This document shows, one piece after another, positions 1 to 64,000 of a stretch of 64,000 nucleotides of DNA. The notes under the pieces were generated by a model. It was given only the letters and a program-made list of their open reading frames with translations, searched no databases and was not told where the DNA came from. A program made the translations under genes and the position numbers. Source of the DNA: Marsupella aquatica (taxonomy: Eukaryota; Plantae; Marchantiophyta); contig OZ316894.1 in NCBI GenBank assembly GCA_973895155.1, positions 14,996,699-15,060,698 on the forward strand. The letters are read 5' to 3'. The number at the start of each line of letters is the position of its first letter. Position 1 is the first letter of the stretch.

Positions 1-789
1 ACCGGTCCGTGGTTGGAGCCGACTTTGGCGTCAAAGATTGTCCTCTGAAGCTGAAGGTGACAAAGCCCACCGACCCGGCTTCAAAGTCAGGGGAGACTTC
101 TGGAACTCCCTTGACAAAACAGAAATCTGCCCCCGTCTCTTTTAAGGAACCGGCAAAGAGGAAGCTTGTAGATCAACTCTCTGGGCAAGGTTTGAAAGCA
201 GTGGTCTCAGAAGATGCTGCTGGAAAGAAGAAACTGGATCAACGGGAGATCCAGAAGCGCGCACCATCTGCACCCGAAAGTGTTCTCATCTTTGGTCCCA
301 CCAAATTTAGAGAGACCGTCTCAGATTCTTGTAAATTCTTTCGGTGGGCCTTCTCTATCATCGAAGGGTGCAGTTCAAGAAAAGAAAAAAGATTCAACAG
401 ACATCACTACCGCTTTGCAGCATGAAGAGATGTGACACCGCCGGTATGGCGGTTAATGAGTGATTCGGTCTAACTGCGCTCGGCACGCGCGTTAGGAGTA
501 TCTTAGACCGCTATTATTAGCATAACGACAGTATTTAGGTGATCATTATGGGTAGGATATCATTAGGTAATAAGGGGGAATTCAGGTTCGGACTGGCGGC
601 TGGTCGCTATTCGCACACCCGGGTTACGAGCGTGGAGGGGCCCCTCCCCCGGGTCCGTATAACGAACTTAAGGAAGCGGCCACTGACACGCGCTGACTCA
701 GACCGGCGGAGTGGCCGGCACACCACAAGCGTGAGCGGTTCAGCCTATGGGTGTCGAGGAGACGTCGGGGGATCAACAAGCCCTCAAGG

Positions 790-797
790 TATAAAAG
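790..797 (+). promoter_or_regulatory. TATA box (TATAAAAG) of the 431-4433 element
   Basis: GGTATAAAAGGGG about 105 bp upstream of ATG 898; typical LTR TATA context. AATAAA at 3842 lies downstream of the ORF. Confidence 0.55.
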
Positions 798-897
798 GGG
801 AGCCAACCCTTTGTAGTGCACCAGTCCATCAGTCCACGCGCCAGCTTCGACCCCAGCTCTCTCGTTTGCTCTAAGTCGCCACTACTATCTCCTCTGA

Positions 898-3534
898 ATG
901 TCGCACACGATCCTCTCCAGCTTGGCCATTCGATTCTGGATGCAGTTCCTATCTACCGGAAGGCACTTGGCCGACTCATTGAAACACGCCAACCCGCGCT
1001 GATACGAAATCGAACGCGAGTACGAGAGAGCCATCCGCCTAGCAGGACGACACCACTACATCCTTAACTTTGACTACCCGTCTCAGAGCGAGCTTTACCA
1101 ACCTGCAGAGGTATCCGGGTACTTCTTCAACGAAGACAAATATATCGGGTTCTGGGAAGCATTGCTTCGGCTTCCGGATGAGGTCTTCAATATCCCAGGT
1201 ACAATCGACTTGCAGCAACATCACTTCGACCACATCCCTGCTCAGGTTTGGGCTATCATCAACAGCGAGTCCAGCACTATCCGTTCGACAAGGTCGTCTG
1301 CACTCGCTTCGGAGAACTTCTACCAGCACCTACAGAGTTTCATAGGAACTCGGCCAACAACCAACATGACCAACTCAGTCGTACCCGTACCCGTACCCAT
1401 ACAACCTCAAGCTCAGCTTCAGCTTCAGCCTCAGCCGCAGCCTAGCCAAACCCCACCACCGATCGCCCAGCCAGCACAAGTACGCTCCGTCATCAATGCT
1501 GTGGATATTAGCGATGACGACGAGGCTACCCTACCCTTGACCAGGCGGCCAAGAGGAGCAAGCGCTCAGGGGGCCGACACTATATCGTCCCCACCCCCTG
1601 CTCTGACCCCAGGAGCGGCCCCAACAGACAACATGGTGACCGTGGCCGACCCGGGCCCGTTACTAACGGCAGTGGCACTACCCAGGCCCGATCGGGAGTT
1701 TGGGGAGGTGTCACCTTCCCCGAGCCAGTCACGGGGGAAGAAGAGGAAGGAATCCGCCACTGCATCCGGGTTACCGTTGGCCACGGTAGCCGTGGCCAAG
1801 GTGACGATGCACCGCATGGGGGAAAACGTTCACAAAAACATCCTCCATCCCAAGCATGCGGTGTACTTGAAGACTCAGGGATTCGAGCACCTCGCCTCCC
1901 TCCCCTCGAACACTTGCAGGTACTACAGGGAGGACATGACGGAGTTCGTCAGGAATTATGACGACGCGCGTCAACATACTCGGCTGCGGGGAAGGAGTAT
2001 GTCCCTCATGGAAGAACGGCTCAGGATGATCTTCGGGTTACCCGAAGGTGACCATCGAGTTGAATCACGGGCTCCCGGGGGCAAGGGAGCCAAGTACCAA
2101 TCTTCAAGTTTTCCCTCAGAGGGAGCAGTGGACAACGGGTTCGTGATGAAGACCTGCCTCATCCCCGAGATAGTTGAGCGACTGGAGTTCCAGAGGTACG
2201 CCCTCCACATGATGGAACCCCGGGGGGAGATCTCCGCCGCCCAGGTTATCCAGGTCGAGAACTATCGACCTAGGAGGTGGGCGTCGTACTTCGCTAAGAA
2301 ATTCCATGAAGAGATGGAGCGGCGAAGGAAGACGCTGTACATTGGCGGGAAGGCATATTTCGCTAGCCACATCAAGATCATTCTTGAGTGGTACGCCCGG
2401 TTTGATCGACGAACCCTTCCCCGTGTCAACGTTACAAAGCTGGTCCCAGCTAGGTGGGTTTTCCCGGCCTTGGAGAGGCGGCCCCAACCCGAGGCCCGAA
2501 GTCCAGCGGACACGCCAGCTTCACCCACCCCACCTCCACAAGTAGTTGTAGTCGTAACCGAGGAGGTACCGGATGGGTCGGGTGTCGCAACCGTTGATGC
2601 GACCCAACAGGCCGGGCTAAGTACAGAAGTCGGTACGGCGGAGGTCTTACCCGAACCCGGTTCTCCCAAAGACCCACCGGTGGCTATCCCGGAGAACCGG
2701 ACATTGCTACAGGAGGACGCTCCAGCCCCTTCCAACGTTACGTCCCCAGGGCTGGACGTCACTGCCCCGGCCCCCGCGCGTGTTGACGTCTGCCCGTGCC
2801 CAACTCCGAACAGGCACAACTTGGACCACCCGGAACTTTTCGTACAGGGTATATTTCTGAACGGGCTTCTGGGAGATTTCTCTCATCAGATTGCCCGGGA
2901 TACCGGGGAGTTCATGGCCCGGAAGGTAGCCTGTTTCTTCAATCAGGAGTTGGTTGCCGTAGTAAAGGCAGGACGGGCCCAGTCAGAGGCCCTTCAGATG
3001 ATAGAGCGGTACCGGGTGGAGTCCGTGTACCTAAAGAACAAAGTTGCGGCTCAAGAGGCTGAGCTTCAGCAACTACGACCCAAGGTTGCAGCCGCCGATG
3101 AGTTGTTAGCAAAGGCGCACGCTCTTACCGCCCTAGCCGAACAGGCCAAAGCTGGGAACGAGGCCGAGATTACACGACTCCGGAACCAGATTGACAGTTT
3201 GAAGAATCAAACTGTCACCTGGCAGAAAGACCTGGAGGAGGCCGAGGAACGGGCCCAACGGGACACGGCGGAGATAGCCACGCTGCAGGCCGAGGTGGCG
3301 CGGCTCCAAACCGAGGCCGAGAAGCAGGACCAGCTGGCGGGTAAACTGACAAGTGACGCCCAGTAGTTGGAGGAGGCTTGTCAGGAGGCAGCAGAGGAGA
3401 CGGACGCGGCGAGGCGAGAGAACGAATCTCTGTTGGACCAGGTCCAGCTCCTCAAGGCGGACAATGACAGGCTTCGAAGGCAGCGGGATGGCCGCTCCCA
3501 TTCAGGCGGCTCTGGCAAGCGTGCCAGGCATTAG
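898..3534 (+). CDS. Element-encoded protein (reconstructed ~878 codons; track ORF 1162-3366): conserved globular domain, Pro-rich linkers, C-terminal coiled coil
   Basis: One frame from ATG 898 to TAG 3532-3534, broken only by TGA 1000-1002 and TAG 3364-3366; both are one C>T change from CGA/CAG. The heptad pattern continues past 3366 (LEEACQEAAEETDAARRENESLLDQVQLLKADNDRLRRQ). Confidence 0.75.
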
Positions 3535-5510
3535 CGGCGGAGTAGGAATAGATTAGGATTAGGACTAGCTTAGTCAGGTTCTTGGGACAGGCACCTGCCT
3601 TCGGTACAGCATTGCTGCCATGCTGTCCAGCCTGCGTAGATTAGGATCTTCTAATAAGACACAGCCGTTTCCGGCCTGACTGTCAGCTTAGTTAAGACCT
3701 TAGTCAATGAATCTTCGGTGAGAGGACACCCCGTCCCTCGTCCCTTAGTATTTAGTGCACCCCTCGGTAGAGGCAAGGGGGGGGGGTTTTAGTTGCAGAG
3801 TTGGGCGTCCGCGATAGATGCGGGGAGTCCCGACCTCTAGGAATAAAAGAGTACCAAGGGGAGGGGGTAGGACTAAGCTCGCCGGGCGAGTGCGAAGCCG
3901 GGCTCCGTTGTAGTGTGCACCCTCGGCCTTGAACCTGTTCATTCCGGGGCTGTCGGGTCAACTAAGTGTACGCGTATGTTCCCTTTGTAGTAAAATCCTT
4001 TCCCATCATTTTCCTTCGTGTAAATCAAGATTGTATGCATGTGTGCGTGTATGTGTGTGGGTTTCTCGTATATGGGTGGCAGCGCCAGGCCGAACGCACT
4101 ACCTGAGACATGCACAGGGTGCAGCCTACGGGTAAGTGGTTGCGAGCACGGGTTGAGGACCTGTATCATCGAATCCGGATCGAAGGCGGATAGCACGAAG
4201 GCTTAGAAGCCCTTAAGCTGGGGTCGATCCTGCTATCGACTAAGGTACGTTCCGGCGGCGGAACACAAACCATACCTAGGAGGTGTCCATATTTAGCAGT
4301 ATGCGCACTTAGCGCTAGTTTACGAGAGGAAGGTGCATTACGTGCTTCCCTTCCTGCCCGAACCCTCGAATTTACGAGGGATATGCCCGTCTAAGCTGAA
4401 GTCTGAGTTAAGGCCGCAGCCGATGACGTGACAAGAGACGCTTGTGTTTTGAGAAGAAGTGGCTCGGTTGATGGAGACGAAGAGAGTTCAGAAGACAACA
4501 GTTATTCTGAAAACAACTAACCTACTTCTTGTTGACAATATTGATGACAAGAACTCAACATTGGTTCGAACGGTTGATTGGTTGCATGTAGAGAACATCA
4601 AGACATTGATGAAAATGAATCCAAAAATTTTCACCACACCATTTGTCTTGTTTGTGATTCCCAAAGACTGCCCGACAGTCTCGGACTGGGACCCACAAAA
4701 GGCATTGAGCTGGAGATAGCGGGTGATTGGTGGTAATCATGGTGCTTGGGCTAAGAGAGAATTGTATGAGGCATATGGGAGAGAGATCTTCAATGAACTT
4801 CAAGCTTGGGTGTATGCTGGTCTCTCGAAGGAGGACATGCAAAAACTTAGCATCCAACATAATATTGATCAGGAGTCCAGGAAAAAGATGAACAACATTG
4901 ATCAAATTTGAACAATGCATAAGATTTTCCTTGCCAGAGGGATGGCAAAAACCAAGGAGACCAGAGAAGCGTGTGCCTTGGAGGTGTGTCTCAACGGGTT
5001 TTTTCCCGGGGATGCCATCAGCCTGAAGAAGTATGAACCTCTCTTCCAAATTGCCTTTAGATTGGGTAAGGTCTGGGAACTCCAAGACCAGATCTTTGAA
5101 TTGTGGAACCGGTTGGAGATCAAAGGGCAAAATAAGCAGAAGTCACCAATCAAGAAACTCAAGAAAGGAAAAGGAAAAGCGCAGCCCATACCAAAATCTT
5201 TGAACAAGCTCGCAAGGGACCTTACCCTGACACCTTGGAGAGCAATCCAGGGAATCAAACAAGATCAATTTTTGGAGTCCCTTCTTCTTCAAGTGAAGGA
5301 CCATATGATATCTCTCGAGCAGATGGCAAAAGAAGCCGAGAGTTACAAGAAACTTGTTAAAATTAGCAAGCTTTTTGTTTAGTTGTCAGGGCAACCAGAT
5401 TGGGCGACGTGCAAACAAATGTTTCCAAAGGAAACAGAATTGGCCGAGCTCAAAAGATGGAGTGGGAAGTTGTCTGATGTGGTATGTTCTCCCCCTCCAT
5501 TGATTTGTTG

Positions 5511-6200
5511 TTTGAATGCGGAGTGGGATACGGGGTATCCCCTGCCGGATTCACTTGGGGTGTTTGAACACTGAATTTTTCTTTGGGTATTTGAGGTTTG
5601 AATGCGAAGTGGGATACGGGGTATCCCATCTTGGATTCACTTTGGGTTTTTGAACACTGAAGGTTTCCGTAAGGTATTTGAGGTTTGAATGCAAAGTGGG
5701 ATACGGGCGGGGCAGGTGAGTGTTTTTTTTAGTGGCAAAAATTCGCTAGATTCCACCTCCCCAAAAATCCTTCGCCACTTTTGGCTAAAATTTGCTACTT
5801 TTTTGCTGTCTCATTAGCCAGTGTTCCACCTAATCCCAGGCCCCTTTAGCCAGAATCTAACGGTCCGCCTTAAATTTAGGGAGATCTGACGGTCAAGAAC
5901 ATAATTGAATACAGAATCTTTTAAGCATCTCCTTGACACACTTTACATTCGCCACCTTGGTGAAAAAGTGAAATCCTTAAAAAAAACACTGATACAGGGT
6001 ATCCCATCTTGGATTCACTTCTTGTTTTTGAACACTGTGGAGGTTTTCGTAGGGTATTTGAGGTTTGAATGCAAAGTGGGATACGGGGTATCCCATACCG
6101 AATTCACTTTTGGAGCTTTTCCATTGGGGTCGTTTCTATGTGGTTTTTGCTTGTTTGAATGCGAGTTTGGGTACTGCGTATCCCATGTCGCATTCATCCT
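5511..6200. repeat. ~86-bp tandem repeat with internal hairpin (GGGATAC-GGG-GTATCCC), about 5 units, inside the MTase intron
   Basis: TTTGAATGC...GTGGGATACGGGGTATCCC...ATTCAC units start near 5511, 5597, 5684, 6064 and 6153. Confidence 0.85.
5718..5991. mobile_element. MITE-like insertion (~274 bp) splitting one repeat unit
   Basis: Terminal inverted repeats (G)AGTGTTTTTTTT / AAAAAAAACACTG. Non-coding. No clean TSD seen. Confidence 0.6.
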
Positions 6201-7562
6201 GAAGATTTGATTACTTTCCAACATGATTATGTTATTTTGAATGCGCAAATTGTTTAGGCTCCCCATTTTCTTTTCTCTGTATTCGTTTAACAAGTTCTTG
6301 TTTGCAGTTGAAAGCCTTTTCAAAGAAGAAGAACAAAGAAGCAATTGGTAACGATGTGGTTGAGAAGCCTTCAGAGGAGCTGACTTCAAGTGTTATTCCC
6401 CTTAGGTTTAAGAATTATGTTCAAGAGGCGATTGAGAACTACAACCATCATCGTGGGATTGACACGTTGAATCAGAGTCGAGTGACCATTGGTGGAAAAA
6501 TGCTGATGGAAATTTCATCAGATATACATTGCATTGTGGAGATGTTAGGGCGTTGGACAAGTTTGTAGAGAAAAGGAATTACACACTTGTGATTGCAGAC
6601 ATTCAGTATGGATTCAATGCGCCTGGCTCTTAAAATGATGAGGTCCCATTTTTGGAGAATGATATTGTGAATATGGTGAAGTGTTTTGCCAATGTGACAA
6701 GCTCAAAGATGTGGAGGTTTGTTGTTGTTCACTCTTTGTAGCAAACTAGGTTTGTGATGAATGCTCTGGGAAAAACTTGTAATGCTTGTAGAGGCAAGAA
6801 TTTGGGAGAAGCCAAATGTACATGCTCATCCTTCTGGGAATAGATTGACCTAGGCTTTTGAAAACTGGTCAATCGGATATTATCACGAGAGTGGTATTAG
6901 GACTAGAGAGATGTACAATTTTGAACATGACGAAAAAGGGTAAACATCATAAAAGTCCCCTGTGTTACAAAGAAATGTGTAACACCGTTGGGGGAAATAG
7001 TGAACCCTTACCAGAAGCCAATAGCTCTAGTAGATTGGTTCATTCAACATTTTAGTGAAGTAGGGGATTGGGTTGCTGACTTATGTGCTGGTAGTGGTTT
7101 GACCTCATGCGCTGCCTTGTTAGGAAAATGTCCGGTTACAGCTGTAGAGCTGAGTGCAACCCAGGTGGACTGTATCCGGACCCGACTTGTCACGCTTGAT
7201 GAATCTTGGGACTTGAATGATGATTGAAGCAATCGAGGAGGGTACCGGGCCCATGAGCTTTGAAGTTCAACCACCTATTGGTGGTACTACTAGCACCCTC
7301 ACCACTGGAACTTGCATCATCACAACCGCGAAGGAGAACAACAATGATGAGGATGAAGAGGAGGAAGTGGAACCTAAAGCTCCAGCACTTGATCTCAACG
7401 ATTTCCTTGAGGTGTAGACTTAAGTTTTTTAGATCTCTGATGTAAATTGTATATTATATTGATCTAGACTTGTGAAATATTGAGTAAGATTATGATCAGA
7501 CTATGTTCTTATTTCACTAAGTAATGTCTTTGGAGGAAAAAAGGAGGATTTTGTATTGAAAC

Positions 7563-8436
7563 ATGTTCTGCATAGATTCTCACACCATCCTTCTAGTGGG
7601 TTTCTTTTGGACCAAAAAATATTGAACCAACTTGAACCTGGTCAATATTTGGGTAATGAAATTATGGAATTTTATCCACAATTAATAATCAAGGAACATG
7701 GAGATCGGCACCCTTTGTAAACACATTATCCTTGTTTTTTTATCCTAAGTGGCTTGTTTCAAGGATTGAAATAGAACCTGCTGAGACCTTGTTGGAATCA
7801 ATTCAAAAGATGCAAAGTTATTACAAGCCACCATTTTCCAAAATTGAGGTCATTCTCATGCCAATTCACATGACCATGCACTGGAGTCTGGTTGTAATAT
7901 GTTTGGATCGGATTGAATCTTTGATCAAAATGTATCATCTAGACTCTCTCGCCGGTCTACACACAACTCATGTAATTGGATCAACACTAAACAGGTATGT
8001 ATATATTTTATTACATATTTTCCATTTGAAATTATTTATTTGGTAATTATATGTGAACAGTTTGGACTAAGAACTTTGAATGATAATTTGCAGATACTTT
8101 ACACTTGAATGAGAGTTATTTTTTGGAAAAGTTCTAATGGGAGTTGTGGAGATTTACAATCCAATGGTAAGGATTTGAAAAATTATTTGAAATTTTATTT
8201 AGTTCAATAATTGAATATAAAATACTAAATTTAAGATTATTAAACAACCAAACGACTCAGATTGTGGTCTATTTGTTCTTCAAAATATGGACAAAATCAA
8301 AATTCAATGGCATATTACACAATGCCTTGATGCACAGTCTTTATTTACCAAAAAATGGTACAATGTCAAAAGGGGGTGTAACCTTAGGAAGTTCATTCGA
8401 GATCAAATTCTCAAATTGATGCATGTACCTATTTAA
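7563..8436 (+). pseudogene. Ulp1/C48 SUMO-protease-like gene (transposon cargo), degenerate, with introns
   Basis: LEPGQYLGNEIMEFY, VILMPIHMTMHWSLVVI, HLDSLAG (7732-8046) and KQPNDSDCGLFVLQNM (8242-8289) give the H-D-Q-C catalytic pattern. Confidence 0.85.
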
Positions 8437-8646
8437 GGACATCAAATCTCAATCCTCTGAAGGTGAAGAACCTCACTCTAATATAGTAGACTCTATAATC
8501 TTTTTAGTTTTTGCTGCTATTTGATTAGTACTTAAAAGCGCAAAGTTGTACGCATACACCGTTGTTGAAGAGAGAACTAGTTCATCTTGGAGAAACCGAT
8601 TATATGTATTATTTTTCTCTGGAAAATATTTCCCATCAATGGCAGA

Positions 8647-10674
8647 CTAAGCACTTGCCTCAGTTGTGTACCATGTGAGTTTGATTCTCTCAGGAATGTC
8701 TTCGGTTCTTGTCAAAATCTTTGACACCTTTGCCATCCAAAATAACTTGCCTTCTAGATCCTTGTGTGCTGCTGCACATATCATTGTTAACTTCCAAATC
8801 TCTGAAATCCCCAAATTCAGCTTGCTTTCATCGAGGTCCGGTGTACATAATTCTTTGTGGTCCAACAACTTTGTCAACCAAAGTTGGATCAACACCTTCA
8901 GCAATTTCATTTCTCACCCTTGGAAGTGTTGGACTTTGATTTTGTTGCGGCCAAACCCACTCAAATAACCACTCACCCTCTTGTAGGTGGTTTTTGATAA
9001 TATCTTTTTGTTTCTAAAAAAACTCATCCACCAAAGTTTATCTTCATTGTCAAAGTAATTGAAATCTTCTTGAATAGCTTTTTGATATTTCACCAGAGTA
9101 GTTAATGCACCAGCTGTATTGGAAGATTCCTGGACATCATCCCTCTCAACACCTTTTGCTGACTTCAATGATATTTGTGCAACAACCCACATTCTTGAAG
9201 TTGGAATGTAATTGACAAACGTCACTGCATCTCCCCAATCCAGGGTCGTGGACAGATGTTTCCCATGAAATGTTGTCTCTTCATTTCCATCCTCCATGAC
9301 TCGTTTGAATTTGAATTGTCTTTGAAACATAATGAGATTGAGATCTCTCAAGACTCGGCCTGCGACTCCCTTCTCATTTGGCTGGTCGGTTCCATTGACA
9401 AATTTTTGAAAATCAGCTACTTCATCCACAAATATGAGAGAAGCTTCAGGGGAATATGCTCGTCGAATAATATCTTCAAGAGTCTCCAAGCAAAATGCTT
9501 TGTGCTTGTTTAACCTAGACAAAAATTTACTAAACATCTGATCTATTTGGTCATGTGTATGACCGACCAACAATAAACTTACTTTTATCTTGTCAAAAAT
9601 CTTCAAATTTACTAGCATGTGAAGATAAGCCATCAAGAATTAATTCTTGTTTTCCCTAGTGGTATTATCCAATTGAAGATATAACACTCTTGGTAATGTC
9701 CCATCCCATGTATTCAAGACATTTTGAATAACATGTATGGTCAAGTTTGCATCATTGTGGATATTGGGATATGTCAAAAATACTTTTGCTGCAAGGTTCC
9801 TGTTGAAGATGAGACAACCTACAACATGTATTGGAATGAAATATTTTTCATCCATGTTCTTTGGACAACGAAGAAAATGTGGTAGCTCTATTTTCTTTTG
9901 ATCCATACCATCTATACAAATACCCAAATACTTGTTGGGTTCATCATAGCATTTTTTACAATGCTTAGCTAACTTCATCCTTTCCAATGATTGTACTTTT
10001 CGATGCTCCATAAGGGCATTGATGTACTTTCCTGAAATGATACAATAACAATGAATTAAAAATCAATAAACCTTGACAAATATTTGAGTACATGTCATGA
10101 AATTAGAATTGAAGGTTATAGTTAGTGAACTTACTTTTATCCTCTTCAGTTTTGCTTCGTCTCGAAGAGCCTTGAATTCGGTACAAGGACCACAAGTAGA
10201 AAATTGACTCCTTTTAGGAATTCGTACATTTGGGAACTTTTTTTTCCAAACCTGCAAAAAATAAGAATATGTAACTTGTTGCTCTTCTCGCAACATTGTT
10301 TCAGTTTCAAAGATTCCATGTATCTCTTGTTTTGTCCAATTGTCTGGCAAGTGATGAATCTCTTTATGGGGAAGACTATCCATATTTTTTGAAAAAATCT
10401 TTCAACCATTCCACCAAGTTTAGAAATGAAGGTGAGTCTTCCTTGCAAAAGGTATCTCGTTCAATCCTTGTAAACATGTTTGCATGGATTGTTGCCAATC
10501 TATTATTACCTAAAGAATATAGTTTCTTGAATCCTCCTCTACATGTAGGTTGTCCATTTACAGTATATCCACGAGAAGTACTACAATTGTTCATGATACA
10601 CCTCGTAGCAAAATATTTTTCTGCAAGTGTTTAAGACCAAAATAATACTTGCGTTGTTTTGAGCATTCCTCTAG
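8647..10674 (-). pseudogene. DUF7869/Sola-like DDE transposase, degenerate, 5' end truncated at a CACTA terminus
   Basis: FSTCGPCTEF, GICIDGMDQ, VLYLQLDNTTRENKN and LLVGHTHDQIDQMFS across ORFs 10063-10383, 9640-10011 and 8914-9636. In-frame stop at 9640, a frameshift and introns. Confidence 0.75.
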
Positions 10675-10705
10675 CACTAGAAGAAACCGGGCCATTCTGA
10701 GACCC
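10675..10705 (+). mobile_element. Orphan CACTA terminal inverted repeat
   Basis: CACTAGAAGAAACCGGGCCATTCTGAGACC resembles the TIR at 17025 (CACTAGTAGAAACCGGGG...TTTAGACC). It lies exactly where the DUF7869 reading frame stops. Confidence 0.7.
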
Positions 10706-10909
10706 TGCCTTAAGTGACTCCATTGAGACCTTCCAAAATTTGTGACTCCTAGATTGTTGGTGTCATTTTAGTTACAAGTGTTGGACTGAGTTTTGGAGAA
10801 TTCTTGGGAAGTCATTTCTATAACTATTGTGGAAGTTGCAACTATAACTAAGTTTAGCCAATAAGAATGAAGTTTGTTAAGTCCTCACATACCATTTGGG
10901 ATATATCAC

Positions 10910-11044
10910 CATTTTCTTAGTTTACCTGGATATTCTACTCGTGAGGTATGCCTTCATTTTCTTAGTTTACCTGGATATTCTACTCGTGAGGTATGCCTTC
11001 ATTTTCTTAGTTTACCTGGATATTCTACTCGTGAGGTATGCCTT
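10910..11044. repeat. 45-bp tandem repeat x3
   Basis: CATTTTCTTAGTTTACCTGGATATTCTACTCGTGAGGTATGCCTT at 10910, 10955 and 11000. Confidence 0.9.
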
Positions 11045-11684
11045 TAAAAGAGTAAGATAAAGGGGAACATTGGGAAGAGACCGACAGGCCACATGGGGGA
11101 ACGGTAGCGAGAAAGGAGGGGTGGAGCTTGATGGTCACCAAATATTCAAACAGGGTCGCCTTGCTTGATTCGCAAACTTTCACTTAGGATGTAGATTAAA
11201 GCATTAGAATGCGAGCTTCAATCACTATGGAAAAGTAGGTTTTTGCTGGGTGGCCGAGGAGGTTTAACCCAGGTTAAGGGTAGACTCAACCTTGGGTTGT
11301 AACACTCCCCCTTGGTTGTACCGTGGAAACATGTTATGTGCAACCAACAAGTCTACCATATATGTGGAGTGTAATTTTTGTATCTTTAAGATATGGCCTA
11401 ATGAAAAGGAGAAGAAATTAGGGGGGGATGTAACCTCATTAAAACCTCCCCTACTTTCTTTTGGGAGGATAGAGTGTTACCATCCCTCCTATTCTATAGT
11501 ATAATGTAATTGGTTTGTGAGGTAAAGTTTAAGTAGACTAAGTGGTCTTTAGGCTCTTTTGAGGTGAAGTGTAAACATAAGTAGACTGTGTAAACATAAG
11601 TAGACTGTGTAAACTAAGGTAAGTGGTGTATGGGTCTGTAAAGCTATTCGGCCAAGTTAGGTTGTTGTAAAGCTAGTCGTAGTT

Positions 11685-14544
11685 GGTAATGGTAATGTAT
11701 TATAAGCACCGGGACCATGAAAGTCAAAGGAGCTGCCACAAAAAGTAAAGTACAATGCAATCAAAGAAAAGAGCAACCAAAAGAGATTGCCCAGAAGAGG
11801 ACAACTATGTCCTCAAAGAAACTATGGACCTAGAGAGCCCTATGGACCTAGAGAGCCCTGAAAGATTTTCCAACCTATTCTCCTTTCCCTATCCACCGCA
11901 AAGATATATCTTCCAAGTTGCTGAGGGGGCAGACCAAACAATGCATACAAATCTTTCACCAAGATTTGAGATGCCATCCTAACCCCCTCATAAAACTTGC
12001 AAGCAATGAATACATGATATTCATTCTCTATACTAGAGCTATCACATAGTTGACAAACCCTCTTTTTCCTGTCAATATCCTTCCATCTCCCTTGTTCTAC
12101 TTCAAGGTGGTGTGAGCTTAGTCTATACTGAGCAATAAGTTGTCTAAGTTGTACTGAGATAGTGCTAGATAAGTATTCTTGTTCTCGATATTTCTTCATG
12201 GGGTTCACATCTCTCATGTAGTATTGCTGCCGTGGGCTAGGTTCATGCCAAAGTTTGTGCAAAGCCTTTTGCTCAAGTTTTGCTCTTAGCTTGGTTGGGT
12301 GTGTTGGCCATTCATGTTCAGGAAAATCCCAAGCATGGGCCCACCTGCACACATCTTCATACCACCCTTTAGCTGAAGATGAGCACAAGGCATGAAAAGG
12401 AAATCTGGTTTCCTCCAACTCTCTTACACGCATGATGTATTTGAGTGTGTGGAAGAGTGCCTCCACCTCCAAAGGAAACAAGCCTGCCTCTGCAAGTGTA
12501 AGTGCATATGGGGTTTGTGACTTGATCCCAAGCTCCATCTCAAGAAATAGCTTTTGCAGCCCCTCAATCTGTTGCCACCCAGATTTAGACACACCTGCTC
12601 CCCAAATTGGCGCTCCATAAAGAATGACTGGTTTCACCAAAGCTCCAAAGAGATGTTTCCTTAACCTCCAAGTGTAGAGACCAGCTCTTTTGCATTTGTT
12701 CATGAATGCATAAAAAGCTCTGTACCCATTGGCAGCCCTAGATTTTACACATGAGGCCCAACTCAAGTTTTGAGAGAACTCCACCCCAAGGTATTTGTAG
12801 GTCCTCACAAATTCCACCAGATTCCCTTGGAAGTAGAGCTCTGGATTTTGTCGTGTGCCAATGCCCAAACACTTGGTCTTCTTGAGGTTGACTACCATCC
12901 CTGTTGCTTGACAAAACTCCTCCAAGGCATTGAGATGTCTTTGCAAAGCTTCTTGAGCATGAGCAAGTAGGACCACATCATCTGCAAATATAAGAAGTTG
13001 GAGGACAAACCTACCCAATTGAGTGCCAACTCCACCATGCTCCTCCAAAATGTTGTGTAGCTGATCAATGAAGATGCCAAAGAGAGTTGGTGAGAGAGGA
13101 CAACCTTGGATCACCCCAAGAGTGCTCCAGATTTCTTCAGAGGTTTCCTTTGAAAGTTTGATGCGCACTTCTTGGTACAATTTAGAAACAGCCAACCTGA
13201 GCTCTTCAGGCACTTCCAACTCCACCATCCTATCCCAAAGCTTGGATCGGGAAACTTTGTCAAAGGCCTTGGAGAAGTCCACAAACAAGAAAAATAATGG
13301 TTTATGTGGAGATTTGGCCTTTTCACACAACACCCTCAAGCAGAGAATGTGATCCATAGTGCTGAATTCTCTCCTAAAACCTGCTTGTGAAGGTGCCCTT
13401 TTCATCTCACTCTCCAACCAAGAGCTTAATCTGGCTTCAAGTAGTCCTCCCAAAACTTTAGCAAAAGTATTGCCTACCATGATGGTTCTGTAGTTGTGCA
13501 CACCTGCCTTGAAGATAGGCACCACTCTTCTGGTCATCCAAGCTTTAGGTAAACCTAAAGCCATTGCTTGATTCAGCTCATGCACCAAGTTTGTTAGTAA
13601 AGAGGGTCCTCCCCACAAAAGAAGCTCCAAGTTCAGGCCCAACAGATCTTTAGCTTTCCCATGTTGCATGTGGGAAAGATGCACCTTCACCTCCCTCTCT
13701 GTAAACTGAATGGTGTCCCCAAGGGGCAAAGGCATGCCACTAGCATCTGGAAAGAAATACAAGGATGTGACATAGGTTACCAGGTCCTGGTGATCCAAGG
13801 GGGGAGTAGTCTTGCCTGATTGCATTCTCTCCCAAAAACGTTTTGGATGTTTGATGAACTCCTCACATAGTGATTGTTGATGACTCTTCAAGAAGCACCT
13901 CTTCTTGTGTTTGATGAAGTTCTTGTACATAGTGAATGCCAAAAGTCTCTTTTCCCCTGAATGTGATCTTGCTTGCATCCTTGCTCTAGCACAATCCTCG
14001 TCAAACCAAGCCTTCATGTTTTGCTTTCTAGGGGGTTTGGTGGAGAAAGTAGAGGCTGCTGCTTGTGCTATGACTTCTGAGAGCTCAATCTGATCATCCA
14101 GGGTATGGAGAAGATGGTCAAAGTTGGCTTTGAAGATGACTTCTCTATCAGGGTCTAGAAACAGAGGTTTGGGTACTGGCTTTCTATGCACTTTGTTTGG
14201 GATTGTGGTCAGGTCAAGATGGAACAACGTACAAAGGCAAGTGTGAAGACTCTGGTTGTTGATCAAGTATTTGAAAGTCAACCACTCTAGTGGCAGAGGT
14301 AGGTGAGGCAAGAAGGTAGTCAATGGTACTACATCCTTGTTTAGATCTAAAAGTGTAACCAGATGATTGGGGAAATCTCTCAAGCCCATTCAATATTCTT
14401 AGATTACAAGAAGCTCCCAAATGCAAAAAGTGACGTGTCATGTCATTTGTTCTGGTGTCAAGAGCCTCTCTCACCCAAGGTATCTCTTCACTACATGATG
14501 ACCAAGGTAAAGTTCCTAAGTCCTCACTTTCAGTAAATTGTTCA
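11685..14544 (-). mobile_element. 5'-truncated non-LTR retrotransposon (RTE-X-like LINE), copy 1, inactive
   Basis: Near-identical to 57182-60056. RT motifs QGCPLSP and FADD, C-terminal CQLC..HVFIAC, 3' tail TAATA(CATTAC)2C. Relative to copy 2 it has a 4-bp insertion near 14230, a 12-bp deletion (GNKDDVH>GVH) and a 1-bp deletion near 11872. Confidence 0.95.
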
Positions 14545-15047
14545 ACTTGATGGATCCAAAGGTGTTTCAAAAGGGGTGGATAATGAGTTGCTTTGGAGTG
14601 TGAACTCGGAGAGTTCAATGAAGGACTATCTTTGGGGCGGATGTCCGAATGTGACGGTGAAGTTCGGGAATGTCAAGCAGGCTTCTAACATTTTTGTTCA
14701 TGAGCACTTGTCATTTTTGGTGATACTAGGCATGCCATTCATCACTGAATGGAGGATGGAGATGAAGGTTCTGGATGATACTACCTTTATGGTGAAGATT
14801 CGGAGCAAAGATGGGAAAGAGGTGAAAGTCGTTGGGCAAATGTGCGGATCTTATGGAAGGAAGTTGAACATGGATAAGGTGAGAGCTATTAGCAAGATGA
14901 AAGATTGCGAATCGGTGTCGGAAGTTCGGAGGTTTCTGGGTGCTTGTGTCTTTTACAAGATCTGGATCCCTCACTTCTTGCACCTGGCGGACCCGCTCTA
15001 TGAGCTATTGAGGAAAAAGGTTAAGTGGAGATGGCTACCCAAGCATA

Positions 15048-15077
15048 GTAATGGTAATGGTAATGGTAATGGTAATG
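15048..15077. repeat. (GTAATG)5 hexamer run in the gypsy RT, identical to the LINE tail unit
   Basis: Reverse complement of (CATTAC)n; reads SNGNGNGNGNE in frame. Confidence 0.85.
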
Positions 15078-15789
15078 AAGCAATGGCTAAGCTTAAGAGC
15101 GCTCTCATGAGCCCGCCAGTTCTCCGAGCTGCGGACTATGAGAGCGGGCGACCACTGATCATGACTGTTGATGCGAGTCCATTTGCAGCCAGGTGGGCTC
15201 TTGGGCAAGATGACAAGAATGGGGAAAGGTATGCGATCAGATTTGGGGCAAAAAAAATTACGGAAAGGCAAAGGTGATATGCCCAAGTTAAGAGGGACCT
15301 TTGGGGTGCCAAAGTGCCACTCCATAGGAGAGGAACTATTTGATTGGGGTGCCGGTGGTGGTTGAGACTGATTGTCAATCGCTGTTGGGGATGATTGCAA
15401 ATTGTGACACGCCCGACATAGCGATGCTCAGGTGGATCGATTTCATTCAGATGTTCAACCCTTAGCTAAGTCACATTGCGGGAAAGGATAATCCGGTTGC
15501 CGACATGCTGTCAAGGGCAAGATTTGGAAATGAGGTAGCAACGAGAGTTGGCGAGGTGACCGGAACCGAAAGTGTTGGAAGTCTAGAGTTCAAGGAAGAA
15601 ATCTACTCGGGAGAGTTGCTGGATATCGGGCGTTACATTAGCACTTTGGAGAAGCAACCAGAGTGGAGTTACCAGGAGTTCGTCAAGATCCGGAAGAGAT
15701 CTTACAAGTTCCTATTGAGGGAGGACTACTTGTGGCGAAGGCATAAGGACCCAAGTCAGTTGTTGCAGAGGGTTGTGGATACTAAGGAT

Positions 15790-15978
15790 TGTTAGAATAT
15801 ATTTAACCCTTAGTCCATATGATGATACAAAGAGGTATGCAATACCTAGATATAAAGAGACACAAGACTAGGAGAGGGTAGTTACAACTACCCCAATGTA
15901 CAATATAAGATAAGCCACATTGGCTTAAGAGAAATTCAATCATCTTTTGTTGGTGTATGTATATTTCATAGTTTAACA
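15790..15978. mobile_element. 189-bp solo LTR
   Basis: TGTTA...TAACA ends, with TSD AGGAT at 15785-15789 and 15979-15983. Interrupts the gypsy pol. Confidence 0.9.
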
Positions 15979-17850
15979 AGGATGAGAAAGACCAAATTCT
16001 CAAAGAGAGCCATGATGCTGACATGGCTGGGCACAAAGGGGTGCATTCGACTTACGAGAGGGTTCGGAAGCTGTACTGGTGGCCAGGTTTATACTTGGCC
16101 GTTGGAGACTATGTCGAGACTTGCGAGATTTGCCAGTTTTACTCGAGGATCCGACATAGGGATGGATTGGTTCCGACTTACCCCGTGGCTCTACACTTTC
16201 AATGGGCTGTTGATGTGGTGTACATGCCAAGAGAGAGCAATGGGGCAAGATACTTGGTTTTGCCAGAGAAGACTTGTCTTCTTATGTGGAAGGGAGAGCG
16301 TTGGTTTCGAACACTACTGCTGCCGTTTGCCAGTTCGTACTTGAGGATATCATTGCAAGGCATCGGTGATTTACAAGGATCAGAGCTGATAGGGGGGAGC
16401 TCAGCTCCAAGGAAGTGCAAGAGTTTTTTGACCAATACCGCATCAAACTGAAGCTGACTTCGTGTTACAATCCGGAAGGCAATGGGAAATCTGAAAGGGG
16501 GCACATCCAGATTGTGGGCGCTTTGGCTAAGGCTTGTGATGGGGACTTGGGCAGGTGGTCGAGTCTCCTTCCACTTGCTCTGTTAGCGGATCGAATGACT
16601 TGTAGCTCAGTGACCGGATATGTTTTGGCTGAGCTACTTACTGGGCACTTGCCGATGATGCCACTCGAGGAAGATGTTTGCAGCTGGCGATTGATTGGAT
16701 GGAAAGATGAAGTTTTGAGAGAGGAGTTGCTGGCTCGAAGGATCAAACACTTCAACTTGTTACCCGCAAAGATTGAGGTGGCTCAGAAGCAATTGAAGAT
16801 GGCGAGGTTAAGGAACAAGGGCAGGTTTGACAGGACTCATCGGTTGAGGCCTGTCTTGGTTAAGGAAGGGGATTGGGTTTTGGTTTACGAAAGTAAGTTG
16901 GACGAGCAACACTTGAGCCGAAACAAGTTTGCTCGAAGGTGGCAAGGTCCGTATGTGGTGGTTGCTGTTCATGCGAATGCAACCTATACTATGTGGGAGT
17001 TGGATGGAACAGTTCACCAAGTACCACTAGTAGAAACCGGGGGGTATTTAGACCCCATTAAACGACTATTCAGTACCGTATAGGACTTGGAAACGACTGG
17101 GAAGGACTCTAGTCCTTTATAGGACTGCGAGTCGTATGTTTTGTTACTATAATCAACTGAGTCCTTTATAGAACTGGTTTATAAGTCGTTTAATAGACTG
17201 GATTTTCAGTCTATTTTAGTCTTTGTGTGGGTAGCTTTGGTGAGTCGTTTTTAGTCTTTTATGGGCTGCGATGATGAGTCGTTGGGAACGACTAAAAAGG
17301 TTATGGAGGGTAGTCTTTAAATATACTTTGTGGGGTATGTATAAGTCTTTTATGTCAACTGGATATGAGTGATGAAGACCCCACTATACTACTTGGAATG
17401 AACCCACTCTTGTGCACAAATAACATATTGCATTCATGTTTTATTGTGTACTTGGAATGAACTCACTCTATAAGTTCACCATTCATCATGTTAACATTAG
17501 AATACATAGTTTCAGAAAGCCATCTTCTATACCATGTACACTAATATGAATTCACAGATTCAAACTTCATAGACTACAAAGAAGGTCACAAAGTATTCCT
17601 CTATACCATACACACTAATACTGAAATGATAAAATAGATTCAAGTATCATAGACAATCACCATAGAGCCATAGTTTGACATCAATCACTTGTTTCATACA
17701 TACAGAATTCAGAAATATCAATGTCACACACAACGTCTCCTTCATCCTCTTTACCAAATGGAAAAATTGGTACAGATATTTCTTGGATCTTTCCAAGGCA
17801 ATGTCAAAATGTGACACAATTCACATGATGCTATCTACACTTGCATTCAG

Positions 17851-20800
17851 TCACTGCAGACTAACACACTCTGATGGCCAGAGCACAAGAGATCCTACTG
17901 CATCTGCAATTATTTCCTGAGGTGGATCATCGTCTCTATTCGGAAATGGCAAATTACAATCAGATACAATCACTGTAGTCAACAACACTACTACATGGTC
18001 ATCCGGGACCACTTTGCCATGGAATTTTGCATGATCTGGTCGCAAAATGCCTGTACCCACACATACCTGCGAGTCATCCTCCCATGATAGAAGATTATGG
18101 ACTGGCTCTGCTGTGGCTATCACCTCCACCTTACCCTGGCTGTTTTTCTTGGCTTTCCTGGGTGGCTTATACATGACATTATTCATACCTTGGTTGCGAG
18201 TCATGACTTTGGCACGAGTGTTTTGTGCTGGTGATCGAGAATTGGCTACACTCTTCTTCAAAGAATCTGCATCCATATTTGACACTTCTGATTGTGTAGC
18301 AGGATTTCCCTGTGACATCATCTCAGTATCTGCCAACATTGTACTTGCTTCAATTGAAGCATCTACAATCTTACTTGCATCCAATGTTGCTCCCAAGTTT
18401 CGACGTCGCTTCACCCTACTCCCACTTGGTTGAGAGTCTGTCAACTCTGCATCAACTACAATTCAGTGTCATGTCCAACATAAGTCAATCACTCATCACA
18501 TGTGCTAAATGTACATGTCACCAACCACAAAGTTGTCACTATCTCCTTACCATTATGAACAGCCTTCTTCCCCTTCTTTGCCATTGCCATATGCTCCATG
18601 TCTGCTTCTGTTGATCAATAAACACACCACAATATTCAGGTTGAATCTATTAACCACTGAATTGTTGCTCAACATTCATATAGAGGAATTTAAAGCATCA
18701 GCTTACCTGATACCTCCTTGGCTATGGTCACTGAGGCACTGGGCACATCTTCTTCATTATTGCTCTTTGAATCACCTGATACATCAATCATGATGTCACT
18801 TCAGATCCCAGTTCATCCAACCAGTTCTTACAGAAAAGATTACCTCCAACCGGCTTAAGCTTCACAAAACTCCATGCACTTTTCAAATGTAATGTATTGG
18901 ATCATAGCAGGTTACCTGTCTCAGCAACCTTCTTGCCCTTCTGCTTACTGATTATAGGGTCCTTCTCTGCCTCCACTCTTCCTGCATTCAAACCATTCAC
19001 TCAATTCATGAAAACTTACTTCTAACATTTGAACATAGGACACAATGAACAATGGGCCGGTGTCATTTCCATACCTGTGTCAGATTTGCCAATTCCCTTT
19101 TTTGTTAACAAGGGCACACTTTGTACAATGTTGCCCTCATTGTTTGGTTGGGAACCACCCAATTTTTCAATCACAAGCTTGAAATTAGATTCCACTGATG
19201 CAAGAAGGTTCGCTACAGATGCCTCCACAATATCCAAACGATCAGCCAATTTACTTTTCACTCGAGGGAGTCCACACTCTAATGACTTCAACCGTTCACA
19301 CATCTTTGTGAGAGTTGTAACAGTTCCCTGTCATAACACAGCTTACATATCTCAGATAACTGTCCCCAAGAACTGGTTGCTTACTTGCTACTACATTTCT
19401 TTCTGATGCTCAAGGCCAAATAGTCACAGAACATACAGAATTACAACATAATCACCTGTTTGGAAGTTACACTTGTCACCTCACTCCTTTGTTTCATGAA
19501 CTCCTCTCTCACTTCTTGTGCTGATGGTTCTTCACCTGTCAATTTCTTCTGCAGTCCACATCAACATACATATGAATGAAACCAAGTGTTGATTGTCAAT
19601 GAAAATGTAATAATGGTAGCAAGATGATAAGTTTGAGGCTTACTATCAGGCATGTCACTGCCTTACCAATTGTTCTTTCACTGGAGCATAACTTCCTCTC
19701 CCAGCCTGTGAAAGGTGTTTCACTTTGCCTCGAGCATTTGACATCAGTTCACTCTTGCTCTGTCCAGCCTCCGACATGAACCCTTTGATTAACCGTGTCC
19801 ATTGATCCAGTTCCAATGATGGGGGTGGTGGCATTCTCCTGTTAGAACCATTGTCTATCCACATCCTTTTCAACCTATGCCTCTCTTGTTTCAAAATCCT
19901 CATTGCATAATCTGATATGCAATCTTCAACTGGGCCCTTACCATCATTACCAACATACTCCCACCGTTCAAGAATGTCCTTGCAGATAGCAGCCCAATCA
20001 GCTTTGTTCTGACTCCTAAACTCTGTAATGCTCAAATCTAACCAACGCAATACTTCTCCTCTTAGGTCAGAATGCCAACGGTTCTTACCATCACATGTGG
20101 GAGTTATCCAACCTTCGGAATTCACTTCTACTTTACCAAATTTGTTACTGTCTCCTGCCTTGGTACTCCCTGAAGCGCTACTAGGTGTCCCTCCACGGCC
20201 TGGTGTCCCCCCACGGCCTGATCTCCCCCCACGGCCTGGATTGCATTGTCCAAACCTCCCTGGAGTCCCTGCACATTTACAGGATCCATTTACAGTCACT
20301 TACATTAGGTAAGTATGAATCATAAATCCCGCTGCCAAATATACAGTGGACTTCAGAGCAATTCTGCAATGACCAAGTTACCTCTCCCTTGGCGCATAGA
20401 TGGTTCTGGACCACCTGTCCTATTGCTTTGTCTTGATGAATTAGGGGCGTTTCTCCTGCCTGTGAATGATTGCCTCCTATCTGAACGTGGATGGCCTTTG
20501 TTGTTTTCGTGATTGTCCCAATCAGAGTCTGCATACCAACAGGTACATGCCACACTCATGGACCTGTAAGATAAACTCTTTGCCCTAGCTACACATCAGA
20601 TAAGTGCATATTGAGCTAAATCTCTACTATCATCACAAAATCACTAGCACAAGGCACTTACTTGTCCAATCATCCTCCTCACCTTTCCATTGCCCTCTGT
20701 ACCCGTCTCTACCACGCTCTGGGTGTTCATATTCATCCCATCCATCTTCTGCTCCATCATAGTCATCATCATAATTATCAGGCGTCCCTTGCCAATAACT

Positions 20801-21004
20801 CTGGCTCCTTCTAGGGTATGGATTATGTGATTTCTCTCTAGCTGCCCACCTACCTGGGACTTGATGAGGGCCCTGTGCATCTTGCATAGGTGCATTTTTC
20901 TGTGAGCCCCCTGCATCTGGGTCTCCATCCATATCCAATCTTTCCTCTTCACCCCACTCTCCAAGCCCCATGTCTGTCTCCATGTCATCACCCTCTTCCC
21001 CCAT
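17851..21004 (-). CDS. CACTA TnpA/ORF2-like multi-exon gene
   Basis: Exon-like ORFs 20633-21004, 20353-20559, 19655-20299 (QWTRLIKGFMSEAGQSKSELMSNARGKVKHLSQAGRGSY, Transposase_24-like), 19022-19303 and 17851-18444 (KFHGKVVPDDHVVV..LPFP..AVGSLVLWP, typical En/Spm C-terminus). Exact exon limits uncertain. Confidence 0.75.
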
Positions 21005-21181
21005 AGCTTCTGCACAGCACCCACAACCAAACAGGGAGAATCAGCACACTAAATTCAAAGTATCAATCAATTTCATGCATATCCAACTATCCTAAACATC
21101 ATTCCAGGTAGCAATTCCCGTTATGTGACTCTGTGCAGGTAGTCATCCTCAACCTCATACTTGCCAATCGCCAGCTGTTGC

Positions 21182-24100
21182 CTATTGCAAATCATCAACC
21201 TCATCATATTCCATTTGCCCAGGTTCATCATATGTCTCTCTCAATGTTAAGGGGATGTAGTCAGTCCCTGCCCGAGTTGGAAGTACAGTCTCATGACTAG
21301 GATGCTCGAATGCAGCATGGTCATCCAAACTGAACTCTACTTTACTTCCATCCATCCGCCTGTTCCGTGCTTGGCTATGGCATACCACCCTCCAGCCATG
21401 TGACTCCTCCACATCTGCAAAGAAAGCCTGTTCAACTTGGCTAGGGAAAACAAAAGGCTCAGACCATTCTGGTACTCTGGACCTAAAATTGGCCAACAAG
21501 AACCCATCATGATCACGCTTCATGGTGGCCCTTGGTCTCTGCCACTCTGATTTCACCCATGATCCCTTCATCAATATCACTGGGACACTTGTGTTACCAT
21601 AATTCAACACCCAAATGTCGGTCAACTCCCCCACGTAACCCATCTTCATCCACCCCCTCTGTTCTTCAGAGGTTCTCTGCTCAAACACAGAAATCAAACC
21701 ACAATCATATGATACACAATGGTCACCCTGCTCATCCCTCACTCGATAATGATTTCCATAAGCTCTCATCCGTTTGTAGGTCAGAATAGACAATCGTGGT
21801 GGCACAGATAGAAGATACAAATCCTTCTCCATATCTGGGTGATGTCTACTATGCTCTCGAATTGTCACCCGAATCCACTGCTCGAACTGTGGGAAGGGAT
21901 CCTGCTGCCCAGAGTGTGCAGCTTTTTGCATATCATATTCCCTGCATTATGAGGTACAGGCATAGTTAGGTCTAAACAACACATGACAACCTAAGATCAC
22001 CCTTGGAACAGACAAGAAGCATCACAACAAAGGCAAGTCAATTCAATCACTCACCTCCACCATGGTTGCATAGGCTCTGTGTTTGCCAGCACATATGAAT
22101 GAGCCTTGTCTCGAATCGCAACAGGCAGCTGAACAGCACGTCCCACACCTTCAACAACCTCGCCACTCACTCCATCATCTTCACCAGATTTCCAAACTCT
22201 TGTCATAGCTTCACCAGACCCAGCCATGTACTCTGTTAGGAATCCCAACGTCTCATCCTTAATGTACCCCAATGCCATGGAAGCCTCTGGCCTGTAGTAT
22301 GTTCTCACATGACCTTTCAACAACTTCATGTATCGCTCCATAGGGTACATCCATCCGGTACTGACTGGCCCATACTGCCCTAGCTCTTCTACCACATGGA
22401 TTAGGAGATGAGTCATAACATCAAAGAAAGCAGTGGGGAAGTATATCTCCAAGTCACAGAGGACATAAGCAGCATCCTGCTTCAACTGCTCCAATCCTTG
22501 GGGATCCCACACTTTCACACATATACGGCGAAATACATTGCACAGTCGAAGAATGACATTACGGACTGGTTTCTGCATGAGACCTCTAAGGCATAGGGGC
22601 AGAATGTGCTGCATCAACACATGGTAGTCATGTGTTTTCATACTGCCAAGTTTATTCTTTGTAATATGCTTCTTGAAGGCACCAGCATAGCCAGAGGGCA
22701 CTTTCAGACAGCTCAATCTATACAAGAATGTCTTCCATTCATCCTGTGTGCACACATAGGGAGCTTGGAACTTGAGAAGTACATTGGGATTGCTTGCATG
22801 GGGCTTCAACCAAAGGTGAGGGCGAATCCCCTTCTGTTGCATATCAGCTCGAACTGCTCCTGTATCTTTCTCACCCGACAAGAACTTCAGCAAGCTCTCA
22901 CAAATATTTTTCTCAATGTGCATGACGTCCACATTGTGTTTGCTGGGCTCGAATTCCTGCACTCCACAAAGCAAAGAATTCAACAACAGAAACACTAATT
23001 AACCACATAGGAGGATTGTAACCAACATCAATCCACCATTGCTCCAATCTAAAATTGCAATCATACAGGGGCTGGAGGCTAAGTACATTACCCTCCAGTA
23101 CTCCAACTCCAAGTCCATCAAGGTCTGTCTTTTCACACCGTGTTTCACCACTGGATCCTCAGGTTCTCGATCAGTGGCACTTCTCTTGTCCCAATCAGCC
23201 TTCCTGGCTGCCCACCTCAGGACTTGCTCTCTGGTGACCCTCTGTGGTGGGCCATGAAGCTCTGTTTTGTTGTTGAAGTGTGCAATTTGAGACCGTGTGT
23301 GCCTGTAAGGATGATCAACAGGCAGATACCTTCTATGCCCCTGAAATTTCATACTGTGCAGGGCATGCGACCACTCACTTGTCACATTTTTCCCACATGG
23401 TGTGCACCCCACATAGCCCTTTGTCACTCGTCCAGATATGATGCCATGGCCTGGGTAATCTGCTATATCCAGCAAACAAATTGCATGCAGTCTAAAGGGG
23501 CTGGGTCGAAGAAGCCCCTTCAGAACATCATGGGTTAACACCCCTTCTATCCACAAAGTCTTCCACTCTTCCACTGCTGGAGCCAACATGATATCTATGA
23601 ATTGCTCGGTCACAGAAGCTGGTCCAGGGATTAACAGCACCATCATGACAAAAAACCTCTTTGTAGTCATCCATGGGGGAAGGTTGTAATTTAGCAGCGT
23701 AACCGGCCAACATGAATAACGGTTGTTTTTGTCTCCAAATGGGTTTACTCCATCCAGTGATAGACCAAATCGAAAGTTCCGCTTCTCTGCAGCAAACTGT
23801 GGCCACCTCTCATCAACAAATTTCCAATGGTTGGAATCTCCAATGTGACGCTGCAGGCCATCACTGCTCTTGTTATCAGGAGTCCATGTCATCAGCTTGG
23901 AAATGGCAGGGCATCTAAACAGACGTTGTAGTCTAGGAATGAGAGGAAAATGACGAAGAACCTTGGCAGGGTGTGTACATTTCCCTACATTCTTGTACCT
24001 GTGCTTACCACAATGAGGGCATGTCAATTTATCTGCATGCTCTTTGCGAAAGAGAACACACCCATCAGGGCATGCGTCAATAGACACATAGTTCAGCCCA

Positions 24101-27100
24101 AGGTTAGACATCAATTTCCTAGCCTCGTACATATTTTTTGGAATTGAATTACCATCTGGTAACACATTTCGGCGCAGGAAGGTCAACAACTCTGTCACAA
24201 ATATATTGGGAACATTGTGATTGCCACAGATGTTCAACAACAACACGACAAAACCCAGCTTGGAGCAGTTCGACCCCTCGTAGATAGGAATGCAAGCTTC
24301 TTTGATGTGTTTTGGGCCCCCAAACACCCACTCCCTCTCTGCTGCACCTTCCCCAATGTCAAAGTCAGGTTGAGCTTGGCCGTCGCCAATGTGTGGCTGC
24401 GGTTCATTGTCCTCTTCTGATTCCACTGTGTCGTAAAAAGCATCAAGGTCTTCAAAAATCTCTTGAACCATTCTTGGGACATCCATCCCACCGTCCTCAG
24501 TGATTGCCTCTGCATCTCCATCTTGGTCATCCACGTTCTCATGTTGGACCCCAGGACCATCCTCTGCACAGTCTATGTCCTGCTCTACGTAGTCTCTACG
24601 CCTAGCTGTATTAGAATCCACAAAGTCAGCTCTCCACTCTTCATCAGAGGAGTCTTCTTCTGCTGGTACATTCCAAACCCTCCACCGAGGGTGCCTTTCA
24701 TGCCGCAGCAGGTGAAGGTGCACAGTGTTCAAACTCAACGACTTGAATCCTTGGCTGTCGTATAGTGCTAAGTATCAAAAGTGACTCTCCTCACCTAAAA
24801 CCAGGGTTTCGATCCCTTTAAGAACAGATTTCAGAATGAATTGTATAACTTTTATCACTCCGAGTGATTTAGAGTCTTGAGCTCTATGTTGACTTCACTT
24901 CTCAATAAAAAAATCGAATAAACAAACAACAAAGTAACTGAACTTCTGATTTATGAATTAGAGAAGAAATGAGTAAGGATTTAGAGACTACAAGCTGCTA
25001 CTGCCACTCCTTCAGAAAGGATTTGGGCTCAGTATAGACATGAAATCTATCTCATAATTCATCCATCTCACTCTTCAAAACACAAAGGTTAATGATAATG
25101 GAATTCTCAATCTGATGAAGCAGAAGCTTTCTGATTGCAAATGAATGATATGATTTAAAATGCCGTCAACATGGTTTGACATCAGCGATACGCAATTCAG
25201 TCAAACTCTAAACCATATTCCAGAATCAAAGCAACAGTACTAACTACTCTGAGAATCAGAATTTACTTCTCATTTATCATTAACTATTCTTGAATTGGCT
25301 AGCGAATCCCGACTCTGCAAGCAAGCCTAGCAGTGAATTCAATACGAGTTTCAGAAATCTGCAACTGAATTCAATCACCACAGGAATCTCTTGAATTCAA
25401 TCTTAACTTCAATCAATATAGCTTTACTTCCATACAAAACACTCACAGCATGCCTTGTTACAATGGAAGGAGGAGAAAACTATTCAGAAGACTCAATTCT
25501 GAATACAGTATTAACTCTATTTCTCTCTACTTCAAATGAGCATTCTACTCTGTCTTATAAGTGCTGGAATCCTAAAATGGAGGAGGTAAGAACAGTCGTG
25601 CCTTTCCAAGCTTAAAACTAAACAAGGGAGAAGCACAGCATAAGTACTTCAACAAGGGTGGTAGAATACTACTTTACTAGTAATCTACTTCAAAAACTAA
25701 GTGTTGAGCGGACGCTGCTAGAAGCGTCGGGAGAATCTGGACGCTGCTAGAAGCGTCTTAAGTAAAACCAACGGACGCTGCTCACACTGCTCACAGCGTC
25801 AATACTAGGGTGGACGCTGCTCACAGCGTCGTGTGTTGAAGCTGACGCTTTCCACAGCGTCGGTCGAAATCCTCATAGAGTCTTGGTGGCGGTCGGGCAC
25901 TGCCAAAAGCGTCATGAGGAGGTTGGACGCTTCCGCAGCGTCTTGAGTAAAAGAAACGGGCGCTGGTCACAGCGTCGGGCAAAGTACACTAGGAATCGTC
26001 AGGAAAGCCGGAGATGTCAAATATTTCTATAAGTGTCCAGAACAAGTAAATGTTGGCCGGAAGGTGTCTAAAGTGTAAGTAAATCTTGTGATATGCTAAA
26101 AATAAACAAGTTTCCAGAAAAAATTGCAGGGACACCCATACCACATAGCCCTCCACTTAAATTTCGCCGTGTCCCCACAAGACATGACCGAATTGAATCA
26201 GAAGCGAGTGACATGTTCTTCATTAATAATATTCTGGCTTAATAATCCAAGTAGTGCTCAAAATCATTGACGGGAGTTGGGAGATATCCGAATCCAGAAT
26301 ATAAAAATCGAGGTCATGGAATTCTTCTCCGATCTGTATTGGGACTCCTTTAACTCTTCCCCAAAGATTAATGATTCGTCCATCGATTGATATCTGAGCA
26401 GATATCGGTTGTACTTCTTGATGAACAAATTGCTGGCACAGTCTGTGGGAGAGGAAATTAATTCGAGAGCCTGGATCAATAACAAAGTGTTGAATAGCAT
26501 GTCCTCCCAGTTTGATCTTGCCTTCAAAGGAATGTTGGAAAGCACGGGGTAAAGAATTCCAACAATCCATAGTAGCTTTGATGTCCCACATGAGCAGATA
26601 AATATCAATTCGAAGGAGAAAGAAGGAAACAATTGCAGGATGCTGCAAAAGTAACGGCTTATATACATATAAATGACAACACCGTTTGATATCTCTCATA
26701 AATGGTGTCCTTCAAATCTGTGTCCTAGATAAAACACCTTGAATAATCACATCCGGATAAGAAGGAATAATAGGTAGGAACGCTAAACACCTAAGCGACT
26801 TGAACCCTTGGGAAGCCGGTAGCATACATTGTTTTGTAATCAACTGCTCCCTTAGCTTAACAAGCTTCTTCTCATATTTAATTGGAATAGCAAACCCACC
26901 AGGACAAACCCAAACATAGTATGGATAGGGCCATGGAATTTCCGGCACAAGGGGCGGAAATGGAGCTTGAGCTCGTCGAAGCATATACACCCAACACCAA
27001 ATTTCGAACTCCGAAAACTTATGTCGTCTGTCCTTATCAATGGGAGGAACCGCCTTCCCAGGTTCATATGTGCGAATCAAACTACGAATCCTCGGATGGG

Positions 27101-30100
27101 ATGTCATTGGCAAAATCTGCTGCTGCTGCAAAATGCTCTCCATCTCCAGATGTCGAAAAGCTACTCAAAAATGTTTCTTCTCCCACCTGTGAATTGAAGC
27201 CAAATTAGGGATAGGATTTCGGGGTGGCAAATCCACTGTATGCCGAAGTCGAGGAGGTACTCTGATAATGCGAGGGTCTTCGTCTTCTTCTCCATCACTT
27301 GGTGCTCCTATCCAACGGAAAATTACATCTGGCATAGCGGAAGGAATCACTGACTCCTTAACTGGTCGAATTGGCAATGTAACAGGAGACGAAGGAGCAG
27401 AAGGTTCGGGCTCCAGTGGTTCAAATTCTTCTCTTGCAACAGTAGCTGGTTGATCTGCAATGGGATGCATTGGTACTAAAACAGGAAGTTCTTCTTTAGA
27501 ATTATCGCTAGGTAAAGAGACTTCCTGGTTAGTTCGATCTGTCAAAAGTACAGGAAGGGGTAGCTCGTCTGTTCCGATAGGTGCTTCTCCCTGTTCAAAA
27601 TCCTGGGAAGATGCTTCAGGAAAGATCTGTCGACTGATAGCATGGCGCAACCGTTTCCAAGATTTTCGAGTATACGTCACTGAAAACTCCTCCCGAATGT
27701 TTTTATCCTCGTTTGTAGCCAATGAAACTGGTGCTGAGCTGGTTGTCGAAGCGGGTGTCTCGGGTACCAATATGGGTACAGATATACCCATATTACCAGA
27801 TACCTGATTGCGACTCGGAAAACCAGCAGAGCCTCCTTCAATCAACTCATCTTCAGGAGAAACCCATTTTACAGGCGGAAATGAAGGAGCTCCTATCGCG
27901 GCTATTGCCTCATCTAATTCCTTAGTTATATCCAAAGGAATCGATATGAGTGAACCAGGTGTAGACCAGGCAGGGTATCTTGCGACAGATTGGGGAGAAG
28001 TCACTGGTTCACCTACTTCGTCTATATCCACAATTGCATCCTCCGAATCAACTTTAACCAGCTTCACAATTTCTGAGCTTAATATTTCTGACTCCTGGAC
28101 CAGAGGGATTTCACCTATATTTGGGCTAGAACTAAGAGAGTCGGACGAATCATACTCCTGTAAAGCCTGCAAAGCATCACTATTTGCCTCTATGGGAACC
28201 AAAACAGGGGTAGAAGTAAATCCATCATACTCGTCCTCAGCAGTAGAATGTTGAAGAGGTTCCCCTGAAAAACCTTCTTCATCCACCCTCACCTCATCTT
28301 CAACATTCATCCGAGAAGCAGAATTATCCTGATCAACATCATAAATAGGCTCGGCAGCACAAGGTGAACACGAGAGTCGAGGTGACATAGAATGCTCCAA
28401 CCCTGTTGGCATTGCTGAAGGAACATCTTCGGCAACTTGAGCCTCTCTTGGTTGGTGAAGAATCGGATCGTCACTCCCTTCAGCTGATGCTCTTGTCTCT
28501 TTCAATTTCCGAACTTCACCCACCAGTTCAGGTTCCTCACAGTCGAGTATTGCACATAGCTCTACCACTGTGGAATTGGCTCGGACTTCTCGTACTTCAG
28601 GCATATAATTTGCTTCACCGGTAGATGCTCTCTGATTGTTGCGATAAAAATCTTTTTCCAAGACAAGCAGACAGTCATACTTATGGTAAATGTGAGCTAA
28701 ATAAGGGGCCAAGTAGGTACACCTTATTTTCCCCGTTTTCAGCCTGCTACGAAAATTTTTGACCTGAGTATGAATTACTCGGTGCAAAACCTTCGTCCAA
28801 TTGATAGACTGCGTCTGTTCTAATGAACAGATCACCGTTGCAGCGAACGAAAGAGTGATGCGCGTCTGGCTTTCTGGGTAGAAAATTGGTGCCAGAAATC
28901 GAAATAGACGCTGCAGAGAATTATCTAAGCAGTCCGCCGCTAGCCATCCATTCCGCCTCTTGAAAGATCCTAGAGCGAAGAAGGATTCTACATAAACCCG
29001 AGGCTCACAATCAACCCTCTGTAAATCCTCGCCCTCCATCGGCGTCGAATAGACCTTCGCTATGAGCGCTTCAGTCCAAACACTGGGACGCGAGCGCACA
29101 CCAATCCTTTCTTCAGCGTCCCAGACACCTTGATCGATAAGGCTGAATTCGCAAATCTTCCAAGGAAGTTGAAGCAGCTTCTTCAAGCCCATTTTTGCCA
29201 GAGCCGTCTTCAACTGCCGCCTATGCACTGCATTCGATGGAATGTCTGCGAGTATTGGTCGCGTCGTCAGCTCAGTCTCCGCCATCGCGTGACTTGTTAG
29301 CTCCGTAAGCTCAGTGAGAATCGTGTTCCATAGTGAACTAGGGCGAAGCGCGACTGCTTACTCCTCAGCGTCCCGTTGAGCTGTCGCAATCCGCCATTGT
29401 ACAAGATGCCTAGTCATCGGCTCACAGCGTCTCATGCAACTGAACTAATACAAAAGCGGACCTCTGCACAACGTCCTTTGTAAACTAAGTGGACGCTTCC
29501 CCAGCGTCGAGTTACAATGGACGCTTTTCACAGCGTCCAATGTAAAAACTGAAAGTAACTAAAAAAATTAAAAAAATATGCCGAATACTTACTAGGGAGG
29601 GTCACTAATTCTAACTAAGTATAACTACCGCCCTCCACTTAAATTGCAACCTGTCCCAGGTGGAATTCTAAATGGAAGACTCATAGTACCGTTTAATCCT
29701 AAACCCATTGATTCTAGTGTTAAGTGGGTGACCATCTAAGGTAGTCAATGAAACTGAACCATTATCCCAGATGTGTGTAACTCGGTAAGGACCAATCCAA
29801 TGAGTATGAAGTTTCCCAGGAAATAGCATATAACGAGAATCAAAGACTAATGCTAAATCACCAACATCTAACTGCACTACGCGCAGCTTCTTATCATAAG
29901 CAAGTTTACGCTGGTTCTGAATGGTGACTGTATGGTCTAATGCTAAAAGTCTAACTTCTTCTAATTTAACAATATTGGAAAACCGATGTGAGAGACTATC
30001 TGAAGGAGAGAGTCGGTGTGGTACCAAGATACGTTCCGTTGGTAACGAAAATTCTATTGGAATAATACTATTCAGGCCATAGGTCAGATAGAAGGGGGTG

Positions 30101-33100
30101 TGAAGAGTTGTAATCTTCTCAGCGGTGCGGTAAGCCCATAATGCAGAATGGAGCTTCACATCCCAATCTGTCTTGTGAGATTCTACCATTTTATTCAGAA
30201 TCTTGCCCATAATGCCATTAGCTCTCTCGGTTAAGCCATTAGCTCGGGGGTTGTAAGGAGTAGTTTTGCGATGCTTGATAAGATAAAGGTCAGTGATTAA
30301 CTCAATAGTTGAGTTAAGAAAATGCAAACCCCTATCGCTTACCAACTCCAAAGGACAACCAAACCGGGTGATAATGTGCTCAAAGAGAAATGCAGCTGCG
30401 GTTATAGCATCATTCTTGCGAGTAGCTTTCGCCTCTACCCATTTGGTGGCATAATCAGTGGCCAGAATAATATATTTGCTTCGGCTTTTCCGAGCTGCTG
30501 GAGAAATTGGGCCAATAAAATCAATCCCCCATTTCTCAAATGGTGCCAACGGAAGGATAGGCGTAAGAGGCCATTTGGAACTAGCAGTGGGCTTCCCGAT
30601 CCTTTGACAGGGATCACAGGTCTTAATAAAATTGTAAGTATCTCGATGCATAGTAGGCCACCAGTATCCAGCATCCAAAATTTTCTTAACTGTGGTATTC
30701 ACAGCATAATGCCCACCGGTTTCTCCTGAATGTAAAGCTTCAATTACTTGGGGAAGTTCCCTATCCTCTAGACAACGTCGCAATTGTTGATCAGGACCTT
30801 GTTTAAACAAAGTGCCCCGAATAATGGTATAGGGACCCACCTTATGAGCAAAGACAGCTCGTTCTTCCGCATTAAAGCCTTCAGGGAACGTTCCATGAAG
30901 CAGCATGTGCACAATATTAAAATATCGAGAAGACTCCCCTTCAATGTGCCACAAATGCTCGTCAGGAAATTCATCGGAGAGATTATGCTGATTCTCCGGA
31001 CCAGGTAACCGAGATAGGAAGTCTGCATTCTCATGATGTTTGCCAGGTCGGACATGAACTTCATAATCAAATTCTTGGAGTAGTAAAACCCAGCGGGCTA
31101 CTCGTCCTGAGAGATCCACTTGGTTAACCAAATATTTTAAGGAATTATGATCAGTGTGAAAAGTAACCTGATACCCCAACAAATAGTGACGAAATTTCTT
31201 ACACGCAAAGACGATGGCCAAAGCTTCCCGTTCAGTGACGGAGTAGTTTTTCTCGGCTGCACTCATTTGGCGGCTGGCATAGTAAATTGGATGGTCACGG
31301 TTTTCCACATCCTTCTGACTGTGATTAGCTCCAATGCAGAACGCAGAAGAGTCAATGAAGACATGAAACTTCTTAGTCCAATCTGGGGGTGACAAAATAG
31401 GTGCAGAGATTAACCGATCCTTGAGCAACTGGAATGCTTGCTGCCGCTCCTCATTCCATGTATATTCCACATCACTTTTTAACAGTTGGGTTAAGGGTAA
31501 GGCAATATTAGCATGTTTATAAATGAACCGACGATAATACCCCACATGTCCCAGAAAAGCACGAAGCTGCTTTAAATCGGTCGGTGGTTGCAACTCCATA
31601 ATTACTCTAACCTTCTCTGTATCAACCTCAATGCCGCGTTGTGAAATAACATGGCCTAACAAAATTCCCTCCTTCATACCAATAAAGCACTTTTCTGGAT
31701 GAAGACACAACTGAGCCTCTCTACACTTCTGAAATGTCTTCTCCAAATGGACGAGGTGTTCAGCCGCTGACCCGTAAACACAAAAGTCGTCAATAAAAAT
31801 CTCCATGAAATGCCGCAAATATTCTTGAAAAATAATCATCATAATGCGCTGAAAAGTACCCGGGGCATTACACAGCCCAAAAGGCATCATGGTAAATGCA
31901 TATGTACCCCAGTCGGTGGTGAACGTAGTCTTGTCGCGATCCTCCTTCCGAATGGACACCTGGTTATAACCAGAGTACCCATCTAAAAAACTGTATAACT
32001 CATGCAAGGCCACTGAATCAAGTACCAGATCAATAAATGGCAAAGGATAATGATCTTTCCGAGTGGCAGCATTCAACTTCCGGAAGTCTTGACAAACGCG
32101 AATTTTCGTTTTACCATCGGGTCCCGGCTTTTTGGGGACAATGACAATTGGTGAGACCCATTCACTACTCAAGACCGGGTAGATAAATCCAGCAGTCGTG
32201 AGCTTGTCCAACTCGTCTTTAACCAGGATGGAATATTTGGGATTCAAACGGTACTGTCTCTGTCGGACAGGTACTGCTCCTTCCATAAGGTCAATACGAT
32301 GTTCGCCCAAATGTGGATGGATACCTTTTAAATCAGAATGACTCCAGGCAAAGACATCTTTATACTGGGTTAATAAACTGATATACTGTTCCCGTAGCTC
32401 TCCTTCGATATGCTTACCAATATTCAAAAACTTGCCTGGCTCAATTTCGATTTTCTGACAAGCTTTTGGATCCACAATTCCATCCGTGAGGTTTGCCGGC
32501 TGAAGTCCAAGTTTGGATACTTCTGGTGCAAATGGCTCAAGGGTAGCTGACACTCCCATATCATGGTGTAAATCCCTATTAGCCTCAGTATTAGGAGGTT
32601 CGTCTGCTGCTGGGCCCACTTCCGATGATGAAGTTAATTGTCAGGAGGGCCTAGTTGGTTTTATGGGAGCATCAGACAGATAAACTTCCAAGTAACGAAC
32701 TTCCTCCAGTTCAAATTCCAATGGCTGCAGGACTAGCGAAGAGGTCGAAAAATCCGAGGTGTACCCATCATCTGTTTGTGTTTCTCCAAAATGTGGTTCC
32801 GGAACCCAACTAACAGTCACCTTAGGCTTCCCAAATGAAAGCTCTTGAGATTGCCAATTAACCTGAACTTGAGCCTTATACAACCATGGTCGGCCTAACA
32901 AAACAGGAAAGCTGGATGGTATTTCCGGATTAATAACCACATAATCCAACAGAAAAGGGACACCAGCAATCAAAGTTTCTACTTTGGTCAGCTTCCCTAT
33001 GGGTACCACACGAGACTGATCCGCCATGCGCAAAATCTTGGGAGTGGGCTCAAACTTAGTGAAACCCAAATTAAATGCTGCTGACTGTGTAATCAGATTA

Positions 33101-36100
33101 ACGCTGGCTCCTCCATCCACAGGAACTCTCCGAATGACACACCCCTGGATTTGAACCTCAATTTCCATCGGTCCTTTGTCCTCCCACTCTGTTCGTAGCA
33201 CATCCACAGAAGGTAACTTCTTCTTCCTCCGTTTTCCTGCAAGGAGGCTCCTCAGCTGTCGCCTATAAACCGGATTGTCCTGTAATAATTCCCCAATGGT
33301 GATATGTGCAGGATGATTCTTGACATCTTCAACAATATCATAACCTGGATTTTTCAGTGGCTCTTTAGCTTTGACTACTACTGGTGGGTTAGGAGATTGC
33401 ACTTGCTCCTTAACTAGCTCTTCCAGATGGTCTTTCACTTCCAAAGAGATGTCGGGCAAGAAGTATTTTGGGTCATATCGGTCATAAGCAGGGTCGTCTT
33501 CTTTGTCGAGGCCTTCCTTACATGGCTTGCGCCCTTCATCCTTGGGAGCTTTCGCGACCTTCTGATGCTCGTGCTTCTTGGTCTCCTTTTTCTTCGAACG
33601 AGTAGTTGCGTAAATATTAGTCAGAACTTTATCCCGATTCTGAACTCGATCATTCGGCATACCAACTACTTCAGGTTTCACTAAATGACTTACCAAGACA
33701 TCAGGCACCACCCCGGATACTGGTTGATGAAAAAGTGAATCTGGCTTTAATTCCACCCGATTTACATCCATATGTTGAATGAAGCTGCATTGCTCCATCT
33801 CTTCAGAATAAACCATCCGAATCTTGGCTTCAGGTCGACTTGCTTCTTTAACTGGCTCTTGAGCAAATCGAACCATCAGCCTAGGCTTAGCCGGATTCGG
33901 GCATTCCACCGGTAAGTGTCCTTCTTTTCCACAGTTCCCACAGACAGGTGTATACCCCACCTCCTGTTTGGGATAAGGGCACTGGGGTGAATAATGATCA
34001 GGTTGGCCACAATTCCAACAAGCCCCTTTTTGACGCGGCATTCCTCGTGGTGGGTATCCTCCCGGGGGTCCCATGGGTGGTCTTGACGTTGGTTTATTGA
34101 AAGTGGGCTTAGGTGGTCCCCAAGTCGGTCTGGAAGCAGGAGGTGGTGGGAAATACTGTCCAGGGGGTGCTGTTTGGACGGTATACGTGGGATCGTACTC
34201 ATACTCCTCAGCCTCTTCTTGACCATCTACATAATTCACCGGGGTTCGTAATGTGGGGCACTCGTTCGGGTAATGGCCCTGCTGACTGCATCGGGTGCAC
34301 CATACGTTCATTCTCATGGGAGCAGGCAACCTTCGTACTGGTTTTACCGCGGCGATATTGACATTCAACTTGGACAATTGGCCAGAGAGTTCTTCCATCA
34401 TGCGATCCATCTTCTTCTGGTTGGGAACTTTATTATTCCCTTTTACAGAGGATTTCTTCTTTTTAGGAGCAACGGATTCTGAGTCGGAACTTGAGCTTGA
34501 ACTATCACTAGTGCTCGAATTTGTACTCTCGTCCTCCTCACTAGTGCTACTTTCACTTGATTCCGTCTCCGAGTCAGATTTAGACCTGGACGTTTTCTTC
34601 TTCTTTCTTTTGTCTTTCTTCAGGTCCTTCTTAACTCGTTTTCTCTCTGAAATCTCCGAGTCTACGTACTTCTGGGCTGCCTCTTGTACTTCTTCCAAAG
34701 TGGTGCCACCTTCTCGTCTCACGTAACGAGCAATCCTGGAGGGTAAACCGTTAATAAACCAGTCCTTGATAGTAGATTTCGAGGTAGCTGGATTATATTG
34801 ATCTACCAAATCCAATAATTTGTCGGCATATTTCCTCACAGACCCATGTTTCTTCATGTGCAGATGTGAGATTCGGGCAAAGGCACGCGCAGCTGCTCCT
34901 TCTTCTTTATATTTGGCCAAGAAAGCAGCCTTCAATTTCCCCCAATCCTGCTTGTCCGGAAAACGGTCATACCATTTCTGAGCACCCTTTTTCATTAGAC
35001 CACCAAACAGATTGGCTTTTTCAGCGTCTTGACTCTGTCCATTGGATGCAGCTGCAGCTTCAAATTCTTTCAAATACACCTCTGCATCCTCCTTGGAAGT
35101 ACCGAAGAACCGGTCGTACCTCACATTATTTCGAGCCATCGTGGTTGGAGCTAGGAGGGTAACGAAAGGAAGAGCTGATCGGGTAGCAAATGGGTTTGGG
35201 CTGCCCAAGCCTGAACTGCTGCTTGTCTCACTAGAAGACGAACCACCGGCTTCACTCAGTGGTTCTGGATTATCCAATTGTGAAAGATCGACAGAATTAT
35301 CCTGGGCCAGCGATTCTGCAACTGTATTCTCGGGCAAACCCAAATTTCTTCCTTCGGTATGAGATAAGGCCCTCTCAGTGGTACTATCCACACCAGAGTC
35401 AATTTGGTTCACCGAACGTACTGTCTGCTGGCGGAGCTTGGTCTTTTGAGAACCAATAAGTTTTGGACCTGAACGAAGATTTACAAACAGGGGTCGGGTC
35501 GACGTGGGCCTTTCCAAAGAGCCACTTGCCTCTTGAATAGATCCCACTTGTTTCCACACACTACCCGGTGCAGGTGCTCCTGGTGACTGGAATTCGGGTA
35601 ACAATGTGCGAGGGGTCACTACTAATTTTGCAGCATCCGAATTACTGGAGGTCTTGGTAGGTTTTCTTTTATTCGGTGGATCTCCCTCAGACATCCCTCA
35701 TTCTCCAAGCACGGGTGATTTTGAGACACCAGACCCGCTCCTCAGGAGTCTTTATGCAAGGAGTCACCATTTAGGTGCGACGTTATCACCCCACTCCGGG
35801 AGATATGAACCTGCTTCCTCAAAGTGACTTCCCGTAGCGTCGTTCAACATCCCTTGCATGATTCCTCCCCCTTGCTATCCCGTAGCTAATACTTCCCTTC
35901 AGTGACCAGCCGAGATTCTAAAACCTCGTTTTCTCTGGTGCGTCCTTCAGGTTGAGACGCGGAAAGGCACACCAGAAGCGTCGCGCACGTTGGTTCGTCA
36001 CAGATTCCACCGGACGCTGCTCACAGCGTCCACTGGGATCGGACGCTACTCGAAGCGTCCTGACTTGCGGAATCTTCTGGGACGAATCGCATTGGACGCT

Positions 36101-38434
36101 CTTCGCGGCGTCCTTCCTTATCTCCTTTACGGTGGCGATTACTGGAACCGGGCGTTCCCCATAATCTCCGACTTCCTTCACCCTGAAATTCCTTTACCAC
36201 ATGGTACGCTACACTAGGCCATCCTACTAATCAGACGTCTAACTCCTTCCTAATCTTCTACGCAATTCCTGGTGCATGATTCTTTCCGCTAACTCCCGAA
36301 TGGAAATGACTAAATATCACTCCTGTGTGATCCTACCATTCAGCCTTAATATTACTAAATGCAAACTTTCATCTTCCCACCAGGTGATAGTTAACCAATG
36401 TATGCCATTCCTCCCTCTCAGGCTCAGAACCCAAGAATTAACATAACGATTCCTCAAATTCCTAATTCTTAATGTTCCCAAAGATCGGATAGGTGGCATC
36501 GGTCACACGAACCAGGATGGTTGGACAATTTTACAAATCATACGTCCCGAGCAACGTTAGAATAACTTCACTTGTCACTCAAAGTGTCTTTGGTGTCTTC
36601 GACTATCTCCAAAGCAACTTGACGAGCAACAGCTCCTCTCTGTGAGGCCTTTTCTGGTGGGAGGGCGGTTTCTTCTCTTAAGTTTGGCACCACAAATTTT
36701 TCCAATACTCTTAAGAGAGCTTCCGGGGCGCTTTGGATAGAGTACGGCATCACCTCGAAATGGAAGCTCTTCATCTTTTTAACTGGAGTGATGACGCATC
36801 TTCACAATTATAGTAGAACGTGAATTCCTCTCCCGTCTAGCTCCTTCTGGCATACACTGCCTGTACGTCAATTCAATCTTAAATTCGTTCCCCGGCAGCG
36901 GCGCCAAAAAGATGTCGTATAGTGCTAAGTATCAAAAGTGACTCTCCTCACCTAAAACCAGGGTTTCGATCCCTTTAAGAACAGATTTCAGAATGAATTG
37001 TATAACTTTTATCACTCCGAGTGATTTAGAGTCTTGAGCTCTATGTTGACTTCACTTCTCAATAAAAAAATCGAATAAACAAACAACAAAGTAACTGAAC
37101 TTCTGATTTATGAATTAGAGAAGAAATGAGTAAGGATTTAGAGACTACAAGCTGCTACTGCCACTCCTTCAGAAAGGATTTGGGCTCAGTATAGACATGA
37201 AATCTATCTCATAATTCATCCATCTCACTCTTCAAAACACAAAGGTTAATGATAATGGAATTCTCAATCTGATGAAGCAGAAGCTTTCTGATTGCAAATG
37301 AATGATATGATTTAAAATGCCGTCAACATGGTTTGACATCAGCGATACGCAATTCAGTCAAACTCTAAACCATATTCCAGAATCAAAGCAACAGTACTAA
37401 CTACTCTGAGAATCAGAATTTACTTCTCATTTATCATTAACTATTCTTGAATTGGCTAGCGAATCCCGACTCTGCAAGCAAGCCTAGCAGTGAATTCAAT
37501 ACGAGTTTCAGAAATCTGCAACTGAATTCAATCACCACAGGAATCTCTTGAATTCAATCTTAACTTCAATCAATATAGCTTTACTTCCATACAAAACACT
37601 CACAGCATGCCTTGTTACAATGGAAGGAGGAGAAAACTATTCAGAAGACTCAATTCTGAATACAGTATTAACTCTATTTCTCTCTACTTCAAATGAGCAT
37701 TCTACTCTGTCTTATAAGTGCTGGAATCCTAAAATGGAGGAGGTAAGAACAGTCGTGCCTTTCCAAGCTTAAAACTAAACAAGGGAGAAGCACAGCATAA
37801 GTACTTCAACAAGGGTGGTAGAATACTACTTTACTAGTAATCTACTTCAAAAACTAAGTGTTGAGCGGACGCTGCTAGAAGCGTCGGGAGAATCTGGACG
37901 CTGCTAGAAGCGTCTTAAGTAAAACCAACGGACGCTGCTCACACTGCTCACAGCGTCAATACTAGGGTGGACGCTGCTCACAGCGTCGTGTGTTGAAGCT
38001 GACGCTTTCCACAGCGTCGGTCGAAATCCTCATAGAGTCTTGGTGGCGGTCGGGCACTGCCAAAAGCGTCATGAGGAGGTTGGACGCTTCCGCAGCGTCT
38101 TGAGTAAAAGAAACGGGCGCTGGTCACAGCGTCGGGCAAAGTACACTAGGAATCGTCAGGAAAGCCGGAGATGTCAAATATTTCTATAAGTGTCCAGAAC
38201 AAGTAAATGTTGGCCGGAAGGTGTCTAAAGTGTAAGTAAATCTTGTGATATGCTAAAAATAAACAAGTTTCCAGAAAAAATTGCAGGGACACCCATACCA
38301 CATTGGCACTGTGTGCATGGGCATCTCATCCTCCTACTCCTACCTTGGGCGTCCCGGGCTTGTTCACGCATCCACAATTTAGAATCATGATGCCTAATCC
38401 TAAATGGGTTGTGAAGAGGCAACCTTGGAGCCAT
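21182..38434 (-). CDS. CACTA TnpD-like transposase (Transposase_21, DUF4218, DUF4216), disrupted by the gypsy insertion
   Basis: ATG 38434 ..MRCPCTQC, gypsy insert, then ..IDACPDGC..LRHFPLIPRL..DGVNPF..DYPG; DVMHIEKN, MKTHDYH, WMYPMERY; EPFVFPSQVEQAFF. GT-AG introns at 23091-22957 and 22054-21942 restore the frame. Confidence 0.93.
24756..26145 (-). repeat. 3' LTR (1390 bp)
   Basis: TGTCG...CCACA; no differences from 36913-38302 seen by eye. Confidence 0.97.
26146..26163 (-). other. Polypurine tract
   Basis: Minus strand AATTTAAGTGGAGGGCTA abuts the 3' LTR. Confidence 0.8.
26223..26699 (-). CDS. Extra ORF: second retropepsin-like (aspartic protease fold) protein
   Basis: FVIDPGSRINFLS...GRVKGVPIQIGEEFHDLDFYILD...MILSTTW aligns by eye with the element's own VPVDGGASVNLIT...GKLTKVETLIAGVPFLLDYVVIN...VLLGRPW. 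Confidence 0.65.
   Translation of the reverse strand: MRDIKRCCHLYVYKPLLLQHPAIVSFFLLRIDIYLLMWDIKATMDCWNSLPRAFQHSFEGKIKLGGHAIQHFVIDPGSRINFLSHRLCQQFVHQEVQPISAQISIDGRIINLWGRVKGVPIQIGEEFHDLDFYILDSDISQLPSMILSTTWIIKPEYY
26712..27143 (-). CDS. Extra ORF, 143 aa, unknown function
   Basis: ATG-initiated, intact, tightly packed between the 706-aa and protease-like ORFs on the element strand. Confidence 0.45.
   Translation of the reverse strand: MESILQQQQILPMTSHPRIRSLIRTYEPGKAVPPIDKDRRHKFSEFEIWCWVYMLRRAQAPFPPLVPEIPWPYPYYVWVCPGGFAIPIKYEKKLVKLREQLITKQCMLPASQGFKSLRCLAFLPIIPSYPDVIIQGVLSRTQI
27165..29285 (-). CDS. Extra 3' ORF (706 aa): N-terminal globular domain shared with the LTR-borne ORFs, plus an acidic disordered tail
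   Basis: MGLKKLLQLPW..LIAKVYSTP..NGWLAADC..INWTKVL..YLAPYLAHIY. Intact; no obvious transmembrane segment. Confidence 0.8.
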   Translation of the reverse strand: MAETELTTRPILADIPSNAVHRRQLKTALAKMGLKKLLQLPWKICEFSLIDQGVWDAEERIGVRSRPSVWTEALIAKVYSTPMEGEDLQRVDCEPRVYVESFFALGSFKRRNGWLAADCLDNSLQRLFRFLAPIFYPESQTRITLSFAATVICSLEQTQSINWTKVLHRVIHTQVKNFRSRLKTGKIRCTYLAPYLAHIYHKYDCLLVLEKDFYRNNQRASTGEANYMPEVREVRANSTVVELCAILDCEEPELVGEVRKLKETRASAEGSDDPILHQPREAQVAEDVPSAMPTGLEHSMSPRLSCSPCAAEPIYDVDQDNSASRMNVEDEVRVDEEGFSGEPLQHSTAEDEYDGFTSTPVLVPIEANSDALQALQEYDSSDSLSSSPNIGEIPLVQESEILSSEIVKLVKVDSEDAIVDIDEVGEPVTSPQSVARYPAWSTPGSLISIPLDITKELDEAIAAIGAPSFPPVKWVSPEDELIEGGSAGFPSRNQVSGNMGISVPILVPETPASTTSSAPVSLATNEDKNIREEFSVTYTRKSWKRLRHAISRQIFPEASSQDFEQGEAPIGTDELPLPVLLTDRTNQEVSLPSDNSKEELPVLVPMHPIADQPATVAREEFEPLEPEPSAPSSPVTLPIRPVKESVIPSAMPDVIFRWIGAPSDGEEDEDPRIIRVPPRLRHTVDLPPRNPIPNLASIHRWEKKHF
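29668..32640 (-). CDS. pol: pol: reverse transcriptase, RNase H, integrase
   Basis: FLDGYSGYNQ, MPFGLCNAP, FIDDF, FIDSS..EREALA..TDH, HHCC, GIDFIGP, SDRG, NGLTER, GPY. In frame with gag across one TGA. Confidence 0.97.
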   Translation of the reverse strand, partial: QLTSSSEVGPAADEPPNTEANRDLHHDMGVSATLEPFAPEVSKLGLQPANLTDGIVDPKACQKIEIEPGKFLNIGKHIEGELREQYISLLTQYKDVFAWSHSDLKGIHPHLGEHRIDLMEGAVPVRQRQYRLNPKYSILVKDELDKLTTAGFIYPVLSSEWVSPIVIVPKKPGPDGKTKIRVCQDFRKLNAATRKDHYPLPFIDLVLDSVALHELYSFLDGYSGYNQVSIRKEDRDKTTFTTDWGTYAFTMMPFGLCNAPGTFQRIMMIIFQEYLRHFMEIFIDDFCVYGSAAEHLVHLEKTFQKCREAQLCLHPEKCFIGMKEGILLGHVISQRGIEVDTEKVRVIMELQPPTDLKQLRAFLGHVGYYRRFIYKHANIALPLTQLLKSDVEYTWNEERQQAFQLLKDRLISAPILSPPDWTKKFHVFIDSSAFCIGANHSQKDVENRDHPIYYASRQMSAAEKNYSVTEREALAIVFACKKFRHYLLGYQVTFHTDHNSLKYLVNQVDLSGRVARWVLLLQEFDYEVHVRPGKHHENADFLSRLPGPENQHNLSDEFPDEHLWHIEGESSRYFNIVHMLLHGTFPEGFNAEERAVFAHKVGPYTIIRGTLFKQGPDQQLRRCLEDRELPQVIEALHSGETGGHYAVNTTVKKILDAGYWWPTMHRDTYNFIKTCDPCQRIGKPTASSKWPLTPILPLAPFEKWGIDFIGPISPAARKSRSKYIILATDYATKWVEAKATRKNDAITAAAFLFEHIITRFGCPLELVSDRGLHFLNSTIELITDLYLIKHRKTTPYNPRANGLTERANGIMGKILNKMVESHKTDWDVKLHSALWAYRTAEKITTLHTPFYLTYGLNSIIPIEFSLPTERILVPHRLSPSDSLSHRFSNIVKLEEVRLLALDHTVTIQNQRKLAYDKKLRVVQLDVGDLALVFDSRYMLFPGKLHTHWIGPYRVTHIWDNGSVSLTTLDGHPLNTRINGFRIKRYYESSI
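32641..35694 (-). CDS. gag: gag-protease (1017 aa), three CCHC knuckles
   Basis: Retrotrans_gag-like core; CTRCSQQGHYPNEC, CWNCGQPDHYSPQC, CGNCGKEGHLPVEC; protease VDGGAS..LLGRPW. Confidence 0.96.
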   Translation of the reverse strand: MSEGDPPNKRKPTKTSSNSDAAKLVVTPRTLLPEFQSPGAPAPGSVWKQVGSIQEASGSLERPTSTRPLFVNLRSGPKLIGSQKTKLRQQTVRSVNQIDSGVDSTTERALSHTEGRNLGLPENTVAESLAQDNSVDLSQLDNPEPLSEAGGSSSSETSSSSGLGSPNPFATRSALPFVTLLAPTTMARNNVRYDRFFGTSKEDAEVYLKEFEAAAASNGQSQDAEKANLFGGLMKKGAQKWYDRFPDKQDWGKLKAAFLAKYKEEGAAARAFARISHLHMKKHGSVRKYADKLLDLVDQYNPATSKSTIKDWFINGLPSRIARYVRREGGTTLEEVQEAAQKYVDSEISERKRVKKDLKKDKRKKKKTSRSKSDSETESSESSTSEEDESTNSSTSDSSSSSSDSESVAPKKKKSSVKGNNKVPNQKKMDRMMEELSGQLSKLNVNIAAVKPVRRLPAPMRMNVWCTRCSQQGHYPNECPTLRTPVNYVDGQEEAEEYEYDPTYTVQTAPPGQYFPPPPASRPTWGPPKPTFNKPTSRPPMGPPGGYPPRGMPRQKGACWNCGQPDHYSPQCPYPKQEVGYTPVCGNCGKEGHLPVECPNPAKPRLMVRFAQEPVKEASRPEAKIRMVYSEEMEQCSFIQHMDVNRVELKPDSLFHQPVSGVVPDVLVSHLVKPEVVGMPNDRVQNRDKVLTNIYATTRSKKKETKKHEHQKVAKAPKDEGRKPCKEGLDKEDDPAYDRYDPKYFLPDISLEVKDHLEELVKEQVQSPNPPVVVKAKEPLKNPGYDIVEDVKNHPAHITIGELLQDNPVYRRQLRSLLAGKRRKKKLPSVDVLRTEWEDKGPMEIEVQIQGCVIRRVPVDGGASVNLITQSAAFNLGFTKFEPTPKILRMADQSRVVPIGKLTKVETLIAGVPFLLDYVVINPEIPSSFPVLLGRPWLYKAQVQVNWQSQELSFGKPKVTVSWVPEPHFGETQTDDGYTSDFSTSSLVLQPLEFELEEVRYLEVYLSDAPIKPTRPS
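36889..36906 (-). other. Primer-binding site (tRNA-Asp type, as in Athila)
   Basis: Minus strand TGGCGCCGCTGCCGGGGA, 6 nt from the 5' LTR. Confidence 0.85.
36913..38302 (-). repeat. 5' LTR (1390 bp)
   Basis: Direct repeat of 24756-26145. Confidence 0.97.
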
Positions 38435-38759
38435 CACTATACACACGCACTCAGCACCCTGTCATTTTATTATGCAAGTGAAAAATACACTTCCTGTTAA
38501 GGATTTCACCCCCGACTGTACTTGCCAAAATACGCAACGTTCCAAAAAAACAAAAAAACAAAAAATATAGGTGCCTGAGTCATGTACCTATTCTCAAGTG
38601 AATGAGACAAAATTCCTAAATGTTTGAGGGTGTCAACTCCTCCGCTGTCCTCACATGTACTGCCTCTGCACGTACATCCATGACCATATCAGAGTCCAAT
38701 CATGTATAGTCATAGACACAGGTGCAGGTGCGAGACCGGTGTGAGATGTCCTCATCTTA

Positions 38760-39329
38760 CTACCACATCAAATACGGATACCAATCCTGTTGTCGATGCC
38801 ACTCAGCCCTGAGGTACTCAGGCATGTACATTAAGTCATCAAGGTCTAAACCCTGCTCATGCCATGGTGGTCTTCGATCCGTGCCTACAAGCAATGGCAG
38901 CAGTGCCCTCCATGGTGCACATGTTGCTACCAAGTCCCTCCACTGGGTACTAATTAGTCTATATTTGCAGATATCTTGTGCGCCAGACACCACAAGAACC
39001 CTCGGCCAGACATGTGTAAGAACTATATCATCTGCCAAATCAGGCAACAAGGAACCACCTACAGCATCGTGCTTGTCTAACTCATCTGCTGAAAAGTAAA
39101 TGTCCTTTTCCGACTGTGCATCCTCATTCACCACAGCATTCACAACACATCCAAGGTCTGCAGGCATTATCTCGGATGGAGCTACACTCTGTCTGGTTAC
39201 CAATCCACACAAGTAAGCCCAAGCAGTAGCCATGCACGATGCAACCCGTAGGAGGACCCTACATAGGGCCTGACGGTCTGGAAGAGGCAGCATACCCACC
39301 AAAGTCTCCAGCCAAACAGAGCCCAGCAA
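38760..39329 (-). CDS. CACTA cargo: small F-box-like protein
   Basis: SLLPDLADDIVLTHVWPRV...ICKYRLISTQWRDLV matches the F-box pattern LP.d....I...l......r.Vck.Wr.l. No substrate-binding repeats follow. Confidence 0.65.
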   Translation of the reverse strand: MLGSVWLETLVGMLPLPDRQALCRVLLRVASCMATAWAYLCGLVTRQSVAPSEIMPADLGCVVNAVVNEDAQSEKDIYFSADELDKHDAVGGSLLPDLADDIVLTHVWPRVLVVSGAQDICKYRLISTQWRDLVATCAPWRALLPLLVGTDRRPPWHEQGLDLDDLMYMPEYLRAEWHRQQDWYPYLMW

Positions 39330-39469
39330 GTAGATTCACAGTCACACCCCACGCAGCAGGAAACAACAATCACTTCAACTGCGACCAACCATGACAAGAT
39401 GAGTTAGTTCAAGGATCACATTTATTACAAAATTGTGTTTTATACAAAAATATGAGGGACTCCTACTCC

Positions 39470-40318
39470 TCACTCTCTCCCACCTTTGCTAAGCATACAT
39501 CTTCGCTGAATCTTGGAGGGCCAGGCCTCAAAAATATCAAAGTCCCAAGCATTCTGTCGCTTCCCTCTAGCTGCTGATTCCAGAAGCCAATCAGGGGAAA
39601 GCACCCAAAGATTGTTGTTCATGATAAAATCACGCACTGTTGTCTTAAAGAATTTTCTGCATATTTTCATGTATGACAGACCTACAACATGAGTGGAGGT
39701 TTCTGTTAGACTCTCCTCCATTGTCCCACCTAGCTCAACAACTATAGACTTGTACAGTCTGCACTTAGTCTCCCCAATTCCTTCTTCTGCAAATACCACA
39801 TTGAACCCCTTCATAATGGTATTTCTCTCCTTGCCATGCTCATTCAATATAGCATCTGCACGCATAGGATGGTGTCCTATGTTGACAACAGGTCCATATT
39901 GGACAGAAGCAAAGTTGGGTTTCTCTGCCGCTGCTTCATAGGCTTCCTTTTCAGCCAAAGCCTCTGCAGTGGCCTCCTCACTCTCCCACAACTCATATTG
40001 CTCAGTACTCTGTACACACCTATGTTTAACAGAATCGGTCAGCCAAGAGACTTCAACTACTTTTAGACCTTGGTTGGTAATGGCAGAATCAATGAAGGAC
40101 CATGACCACTTGTTCATCACATCCAGCCATGTCCCCGCAACAACATGTGTAGTCTGTGGAGTGATGTCCTTGACTTCAGTCCCATGGAACTCTGAGAATC
40201 ATTTTTGTACGATTGGCCAACTCACTTGGGTGAACCCATAGTGGCCAGGAATCAAAATGGCTTTGATTCCAGCCAATAGAGGCGGGTGGTCAACCTTTGT
40301 ACGTTTTCTAGAGGCCAT
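39470..40318 (-). pseudogene. CACTA cargo: tandem BRCT protein with one premature stop
   Basis: ATG 40318 MASRKRTK..; TGA 40199-40201. TTHVV..KVVEVSWLTDSV and LGGTMEESLTETSTHVV..WVLSPDWLLES are two BRCT signatures. Confidence 0.8.
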
Positions 40319-40916
40319 GTACACACGGGCCACCTAATCACTGCAGACCGGAAGATAATGCGTTCACCTGATAATCGGAGGGCCCTTAAAATGCTGCGTT
40401 TATAACTTGGTCCAGTCCAGTCGTCTGGTGAGTCTCTGCTCCGATTCCAAACGGGAGAAATATTGGGACAAACGTACTAGACACCTGCAAGCATGCACCT
40501 CATAGTTTGAATATGTGCCTTCACAATATTGAAGGTGACAAGTGCAATTGTTTTGTGATGCCACATACAGATGTTGTAAATGGGCAGACATTCAATGAGA
40601 ATACAAAATGTTGGTACACTTTAAGGGAATTCTCGCAAATTAAATAGCCTTGTAACTTATATGCTCATAATGAGAAGTCCTGATTTAATTTAAGCAGTGT
40701 CATGTAAGTCGTGATCAAAATGATTGCAGAGTTAAAAAAGTTCCTAGAAGGCTTAAGGGCAGTTTTTGAAGGCATGTACCCAGGAACAAGTAATGAACTT
40801 AGGGTACTTGTTGCCTAAGCATCCTCTCCTACAGAGGTCCTTCTTCTCAAAATTGGAATGTCTGCAATCTCCAAGGTATCCACATCAGGTGCACTATGCA
40901 TGTATATTATTCAGGT

Positions 40917-41597
40917 TCAAAGCCAAGAAATGTGATCTCTCATGGGAGTGTGCAAAGTAGGATCTATGGCATGGCGATGACAATAGAAGATCCATCGATC
41001 AACACCATGTGCAGAGTGATCATAGATGTGTCTGTCACAAGCATAGCCTTCTGCTTGACGCTCCTTCAAACAATGAAAGTGCCACATGGTGGGACACCTA
41101 ACACAGTGGACTATGTCCACCCAGAAATCTTCATCGTGCTGACCACATGCCTTGCACTTATGAAGTGGGCAAGCTGTGGCAAGATCGGGCAAACATGAAA
41201 AACAAAAGAACCTCACACAATATCTGTCAGGGCATTTCCTAACAAGTGGTGGAGCATCAACAGAGCCCTCATAAGACCCCAACTTCCCACACTGTGCACA
41301 CTTAGCCTGCTTCTCCAAACAATCAGTGCACATCCAGCCTCCCTGGTGTGCTGACGGGAGGCCCACCCCTGGACAGTTGTTTTCTGCAGCAAGGTCAGAC
41401 TCCGGGTTGAGGTGGAAATGCCTCATGCAAGGGCCCTCACATATGGCTAAGCCACCACCATCGTCACAAATGGCACAACAATGAGGTGCCTTCTGGAAAA
41501 TCTGACTTGCGGAGAAGTTACTACCATCTGGCCCAACTACACCTGTGTTGCTCACCTCTGTCCCCCGCTTCTTGGCTCGGATTTTAGGGCGTGCCAT
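40917..41597 (-). CDS. CACTA cargo: EDM2-type composite PHD finger protein (226 aa, intact, intronless)
   Basis: CAICDDGG..CEGPCMRHFH..C..CGKLGS..CPLHKCKAC..CVRCPTMWHFHCL..IFYCHRHAIDPTLHTPMRDHI follows the EDM2 PHD region (CAICDNGG..CPLHKC..CRRCPKSYHRKCL..IYC..HEID..L.TP.RDH). Basic NLS-like N-terminus. Confidence 0.85.
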   Translation of the reverse strand: MARPKIRAKKRGTEVSNTGVVGPDGSNFSASQIFQKAPHCCAICDDGGGLAICEGPCMRHFHLNPESDLAAENNCPGVGLPSAHQGGWMCTDCLEKQAKCAQCGKLGSYEGSVDAPPLVRKCPDRYCVRFFCFSCLPDLATACPLHKCKACGQHDEDFWVDIVHCVRCPTMWHFHCLKERQAEGYACDRHIYDHSAHGVDRWIFYCHRHAIDPTLHTPMRDHISWL

Positions 41598-42266
41598 GCC
41601 TACGCATGAGACAGATAGTACAATTTAGCAGAGTGCACGGACAATACAATTTAGTGCAGTGTACAAAAAGTACAGTGTAGCATATAGACTAGAGTGGCAA
41701 TTGCTACTGCAATGAAATGTTCACACACATGTGCAGAGTAGACATACTTTTTGGTTTGTTGAGCCCACACTAAAAACTGATCCCCTCGTACAATAGCTCC
41801 ACCTACACCTCAATTTTGTGGCTATGATTCACCAAAGGAGATCTGCAACAAGATTTAATGCATTTGAATCACATATAATAGTCGTGACATGTAAAATAGG
41901 CATTTTTTGAACAGGATTGGTATCAAGCACTGTGATCAGGGTTGTAATTTATACATCCTAAATAGGCTATGATAGTGAATGAGACAAATAAGTTAGGCAG
42001 AAATCACTTTTTCCAGGTTATCACATGGCCCATTAATTCCAGTCTTTGAAAGGAGACTTTTAAGTGAGCTTGCTAGCCTCTTAAATTAGGATATTGTACT
42101 TAGTGCAGCCATAATAGGATAAGTTATGTACTGTTGACCCTAAACCTTGGACCCAAAATTGGTCATAATTCAAAATCTTAAGTAAATATCCTCTCTGTTC
42201 AAGTCAAAGTGTTAAGTTATAGGTCAATGGTCTCTGGTTTGTGCATGCGGTGTGACAAGTGGTCCT

Positions 42267-42716
42267 CTAGAGCGTGTGATCCAAACATGTGTAGACACCA
42301 AAGTGACCGGTGGTGGGGTCTGGGAGGGCAGGACAAGTGACATCGCCAGGCACACTGCAGGATGGCGAGTGGTTCCAGATGATACATTGTGCTCTGTGAA
42401 AAAACCGACATCCAAGAGAACGGTCATCCAACTCTAGGCCAGAAGCCCTACAGGCAGGACAGTCATATTGGCAACTGTGCACACACCCTTGGGCCCTAAT
42501 TTGTGGCGGGTCATGTATGAGAGACAGAAATACCAAGGATGTTGGGAAGGGTGGAGAAGCAGGTACAGGCCGGCTGTAGTTGTTCCTGGCAACAACTGGG
42601 TACTCAAAGTACCATGCAGACTGGGCTGGAAGGATCCCAAGTCTGACATACTCAAGGCGCAACATCTCTGCCTTGCGTGCAAGCCGCACATGTTCAGCGT
42701 TGCGGGTCCTCACCAT
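42267..42716 (-). CDS. CACTA cargo: small Cys/His-rich ORF, unknown function
   Basis: ATG start MVRTR, CVHSCQYDCPAC..CRFFH..C..H..C; co-oriented with the other cargo ORFs. Confidence 0.4.
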   Translation of the reverse strand: MVRTRNAEHVRLARKAEMLRLEYVRLGILPAQSAWYFEYPVVARNNYSRPVPASPPFPTSLVFLSLIHDPPQIRAQGCVHSCQYDCPACRASGLELDDRSLGCRFFHRAQCIIWNHSPSCSVPGDVTCPALPDPTTGHFGVYTCLDHTL

Positions 42717-42982
42717 AAGTGTTGCTTTTGTGGAGATGTCGTGTGTTCACGTCCTCTGATAAGCACCTTCGATCAGCAAGGTGAGCAGGAGCTGTACTTG
42801 CCTCACCAACAGCAACCAACCTTAAATTATCAGTTCCCACTCATTGTGTCATTCCATTGGTTCCAGCTAGGGGTCATAGTGTAAACATAGCATGAAACAC
42901 TCCTAATCAACTTGCTTACAAACTACAATATCCAGAAAGAGTGAAAGTCTCACCCTCCAGTGAGCAGCAGAGAGGTAGTTCA

Positions 42983-43513
42983 CTAGATGTGTTGATGTGC
43001 AGTTAAACCTCCACTATTGCTTACTTCTGGTGTATGCTGCTCAGAAGAAGACATATTAGTAGCAGCAAATTGCAAATAATGGCCATAAGCAAACCGTGAG
43101 AGTTTGCAGAATGCTACGACAAATCCATCACAGCAGTGCTCCACAGGAATGAAACCAAGCAAAATTTGGTGACCTCGGCCAATGACAAGGCCAATGTAGT
43201 GAACAATCCTTGACCGATCAGGATATGGATTGGAATTACAATTAGTCAGCTCTTCTTCTTTGTTTTCTAACTCTGGGGGAAATGAGCATGACCAGGGAAT
43301 TCTTTGAGAAATAGAAGTGCACAGGGAAAATGAAATTGGCTCATTCAGCTGCGCAAGACCGGCCATTGCAGCAAACTTGGACAGTTGTTCCGCAATACAT
43401 AAAATACCCTGACTTACATGCAATCGATACAATCTGCTTCTGTTGGCTGTCCTACAGCTCACGGTAGTGCCGTTGGGATAGGGTAAGTGAATATTGCCAT
43501 AGCTGAAGCACAT
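42983..43513 (-). CDS. CACTA cargo: small ORF, unknown function
   Basis: 176-aa ORF co-oriented with the other cargo ORFs; no motif recognised. Confidence 0.3.
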   Translation of the reverse strand: MCFSYGNIHLPYPNGTTVSCRTANRSRLYRLHVSQGILCIAEQLSKFAAMAGLAQLNEPISFSLCTSISQRIPWSCSFPPELENKEEELTNCNSNPYPDRSRIVHYIGLVIGRGHQILLGFIPVEHCCDGFVVAFCKLSRFAYGHYLQFAATNMSSSEQHTPEVSNSGGLTAHQHI

Positions 43514-45645
43514 TGAGCTTGCAGCAAGAAGTGAAGGAGCATGGCCAAAAGCAGAAAAGACAGACAGGTTTTACAAGAAGAAACTAACAACCGCCAATCT
43601 GCTCAAATCCGTTGCATAGATCAAACCCTCCAAACTACACAGCCCTCCTTTGAAAACAATCCAATGTGCTTTGGCTGGTGGATGACAAGGACTGGGAGAA
43701 GAGGAAACGTCTACACAATCAATCCCAATGACGGGACACAGAGACCAGGCACAGAGAGGATTTGTGCTTAGACAAAAACCACAAATTGTAGCATGGGCGC
43801 CATAGCATTGGGCGGCAATGGGAAGAATTATATCAAATGAGTGGACAGAGAATGAACAGTCCGGTTATAGGCAAACAGCGACTGATGCCCTGATGCAATG
43901 AAACACGCATTGACATAGCGGAGGGACATAAAAACTACATAAGCCAACTTACTGACCTTTTAAGGCCCACAATTTCAAGGGGAGGGACAAAGACAGCAAT
44001 AACAGATGCAGAGACAAAGCTGTACTCTGTCAATTGAGTAGGCAAGTGGGTGGGTGAAGATCAACAACCAATGTAGCAGCGCAACCAGAGTAGCAACAAA
44101 GAAGCAGGTTGCCCTCAGTCTCCTATTTTTCAAGCAGCTCGTGCTCGCGGTCAATCTCCTATTCTGCAAGCAGCTCACGCTCGTCCCTCTTGTTCTGCAA
44201 GCAGGTCATTCTTGTCGGCGATGGTGCAAGCTGTCCTCCTAAACTCTGACACTCAAAATGAAAAGACCAAGCACCTCCAATCTGTTTGATCCCTTCCGCA
44301 AGCAGCCGAGCGGCAGATGATAATGTAGGGATCAAGAACCAAGTGCCAGGCGGACATTGCACAAAATGAGGACCGGGGGCAGAGACAAAATCTACCGAAA
44401 TCTACCGAAATCTACTTCTTGGGGTCCAGCCCACGGATGGACATCATGCAAGGTGGTCAAAAATGGTAAGTGCAATTGTTGGAGAGCTGTACTCGCGATT
44501 ACTAACGGTGCATCCACAAAACGCGTCATCAAGTTGTCAGTGCGGCCACAACAATTTTGACAGTCTCAGGATCACAGGTCCACAAACAAGTTGCAAATGA
44601 AGACACACAATGTCCAGGAGGGAAAGTCCGCAACACTAACCCTTTGTAAAGCCCCCGAGCTTACCTTCTAGCTGCCGACGCAAAGAGAAAACCTACTCGG
44701 ACACTGAAGCAACCCTAAACTCAAAGTCTCACCTTAGCGCAACAACTCCTGGATTGGATTCAGCTAGCTCAGGCTCAATGAAGCATGTCGCCTCGGGCTC
44801 TCCGGATCCTCCCAAGGCAGCAAACAAGTTAGGGTCCACGGTCCTTGTACCTTCACCGCACCGTTGTGTCCTTCCCAATGCCTCCTCTGTAGTTGCGTCT
44901 TGTCTGCAACTCTACAGCTCCCCGTGTTGCTCTGCCGCACTTAGTTATATTCCAACGCCCGATCGTGACCAAAAAGAGTTTTCTCCTGCTGGACAGCACT
45001 AGGCATTTGTTCAATCTCTTGATCACGCGTAAGCAGCTACAGGTATGAATCACTCAGTTGGCAGCTCAATACGCTTACAGCAAGAGGGCGCAATAGGTAG
45101 AAGCTCGCGCTACCTAGACCAGCACAAGGACAAAGCATTAACATTGAAACTGTACCATGGAGCTGGAGAAAACCACAGAGTAATTGAAGCCTAACAATAC
45201 CCTTCTTAGCTCCCGACTCCAAACTCTCGGCTCCCAGTTTGCAAGAACAAGCACTATGAAAATATGGATTCCCACATTGACTGTGTCCGCAGAACAGATG
45301 CAACCCGCATGCAACTTCACCAGCTCAACGGCAGCTTGACAACTGAAGGACCTCCCAATGAGCCTCACGGCCTCCCGATGCTCGTTATGGGTGCAGCAAA
45401 AGGGTCTATACCACAACTGTGACCGAGATTGTCACCCAAAACCTTGAAGAAACCCCAACCTCCGACTCCTCAAACTCCGACAAGCTCCTCACGAACGTTG
45501 CAGCAGCCACAACCTTCTTCGCCCTACCAGCCAAAAACTAAATGTCCCTAAAGGAGATCGAGCAGGAATGCAGGTCTATGAGTAGACTGCAAGCGCAAGG
45601 TTAGATCACTGCAACTGCCTGAACACTGCTCCTCGAGAGCATAAA

Positions 45646-48600
45646 TGTGGTGCGTCCCATGGCTCCCTAAACCCAAGAAACCCCCCAGCTCAAGCCGATT
45701 CCCGCAGGTTTCGTGCTTGGCGAGGCCGTTTCCGCGGCTTAGCGGCATGGGACGCTGCTAACCTTCTACTACTACTATTAACATTTTACACACATATACT
45801 GGACAGATCCTTCATCGGGTCATGAGATACGTAGCCGGCCTAATATAGGCCTTCCCCTGTCTTCCCCTGTCTTCCCCTCCGTCTTGTTAGGTATGTTTGG
45901 ATTCCGCCGCCGGAATGATCCCCAATAGGCTTGGTTAAGCCGCTAAGACCTCTCTTAGCTCGACACATCCAACTCTCACTCCCCTGCTTACTTTCCTTCC
46001 TTCTGTTGATGTGGGCACTCTTCACACAAGTTAATGCGACACACAAATAGCAAAATGACTCATTCTGACTGAGTCATACCATGCACTTGCCATACAAACA
46101 GTACATCTCATACACAAGTTCTGCGAACTAAGCCGTGAGGCCAACTCTATTCAGCTCTTAGGCATGAGGAAACATGAATATACACAAGGGTCACTGTATG
46201 ACTAACCGAGAGCTTCTCGTACTACTTGATCCCAGCCCGGCTGGTGCAAACTAAAAACTTGCTAAAGAAGAGGCCCTGAGCTCCCCGCTGCCCAGGTACT
46301 TATCCTGGTAGTGGATCCGCCATTCTTTGCATCGTAAGCCTAATCTACTTAACAGTAATCTACTTGCCCGAATCTACCTATGTACAGCAAGGCAGGAGCA
46401 CAAGTGTTGCTCCTACCAGTGGGACCGCAATCCCACTAAGCTAAGTGTCAGGGCCGCTCCTGGTTCTGATCCTAATCCTAAACGTGGAGATCCGCGCCCG
46501 CCCTGCCCACTCACGCCTCCTCCCTCCACGTCCGCCCTCCCTAAAAGGAACGGCGCCCTTGCACCGTCACGACACCGGTGGTGGATCCTTAATGGACGCC
46601 CCCAACGCTTCCTCCTCAGCCACTGCCGTAGGCTCATTCCCTGACAGATTACCTGCCCTTGACTGAGTCAACTCTCCATCGGCCTGACTGGGTCCACCAT
46701 CGGCGTCGGCATCGGCTCGAGAATCGGTTACAGCCTCAGCCTCGGCTACGGTCTCCCCGGCCTGCTCAAGAGGCGGATCTGGAATACTGGCCTCCTTACT
46801 GAGTAGTTCGGCTTGGGCCGCACCATCCCTACCTGTGATCATAGCGGGATCTATTGCCGTATTCATGTCGGAGGATGGTGCTGGTTCTACCTCTTTGGTC
46901 ACCACGGCTTGTGGAGTCGGATTACTCCTTGACCCTGAAGGTTTCCGCTTTTTCTTCTTTTCTGGTTCGGCAGCTGGTCCCTTCCCCTTCCCACTTACCT
47001 CCGGCACTGGTGCAGTTGGCGCGGCTTTTTCTTCGGCCAGTACCACTCCTGGTAACTTGGTTGCCCCAATTGGAGTTGGGCCTGATGAAGACAAGCACCT
47101 AAATACTGCGGCTTGTTTCTTCAGCCGCTCCGTTTGGTTGTCGGCCCGCCGCTGGAGGTTCTCCATCTTCCTCGTGATTTCCTCCAACTCCTCCTGGGTC
47201 TCATCCAGGTCCTTGCGTGCCTCCTCTAGTTCCTTCTGGGCTTCCTCCCGTTCTTGTTTCAAGGTAGTCCTCTCCTCCTGGGTTGCTTTTAGCTCCTTGT
47301 CGAGCTCTGCAATGATGACAGACTCCATCTGGTTCATCTTGGCGTAAGTCTGTTCGAGCATCTCGTCCTTCTCCCTTAGGTCGGCCTTGAAGCTGGCCGT
47401 CAGGGACGCAAGCTCCTGCTGCAGCGCCATAATCCCTTGATAGGATTTCCCTAACTCGGCCTCCTTCTGCTCAAGGGCTCCGCGGATTTTCTTGAGCTCC
47501 CCTTTCAACGCCCATTCCTTTCTTTGGGTCTCCGCCATGGCCCGGCTGTTGGCTGTTATGTGGGCCTCCTCTGTATTCTTCAGCTCTTGCTTCCACTTCT
47601 CCCTCTCTTTGATCGTGTCGGCCAACTCTTCCTGCGTCTGAGTCAGTTTATCCTTGATATTCTGATTATCAGCCTGCGCGGTGTCCAACTGCCCCTGCAT
47701 GATGTTCAGCTCATGTCGTTTAATCCGCAGTTCATCTTGGGCTTTCTTGGCCGTCCTTAGATCTTCAATCTCGGCTTCCATCCTCCTAAGCCGCCGAATG
47801 ACCTCGTCCGTCTTGCTTCTCTCTAAAGCCACCGCTTCTTCTAATTGGTGCTTCTCCAACTGCTCCCTATGGAAAAAGGGTCCTACCTCCAACTCCTCTC
47901 CAAAGATGCCGAGCGCAAGTTCCCCACACATCTCACCATACTCCATGGCTCTATTCTTAGCGTAGGTGGAGTAAGTAGAAGTGATCGGCATCGCCCATCG
48001 CGGCCTCTGCTCCCAAGCCGTCCTGCGGATCTCTTCAATCGTGGCTAGAGGTTTGCTTCCTTTTTTGGCTAGCCGCCTGATGTCCTCCGGCCAATCTCCT
48101 CCTGGTAAATCCTTTTCCTTAGCCAGGGCGGCCTCCTCCTCCTGCTTGATTCGCTCCTGAAATTCCTGCACCGTCTGTTTTATGCCGTCGAAGCTCGGGG
48201 GAGCAACATCTGGTGGGGGAGACTCAGGGCTACTCTGCTGGTTGGGGTCCCCTCGCACTACCCTTGGAAGTGTGGGGACAAACCGGCCACAGGTCCTTAC
48301 TCTTGGAACGTGATGGTCCGACCCATAGCCGGAATTATCATGGCTGCAGTCCTCCACTGCCTCCTCTACCTCTTGGACGTCCGGCTTCTCCCTCTCCTCT
48401 TCGTCGGTAGGAGCTTCAGGCAATTCTGCCTCAGATTCGGAGCTTGAGGTTCCCACGTACATTCGAACACCTGGCTTGGATTCCGGCCTGATTCTCTCCT
48501 TGTCTCCAGCAAAGGGGTTTTCTCTTGTGAGCCGGTGTAGGCCTACCTCTATAGTAGTGTCCTGCATTGTTGCCATTGTTGTTGTTGTTGCCGATGCCGA

Positions 48601-50314
48601 TTTCTTTTCTTTCTCCAGTAGTTTCAGCAGACTCTGCATGCCTGGTTGCTGTATCGGCAAGTCTTCCTTCCTGGGCCTAAACACCTGCTCGATCGTAGGA
48701 CTAACAGGTGGTTGAGGCTTCTCAGCCAACGGCCTCGGCGTTGGAGCTTCCTCGGGTGCCCTTACCTGCAGGGGAAGTACCGGGGCAAAAGTCTGACCTC
48801 TGGCATACCGGCACAACAGCGGCATGTGATAGCCCAGCCGCGACACGCTCCCCATGCCGATTACCTACTGCTCCTCCTTTAAGATCTTCTTCAATTGGTT
48901 GAGGAGGTACCCGTTGTAGTCCCGGCTTGGGTCTGGCCTTTCTGCCAGATAGACCTGTGCCTTGTCGATCTCTGCCCTCGGCAAGTTACAATGCATGGTC
49001 ACCCGCAAGAAGTCGATCATCTCTCCTATGTGCGGGTTGGTGCAGGTGTTCCGGAAGAAGCCATTCCTCGTTGATGGCCCGGGGAACGACCGGAACTCCT
49101 TGTCAGGCAAGGTCTTCCTGGTATCAACTTTGGTCTTATTGCCTATCGGCAGGCCAAACACTTCGGCAATTACCTTGGGAGTAAGATAGAAATCCTTCCC
49201 ATATATCCTCGTGCAATTGGTCTCGGGTTCCCATGACCCCACGAATTCTAATAGGTCTGACTCCGGTACCTCCGGCTTCAGCCATGGTAATCTTACAAAG
49301 GCCTCCAAGCCGGATCCGGCCATGAAGCCTTGGTATCTCTTGGTCTGCATGGCCGTAAAGCATGCATCCTCCTCCCGTGCAAAATGTAGTTGCACCTCCA
49401 CCGGTAGGGTTGCCGCCCAGCCTTTCCAGGTGTCATCCCTGGTTGGAATGGCCTTGATGGGATCGACCTCCTCCTCTTCGGCTTCTCCCTGCCTCCTGCT
49501 CTGCTGCTCGGCTGGCTTCTTTGGTGCCGCCGACCTCGTTCTTTTTGCCGGGGTGGCTTCATCGTTGACGGCTCCCTTCCTCTTCATCTCTGCTGCCGTG
49601 GAGGTTTCTCCTAGCACCGTTGCCTGGGTCCACCTTTCCGTGCTACCCTTTAATTCCCAGTGTATGTCGTTGCAGTTCTTGATGGCCTCTCGGATGCCGA
49701 CGACGCTGTCTTTGCAAAACAGAAGATCGTCGAGTTGATTGGAAGTAGGCGTCCACAGGAACTCGTCCTTGATGAGTTCGCCTCCTAAGAAAGCCGTCTT
49801 CTGCAGCTCCCACAATTGAGCGAGCTCCTGCCATTCTCGAGCTGCCCTTTCTGACTCCTCGTCCTCGTAAGTCTTGATGTACTCAGTTGCCTGTTCGAAC
49901 AGGCATCCCCAGAAATGTGCCGCTTGATTGACGTTGCTCATACCCTCCTTAGGTCGATCATCGGTATCTACTCTCTCCCCGAGTGCTTGCCTAAGCAGCT
50001 GACAGTAGTTGGCCTCCCGTAGTCGTCTGCCTAGTTCGTGCTCGCAAATGAGCCACCATCTCCTGCAAGCGCTCCTTACCCCTCTCCTCTGCCGGTCCTT
50101 CTTCCCGTTGATCCTTCCTAGCCGCCGACGCTTAACGCGCCCTAACCCTAATCGGGTTTTCACCCTCAGCCTTACCTCCGGCCTCGGCCCGGGTTCCATG
50201 GTTGCCCCTAATTGTTTATATTTTCCTTGTTTTGTCCCTATACTAAGGTGTTCCTAGGGTGCCTTCCTGCTTTACCCACTTAACCGGCCGAGTGATTCCT
50301 GTCTAGGCATCACA
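45646..50314 (-). mobile_element. 4669-bp TG...CA element (giant solo-LTR-like) containing a long ORF
   Basis: TGTGGTGC...GCATCACA (7/8 inverted match). TSD ATAAA at 45641-45645 and 50315-50319. No gag/pol. Confidence 0.88.
46567..50199 (-). CDS. Element-encoded ~1210-codon protein (track ORFs 444 aa + 762 aa in one frame): shared globular domain + long coiled coil
   Basis: A single TAG (48865-48867) separates the in-frame ORFs and falls inside the conserved domain. Homologous to 898-3534 (EF..TR..FGLP..NGF..TC..P.I.E..F..PR.EI..AQV). Confidence 0.8.
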
Positions 50315-51785
50315 ATAAACAAGCACATAACGTGCGGGAAGTTCACTCCGCAATGGTTGCAAAAAGTGGGCAACACTGAAAGGAAAACCCTACGTAAAAC
50401 CCCGAACACTCCACCCCTCACGTTCTAAGTTCAATGACAATGGCGAAAACTCCAAAGAGACTCCCAAAGTGAAGTTTAGTGCCTGAAACCGAATTAGGGG
50501 AAGCCACTCAGCCTTACCGTTTGAGTGAGCCGTTGAGTGTCACCCAAAGTGGGACAAAGCTACAAAGTGTTACTGCATGGCCAACTTAGGCAATGAATGG
50601 TCATATTTGCACATACATGGTCGGTAGTGACATTTTATTGCACGCCGTAATCAGGATTAAGGTTGCCCAACATTATATCCGGTCCTAAAATGCAATATTC
50701 CCGGTGCAAGAATGTGACCTAGCTCTAATGTATGAAAAAGGACCGGTACAAATCTACCTTTGTGCATCTTGACCTTTTATAGATGGATTTAGTAATGGCC
50801 AAGAATATCTTGACCATCCCTCCATGGTCCAACCTCCATGAACCCCACTTCATTAAACCCAAAACCTTTTTGGTCACAAATAAGGACATTTAATGAGTTA
50901 TGCCCCTTGCTATCACCCTCTTTATAGATTTATTTTTTTGTTTGAAATTTTACATTTATTCCGCGTGAACCCCACGGATGGGGGAACCAGTAGGCCAAAT
51001 GGCATCATAAAACCTCAACACCAAAGGAGGCAAATAACAAAGAGTTACTCAACCAGGGTCATCAGATCAGGCAAAGATTGCGAAGCCGTTCTTCTAGTGG
51101 TCCATGCAACAAGTAACAACTAGGGAATAAGCACTAGAAGGCGCAGTAGGTCAGCATAGTGTAAGTGTAAAGTGTCAAAGCATTGTCTAGTACTAAATTA
51201 ATCCACCTGATTAGTAAGAAGGGGGTGTATACTGTAATGGGAAAAAGAAAAAAAAACCAAGGCATGAGCAAGGGCCACCAAGAGTGGTGCAGCTATAAGC
51301 TATAGGGATTGAACACAATGCGGGGGGGCAGTGGCACTATGTATGAGGAAATCACGGGAGTATCGGTGTCAAATGAGTCGACAAAACTCCCAGATAGCCA
51401 CACAGTATAAATCAATCTCACAGAAGGCTGCCATCAATGGAGGAAACAATTTGACACGACCCACATCTGAGAGTGTGAATTCGCTCGATCTCCAGCAGTT
51501 CTTTGGCACTCGATAGACGTCGGTGCTTTCGGCTCAAAGATGAAGGAGAATTACCCCTCCTCAACATAGAGTGAACATTACCCATGATGTGCTAGACTAT
51601 TCACCCTTCACAAAGTAGCAAGGTTACTTCTCATAGTCTTTTAGTGAACCATAAAACTCTCATAGTCTTTTCTAGTCTTCAACAAAACCGGTGCAATGGG
51701 TGCGAGTCGTTTTAAGTATGGAAAAAGGACTTAGTGGGCATAGTCCTATAAGGTATGGTCTAAATTGCCCCGGTTTCTACTAGTG

Positions 51786-54337
51786 AATCAACTAGCCCCA
51801 ACTGTTTGGCAAATTAAATTCCAAGTATGACAGGCTGAGCTCCAGTATCTAGGTTACCTTAGGAATGTGACCCTCCACCTGTACCGCTGCAGTCCTATTA
51901 TCAACAATGGCAACACTAGTGGAGACTGAAGTCCTGTCACTGGGAACTGGGCACATTGTGAGACATCTTGTGCAGGACATTAGTATCCACAACCTTGTCA
52001 TTGATGAGCACGTCCAAGAGGGACTGAGAATTCCCTGAACACTTAGATGTAGACCTAGCCATGGAATCAATACTCATCGTAGCACTAGAACTAGAACTAG
52101 GAAGTGACAAATGCATACTATGTTCAGCATGTGACAAAGGTGACTGTCCAATCAAAACCTGATGTTGGACCTCCATAACAGGCATCACAGTAGTTGATGA
52201 GGGACCTGACATAGAGTTCAGTGTGCCCTCCAGCAAGGTAATCACATCTCTAGCATTCAACTCTAGGTCTTGGCAACTAAACAATGGAGTAGTGAGAAAT
52301 TGGTGTGCCATGCCTGAAATATGAAATGGAGATGGTACCATGTGATCAGCTTTTGGTGATGCATCTGGTTGCTGTACATGCCCCCGTACTAAATTCAGAT
52401 TTGAGGCACCGGTTGGCAAAGAAGCTATGTCATTCCTACCTCCCCTTGCCAACAAGGTAGCCTCTGAGGTTGGAGTAAGTGGTCGTAAAGATTGTGGTAT
52501 TGTAGATCTGGCACCCCTGGACTGTGTGATAGGACTAGATCCAAAGGCAAGGTCATCAGTTTGGACTACCCTCCGATTGGTAGCTACACGGGTGGCCACA
52601 CTAGCTTGCTGGTGTGCAAAGTATGAGGGGCAAAATGAATTGGAGAATTCACTAGTAAGACCAGATGTGGGAGTGGGACCAACAACATACTCTCCAGCCA
52701 TGGCATCATAAGGGAGGTTGTAGAAGGACCGTGGCAGCGGTGTAGTACTGCTACTTGCAGGAGCACCAGCCATAGGTTGAGCATGACCTGCTGGCTGTAC
52801 TGATTTGCCTTGGAGGGATGCCAATTGAGCACGAACTGCCTCCAACTCACTGGTCAATTCTTGCACCTGAGTAGCTTGAGCTTGAAGAACCTCCTTCTGA
52901 GCTGTCTGGTACTCCTTCTTCTTGGCATTCTTGTTGAAACCAGCAGGTTTGTTGGATGATGAAGGGGCAGCGACAACACTCCTCTTAGACTGGGCAACGG
53001 AAGAAGGGGCAACGGTGGGAGTTGGCTGGTGCCTCAAGTTCTTTCACTCTGCAAACTTGGAGAAACATACAGGTTCCAAATTTCCAGACTTCCCACAAAA
53101 GTTACAGTAGAGCTCACCCGGAGGGACATCACATTCATTAGCCTTATGATCTGGATTCCCACAGTAATTGCAAGAAGGGACAAGCATAGGTGCAGAATGG
53201 GCATGCTTAACTTGTTGGGGTTGCACTATTGACCTACCAGATGCCGGGGTAGGAACGAAAGGCCTGGTTCATGACTGGCCTAGTAATGAGCATGGGCAAG
53301 CTCAAGCTTCTCTGTAATGTTGTACACTTGAAGAAGATTGTAAGAATCCCCATGTTATGCAAAGATCTGATGTAGCACCTGCAAATGGAGTGAAGGGTAA
53401 TCTCAAGCGCATCAAGATAACGATTTGCAGCCTCTTGGTCTGTGATACTGTTGGTATCCTCCTTCAACTTGAGCAATCGTTGGTACATCATCTTCAACGT
53501 TTCATCCTTCTGCCGCATGAATGTAGCAAGCTCCATTATCTTCTCTGAGCTCTTCACTGGAAATTCCTGTTCAAGAATTTGAAAGAACTCATCCATTGGA
53601 TCAAGATACACTGGTGTATCAACAGTGGGAGAGATGCCTGTAGTAGCTAGAGCAAGCTCAGCTGGACTCAATACCACTGTAGTGGGTGCTGGCAAAGGTG
53701 CACTACTAGATGAAGAAGCGGCAGCAGCAGCATGCGCTGCAATGGCAGCTTGCAGTGCTGTCTGGTGGGCACCGGTTATGGCAGCAGCGTAAGCAGGATT
53801 TGGGGTTTGAGTGACACCCAATAACCGCTTCGAGTGTTGCTGGTACACGTCCAATGCCTCATGGTGCACATACCTTGCCAATTGTTTGAATGCAAAGGCA
53901 ACAGTGTAGTGGCTCAAGTACTTGAGCTCCAACTCATACACAACTGTGTAAAATGCTGCTTTGAATTCCCATAGAGAAATGGTGCCAGGCCGACCACTAA
54001 ACTTCCCGATTTTGCTGGATGAGCTGCTAGCCTCCATCCCGTACACTGGTGGAATTGTTGATGTCGACAGCGGAGCTGGGAATGTGCTGGTCGGAGCTAA
54101 AAGAGGCGTGTATAGGCCTGATTGTGGTTGAATAGACGATTGAGGAACCTGATATGATGTAGTTGTTGGAATCACCTGATGTGAGCTTCCTGCCCCGACA
54201 GATCCAGGAGAAGTATTCTGTGTGTGTCTCCTTCTAAATGATCTAGGTGATTTGAGAGGGATAGTCTCTAATGGGCGTGGGTCACTTCGGAGATGGTATG
54301 GCCGCCATGGATCCCTGTTAGAGTCACCTGAGATCAT
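51786..54337 (-). pseudogene. Ty3/gypsy gag-protease relic cut by the CACTA end
   Basis: KFSGRPGTISLWEFK gag start; CNYCGNPDHKANEC and CNFCGKSGNLEPVC knuckles; LDTGAQPVILG protease at ~51852-51820. Frameshifts and stops. Confidence 0.85.
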
Positions 54338-55029
54338 GCTGATGTGACATGCTCAAAGAGATCAATCAGTCTTCCTCTAAACCTCAAAATAGAGACCAAA
54401 TCCCTAAAATTTGCATGAAGGTGTTCCAACTCTTCAACACATATCTCTCTTAGTAATAGATAACGATATGTGAGATAATCATGAGGATATGAAGCACTCA
54501 CAGACGCTCCTAATGAGCCCTTACATGCCCCAAGTCGTTGACGCGAACAGTAGAGATCAAAGTCAGAAATTCGCGAAATTGTCCCGAAATTGCATTTCGG
54601 TGAAGTCAAAATGTCGGCGACTGTATCTCACTTGATAGAGCTTCGTTTTCGAAGTTCTTTATATTGATCTTGCACGCCTCGATGAGAGCTTTCCAGCCAT
54701 GCTAAAAGCTCATACTCTTGTCAAACGGTTGAAGAGTTACGACCAGAATAGATTACGGATGTGCTCAAAATGGCATTTTGAGAACTGACGATAACTTGAA
54801 AGTTTGTGTTCGACCTGTCCCTGTACAAGTCGACCTCCCTCTATTCATGAACGTCTTTCACCTTCAGTGAACTCTACAATTATCACTCAAAACCAAATCT
54901 GATTGATGAAGCAATCACCAGATTGCCACATCGGCGGATGTAATCCCATCAAGATAGTTCGTCTTGAGTAATACGTATGTAGCATGTAGAGTGAGTAGTA
55001 CATAAGAAAACCAGCAACATGCCATAATG

Positions 55030-55572
55030 TGTTGGGAGCATCTAAAGAGTCATAGCCAATCCTCAAATGTGTGGAGGTGCCATGGAGTGTGCTGCCATGT
55101 TGAGCGTAGACGACGATCGTAACGGCAAGCCCATGAACCATCCAACGCACAATAGTCGACACAAGAGATATGTGGTTCACCTCCTTGAGGCTACGTCCAC
55201 GGGAACATACAAGAGAGCTTTACTGAACTCTAAGCCCGTCGGCTATACCGAGTCTCCACAGTGTAAGCTCTCCCTATCTCTCAAGTGGCTCCATAACAAT
55301 GAGCCTTGGTTCTACCTCTCCAAGCACACATGCCTCTTATGATATAGTGTGCAACTTAGTTGTACCTAACCACATAGTTGTACCTAATCACGTAGTTATA
55401 CCTAACCACATAGTTGTACCTAATCACGTAGTTGTACTTAACCACATAGTTGTACCTAATCACGTAGTTGCACCTAACCATGTAGTTGTACCTAACCACG
55501 TAGTTGTACCAACCCACGTTGTTGTACCAACCACGTCATACCTAACCTAGATGTAAGAGTAAATACCCAACA
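55030..55572 (-). repeat. 3' LTR of the Ty1/copia element (543 bp)
   Basis: TGTTGGG...CCCAACA perfect 7-bp inverted ends. PPT AAGGGGAAGAT (minus strand, 55573-55583) is adjacent. Confidence 0.8.
55357..55536. repeat. 18-bp tandem repeat, about 10 copies, inside the copia LTR
   Basis: TAGTTGTACCTAA(C/T)CAC(A/G) units. Confidence 0.92.
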
Positions 55573-55930
55573 ATCTTCCCCTTGACTCTGGTCTAGGGGA
55601 GAGTAATACTGCCAATGTATATGATCCCTCAGCGGGAAGTTTTGGACAAAAACCAAACCGGTTTCCCTCTCTAACTAGAGCAAACCAGAACTAAGCCGTA
55701 GCCTAATACATAGGAATGAGGAAGAGCATATATCAGTAATTACAATGACTGTTAAGAAAACTCTACTTGTGATGCAATTGCAAAACCTGCAATACGTCAC
55801 GGTGTCTAGAGAAACTCTCCAAAGGAATCACTTTGGTAAATGCGTCAACCGGGTTGAGTTTACCATCAATCTTGACTAGCTCAAACAAATTATCAGACAC
55901 AGCCTGCCTGATAAAATGGTACTTGATGTC

Positions 55931-56696
55931 ATCTCAAGGCTTTGCCCATCTCAAGGCTTTGCTTGAGAAAATCTTAGTTGTGGCTAAAAACTCCGCAATT
56001 GAGATTACCACACTCAGCAAGGAGGTGACGGAGCTAAAGAATGAGAATGTCAAGCAAAAGAGGTTGATTAGTGATCTTCGATCTCAAACTCAGGAGAATG
56101 GTAAGCAACTCTCATTGCTTGCATCGTGTTTTGGAGACATGGAGAAGAGTATGTGCCCAGAGAAATCAGTGATACATGAGGCTGTAGGGGAGATTGAGGA
56201 GAAGCTCAAAACCTTTGCACAGGCTGCAAAACAATCACATATGGAATTTGTCCAAGCCAAGGAGGAGGAGAGGAGAGCACTAGAAGAAGAACACAAGAAC
56301 CAGCATGCAAGAGTCAGCAACTGCAAAATATCAGGCCTTGTTGAGGAGGAGAAGGAAGACACCAAGAAGGTAGCAATTTCATTCTTCCAATCTCAGATGA
56401 AAGTGCATGACCCTATCATTTTGCAAGCATATAGGATTGGGCAAAAGAAGGGGGACCTTCCACGTCCAATCTTGGTGAAGTTTGCAGCTGAATCCGAGAA
56501 AGCTAGAGTGATGGCTAACAGGAGCATGCTTAAAGGGCTAAGGATTTGGTTGGATGATGATCTGACTCCCACACAAGTCCAAGCAAGGAAAATTGAGCTT
56601 GAGAAGGTGAGGGTAGCCAAAGACCAAGGATTGGTAGCCTACTTGCGCAATGGACAAGCTATTGTTACCAATAAGAAGAGAGTTGTTTCTAAATGA
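55931..56696 (+). CDS. LINE ORF1 (partial): coiled coil + RRM-like domain
   Basis: NCKISGLVEE..AYRIGQK..PRPILVKF..IWLDDDLT. Confidence 0.85.
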
Positions 56697-56708
56697 TGGA
56701 TTGGGACC

Positions 56709-59700
56709 TTGAGAGTCATGGCATGGAATGTTTCAGGACTTTCCATAGAAACAGCAATTGGAGGGGAACCTTTGTTTGAGAATTTTGACATCTTGCTTTT
56801 CACGGAGACTTGGGAATATGAGGGAAATGCTCTACCTAGCATTAAAGGCTTTACTTGCATACAATCCATCTTCAATGAGAAGAAGACCACACGGGGAAGA
56901 GGGTTTGGAGGCATTGCTGTCTACACCAAGAATCAACTTCAACACATCACCTCTATTGAACATGAAGATCCCAGCAAGCAGTTCATGGTGGTGAGACTTC
57001 ATACCAGAGGTACTCCATCATTTCTGATTGTCACCTACTTTGCTCCCCTTAATATGAATGTCTATAAGATGGGAATTGCTGATGCACATTATCCATTTCA
57101 TAGGTTAATCCAAGTCATTCATGATATATCACCACTAGGGGAGACATGGATAGTGGGGGACTTTAATGCCAGGGTATCTAATGAACAATTTACTGAAAGT
57201 GAGGACTTAGGAACTTTACCTTGGTCATCATGTAGTGAAGAGATACCTTGGGTGAGAGAGGCTCTTGACACCAGAACAAAGGACATGACACGTCACTTTT
57301 TGCATTTGGGAGCTTCTTGTAATCTAAGAATATTGAATGGGCTTGAGAGATTTCCCCAATCATCTGGTTACACTTTTAGATCTAAACAAGGATGTAGTAC
57401 CATTGATTACCTTCTTGCCTCACCTACCTCTGCCACTAGAGTGGTTGACTTTCAAATACTTGATCAACAACCAGAGTCTTCACACTTGCCTTTGTTGTTC
57501 CATCTTGACCTGACCACAATCCCAAACAAAGTGCATAGAAAGCCAGTACCCAAACCTCTGTTTCTAGACCCTGATAGAGAAGTCATCTTCAAAGCCAACT
57601 TTGAACATCTTCTCCATACCCTGGATGATCAGATTGAGCTCTCAGAAGTCATAGCACAAGCAGCAGCCTCTACTTTCTCCACCAAACCCCCTAGAAAGCA
57701 AAACATGAAGGCTTGGTTTGACGAGGATTGTGCTAGAGCAAGGATGCAAGCAAGATCACATTCAGGGGAAAAGAGACTTTTGGCATTCACTATGTACAAG
57801 AACTTCATCAAACACAAGAAGAGGTGCTTCTTGAAGAGTCATCAACAATCACTATGTGAGGAGTTCATCAAACATCCAAAACGTTTTTGGGAGAGAATGC
57901 AATCAGGCAAGACTACTCCCCCCTTGGATCACCAGGACCTGGTAACCTATGTCACATCCTTGTATTTCTTTCCAGATGCTAGTGGCATGCCTTTGCCCCT
58001 TGGGGACACCATTCAGTTTACAGAGAGGGAGGTGAAGGTGCATCTTTCCCACATGCAACATGGGAAAGCTAAAGATCTGTTGGGCCTGAACTTGGAGCTT
58101 CTTTTGTGGGGAGGACCCTCTTTACTAACAAACTTGGTGCATGAGCTGAATCAAGCAATGGCTTTAGGTTTACCTAAAGCTTGGATGACCAGAAGAGTGG
58201 TGCCTATCTTCAAGGCAGGCAACAAGGACGATGTGCACAACTACAGAACCATCATGGTAGGCAATACTTTTGCTAAAGTTTTGGGAGGACTACTTGAAGC
58301 CAGATTAAGCTCTTGGTTGGAGAGTGAGATGAAAAGGGCACCTTCACAAGCAGGTTTTAGGAGAGAATTCAGCACTATGGATCACATTCTCTGCTTGAGG
58401 GTGTTGTGTGAAAAGGCCAAATCTCCACATAAACCATTATTTTGCTTGTTTGTGGACTTCTCCAAGGCCTTTGACAAAGTTTCCCGATCCAAGCTTTGGG
58501 ATAGGATGGTGGAGTTGGAAGTGCCTGAAGAGCTCAGGTTGGCTGTTTCTAAATTGTACCAAGAAGTGCGCATCAAACTTTCAAAGGAAACCTCTGAAGA
58601 AATCTGGAGCACTCTTGGGGTGATCCAAGGTTGTCCTCTCTCACCAACTCTCTTTGGCATCTTCATTGATCAGCTACACAACATTTTGGAGGAGCATGGT
58701 GGAGTTGGCACTCAATTGGGTAGGTTTGTCCTCCAACTTCTTATATTTGCAGATGATGTGGTCCTACTTGCTCATGCTCAAGAAGCTTTGCAAAGACATC
58801 TCAATGCCTTGGAGGAGTTTTGTCAAGCAACAGGGATGGTAGTCAACCTCAAGAAGACCAAGTGTTTGGGCATTGGCACACGACAAAATCCAGAGCTCTA
58901 CTTCCAAGGGAATCTGGTGGAATTTGTGAGGACCTACAAATACCTTGGGATGGAGTTCTCTCAAAACTTGAGTTGGGCCTCATGTGTAAAATCTAGGGCT
59001 GCCAATGGGTACAGAGCTTTTTATGCATTCATGAACAAATGCAAAAGAGCTGGTCTACACACTTGGAGGTTAAGAAAACATCTCTTTGGAGCTTTGGTGA
59101 AACCAGTCATTCTTTATGGAGCACCAATTTGGGGAGCAGGTGTGTCTAAATCTGGGTGGCAACAGATTGAGGGGCTGCAAAAGCTATTTCTTGAGATGGA
59201 GCTTGGGATCAAGTCACAAACCCCATATGCACTTACACTTGCAGAGGCAGGCTTGTTTCCTTTGGAGGTGGAGGCACTCTTCCACACACTCAAATACATC
59301 ATGCGTGTAAGAGAGTTGGAGGAAAACAGATTTCCTTTTCATGCCTTGCGCTCATCTTCAGCTAAAGGGTGGTATGCAGATGTGTGCAGGTGGGCCCATG
59401 CTTGGGATTTTCCTGAACATGAATGGCCAACACACCCAACCAAGCTAAGAGCAAAACTTGAGCAAAAGGCTTTGCACAAACTTTGGCATGAACCTAGCCC
59501 ACGGCAGCAATACTACATGAGAGATGTGAACCCCATGAAGAAATATCGAGAACAAGAATACTTATCTAGCACTATCTCAGTACAACTTAGACAACTTATT
59601 GCTCAGTATAGACTAAGCTCACACCACCTTGAAGTAGAACAAGGGAGATGGAAGGATATTGACAGGAAAAAGAGGGTTTGTCAACTATGTGATAGCTCTA

Positions 59701-59930
59701 GTATAGAGAATGAATATCATGTATTCATTGCTTGCAAGTTTTATGAGGGGGTTAGGATGGCATCTCAAATCTTGGTGAAAGATTTGTATGCATTGTTTGG
59801 TCTGCCCCCTCAACAACTTGGAAGATATATCTTTGCGGTGGATAGGGAAAGGAGAATAGGTTTGGAAAATCTTTCAGGGCTCTCTAGGTCCATAGGGCTC
59901 TCTAGGTCCATAGTTTCTTTGAGGACATAG
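56709..59930 (+). CDS. LINE ORF2: AP endonuclease + reverse transcriptase + C-terminal CCHC (1073 aa)
   Basis: AWNVSG, FTETW, VGDFNAR, IDY, SSHLP; NYRTI, QAGFR, FVDFSKAFD, QGCPLSP, FADD, YKYLG; RLSSHHLEVEQGRW..CQLC..HVFIAC. Confidence 0.96.
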   Translation: MRVMAWNVSGLSIETAIGGEPLFENFDILLFTETWEYEGNALPSIKGFTCIQSIFNEKKTTRGRGFGGIAVYTKNQLQHITSIEHEDPSKQFMVVRLHTRGTPSFLIVTYFAPLNMNVYKMGIADAHYPFHRLIQVIHDISPLGETWIVGDFNARVSNEQFTESEDLGTLPWSSCSEEIPWVREALDTRTKDMTRHFLHLGASCNLRILNGLERFPQSSGYTFRSKQGCSTIDYLLASPTSATRVVDFQILDQQPESSHLPLLFHLDLTTIPNKVHRKPVPKPLFLDPDREVIFKANFEHLLHTLDDQIELSEVIAQAAASTFSTKPPRKQNMKAWFDEDCARARMQARSHSGEKRLLAFTMYKNFIKHKKRCFLKSHQQSLCEEFIKHPKRFWERMQSGKTTPPLDHQDLVTYVTSLYFFPDASGMPLPLGDTIQFTEREVKVHLSHMQHGKAKDLLGLNLELLLWGGPSLLTNLVHELNQAMALGLPKAWMTRRVVPIFKAGNKDDVHNYRTIMVGNTFAKVLGGLLEARLSSWLESEMKRAPSQAGFRREFSTMDHILCLRVLCEKAKSPHKPLFCLFVDFSKAFDKVSRSKLWDRMVELEVPEELRLAVSKLYQEVRIKLSKETSEEIWSTLGVIQGCPLSPTLFGIFIDQLHNILEEHGGVGTQLGRFVLQLLIFADDVVLLAHAQEALQRHLNALEEFCQATGMVVNLKKTKCLGIGTRQNPELYFQGNLVEFVRTYKYLGMEFSQNLSWASCVKSRAANGYRAFYAFMNKCKRAGLHTWRLRKHLFGALVKPVILYGAPIWGAGVSKSGWQQIEGLQKLFLEMELGIKSQTPYALTLAEAGLFPLEVEALFHTLKYIMRVRELEENRFPFHALRSSSAKGWYADVCRWAHAWDFPEHEWPTHPTKLRAKLEQKALHKLWHEPSPRQQYYMRDVNPMKKYREQEYLSSTISVQLRQLIAQYRLSSHHLEVEQGRWKDIDRKKRVCQLCDSSSIENEYHVFIACKFYEGVRMASQILVKDLYALFGLPPQQLGRYIFAVDRERRIGLENLSGLSRSIGLSRSIVSLRT

Positions 59931-61800
59931 TTGTCCTCTTTTGAGCAATCTCTTTTGGTTGCTCTTTTCTTTGATTGCATTGTACTTTACTTTTTGTGGC
60001 AGCTCCTTTGACTTTCATGGTCCCGGAGCTTATAATACATTACCATTACCATTACCAATGTGCTTCACTCTGCTGTCCATCACCTGGTTCACAGCAAGGT
60101 GGAGTGCACTTTGACTATCACAATGGAGCTTCACATTCCCCTGTGGCAATCCCATTTCAGTGATAAGTCTATCCAACCAAATCGCTTCCTTGCTGCTTCC
60201 GCAGCTGCAACATACTCCGCTTCTGTAGTAGACTGAGCAATACACTTCTGCAAAGTAGACCTCCAACTTATGCATCTATCGCCAAGTGTGAACATGTATC
60301 CTGTTGTTGATCTCCTTCGGTCCAAATCTTGTCCATAGTCAGAATCAACATAGCCAATCAATGATTTAGCATTCTTTGCATTCGCATCAAATAAAAGACC
60401 ATGATCCACGGTACCCTTCAAGTACCTGATAATCCACTTCACTGCTTCCCAGTGTACCTTCCCTGGATTTGACATGTACCTGCTCACCTTGCCCATAGCC
60501 ATGGCAAGATCAGGTCTAGTGCAAGTCATCAAATACATGAGACTCCCCACTGCCTTGTCATACGGAACCTTTGACATCAACCCCTTCTCTGTGTCATCCG
60601 TAGGACAGAACACTGATGATAACTTGAAGTGTGGAGCCAACGGGGTACTTACTGGCTTGCTATTCCCCATGTTGAACCTTGCAATTACCTTCCTCGCATA
60701 ACTGCTCTGCGTCAACCATAGCTTGCCAGCCTCCAAGTCCCTAGTGATCTCCATACCCAAAATCCTCTTAGCTGGCCCTAAGTCCTTCATCTTAAACTCT
60801 GCACTAAGCAGTGCCTTAAGCTTAACAATCTCAGACCTATCCTTGGCTGCAATTAGCATATCATCCACATAAAGTACTAAAATAATGAATCCAAAGACAA
60901 CATTCTTTACCGGTTTCAAATACACACAAGGGTCAAATACACTTCTGTGAAAACCTTGTGACCGAATCCAATCGTCAAACCGCTTGTTCCACTATCTTGG
61001 TGACTGCTTCAACCCATACAAGGATTTCAGCAATCTGCAAACCAATTCCTCCTGTCCTCTCTTCACAAAACCTAGCGGTTGTCTCATGAAGATCACCTCT
61101 TCCAATGTGCCATAGAGGAAAGTTGTGACAACATCCATCTGATCTAGCAGCAGACTTTGATTACAACAAGTACACACAATAGTCGTATTGAAGAGTACTT
61201 AGCAACTGGTGAGAAGACCTCATTGTAATCCACACCTTTCTCTTGTGTGAATCCCTTTGCTACCAACCTAGCCTTGTAGACCTTCGATCCAACTCCTATG
61301 GAATTATCCTTCAGCTTGTAAATCCACTTGCTGTCCACCACTTGCTGACCCTTAGGCAACTTAACAAGCTCCCAAGTTTTGTTGTCCTTTAGTGACTGCA
61401 TCTCCGTTTGCATTGCTGCAGTCCACTTCTGCTTCTTGTGACGGGTACCCCGTCACGGGAAGTCACACATAACTGGTTGCAAAGGCCGATACCTTGTTAA
61501 TAGTCAATGTAAATAAGCCATTTTTTAATTTTTAGTTAATTCCGTCATTATAGGTTGATGATGCCCCAGGTGACTTTATATTCTTTCTCTCATAATAGTT
61601 CTAAGATTTGCGGCGACCTAAGTGGGCAAATATTTTGGGACCTTGAAACTAGCCAGGACCAGCCCCATAGGACTTACCGTTTTGCTTCAAGAGCTATTGT
61701 TGAGACCCCCATTGCAAAGTCAGGAGAGGGGGGGGTTTTTTTTAAAATAAATCCCTCCTCAGGAGGGCGAGTCCCATTAGTGGCCGTCCGAGAGAAAGAG

Positions 61801-62070
61801 GGGCTGCCTCGCGAGCCCATAGGGCTGCGTGCCCGGGCGATTAATGGGGCTCCGCGAGCTGAAGGGGCTGCCTCGCGAGCCCATAGGGCTGCGTGCCCGG
61901 GCAATTAATGAGGTCCCGCGAGCTGGGAGGATCACGCGAGCGGGGGGGAGTTAAAGGGCCTCCCGCGAGCTGGGAGGATCACGCGAGCGGGGGGGAGTTA
62001 AAGGGCCTCCCGCGAGCTGGGAGGATCACGCGAGCGGGGGGGAGTTGAAGGGCCTCCCGCGAGCCGGGAG
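61801..62070. repeat. GC-rich tandem repeats: 64-bp period x2, then 47-bp period x3+
   Basis: GGGCTGCCTCGCGAGCCCATAGGG at 61801 and 61865; TCCCGCGAGC at 61914, 61961, 62008 and 62055. Confidence 0.9.
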
Positions 62071-62495
62071 GAATGGCCGCGCGCCCTGCATAGGGCCGCG
62101 CGCAGGAGGACGCAAGGGTAAGGCCCGAGAAATGGGCCGGGGCGCATGGCGAAGGCGCCAGGAGTTTTTTCGGTTCTATTTTTTTTTCCTTCCTTTTTCT
62201 TTCCCTCTTCCTTTTGCACGACCCTCTCATTGCCGAAAGCAAAAACGGGGTTCTTCTCTCTCTTGCCGGAAGCTCTCTCCAGATTCTAATTATTTTTGAA
62301 GCTCTCTCTTTCATGGTGGATTAGTGGGGCTTGCTGGCGTCATTCTTCCAGGCATTAGTGGCGGCCGCACGGAGTAGTGACGGGAAATTGAGAGAATTTA
62401 AGTGATCGGGCTACGGGGGCTGTTTCGGGCCAGGGAATTGACATTGCCACGGGTGACGGGATTGGTGATTGAGAAATTGATTTTGGGATGCATGG

Positions 62496-64000
62496 ATGCT
62501 AGATCAACCAGAGTTTAGTGCGTCACGCATTCGGAGATACAAGGCTGCTTACCGTGACTACGTGGAGACTCGGATTACACGGGAAAGGGAAGAGAGAGAA
62601 GTTATGATGAGCACGGGATTGGCAGCGGGTTCCTCACCGGTGGGTAGGAAGATTTTTCGTCGAATTTATCCCAAGACCTCCACCAAGGTGATGGAGGATT
62701 GTCGGAACATTTTCCAAGCCACCGGGCTTACAGAATTCATGAAGGTGGAGATTACCATCCCTTCAGGGAAGAGCTGGGACATTGAGGCCGGGATGGAGTT
62801 CCGAACGGAGGGAATCTACTTTGAATGTCTCAAACGTGTAGTGCCCCATGTGGAGTTGGCTAAGCTATTGTTTCTTGAGAATCAGAAATTCTCATTCACA
62901 CCTCGGAATATCAGGGGAGAACTCACGTTGAAAATGGTGGCCACTTGGGTGACCAATCCTACCTCCACCACCGCCATCCCTCTTTCTGCTGTCAAGGATG
63001 TTGAGTATAAGGGCTTCCTGGCCAAGGTGCATCAACGGGTTCTTGGCAACGTGCAATCCGGAGTGCTGAATGAGGAGCATTTCGTGGTAGCTATGGACAT
63101 CAAGAACTACCCAGCCCATGTGTACGGATGGTGGTGCTACGGATTGAAGAAGCTATTGGCCGCTGAGCCCGGGAGTGTGAAACCAGGTGGGGCTGTACAT
63201 TTGATGGGGTCATTTGTATTGGCCAGGGCAGAAGGGTTGATTGGTTCTCCGGGGCATGAAGACACGGGATCATCTCTCACCACGGAGATCCGGAGTATTG
63301 CCACTACCGTTTTAGGGAAGCTCACGGAGGAATCATTGTCTGCTGGTGGGGAGGATAATAGAGAAGAAGAGAACCAGGAGGATGATTGCACATTGGAGTG
63401 GCTTGAATCACTCGTGGGAGATCCGAAACAGCCTCTGGAATACAACATTCCGGATGTTTACTTGGCAGAGCTACGGGATTTCAGAGAGGGAGTCCACGAG
63501 GGACTCAAGCTAGTCCACGCATTGAGGGAGTCTCTCAAGCACGCCACAGTCAAAGTAGAGACGTTAGAGCAGAGCATCCTGTCACTGAAGGAGGTGATCA
63601 AGACCAAGGAGCAGACCATTCATGAGAAGGTCAGGCACATCAATGCAGCTCACGTAGAGATCACCAACTTGAAGGGAGCTTTGTCCACCAAGGCCAAGGA
63701 AGCAGAAGAAGTAGGAGCGTTGAGGCAAGCATTGGCCAAAGAGAAGCAAAATTCTGGAGAAGTGATGGAGTGGAGGAACCAGGTGGGAGCACTACGGAGT
63801 CAGGTGGCAGCCTTTGAGACACGAGCGAAGAGAAGTGAGGCCCTGAGTCTAGGGAAACGGAAGAGTCCCGGCACACCTGGCTCCACACTTTCCCCGGATG
63901 TGATCTCCCAAGCTATCGAGATGGTGGTGAAGGAGGTTAGTGGGAAGTATGGACCCTTGTTGGATGGAGCCAAGAAGAGTCAGGAGAAGAGTAAGAGCTT
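62496..64000 (+). CDS. Partial ORF (>500 codons, absent from the track): globular domain + coiled coil
   Basis: ATG 62496 MLDQPEFSASRIRRYK..IFQATGLTEFMKV..VETLEQSILSLKEVIKTKEQ.., open to the window end (translated by hand). Confidence 0.8.
   Translation, partial: MLDQPEFSASRIRRYKAAYRDYVETRITREREEREVMMSTGLAAGSSPVGRKIFRRIYPKTSTKVMEDCRNIFQATGLTEFMKVEITIPSGKSWDIEAGMEFRTEGIYFECLKRVVPHVELAKLLFLENQKFSFTPRNIRGELTLKMVATWVTNPTSTTAIPLSAVKDVEYKGFLAKVHQRVLGNVQSGVLNEEHFVVAMDIKNYPAHVYGWWCYGLKKLLAAEPGSVKPGGAVHLMGSFVLARAEGLIGSPGHEDTGSSLTTEIRSIATTVLGKLTEESLSAGGEDNREEENQEDDCTLEWLESLVGDPKQPLEYNIPDVYLAELRDFREGVHEGLKLVHALRESLKHATVKVETLEQSILSLKEVIKTKEQTIHEKVRHINAAHVEITNLKGALSTKAKEAEEVGALRQALAKEKQNSGEVMEWRNQVGALRSQVAAFETRAKRSEALSLGKRKSPGTPGSTLSPDVISQAIEMVVKEVSGKYGPLLDGAKKSQEKSKS

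What the first reader, a model, noticed from the sequence alone, without database searches (positions are those of the whole stretch)
431..4433. Giant solo-LTR-like unit that is a self-contained gene cassette
Seen: TGT...ACA ends and a perfect 5-bp TSD (AGAGA), the integrase footprint of LTR elements, yet no gag, pol, PBS or LTR pair. Inside, in order, are TATAAAAG (790), ATG 898, an ~878-codon ORF and AATAAA (3842). Known: LTRs are normally non-coding, and extra gypsy ORFs (Ogre ORF1, Athila env-like, Retand antisense) lie between the LTRs. Inference: this family carries its accessory gene inside a 4-kb LTR, between promoter and polyA signal. The gene would then be duplicated in each full element and survive LTR-LTR recombination, so solo LTRs could keep supplying the protein in trans.
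Basis: partly seen in the sequence, partly recalled or inferred. Interest (0 to 1): 0.85.

Follow-up and report, generated by a model that had tools for sequence, protein, structure and literature searches.

The report
VANC-like gene inside giant solo LTR
A 4-kb repeated element, likely the lone terminal repeat left by a retrotransposon of a probable liverwort, carries a whole protein gene (broken in this copy) whose core is predicted to fold like the transposon anti-silencing protein VANC21, so such leftovers might help their family escape host silencing.

Summary
The unit is real. It spans 431-4433 with TGT…ACA ends and an AGAGA target duplication, is highly repeated in 4 of 4 laid runs, and related host copies lack it. 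It has no internal terminal repeat, PBS or gag-pol.

Correction: the 878-codon frame has two in-frame stops, at codons 35 and 823, so this copy is a pseudogene. The gene family is real: 38 homologues, named ones all from the liverwort Calypogeia fissa, one intact and colinear over 906 aa.

New result: the central domain has no Pfam hit, yet its confident model matches only VANC21 (Z 8.2, next 2.4). A second candidate unit with a homologous gene, and an internal copy of the domain in a complete gypsy element, lie in the same window.

Best reading: a solo LTR of a gypsy family whose long LTR absorbed its accessory gene (0.62). The defining test, two copies flanking PBS/gag-pol/PPT, could not be run. 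Twenty right-end junction contigs showed no PBS, and the orientation is open. Anti-silencing function is inferred from the fold only. MMTV sag is the precedent.

The parts
426..430 (+). Left target-site duplication AGAGA
   Evidence: contigs of other host copies skip the unit (tables 5 and 5c)
431..4433 (.). 4003-bp repeated unit with TGT…ACA ends, probable solo LTR; orientation relative to gag-pol unknown
   Evidence: CpG obs/exp 1.04 at both ends against 0.53 and 0.51 in the flanks
790..797 (+). TATAAAAG followed by a pyrimidine-rich stretch; likely promoter of the ORF
   Evidence: sequence; function not tested
898..3534 (+). Accessory gene, 878 codons, pseudogenised by stops at 1000-1002 and 3364-3366
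   Evidence: 3 stops in this frame, terminal one included, against 25-37 in the other five; colinear with intact P0039, 906 aa
898..1260 (+). Conserved N-terminal helical domain with no clear fold match
   Evidence: alignment through the codon-35 stop; model of homologue P0015, pLDDT 84.6; best Z 5.4, not above background
1804..2403 (+). Central domain with a predicted VANC21-like fold
   Evidence: pLDDT 91.6; 9LNK Z 8.2, rmsd 4.0, 195 aligned, next Z 2.4; Foldseek 9LNJ E 7.6e-3, prob 0.99, TMq 0.53; Z 8.0
2980..3531 (+). Coiled-coil-like region and basic C-terminal tail shared with P0039
   Evidence: only sub-threshold coiled-coil Pfam rows; alignment; basic motifs
3842..3847 (+). AATAAA, candidate polyA signal of the ORF
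   Evidence: not tested with RNA
4250..4278 (+). 29-nt motif with a small hairpin, shared with the second unit at 45915-45888
   Evidence: 36.5 bits, 0 of 100 shuffles reach it; the wider region folds no better than shuffles
4434..4438 (+). Right target-site duplication AGAGA
45646..50314 (-). Second candidate unit (4669 bp, TGT…ACA, 5-bp duplication) holding a homologous gene at about 49941-46567 with a stop at 48865; its ends are candidates only
   Evidence: profile E 7.7e-29
27165..29357 (-). Related domain in the ordinary position: internal sense ORF behind pol in a complete gypsy element (24756-38302, identical 1.39-kb LTRs)
   Evidence: profile built without this ORF hits 29222-28728 at E 1.4e-5

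Best explanation
The unit is an inserted, highly repeated 4-kb sequence that likely is the solo LTR of a gypsy retrotransposon family whose long LTR has absorbed its accessory gene, and that gene's core is predicted to share the VANC21 fold and would bind the element's own DNA to counter silencing. Shown: insertion with a 5-bp duplication, high copy number, no terminal repeat inside, a conserved three-part protein (N-terminal domain, central domain, coiled coil), and two stops in this copy. Inferred steps: (1) integrase inserted a full element; (2) LTR-LTR recombination left one LTR; (3) the gene entered the LTR when the PPT or PBS boundary moved past an internal accessory ORF of the kind seen at 27165-29357; (4) intact copies transcribe it from the TATA at 790 to the AATAAA at 3842; (5) the protein acts in the nucleus as a family-specific DNA-binding regulator, most likely anti-silencing (about 0.4 for that function). 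Orientation is about even between a sense gene in R/U5 and a Retand-like antisense gene in U3.
For: Ends and TSD. Empty sites and a depth step. The same right boundary in other copies with different flanks. Depth at the non-coding ends is 0.53-1.34 times the ORF median in 4 runs, with no twofold excess. No similarity between the two ends. A second unit of the same build with 26% identity in the core and a shared DNA motif near the far end. The domain also sits in a complete gypsy element, tying the gene to gypsy elements. 38 homologues, with both domains and the basic tail conserved. Unique structural match to VANC21 in two programs. LTRs up to about 5 kb and PMD/TRP28/Athila extra ORFs are known in non-chromovirus gypsy elements (PMC6317226, passages). 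VANC resembles PMD in structure (PMC13547354; bioRxiv 2024.09.27.615353; passages).
Against: No paired copy, gag-pol, PBS or PPT was seen beside any copy. None of 9 right-end loose-end rows (20 contigs) shows TGG within 5 letters of the end; rows with several contigs are majority lines and can hide a minority. One flank shared by at least 3 of 4 contigs in X2 (agreement 0.92; unrelated flanks stay at or below 0.76 in 999 of 1000 simulations) is neither a PBS nor a clear PPT. Contig depth is not copy number, and non-coding ends may drop out at 85% likeness. Z 8.2 is middling, identity is 10%, and Foldseek E is above 0.001. No dense repeated motif like VANC targets occurs in the non-coding parts. 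This copy is broken twice. The related ORF in the one complete element in view is internal.
Confidence: 0.62

Rival explanations
1. It is the solo LTR of a non-autonomous, LARD-like element (category recalled): two 4-kb gene-bearing LTRs around a short non-coding core, mobilised in trans and never next to gag-pol.
For: No gag-pol seen beside the unit. The recurring X2 flank is not a standard PBS or PPT. Defective Retand families that keep TRP28 but lose pol domains do amplify (PMC11963269, Results and Discussion).
Against: No paired copy was seen for this model either. It shares the gene-in-LTR core with the best reading.
Confidence: 0.13
2. It is a deletion derivative of an ordinary short-LTR element: the front of one LTR fused to an internal accessory ORF and the back of the other LTR.
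For: Accessory ORFs normally lie between the LTRs (PMC7264820), as at 27165-29357. Two purine tracts follow the ORF, at 3775 and 3856.
Against: Neither tract is followed by TG, and nothing after them resembles 431-900. The ends are not over-represented. Contigs tile the whole unit at high depth in 4 runs. A second unit has the same build. A one-off deletion without paired LTRs could not amplify by reverse transcription.
Confidence: 0.13
3. It is not an LTR but a self-contained non-autonomous element moved as DNA by a DDE enzyme that recognises TGT…ACA ends, carrying only its VANC-like helper gene.
For: It looks like a complete promoter-gene-terminator cassette. VANC genes belong to DNA transposons. 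No PBS was seen.
Against: No terminal inverted repeat beyond a few bases. The domain's nearest context in this window is a gypsy element. TG…CA ends with a 5-bp duplication are the retroelement integrase pattern (established knowledge; TSD 4 or 5 bp in PMC6317226).
Confidence: 0.12

Closest known systems
MMTV sag (retroviral LTR gene)
   Same: A protein gene inside the LTR that survives in solo LTRs: 490 of 527 sag contigs lacked other retroviral genes (PMC4667437, passages).
   Different: Animal betaretrovirus with an immune superantigen. Here a probable plant gypsy element with a predicted nuclear DNA-binding protein of 878 codons.
Retand/Grande antisense ORFs (TRP28 + Smc-like coiled coil), Ogre PMD ORF, Athila ORF-1
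   Same: Gypsy accessory ORF with a globular domain plus coiled coil; the Grande gene has its own promoter and a nuclear product (PMC7264820; PMC11963269; PMC6317226).
   Different: Those are described between the LTRs (Retand LTRs 315-1194 bp) and in flowering plants. The domain here matches no Pfam model.
VANC21 of VANDAL21 Mutator-like transposons
   Same: Predicted fold over 195-207 residues; a coiled-coil region (VANC21's is noted in PMC13547354); encoded by a mobile element.
   Different: VANC sits in a DNA transposon, is described as dicot-specific, and binds dense tandem motifs (PMC5735166, passages). Identity is 10% and no motif array was found here.
PMD proteins MAIN/MAIL1 and gypsy PMD-A
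   Same: PMD is structurally like VANC, and PMD-A is gypsy-encoded (PMC5418596, passages).
   Different: That survey covered angiosperms. No PF10536 hit here, and no direct structural comparison with a PMD model could be run.

Membership tests
Solo LTR of a gypsy retrotransposon | TG…CA ends with a 4-6 bp target-site duplication | tested here: met
Solo LTR of a gypsy retrotransposon | Repeated as a unit with shared boundaries | tested here: met
   depth step at both ends; loose ends at 4433-4436 in 4 of 4 runs; left-end flanks of other copies were not listed
Solo LTR of a gypsy retrotransposon | No internal domain or paired repeat inside the unit | tested here: met
Solo LTR of a gypsy retrotransposon | Same sequence found as a direct pair around gag-pol elsewhere | not testable with these tools
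   no genome held; contigs of the repeat are too short
Solo LTR of a gypsy retrotransposon | PBS or PPT adjoining some copies | tested here: inconclusive
   no TGG in 9 rows (20 contigs); one recurring flank; one C-rich row that reads as a purine tract on the minus strand but may come from tie-breaking (about 1% by simulation, noticed after the fact)
VANC (DUF1985) anti-silencing proteins | Fold of the conserved domain | tested here: met
   Z 8.2 and 8.0, the only match above 2.4 among 48,161 chains; predicted model, middling Z
VANC (DUF1985) anti-silencing proteins | Sequence match to the family model | tested here: not met
   no Pfam hit in the domain for the unit, 4 aligned domains or 25 homologues; no PDB sequence hit to VANC21
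VANC (DUF1985) anti-silencing proteins | Encoded by a VANDAL Mutator-like DNA transposon | tested here: not met
   no transposase in the unit; TGT…ACA ends with a 5-bp duplication
VANC (DUF1985) anti-silencing proteins | Dense cognate target motifs in non-coding DNA | tested here: inconclusive
   top 7-9-mers no more frequent than in resampled sequence (71, 77 and 199 of 200 reach them); targets could lie in the unseen internal region
VANC (DUF1985) anti-silencing proteins | Sequence-specific binding and demethylation | not testable with these tools
   needs experiments
PMD / TRP28 / Athila ORF-1 accessory ORFs | Pfam PF10536, PF04195 or PF03078 match | tested here: not met
PMD / TRP28 / Athila ORF-1 accessory ORFs | Location between the LTRs of a gypsy element | tested here: inconclusive
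   true for the relative at 27165-29357; apparently not for this unit
TIR DNA transposon with TGT…ACA ends (Ginger-like, recalled) | Terminal inverted repeats of tens of bases | tested here: not met

The most novel reading that the evidence does not exclude
A liverwort gypsy lineage has moved a VANC-like anti-silencing gene into its LTR. Every solo LTR is then a promoter-gene-terminator cassette, intact solos keep derepressing the family in trans, and LTR-LTR recombination no longer disarms the element. The VANC/PMD fold would be an ancient retrotransposon accessory domain that predates angiosperm MAIN and VANC.
Probability: 0.25. Interest if true: 0.85.

Novelty: new variant of a known kind. 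Interest (0 to 1): 0.66.

Why it matters
Plant LTRs are treated as non-coding and solo LTRs as inert remains. A gene-bearing LTR would make solo-LTR formation a way to multiply a trans-acting regulator, and annotation tools would miss it because no Pfam model sees the domain. The fold link also bears on an open question. Ikeda et al. call the ancestry of gypsy PMD-A relative to genic PMD 'fully open' (PMC5418596), and a 2026 atlas derives VANC from captured MAIN-like genes (PMC13547354). A VANC-fold family on liverwort mobile elements makes a retrotransposon origin testable and gives the poorly understood gypsy accessory ORFs a concrete function to assay.

Tried and rejected
No genome is held, so no genome-wide copy search or dN/dS was possible.

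Collection scans: metagenome contigs gave one locus, L001, a 34%-GC contig matching only the coiled coil at E 1e-4, rejected as spurious. Viral contigs gave none and prokaryote genomes none. A scan with alignment A2 could not start.

Protein searches: word-index searches found 0 of 500, 1 of 166 and 0 of 3538 candidates, the last only among proteins of 1587-4530 aa. The ESM Atlas did not complete.

RNA: no RNA holder was listed among the runs, which says nothing on expression. Rfam gave nothing above gathering. The hairpin region folds no better than shuffles (z -0.77 to 0.49).

Folds: the N-terminal domain has no clear match, and the viral fold library gave none for the central domain.

PBS/PPT candidates: a PBS-like 7-mer at 881 on the minus strand was rejected because it does not follow CA and is absent from the variant row. 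The purine tracts at 3775 and 3856 were rejected as LTR-defining PPTs.

Other checks: the first profile hit to 29234-28659 was circular and was redone without that sequence. The ORF at 62481-63998 is not a detectable member. Codon positions of the 14 listed ORF differences (6 third, 5 second, 3 first; 14 of about 600 rows) reflect this copy's decay and are no selection test. Two Calypogeia copies with near accession numbers appear inverted, so they are no LTR pair.

Literature: searches listed no plant element with a protein gene inside the LTR and no VANC-fold liverwort protein. Most subscription papers are not held. Steinbauerova 2011 and the VANC21 structure paper were seen only as references, Sasaki 2022 is not held, and no supplements were read.
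Full report
Observation. The unit runs from TGT at 431 to ACA at 4433 between two AGAGA copies, with TATAAAAG at 790, ATG at 898 and AATAAA at 3842. Such TSD pairs are common by chance (139 in this window), so I tested the boundaries with public contigs. Seven of 8 listed runs hold part of the unit. In the 4 runs laid first, summed depth steps up inside 431-4433; in X1 the ORF median is 223,324 against 1,167-4,969 in the flanks. The tool warns that this is no copy number. A contig crossing the left junction without differences has depth 75 in X1 and 108 in X2. Other copies of the host sequence skip the unit (joints 382>4433 in X2 and X3). At the right end, contigs of other copies follow the unit to 4433-4436 and then diverge into different flanks in 4 of 4 runs. 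The unit is therefore a real, highly repeated insertion.

Correction. The 878-codon frame has stops at codons 35 and 823. It is still a gene: that frame has 3 stops, the terminal one included, against 25-37 in the other five. A full HMMER search found 38 relatives. I looked up 20 of the 38; 9 carry a species name, and all 9 are the liverwort Calypogeia fissa. The host is thus probably a liverwort (inference). P0039 is an intact 906-aa homologue, 32% identical over residues 13-516 and 27% over 661-877, with the same basic tail. The N-terminal alignment runs through the first stop, supporting ATG 898.

Protein. It has an N-terminal helical domain with no clear fold match, a low-complexity linker, a central domain, a second linker and a coiled coil. 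Pfam sees nothing in the central domain. Its AlphaFold model is confident (pLDDT 91.6, 38 sequences). Among 48,161 solved chains only VANC21 scores above Z 2.4 (Z 8.2, rmsd 4.0, 195 aligned). Foldseek ranks the same protein first (E 7.6e-3, probability 0.99, TMq 0.53; Z 8.0 on realignment). Z 8 is middling and identity is 10%, but the match covers the whole domain and stands alone. VANC21 binds short motifs in its own transposon and removes silencing (PMC5735166, passages). VANC resembles the PMD of MAIN/MAIL1 in structure (PMC13547354; bioRxiv 2024.09.27.615353; passages), and PMD-A is gypsy-encoded (PMC5418596, passages). I found no array of repeated motifs in the unit's non-coding parts, so anti-silencing is an inference from fold and context only.

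Context. A profile built without other window ORFs hits two more places. The first is a gene at about 49941-46567 (E 7.7e-29), homologous also at its N-terminus. It lies inside a candidate unit 45646-50314 with TGT…ACA ends and a 5-bp duplication. That pair has the best terminal match among 81 chance-level pairs (7 of 8 bases); by hand about one such pair is expected by chance in the window, so its weight comes from bracketing the gene and from a 29-nt motif shared with unit 1 near the far end (0 of 100 shuffles). The second is the internal ORF behind pol of a complete gypsy element with identical 1.39-kb LTRs, a PBS and a PPT (E 1.4e-5). The gene family is therefore a gypsy accessory family that also occurs in the usual internal position.

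Is the unit an LTR? In favour: integrase-type ends, no repeat between the two ends, and no excess of the ends over the ORF (ratios 0.53-1.34 in 4 runs), where short LTRs with an internal ORF predict two or more. LTRs up to about 5 kb are known in non-chromovirus gypsy elements (PMC6317226, passages). Against, or missing: no genome is held and no pair or gag-pol was seen. Of the 20 of 21 loose-end rows shown, 9 lie behind the right end and cover 20 contigs; none shows TGG within 5 letters. One X2 row of 4 contigs has agreement 0.92, above the 0.76 that unrelated flanks reach in 999 of 1000 simulations, so a recurring neighbour exists. It begins TAGCC, as does the minus-strand PPT junction of the complete element in the window, but is not a clear purine tract and could be a nested insertion that was later copied. 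One X3 row is C-rich and would read as a PPT on the minus strand, but two-contig rows appear to break ties alphabetically, which gives such a run about 1% of the time. These are weak hints for an antisense gene in U3, as in Retand/Grande, whose antisense ORFs have their own promoter (PMC7264820, parts 1-2 of 3; PMC11963269, parts 2-3 of 5). The strong TATA at 790 fits either orientation. The left end was not examined for flanks.

Mechanism. Most likely a full gypsy element inserted, its LTRs recombined, and one 4-kb LTR remained and decayed. The accessory gene would have entered the LTR when the PPT or PBS boundary moved past it. Intact copies would express a nuclear, coiled-coil, VANC-fold protein acting on the family in trans. 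Insertion, repetition, gene conservation and the breaks are shown. LTR identity, orientation, expression and function are inferred.

Comparison and novelty. MMTV sag is the precedent for a gene in an LTR that survives in solo LTRs (PMC4667437, passages). Earlier unchecked notes of this scan report genes inside LTRs in other genomes. Plant accessory ORFs are described between the LTRs. Nine searches listed no plant case inside an LTR and no VANC-fold protein in liverworts; the library lacks most subscription papers and I read no supplements. Passages of PMC9289625, PMC13468544, PMC12885004, PMC12859917 and PMC12844716 added background only. It works like a VANC/PMD-type accessory gene but is not a VANC or PMD family member by sequence or host element. 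Verdict: new variant of a known kind, interest 0.66, with the defining LTR-pair test still to run.

Noticed in passing
window 24756-38302 (-): Complete young gypsy element: identical 1.39-kb LTRs, TTGGC duplication, PBS after a 6-base spacer (Athila-type, label recalled), gag 35697-32641, pol 32640-29668, accessory ORF 29357-27165, and two further short frames, one with a weak aspartyl-protease Pfam row (26711-26223).
   Followed up: partly
window 61437-64000 (+): A third element starting TGTGAC, inserted in a copia-like pol. It has 47- and 64-bp tandem repeats (61799-62072) and a coiled-coil ORF from 62481 running off the window, with no detectable homology to the unit's core.
   Followed up: partly
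window 1-430 and 4439-about 10700: The interrupted host is itself a repeated, decayed element, probably a DNA transposon: coding frames on both sides, an 86-bp tandem repeat at 5503-5707, and a DUF7869 frame at 8914-9639.
   Followed up: no
window 11684-14544 and 56697-60051: Two copies of one LINE-like reverse-transcriptase element, 98.9% identical over 2874 bp and in opposite orientation.
   Followed up: no
window 17851-24774 and 38760-41624 (-): CACTA-type transposon frames (Transposase_21, DUF4216, weak Transposase_24) left of the gypsy insertion; BRCT-repeat, PHD-finger and weak F-box frames right of it, possibly cargo of the same transposon.
   Followed up: no
window 255-466, and the loose end at 4435: Identical insertion junctions occur in runs labelled organism A and organism B, so the two labels are very close relatives or one species.
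   Followed up: no
window 807-822, 3753-3767, 3911-3927, 3981-3990: A TAGTG…CACC motif occurs three times and CCCTTTGTAG twice, on both sides of the ORF; found by eye and not tested against chance.
   Followed up: partly

Follow-up and report, generated by a model that had tools for sequence, protein, structure and literature searches.

In a study of 2014, the Arabidopsis protein EDM2 reportedly bound triply modified histone H3. Its architecture is described as comprising acidic domains, a PGR, a methyltransferase-like ELP domain as well as a proline-rich end (PMC7529245), and it is described as binding H3K9me2 and suppressing cryptic polyadenylation (PMC7529245, PMC10241880). Other means of interfering with silencing or chromatin complexes have been described: VANC binds DNA motifs sequence-specifically (PMC5735166), ALP1/2 act as fake complex subunits (PMC12085086), and histone-mimic motifs have been presented (bioRxiv 2025.01.21.634156). 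Titles and abstract openings in the literature outside subscription journals, Repbase and supplements revealed no EDM2-type PHD gene in a CACTA element and no H3-mimic tail on CACTA PHD cargo, a point on which TE annotation tables could bear; by term count, PHD, BRCT and F-box are absent from the main text of PMC13547354. Here, we analyse a 64,000-nucleotide stretch of DNA of the liverwort Marsupella aquatica (hereafter the window), where a stand-alone EDM2-type PHD gene lies between two CACTA ends.

The CACTA-type locus and its cargo

The features of the locus are the following:

17025-17330, plus strand: 3' end of the element, with its CACTA terminal inverted repeat and the adjoining subterminal repeats (16-bp identical ends)
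17851-21004, minus strand: probable second spliced gene, TnpA-like by position only, no Pfam match
21182-24755, minus strand: rest of the Tnp2 transposase, in three open stretches that are probably exons (PF02992, PF13960, PF13952)
24756-38303, minus strand: nested Gypsy LTR retrotransposon, outside the CACTA proper (identical 1391-bp LTRs, 5-bp target duplication)
38304-38434, minus strand: start of Tnp2, first 43 codons, severed by the Gypsy insert (aligns to residues 21-60 of P0191)
38760-39293, minus strand: ORF of 177 aa that has a weak match to F-box in Pfam (E 0.08, under the cut-off)
39470-40318, minus strand: tandem-BRCT ORF of 282 codons (two BRCT stretches, E 9e-13)
40917-41597, minus strand: gene for a stand-alone EDM2-type PHD array of 226 aa (N-terminus basic and in H3-tail register, fingers at about residues 41-225)
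42267-42716, minus strand: 149-aa Cys/His-rich ORF upstream of the PHD gene, no known family
45646-50314, strand not assigned: nested TG...CA insert of 4669 bp, flanked by a 5-bp duplication and bypassed by contigs in three of four runs
51630-51785, minus strand: 5' end of the element, with its CACTA terminal inverted repeat and the adjoining subterminal repeats (flank differs from that of the other end)

The two ends, at 17025 (plus strand) and 51785 (minus strand), face each other, are identical over 16 bp and have subterminal 7-8-mers in common. CACTA terminal inverted repeats with subterminal repeats, a Tnp2-family transposase and many dispersed copies place the locus with the CACTA/EnSpm elements. 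No 3-bp target-site duplication was found, the flanks being TAC and AAT, and the two ends sit within the coding regions of two different retroelements, so that they may derive from two copies; because of the mismatched flanks, the locus is classed as CACTA-type and not as one intact insertion. The proposal of the initial annotation that a CACTA transposon carries the PHD ORF is thus supported by the matching ends and by Tnp2 on the same strand, but not by the flanks.

Tnp2 was identified by Pfam (PF02992, E 2e-59, together with PF13960 and PF13952) on the strand of the PHD ORF. Its bulk seems to lie 16 kb from that ORF, a gap that the Gypsy insert accounts for: the piece on the PHD side covers residues 21-60 of the homologue and the far side residues 68-190. 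As the insert splits Tnp2, the true beginning of the transposase is at 38434, which is 2.5 kb downstream from the stop codon of the PHD ORF. Riccia provided the sole named transposase match (43%) among the 120 matches listed. The label of the TnpA-like gene follows the gene layout of CACTA elements.

The Gypsy element is very young, since its LTRs are identical; beyond pol it has an additional ORF of 706 aa, and its LTRs contain short palindromic repeats. The other insert has no internal LTR pair and two long ORFs on the minus strand, of 762 and 444 aa, is far deeper than the CACTA in all four runs, and looks like a gene-bearing solo-LTR-like or non-autonomous retroelement, to which an ORF at 1366-3366 also looks related. 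Contigs joining 45640 to 50315 in three of the four runs show that other copies do not have it. Without both inserts the CACTA measures 16.5 kb, and its minus-strand order is 5' end, Cys/His-rich ORF, PHD, tandem BRCT, F-box-like, Tnp2, probable TnpA-like gene, 3' end.

Both the tandem-BRCT and the F-box-like ORFs therefore lie between the PHD ORF and the Tnp2 start, and the region of all three was covered in four of four runs. The tandem-BRCT ORF has an in-frame stop at codon 40 in the window copy, while most other copies are free of it. In run X1, depth over the PHD region was about double that over the BRCT region, so that some PHD-bearing copies may have no close BRCT cargo. Potential splice acceptors preceding the starts of PHD, BRCT, F-box-like and Tnp2 ranked 12, 8, 22 and 29 of 476 by an ad hoc score that is post hoc and weak, which leaves splicing of the cargo genes to a shared leader as an idea only. 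The Cys/His-rich ORF matched neither Pfam nor the PHD family, and its region was deeper than its neighbours across runs.

Elsewhere in the window, two inverted LINE copies (11684-14544 and 57182-60051) are 98.9% identical, the second with an intact 1070-aa endonuclease-RT frame. A decayed DUF7869 element lies on the minus strand at 6300-10400, and the plus-strand DNA beside it (~6400-8400) resembles, by eye, remnants of a methyltransferase and a protease. At 10675-10690 lies another CACTA-like left end, which belongs to a different subfamily and has no partner within the window.

The EDM2-type finger array and its stand-alone family

The PHD gene is a single open minus-strand frame of 226 codons, from ATG to TGA, and the plus strand is closed across the same interval; its earlier description as intronless is borne out for the coding frame only. 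Pfam detected NSD-like PHD1, PHD2 and variant PHD in this order (E 3e-4, 6e-3 and 1e-5), each slightly below its curated cut-off. BLASTP aligned residues 41-225 with residues 225-432 of Arabidopsis EDM2 (P0175; 62 of 211 positions identical, 29%; pairwise E 4e-25), and the alignment extends through the H.ID..L.TP.RDH tail. This bears out the initial annotation, which had proposed a stand-alone EDM2-type array ending in this tail and lacking the rest of EDM2: Pfam and BLASTP found no EDM2 domain outside the finger array in the 226-aa frame, which thus differs from the full EDM2 architecture, and SET and PWWP were absent from the PHD ORF and from the scanned neighbouring ORFs. The features of the EDM2-type module are present, namely the atypical finger array, a long finger-1 His-Cys spacer and the C-terminal tail, and the spacer and tail occur in EDM2-like matches but not in NSD-like protist sequences.

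The fold predicted from 103 sequences had a mean pLDDT of 88.5 and a pTM of 0.83, with a confident array and disordered residues 1-10 (pLDDT ~41); an earlier model based on 6 sequences was poor (pLDDT 50.8) and its fold searches returned weak PHD matches only. With the 103-sequence model, Foldseek gave partial matches, five of them at E <0.001 to PZP domains (TM ~0.2), and an NSD PHD-C5HCH with a target TM of 0.6. NSD2 was the closest solved structure by sequence (E 9e-11, profile search), and sequence searches with the PHD ORF found no EDM2 entry among solved structures. From these models, the PHD ORF likely encodes a folded EDM2-type zinc-finger array.

A word search recovered five stand-alone relatives of 217-245 aa (37-81% identity) that share a common end point. 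A full HMMER scan with the PHD ORF gave 547 matches, 150 of them listed, and recovered plant EDM2, which a word search of longer proteins (2 matches) had missed. Listed HMMER matches and cluster members together bring the stand-alone family to 20 members including the window copy, a count that excludes two fragments without finger 1 and includes three near-copies; at least eight members are partial or frameshifted. Across six family proteins (37-81% identity), 24 Cys/His positions are invariant. This family of element-borne EDM2-type PHD genes is real and conserved. A hint of CACTA context comes from one relative only, P0011 (44% identical to the PHD ORF): it and a Tnp2 of the same type (P0301) are each found on one ENA contig only, 13,432 bp long in both cases, which suggests that both lie on one contig. 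A metagenome scan for PHD relatives returned only one unrelated PHD-repeat locus (L001). Separate short proteins of 270-390 aa made of the EDM2 PHD part only (P0033, P0034, P0043, P0044, P0056, P0057) group with or near angiosperm EDM2.

The 8-12 family members placed on trees form one clade (support 100/100) on a long stem, which falls among plant EDM2-like proteins. A liverwort EDM2-like paralogue was its sister under LG+G4 (81/84), rising to 96/92 in an LG+G4 tree with one extra long sequence and 19 sequences missing; a mixture model did not settle the sister position. In AU tests, three alternative groupings of the family went unrejected: with two NSD-like protist sequences (p 0.215), with vascular-type EDM2 (p 0.117) or with Marchantia/Riccia EDM2 (p 0.204). 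Angiosperm EDM2 as donor or sister was rejected (p 0.005). The comparison with host EDM2 and NSD proteins that had been proposed at the outset thus places the family within the plant EDM2-like proteins, but leaves the NSD-like protist grouping unrejected, and from these sequences the liverwort paralogue is a possible donor.

For comparison with host proteins we used 115 non-family matches of at least 450 aa, 97 of which were parsed, alongside 19 parsed family members. An Asp or Glu at most six residues before the first Cys of finger 1 is present in 97 of 97 long relatives and in 0 of 19 family members, whereas a His at position -2 to this Cys occurs in 17 of 19 family members and in 4 of 97 long relatives. 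Directly before the finger-1 Phe-His, 81 of 97 hosts have a Ser, and all 19 family members a His or Gln. In AIRE-type PHD fingers, the positions so altered line the H3K4 site. Retained are the Asp/Glu after the second Cys (19/19 parsed members) and the Gly-x-Trp of Gly86/Trp88 (6/6 family proteins), which hold H3 R2 and A1. Finger 2 has lost about 19 residues relative to EDM2, and one of its His ligands is a Cys. With the finger-1 acidic residues lost and finger 2 remodelled, EDM2-like specificity is not to be assumed; together with the absence of EDM2's other domains, these changes weaken the suggestion that the protein reads H3K9me2-type marks as EDM2 does.

Copies, selection and the amino terminus

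The PHD gene was covered by 76, 1038, 64 and 25 contigs in the four runs at 80-100% likeness, where depth is not equivalent to copy number. No indels at a 5% share were listed among the contigs of the four runs, and one X6 contig omits 72 nt of the gene. Among the best 40 of 106 variants, 17 were synonymous, 23 non-synonymous and none a stop. Depending on the transition bias, a fraction of 0.21-0.27 would be expected to be synonymous (p 0.0016-0.021), and pN/pS comes to 0.36-0.49. No Cys was altered in these best 40 of 106 variants, and the sole altered His is a non-conserved one. The synonymous signal is driven by transitions (12/19, p 0.006), transversions alone not being significant (5/21, p 0.20). 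Variants were classed one by one and pooled across copies, so that the estimate is indicative; read in this way, the PHD gene is under moderate purifying selection. In terms of the dN/dS comparison suggested in the initial annotation, the overall ratio points to selection, but transversions alone do not. That annotation had also allowed for a gene present in this copy only and evolving neutrally. The many copies, the lean towards synonymous changes and about 20 stand-alone relatives, of which those placed on trees fall into one clade, argue against a single neutral capture.

After its Met, the PHD ORF matches H3 at A1, R2, K4, A7 and K9 (5 of 10 positions). A start of the form M[AT]RxK is found in 10 of 20 family members, from both main branches and with K9 in six, and in 0 of 115 long relatives; between the tail start and finger 1 there are 33 to 49 residues, depending on the family member. 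It is missing in the other 10 of 20, including the close relatives P0003 and P0004. The H3 likeness of the window copy had a shuffle p of 0.008, which became 0.077 with the leading AR fixed. A MAR start also occurs in 10 of the 115 long relatives, nine of these ten being bryophyte, algal or without species label, so that the AR of the PHD ORF may be inherited. A Lys-rich nuclear signal would explain much of the H3-like pattern. The start had been described earlier as NLS-like: it is indeed basic, but it may be an H3-tail look-alike and not a nuclear signal alone. A PDB search with the N-terminal 22 residues of a relative gave no match, and a complex prediction of tail (2-31) and array (32-226), made without alignment, scored 0.00 and has no bearing either way. 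Among EDM2-like proteins of bryophyte, algal or unlabelled origin, a MAR[TVA] start was seen in P0015, P0017, P0018, P0020, P0021, P0025, P0086, P0091 and P0123; it is unlike most angiosperm EDM2 compared and is possibly a conserved N-terminal feature.

Possible roles and comparison with described systems

We tentatively favour, at rather less than even chances, the view that the PHD gene is long-standing, selected CACTA cargo whose product acts as a decoy-type anti-silencing accessory and not as a faithful H3K9me2 reader. This view builds on the observed location, copies, conservation, EDM2 homology and finger remodelling, and on a predicted fold; the product would presumably be expressed, bind chromatin proteins and counter silencing. 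Removal of Met1 would leave a protein that starts with A1-R2-x-K4, with K9 in H3 register. Such an H3-like tail could draw host writers or readers of H3, or fill a PHD pocket, and the array, having none of EDM2's other domains, could engage chromatin or the partners of EDM2, so that the element would be kept transcribed through several upstream genes to the transposase. A bolder form, which we hold to be somewhat unlikely, is that a CACTA lineage of seed-free plants turned the EDM2 module, with which the host reads heterochromatin, into a counter-measure, whose H3-mimic tail and remodelled array would soak up H3K4/K9 writers or readers or jam the EDM2 pathway, forming with the tandem-BRCT and F-box-like genes a multi-gene anti-silencing kit.

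The same gene neighbourhood could be read differently. The PHD, tandem-BRCT and F-box-like products might work together, binding a factor of host silencing or DNA repair and eliminating it or moving it elsewhere, with the fingers binding a non-histone protein. Three protein-interaction modules in tandem upstream of the transposase, covered in four of four runs, would suit such adaptors, as would the loss of the canonical acidic histone contacts of finger 1. We nevertheless consider this unlikely, given an F-box match below cut-off (E 0.08) and the two-fold PHD over BRCT depth in X1, by which some PHD copies may be without a close BRCT.

An EDM2-like reader that masks H3K9me2-containing tails, or promotes full-length transcription through the silenced element, would explain why the entire array and the EDM2-specific tail are kept, along with the Asp/Glu after the second Cys (19/19) and Gly86/Trp88 (6/6); EDM2 itself is described as binding H3K9me2 and suppressing cryptic polyadenylation (PMC7529245, PMC10241880), and transcription of the element would have to pass several upstream genes. 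Pocket-lining positions that depart systematically from those of hosts, a shorter finger 2 and the lack of RFD and methyltransferase-like domains make a faithful reader improbable. More doubtful still is a targeting factor that anchors the transpososome at a chromatin state and directs insertion to repeat-rich regions: both element ends sit within coding regions of other retroelements, and Rehavkus transposases are described as carrying PHD fingers (PMC6446971), but the PHD is here an ORF separate from the transposase, and a single locus gives no insertion statistics. Least probable is passive Pack-CACTA cargo, in which a piece of captured sequence would only ride along, or would protect the element via small RNAs in common with a host gene: CACTA capture of host sequence is described as common (PMC13317346), many relatives are decayed and pN/pS is not very low, but zinc ligands, length and end point are conserved over 37-81% identity with an excess of synonymous changes, and the long stem to all host genes implies little DNA likeness for small-RNA shielding.

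The decoy reading can be set against the systems described so far. The PHD1-3 array of NSD1/2/3 includes the best solved-structure match by sequence to the PHD ORF, that of NSD2; NSD-like sequences, however, have neither the finger-1 spacer nor the tail, and the PHD ORF has neither SET nor PWWP. PHD fingers on mobile DNA are also described for the Rehavkus transposase and for a Chlamydomonas element (PMC6446971, PMC9977147), but in Rehavkus the PHD is fused to the transposase (PMC6446971), and where these papers treat the two cases the fingers are described neither as EDM2-type nor as stand-alone (PMC6446971, PMC9977147).

With EDM2 and EDM2-like proteins the PHD ORF shares the atypical PHD array, the long finger-1 His-Cys spacer and the H.ID..L.TP.RDH tail. 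It differs in length (226 versus 1297 aa), in having no RFD, acidic, methyltransferase-like or proline-rich parts, in the absence of the acidic residues before finger 1, in its shorter finger 2 and in being a single frame inside a transposon. The liverwort EDM2-like paralogue (Marchantia MPTK1_1g03210, Riccia R1sor_003797, Calypogeia CAM6087769; 32% identity over 236 columns) shares with the PHD family an aromatic-x-His before the tail and, in three members, a MAR start; its genes, in contrast, encode 620-770 aa and retain the acidic residues. The pocket changes relative to 97 host relatives represent a natural variant series for the reading of H3 tails by EDM2 fingers.

VANC of VANDAL (Mutator) is likewise an accessory gene of its own that the element encodes, and a role against silencing has been proposed for it (PMC5735166), whereas the PHD ORF is a host-derived zinc-finger array in a CACTA element, with a putative activity. 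If the decoy reading is true, a selected, element-borne derivative of a host chromatin reader, perhaps with a tail resembling that of a histone, would constitute a second anti-silencing route, acting at the histone level, beside the DNA-motif-based action of VANC.

Follow-up and report, generated by a model that had tools for sequence, protein, structure and literature searches.

The 4669-bp unit at positions 45646-50314 of the analyzed window (64,000 nucleotides of contig OZ316894.1 of the liverwort Marsupella aquatica) is a genuine insertion and most likely a solo LTR, in minus orientation (5' end TG at 50314, 3' end CA at 45646), of a high-copy Athila/Tat-like Ty3/gypsy family, with a long ORF in the sense direction. 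The family very probably carries a maintained accessory gene within its LTR, and the copy in the window is a pseudogene, the ORF being broken in that copy only.

The unit is flanked by two exact copies of the target-site duplication (TSD) ATAAA (45641-45645 and 50315-50319), and its ends, TGTGGTGC and GCATCACA, are exact, as described in the initial annotation; these ends are 7/8 complementary. A TSD with TGT..ACA ends is by itself weak proof, because the window contains 56 such pairs spaced 3.5-5.5 kb apart, that at 45646-50314 being the best (7/8). Independent proof comes from an empty-site joint (45640 to 50315, five shared letters) that keeps a single ATAAA in two of the four runs (X1 and X2); thus, the TG..CA ends and a TSD within the 4-6 bp range of solo LTRs are accompanied by an empty site. 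Furthermore, the depth changes sharply at both ends in runs X1, X2, X3 and X6 (summed depth in X1 is 184k-689k in 23 bins mainly within the unit vs 3k-9k in 6 flank bins), and mixed flanks are found at both exact ends (three contigs at 45646 and four at 50314). The depth steps and the empty site speak for true ends rather than a coincidental TSD.

The loose end before 45643 reads TGGCGCTAGATGGAGGGG on the minus strand (19 contigs of X2, one of X3 and one of X6), and a sequence resembling a primer-binding site is located a few bases past the CA end of other copies in three of the four runs, at a spacing similar to that in the complete gypsy element at 24756-38302. A candidate primer of this family is tRNA-Asn. 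It is this sequence past the 45646 end, combined with the real insertion, that makes a solo LTR the most likely identity of the unit. Among the 24 of 1496 loose ends listed, none shows a purine tract ahead of the 50314 end, so the orientation is judged from the primer-like site and the tail; no full-length parent element was seen in the short run contigs, and no internal direct repeats fit to be short LTRs were found in the unit. Both the lack of a visible parent or tract and the 7/8 complementarity of the ends would be compatible with a non-autonomous element or another mobile unit with short inverted ends and a single gene, but this origin is improbable given the primer-site-like sequence spaced as in the complete element, the 5-bp TSD with TG..CA ends and the presence of a homologous gene inside a gypsy element. 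Traits of the Athila/Tat group given in PMC6317226 (a non-Met tRNA primer site, a 5-bp TSD, a long LTR and an extra ORF) are found in the unit or, for the primer site, next to other copies, and its parent would, with high probability, be a Ty3/gypsy non-chromovirus.

The ORF (46567-50199, minus strand) begins 115 bp inside the unit, at the first ATG, comprises 1210 codons from Met1 and about 78% of the unit, and contains one TAG, at codon 445, all in agreement with the initial annotation; the five other reading frames of the region have 25-61 stops. The start conserved among relatives aligns with Met87 (49941; 1124 codons) rather than with Met1, which is suggestive of Met87 as the start matching the relatives. 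The encoded protein includes, all on the minus strand, an N-terminal conserved domain (residues 87-205; 49585-49941), the only part covered by 4 of the 20 homologue matches (E from 5e-10 to 3e-4), a core domain (residues about 270-467; 48799-49392) with helices and one beta-hairpin predicted at low confidence, a coiled coil (residues about 784-1039; 47083-47850) predicted from a rough heptad score and weak coiled-coil Pfam matches below the cut-off, and a KKKKRK basic patch (46942-46959), a candidate nuclear localization signal. Among the 12 of 22 indel rows listed, ten indels lie inside the unit: eight fall in the tail and two in the final 25 codons, the rest of the ORF being free of them. 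Apart from the stop, 25 ORF sites are among the 40 of 498 single-site differences listed, and 11 of these are synonymous, an excess over the expected 34% that is not significant (p 0.20).

The premature TAG (48865-48867, minus strand) splits the conserved core domain and is a mutation private to one copy: 97.5-100% of the depth differs at this codon in all four runs. This answers the question, raised in the initial annotation, of whether the stop is private or fixed. An in-frame TAG after CAG is present both here and in the unit at 431-4433, as might be expected of a programmed readthrough site; however, the TAGs of the two units do not occupy homologous positions, that at 48865-48867 cuts a conserved domain, and, the stop not being fixed across copies, readthrough was rejected for this unit and is hardly conceivable. 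The TAG at 3364, in unit 431-4433, is not among the differences listed.

The unit at 431-4433 (plus strand; TSD AGAGA) is probably the solo LTR of another family, as judged from its TSD, its ends, the sharp depth steps at these ends and the tail shared with 45646-50314; no primer site beyond it was found among the 24 of 874 loose ends listed. Its ORF (898-3534), interrupted by stops at 1000 and 3364, encodes a protein with 26% identity to that of 45646-50314 over 185 aa (blastp, E 6e-16). None of 1000 shuffles reaches the score of this comparison (z 28.8), and a profile built without the other two copies in the window finds 431-4433 at iE 2e-38 in a six-frame search, so the homology proposed earlier is well founded. 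The coiled coil noted after the conserved part is predicted in both proteins, which share this domain order; the base profile listed no N-domain match between them up to E 10, and the match given by the extended one is not significant (E 0.06). The initial annotation saw no DNA similarity between the units. This holds for the ORFs, in which the amino acids but not the DNA are conserved, and for the LTR fronts, in which no shared DNA was found, but not for the tails of about 900 bp: these share a 29-nt hairpin motif (90% match) and 19 9-mers (null mean 2.9, maximum 14 in 1785 draws), have motifs in roughly the same order and are 899 and 921 bp long.

The non-coding tail of 45646-50314 (45646-46566, minus strand; 921 bp) contains TAGATTAGG-type motifs, GTAAG, hairpins and a TGTA cluster (about 46093-46184) that is a candidate 3'-end processing region; neither an old purine tract nor a second TATA box was identified in it. 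The hairpin motif TTCCG-GCGG-CGGAA (45888-45915, minus strand) is common with 4250-4278 (2 matches vs 0.02 expected), its outer pair being A-T at 45888-45915 and G-C in unit 431-4433. When folded, the 121-nt regions that surround this hairpin do not outperform shuffled sequences (z -0.7 and -0.8), and no Rfam families were found in the window. Both units are repeats with depth steps, their homologous proteins are encoded in the same direction, and their tails have motifs in common; this supports the conclusion that the gene within the repeat is a family trait and not an accident of one copy, and common ancestry of the two LTRs is likely. Of the earlier proposal that the layout is an old conserved trait, the part concerning a single-copy accident is supported by the two repeats, but the claim of age goes beyond the data: the domain is located outside the LTRs in a third element.

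This element (24756-38302, minus strand) is a complete non-chromovirus Ty3/gypsy element with identical 1390-bp LTRs, the TSD TTGGC, a tRNA-Asp-type primer site (36906-36889; 17/18 match to the site printed for FIDEL), gag (32641-35697) and pol (29668-32640). Between its integrase and 3' LTR, that is, in the usual post-integrase position, lies a third homologue that the initial annotation had missed (27165-29357, minus strand; z 9.5, iE 2e-5 for a profile built without this ORF); it contains the core domain but no coiled coil. A six-frame search of the window, with a profile lacking both this ORF and 431-4433, found nothing besides these two; the ORF at 62481, considered as a further homologue, has no match to the domain. 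Two identical purine tracts bracket the internal homologue, one directly after the integrase stop (29630-29645) and the other adjoining the 3' LTR (26148-26163; 2 matches vs 0.07 expected; both on the minus strand). With a tract duplicated in this way, the boundary of the LTR could shift from one side of the gene to the other, so that the gene would enter or leave the LTR. A single capture, two captures and later expulsion all fit the data. Two independent captures of an internal gene, with a convergent rather than inherited layout, appear rather unlikely. In their favor, the duplicated tract would ease the move, the proteins are only 26% identical, the LTR fronts share no DNA, and the two proteins are not sisters (support 82/85) in a tree of 10 rows in which one of seven inner branches is starred; 16 of the 26 sequences, being short, redundant or poorly alignable, are not in this tree. 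Against them stand the common tail motifs in similar order, the near-equal tail lengths and the same order of domains in both proteins, including a coiled coil absent from the internal homologue.

The core domain defines a protein family that Pfam does not cover. Its predicted helix, beta-hairpin, helix pattern may resemble that of the Transposase_32/PMD group. The named relatives come from the liverwort Calypogeia fissa, in which one gene model joins gypsy RT-RH-INT and the C-terminal part of a homologue in a single predicted protein; P0012, a bacterial repeat protein among the 20 homologue matches, was left out. No Pfam family scored above the cut-off for the protein of the unit, and none of the 26 sequences in the alignment had Transposase_32, Athila ORF1, PMD, Transposase_28 or DUF1985 among its matches, with E values of up to 10 allowed. 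The alignment-based structure model has a pLDDT of 48.7 (31.6 for the single-sequence fold), at which the lack of a match at E 0.001 in PDB or BFVD is uninformative; a wide structure search with this model gave a best Z of 4.2, and a PDB sequence search gave one match (E 0.78). A search for PF20167 in 2 virus records and 14 controls found no match, word-index protein searches found no relative among 370 (665-2118 aa) or 3984 (1379-3935 aa) candidates, and none of the 46 metagenome loci with an LTR end and primer site was similar to either unit; no locus that could be used came from viral and prokaryotic contigs, and the 2 loci found there were left out of the comparison with the units.

No transmembrane segment, as would be required of an env-like protein, is predicted in the protein of the unit, because its highest 19-residue hydropathy is 0.91. 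Together with the basic patches and the coiled coil, this suggests a nuclear accessory protein. An envelope-like function, or a role in packaging or nuclear import that targets RNA or particles instead of chromatin, is an unlikely alternative that would be in line with the env-like position of the internal homologue and with the conserved hairpin near the 3' end, which could be an RNA target; a membrane role, however, is at odds with the lack of a hydrophobic segment in all three homologues (highest values 0.91-1.13).

The LTR likely came to include the extra gene via a shift of plus-strand priming to a tract upstream of the gene, and the chances that its boundary moved by purine-tract switching would be about even. 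An extra purine tract is reported for Athila4 and Calypso in the available part of PMC2829016, according to which upstream tracts are usually outcompeted and have no integrase attachment site, so a switch requires a new TG end. With comparable, roughly even odds, a promoter at the LTR front (candidate TATAAA at LTR position +95; 50215-50220, minus strand) and 3'-end signals in the tail would allow each LTR, including solo LTRs, to produce an mRNA for the protein; somewhat less probably, the protein would oligomerize via its coiled coil, bind DNA or chromatin and keep the family transcribed. Alternatively, the ORF could lie in a very long R region, the front promoter driving two transcripts, the genomic RNA and a short mRNA terminated at the poly(A) site of the 5' LTR itself, with gag-pol expressed by splicing and no need for a tract switch. 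TATAAA is present at the fronts of both units (+95 and, in 431-4433, +360) and in neither tail, TGTA clusters are located 385-540 bp before both 3' ends, and splice donors are predicted in the LTR of Diaspora, of the Athila group, in the accessible text of PMC1142308. Nevertheless, this alternative is doubtful: it requires strong-stop DNA of about 3.6-4.5 kb and leaves the post-integrase homologue with its duplicated tract unexplained, and the absence of TATAAA from the tails is a weak argument because the LTR of the complete element lacks it as well.

Accessory ORFs overlapping the LTR are known in MMTV (sag) and HIV (nef, in U3), but these are retroviruses with far shorter ORFs and proteins unrelated to that of the unit. 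Among plant elements, Athila, Calypso and Bagy2 have sense 3' extra ('env-like') ORFs, that of a sunflower Athila with a predicted nuclear signal, in the sections available of PMC7264820, PMC2829016 and PMC11728184. The homologue between integrase and 3' LTR in the window, with its second tract upstream, fits these descriptions, whereas the gene in the units is within the LTR, survives in solo LTRs, encodes no transmembrane segment and has no PF20167 or PF03078 match. The ORFs of Retand, Grande and PvRetro13 likewise combine a conserved domain with SMC-like (coiled-coil) domains, and Grande GENE23 has its own promoter and a nuclear location (excerpts of PMC11963269 and PMC7264820); in these excerpts the ORFs are antisense, internal and contain Transposase_28, whereas that of the unit appears to be sense, in the LTR and without a PF04195 match. 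Ogre and Retrosat2/RIRE3 resemble the unit in having extra ORFs and LTRs of great length (3-6.5 kb), but the portions available (PMC6431247, PMC3485330, PMC6317226) place the ORFs in the internal region and mention no coding capacity of the LTRs. PMD proteins (MAIL1/MAIN, gypsy PMD-A) and VANC anti-silencing proteins are also transposon-linked nuclear proteins, as outlined in parts of PMC5418596 and bioRxiv 2024.09.27.615353, but no sequence or structure match to the protein of the unit was obtained (at a model pLDDT of 48.7), making them a lead only.

Extra ORFs are common in plant LTR retrotransposons, their function being an open question (available part of PMC7264820), and the literature, as far as accessible, locates them in the internal region. 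The novelty here is the layout, the gene inside the LTR, whereas the extra gene itself is of an already known kind; our literature search found no description of an ORF inside a plant LTR, although an earlier one may exist. The window offers a natural comparison, and because the domain is inside the LTR in two families and outside it in a third with a duplicated tract, the route of LTR expansion is testable. Liverwort annotations list such ORFs as ordinary unnamed genes, which calls for caution. In its boldest form, which is quite speculative, the scenario would be that liverwort Ty3/gypsy families moved a gene for a nuclear anti-silencing or trans-activating protein of more than 1100 residues, with its own promoter and 3' end, into the LTR, and that tract switching carries this gene back and forth between the LTR and the internal region. 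The reduction of a retrotransposon to a solo LTR, as a rule the end of its activity, would then leave behind very many self-contained gene cassettes, which would keep the family active in trans. With a gene filling 78% of the LTR, a solo LTR may be more than debris and serve as a working gene, and leftover end-repeats could still act as small genes.

The 4669-bp unit at 45646-50314, read on the minus strand, is most likely a solo LTR. The coordinates proposed in the initial annotation proved exact: the unit is bracketed by ATAAA at either side and has the termini TGTGGTGC and GCATCACA. Given that a pattern scan yielded 56 candidate TSD-plus-end pairs within the window, such a pattern arises easily and outside evidence is needed. 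The unit, whole or partial, is present in 13 of the 15 public runs listed, and summed contig depth in the four sequencing runs compared with the window (X1, X2, X3, X6) steps up steeply at its two ends (in X1, 184k-689k within the unit vs 3k-9k in the flank bins, a sum that is not equivalent to copy number). The proposed TSD was borne out by the empty site, which is present with a single ATAAA in two of these four runs. Given that the depth of the flank contigs is about 1500-2200, compared with 75-108 for the contig over the junction of the sister unit at 431-4433, the flank itself is probably a repeat. Contig joints of low depth represent rare deletions inside the unit, and a search across 45646-50314 found no direct repeats inside it.

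Past the 45646 end, contigs in three of the four runs continue into TGGCGCTAGATGGAGGGG (minus strand), which begins a few T's after the CA and probably fits the 3' end of plant tRNA-Asn. The spacing between the CA and TGGCGCTAGATGGAGGGG is the same as that between the LTR end and the primer site in the complete gypsy element of the window. This primer-site-like sequence places the LTR on the minus strand, reading in the same direction as its ORF, an orientation to which a small doubt attaches; no purine tract was found at the 50314 end among the 24 loose ends listed (contig sequence continuing past the window match) of 1496. In X2, joints leading from 46500, 48251 and 48818 back to the LTR end at 45646 suggest family copies inserted within their own LTR. 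[quoted passage not shown]

The sister unit (431-4433, plus strand; TSD AGAGA) shows a similar depth step, and two X2 joints bypass it, with inexact ends, in related flank copies. Its frame starts at 898 and is interrupted by stops at 1000 and 3364. The earlier statement that the two units lack DNA similarity does not hold for their tails (45646-46566, 921 bp, non-coding, in the unit), which have 19 9-mers in common (the null distribution reaches 14 at most) and contain matching patches in similar order; judged by sequence, the tails are related. A hairpin motif occurs twice in the window (0.02 expected), and its outer pair differs between the units in a compensatory manner, which, coming from two sequences, is a hint only; predicted folding of the wider region is not better than that of shuffled sequences. 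In both X2 and X3, a loose end at 4222-4242 shows the small stem that lies upstream of the shared hairpin in variant form, with both arms changed and pairing kept.

The predicted reading frame was confirmed as 1210 codons on the minus strand, with a single TAG at codon 445 (48865-48867). Between the two possibilities raised for this stop, a private mutation and fixed readthrough, the copies show the former: 98.7, 97.5, 97.9 and 100% of the depth at this codon in X1, X2, X3 and X6, respectively, differs from the window. Homology between the unit and sister proteins traverses the stop. The indels among the 12 variants listed of 22 avoid the ORF: eight of ten are in the tail and two in the final 25 codons. 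No significant synonymous excess was detected among 25 classable ORF substitutions (from the 40 listed of 498), many of which are positions where the window copy departs from most other copies.

Translation may start at Met1 (50199) or Met87 (49941): the distance from TATAAA (+95) to Met1 is too short for a usual start site, yet the context of Met1 is good. In the alignment, Met87 coincides with the first methionine in two relatives and, in the sister unit, with the ATG at 898. From Met87 onwards, a basic linker connects an N-terminal domain (87-205) to a core domain (270-467), which is followed by a low-complexity stretch, a predicted coiled coil (~784-1039) and KKKKRK at 1081; the protein has no transmembrane segment. 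Querying 1.84 billion representatives returned 20 matches at E 0.001 (15 to the core, 4 to the N-terminal domain, 1 spurious); the proteins with a named source, four in number, all come from the leafy liverwort Calypogeia fissa, as unnamed products, so that the host is probably a liverwort or closely related to one. No Pfam family scored above cut-off for this protein or its relatives, and an alignment-based structure model (pLDDT 48.7, low) gave no structural match; the modelled order of helix, beta-hairpin and helix may resemble that of the Transposase_32/PMD group. Tentatively, the protein could be a regulator that oligomerizes in the nucleus and binds DNA or chromatin, a reading favoured by analogy with Grande GENE23, which is nuclear, and TRP28, with predicted DNA binding (excerpts of PMC7264820 and PMC11963269), and with the PMD/VANC proteins (excerpts of PMC5418596 and bioRxiv 2024.09.27.615353).

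Several other features accompany these units. A further element (61438-64000, plus strand) begins with TG within a copia-like pol remnant and contains 64- and 47-bp tandem repeats, a CT-rich leader and an ORF with a coiled coil that runs from 62481 beyond the window end; this ORF does not match the core domain significantly, and the element could be another gene-bearing LTR, the third in the window, or could carry a 5' extra ORF. Two LINE copies in opposite orientation are 99% identical, one with ORF1 and a full ORF2 (55773-60051), the other 5'-truncated and within a gypsy pol remnant (11684-14544). CACTA-like transposase frames, recognized by eye (17851-24774, minus strand), are broken at 24756 by the gypsy insertion, and the frames beside the gypsy element at 38760-41624 (minus strand), matching F-box-like (weakly), two BRCT and NSD-type PHD domains, are possibly cargo of the DNA transposon.

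The gypsy insertion is a complete Ty3/gypsy element (24756-38302) with TSD TTGGC, a tRNA-Asp-type primer site, gag and RT-RH-INT; gag and pol are in one frame with one stop codon between them, and the LTRs are 100% identical, indicating a very recent insertion. A third homologue (27165-29357, minus strand) is a sense ORF between its integrase and 3' LTR: a profile without the rows of this ORF and the sister matches it over positions 14-173 of 176 (iE 2e-5); the underlying alignment had been built with both rows included. A C. fissa gene model independently fuses gypsy pol with the C-terminal part of a homologue. Between this ORF and the 3' LTR are two further open frames (26223-27164, minus strand) that span 150 and 162 codons between stops, the second aspartic-protease-like by eye. 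The window contains exactly two copies of the purine tract AATTTAAGTGGAGGGC, one directly after the integrase stop and the other adjoining the 3' LTR, and LTR-type repeats (family D4) are also found downstream of the upstream copy.

The priming point of plus-strand synthesis defines the 5' boundary of the LTR. If priming shifted to the upstream tract and a TG end arose there, the LTR would come to include the extra gene together with its promoter; both would then be copied to the two element ends, and LTR-LTR recombination would leave gene-bearing solos such as 45646-50314 and 431-4433. The reverse direction, in which a new downstream tract pushes the gene out of the LTR, fits equally. Athila4 and Calypso are described as having an additional tract in excerpts of PMC2829016, which also explain why upstream tracts usually lose. 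Extra ORFs are placed in the internal region of elements in the available parts of PMC7264820 and PMC6317226; those of PMC3485330, PMC6431247, PMC11728184, PMC1142308, PMC2844528, PMC13468544 and PMC12885004 describe no coding LTR, and a literature search for an ORF inside a plant LTR found no description, although an earlier mention is possible. Given the TATAAA before the ORF and the TGTA clusters after it, each gene-bearing LTR is predicted to form a transcription unit complete in itself, irrespective of whether the ORF counts as U3 or R.
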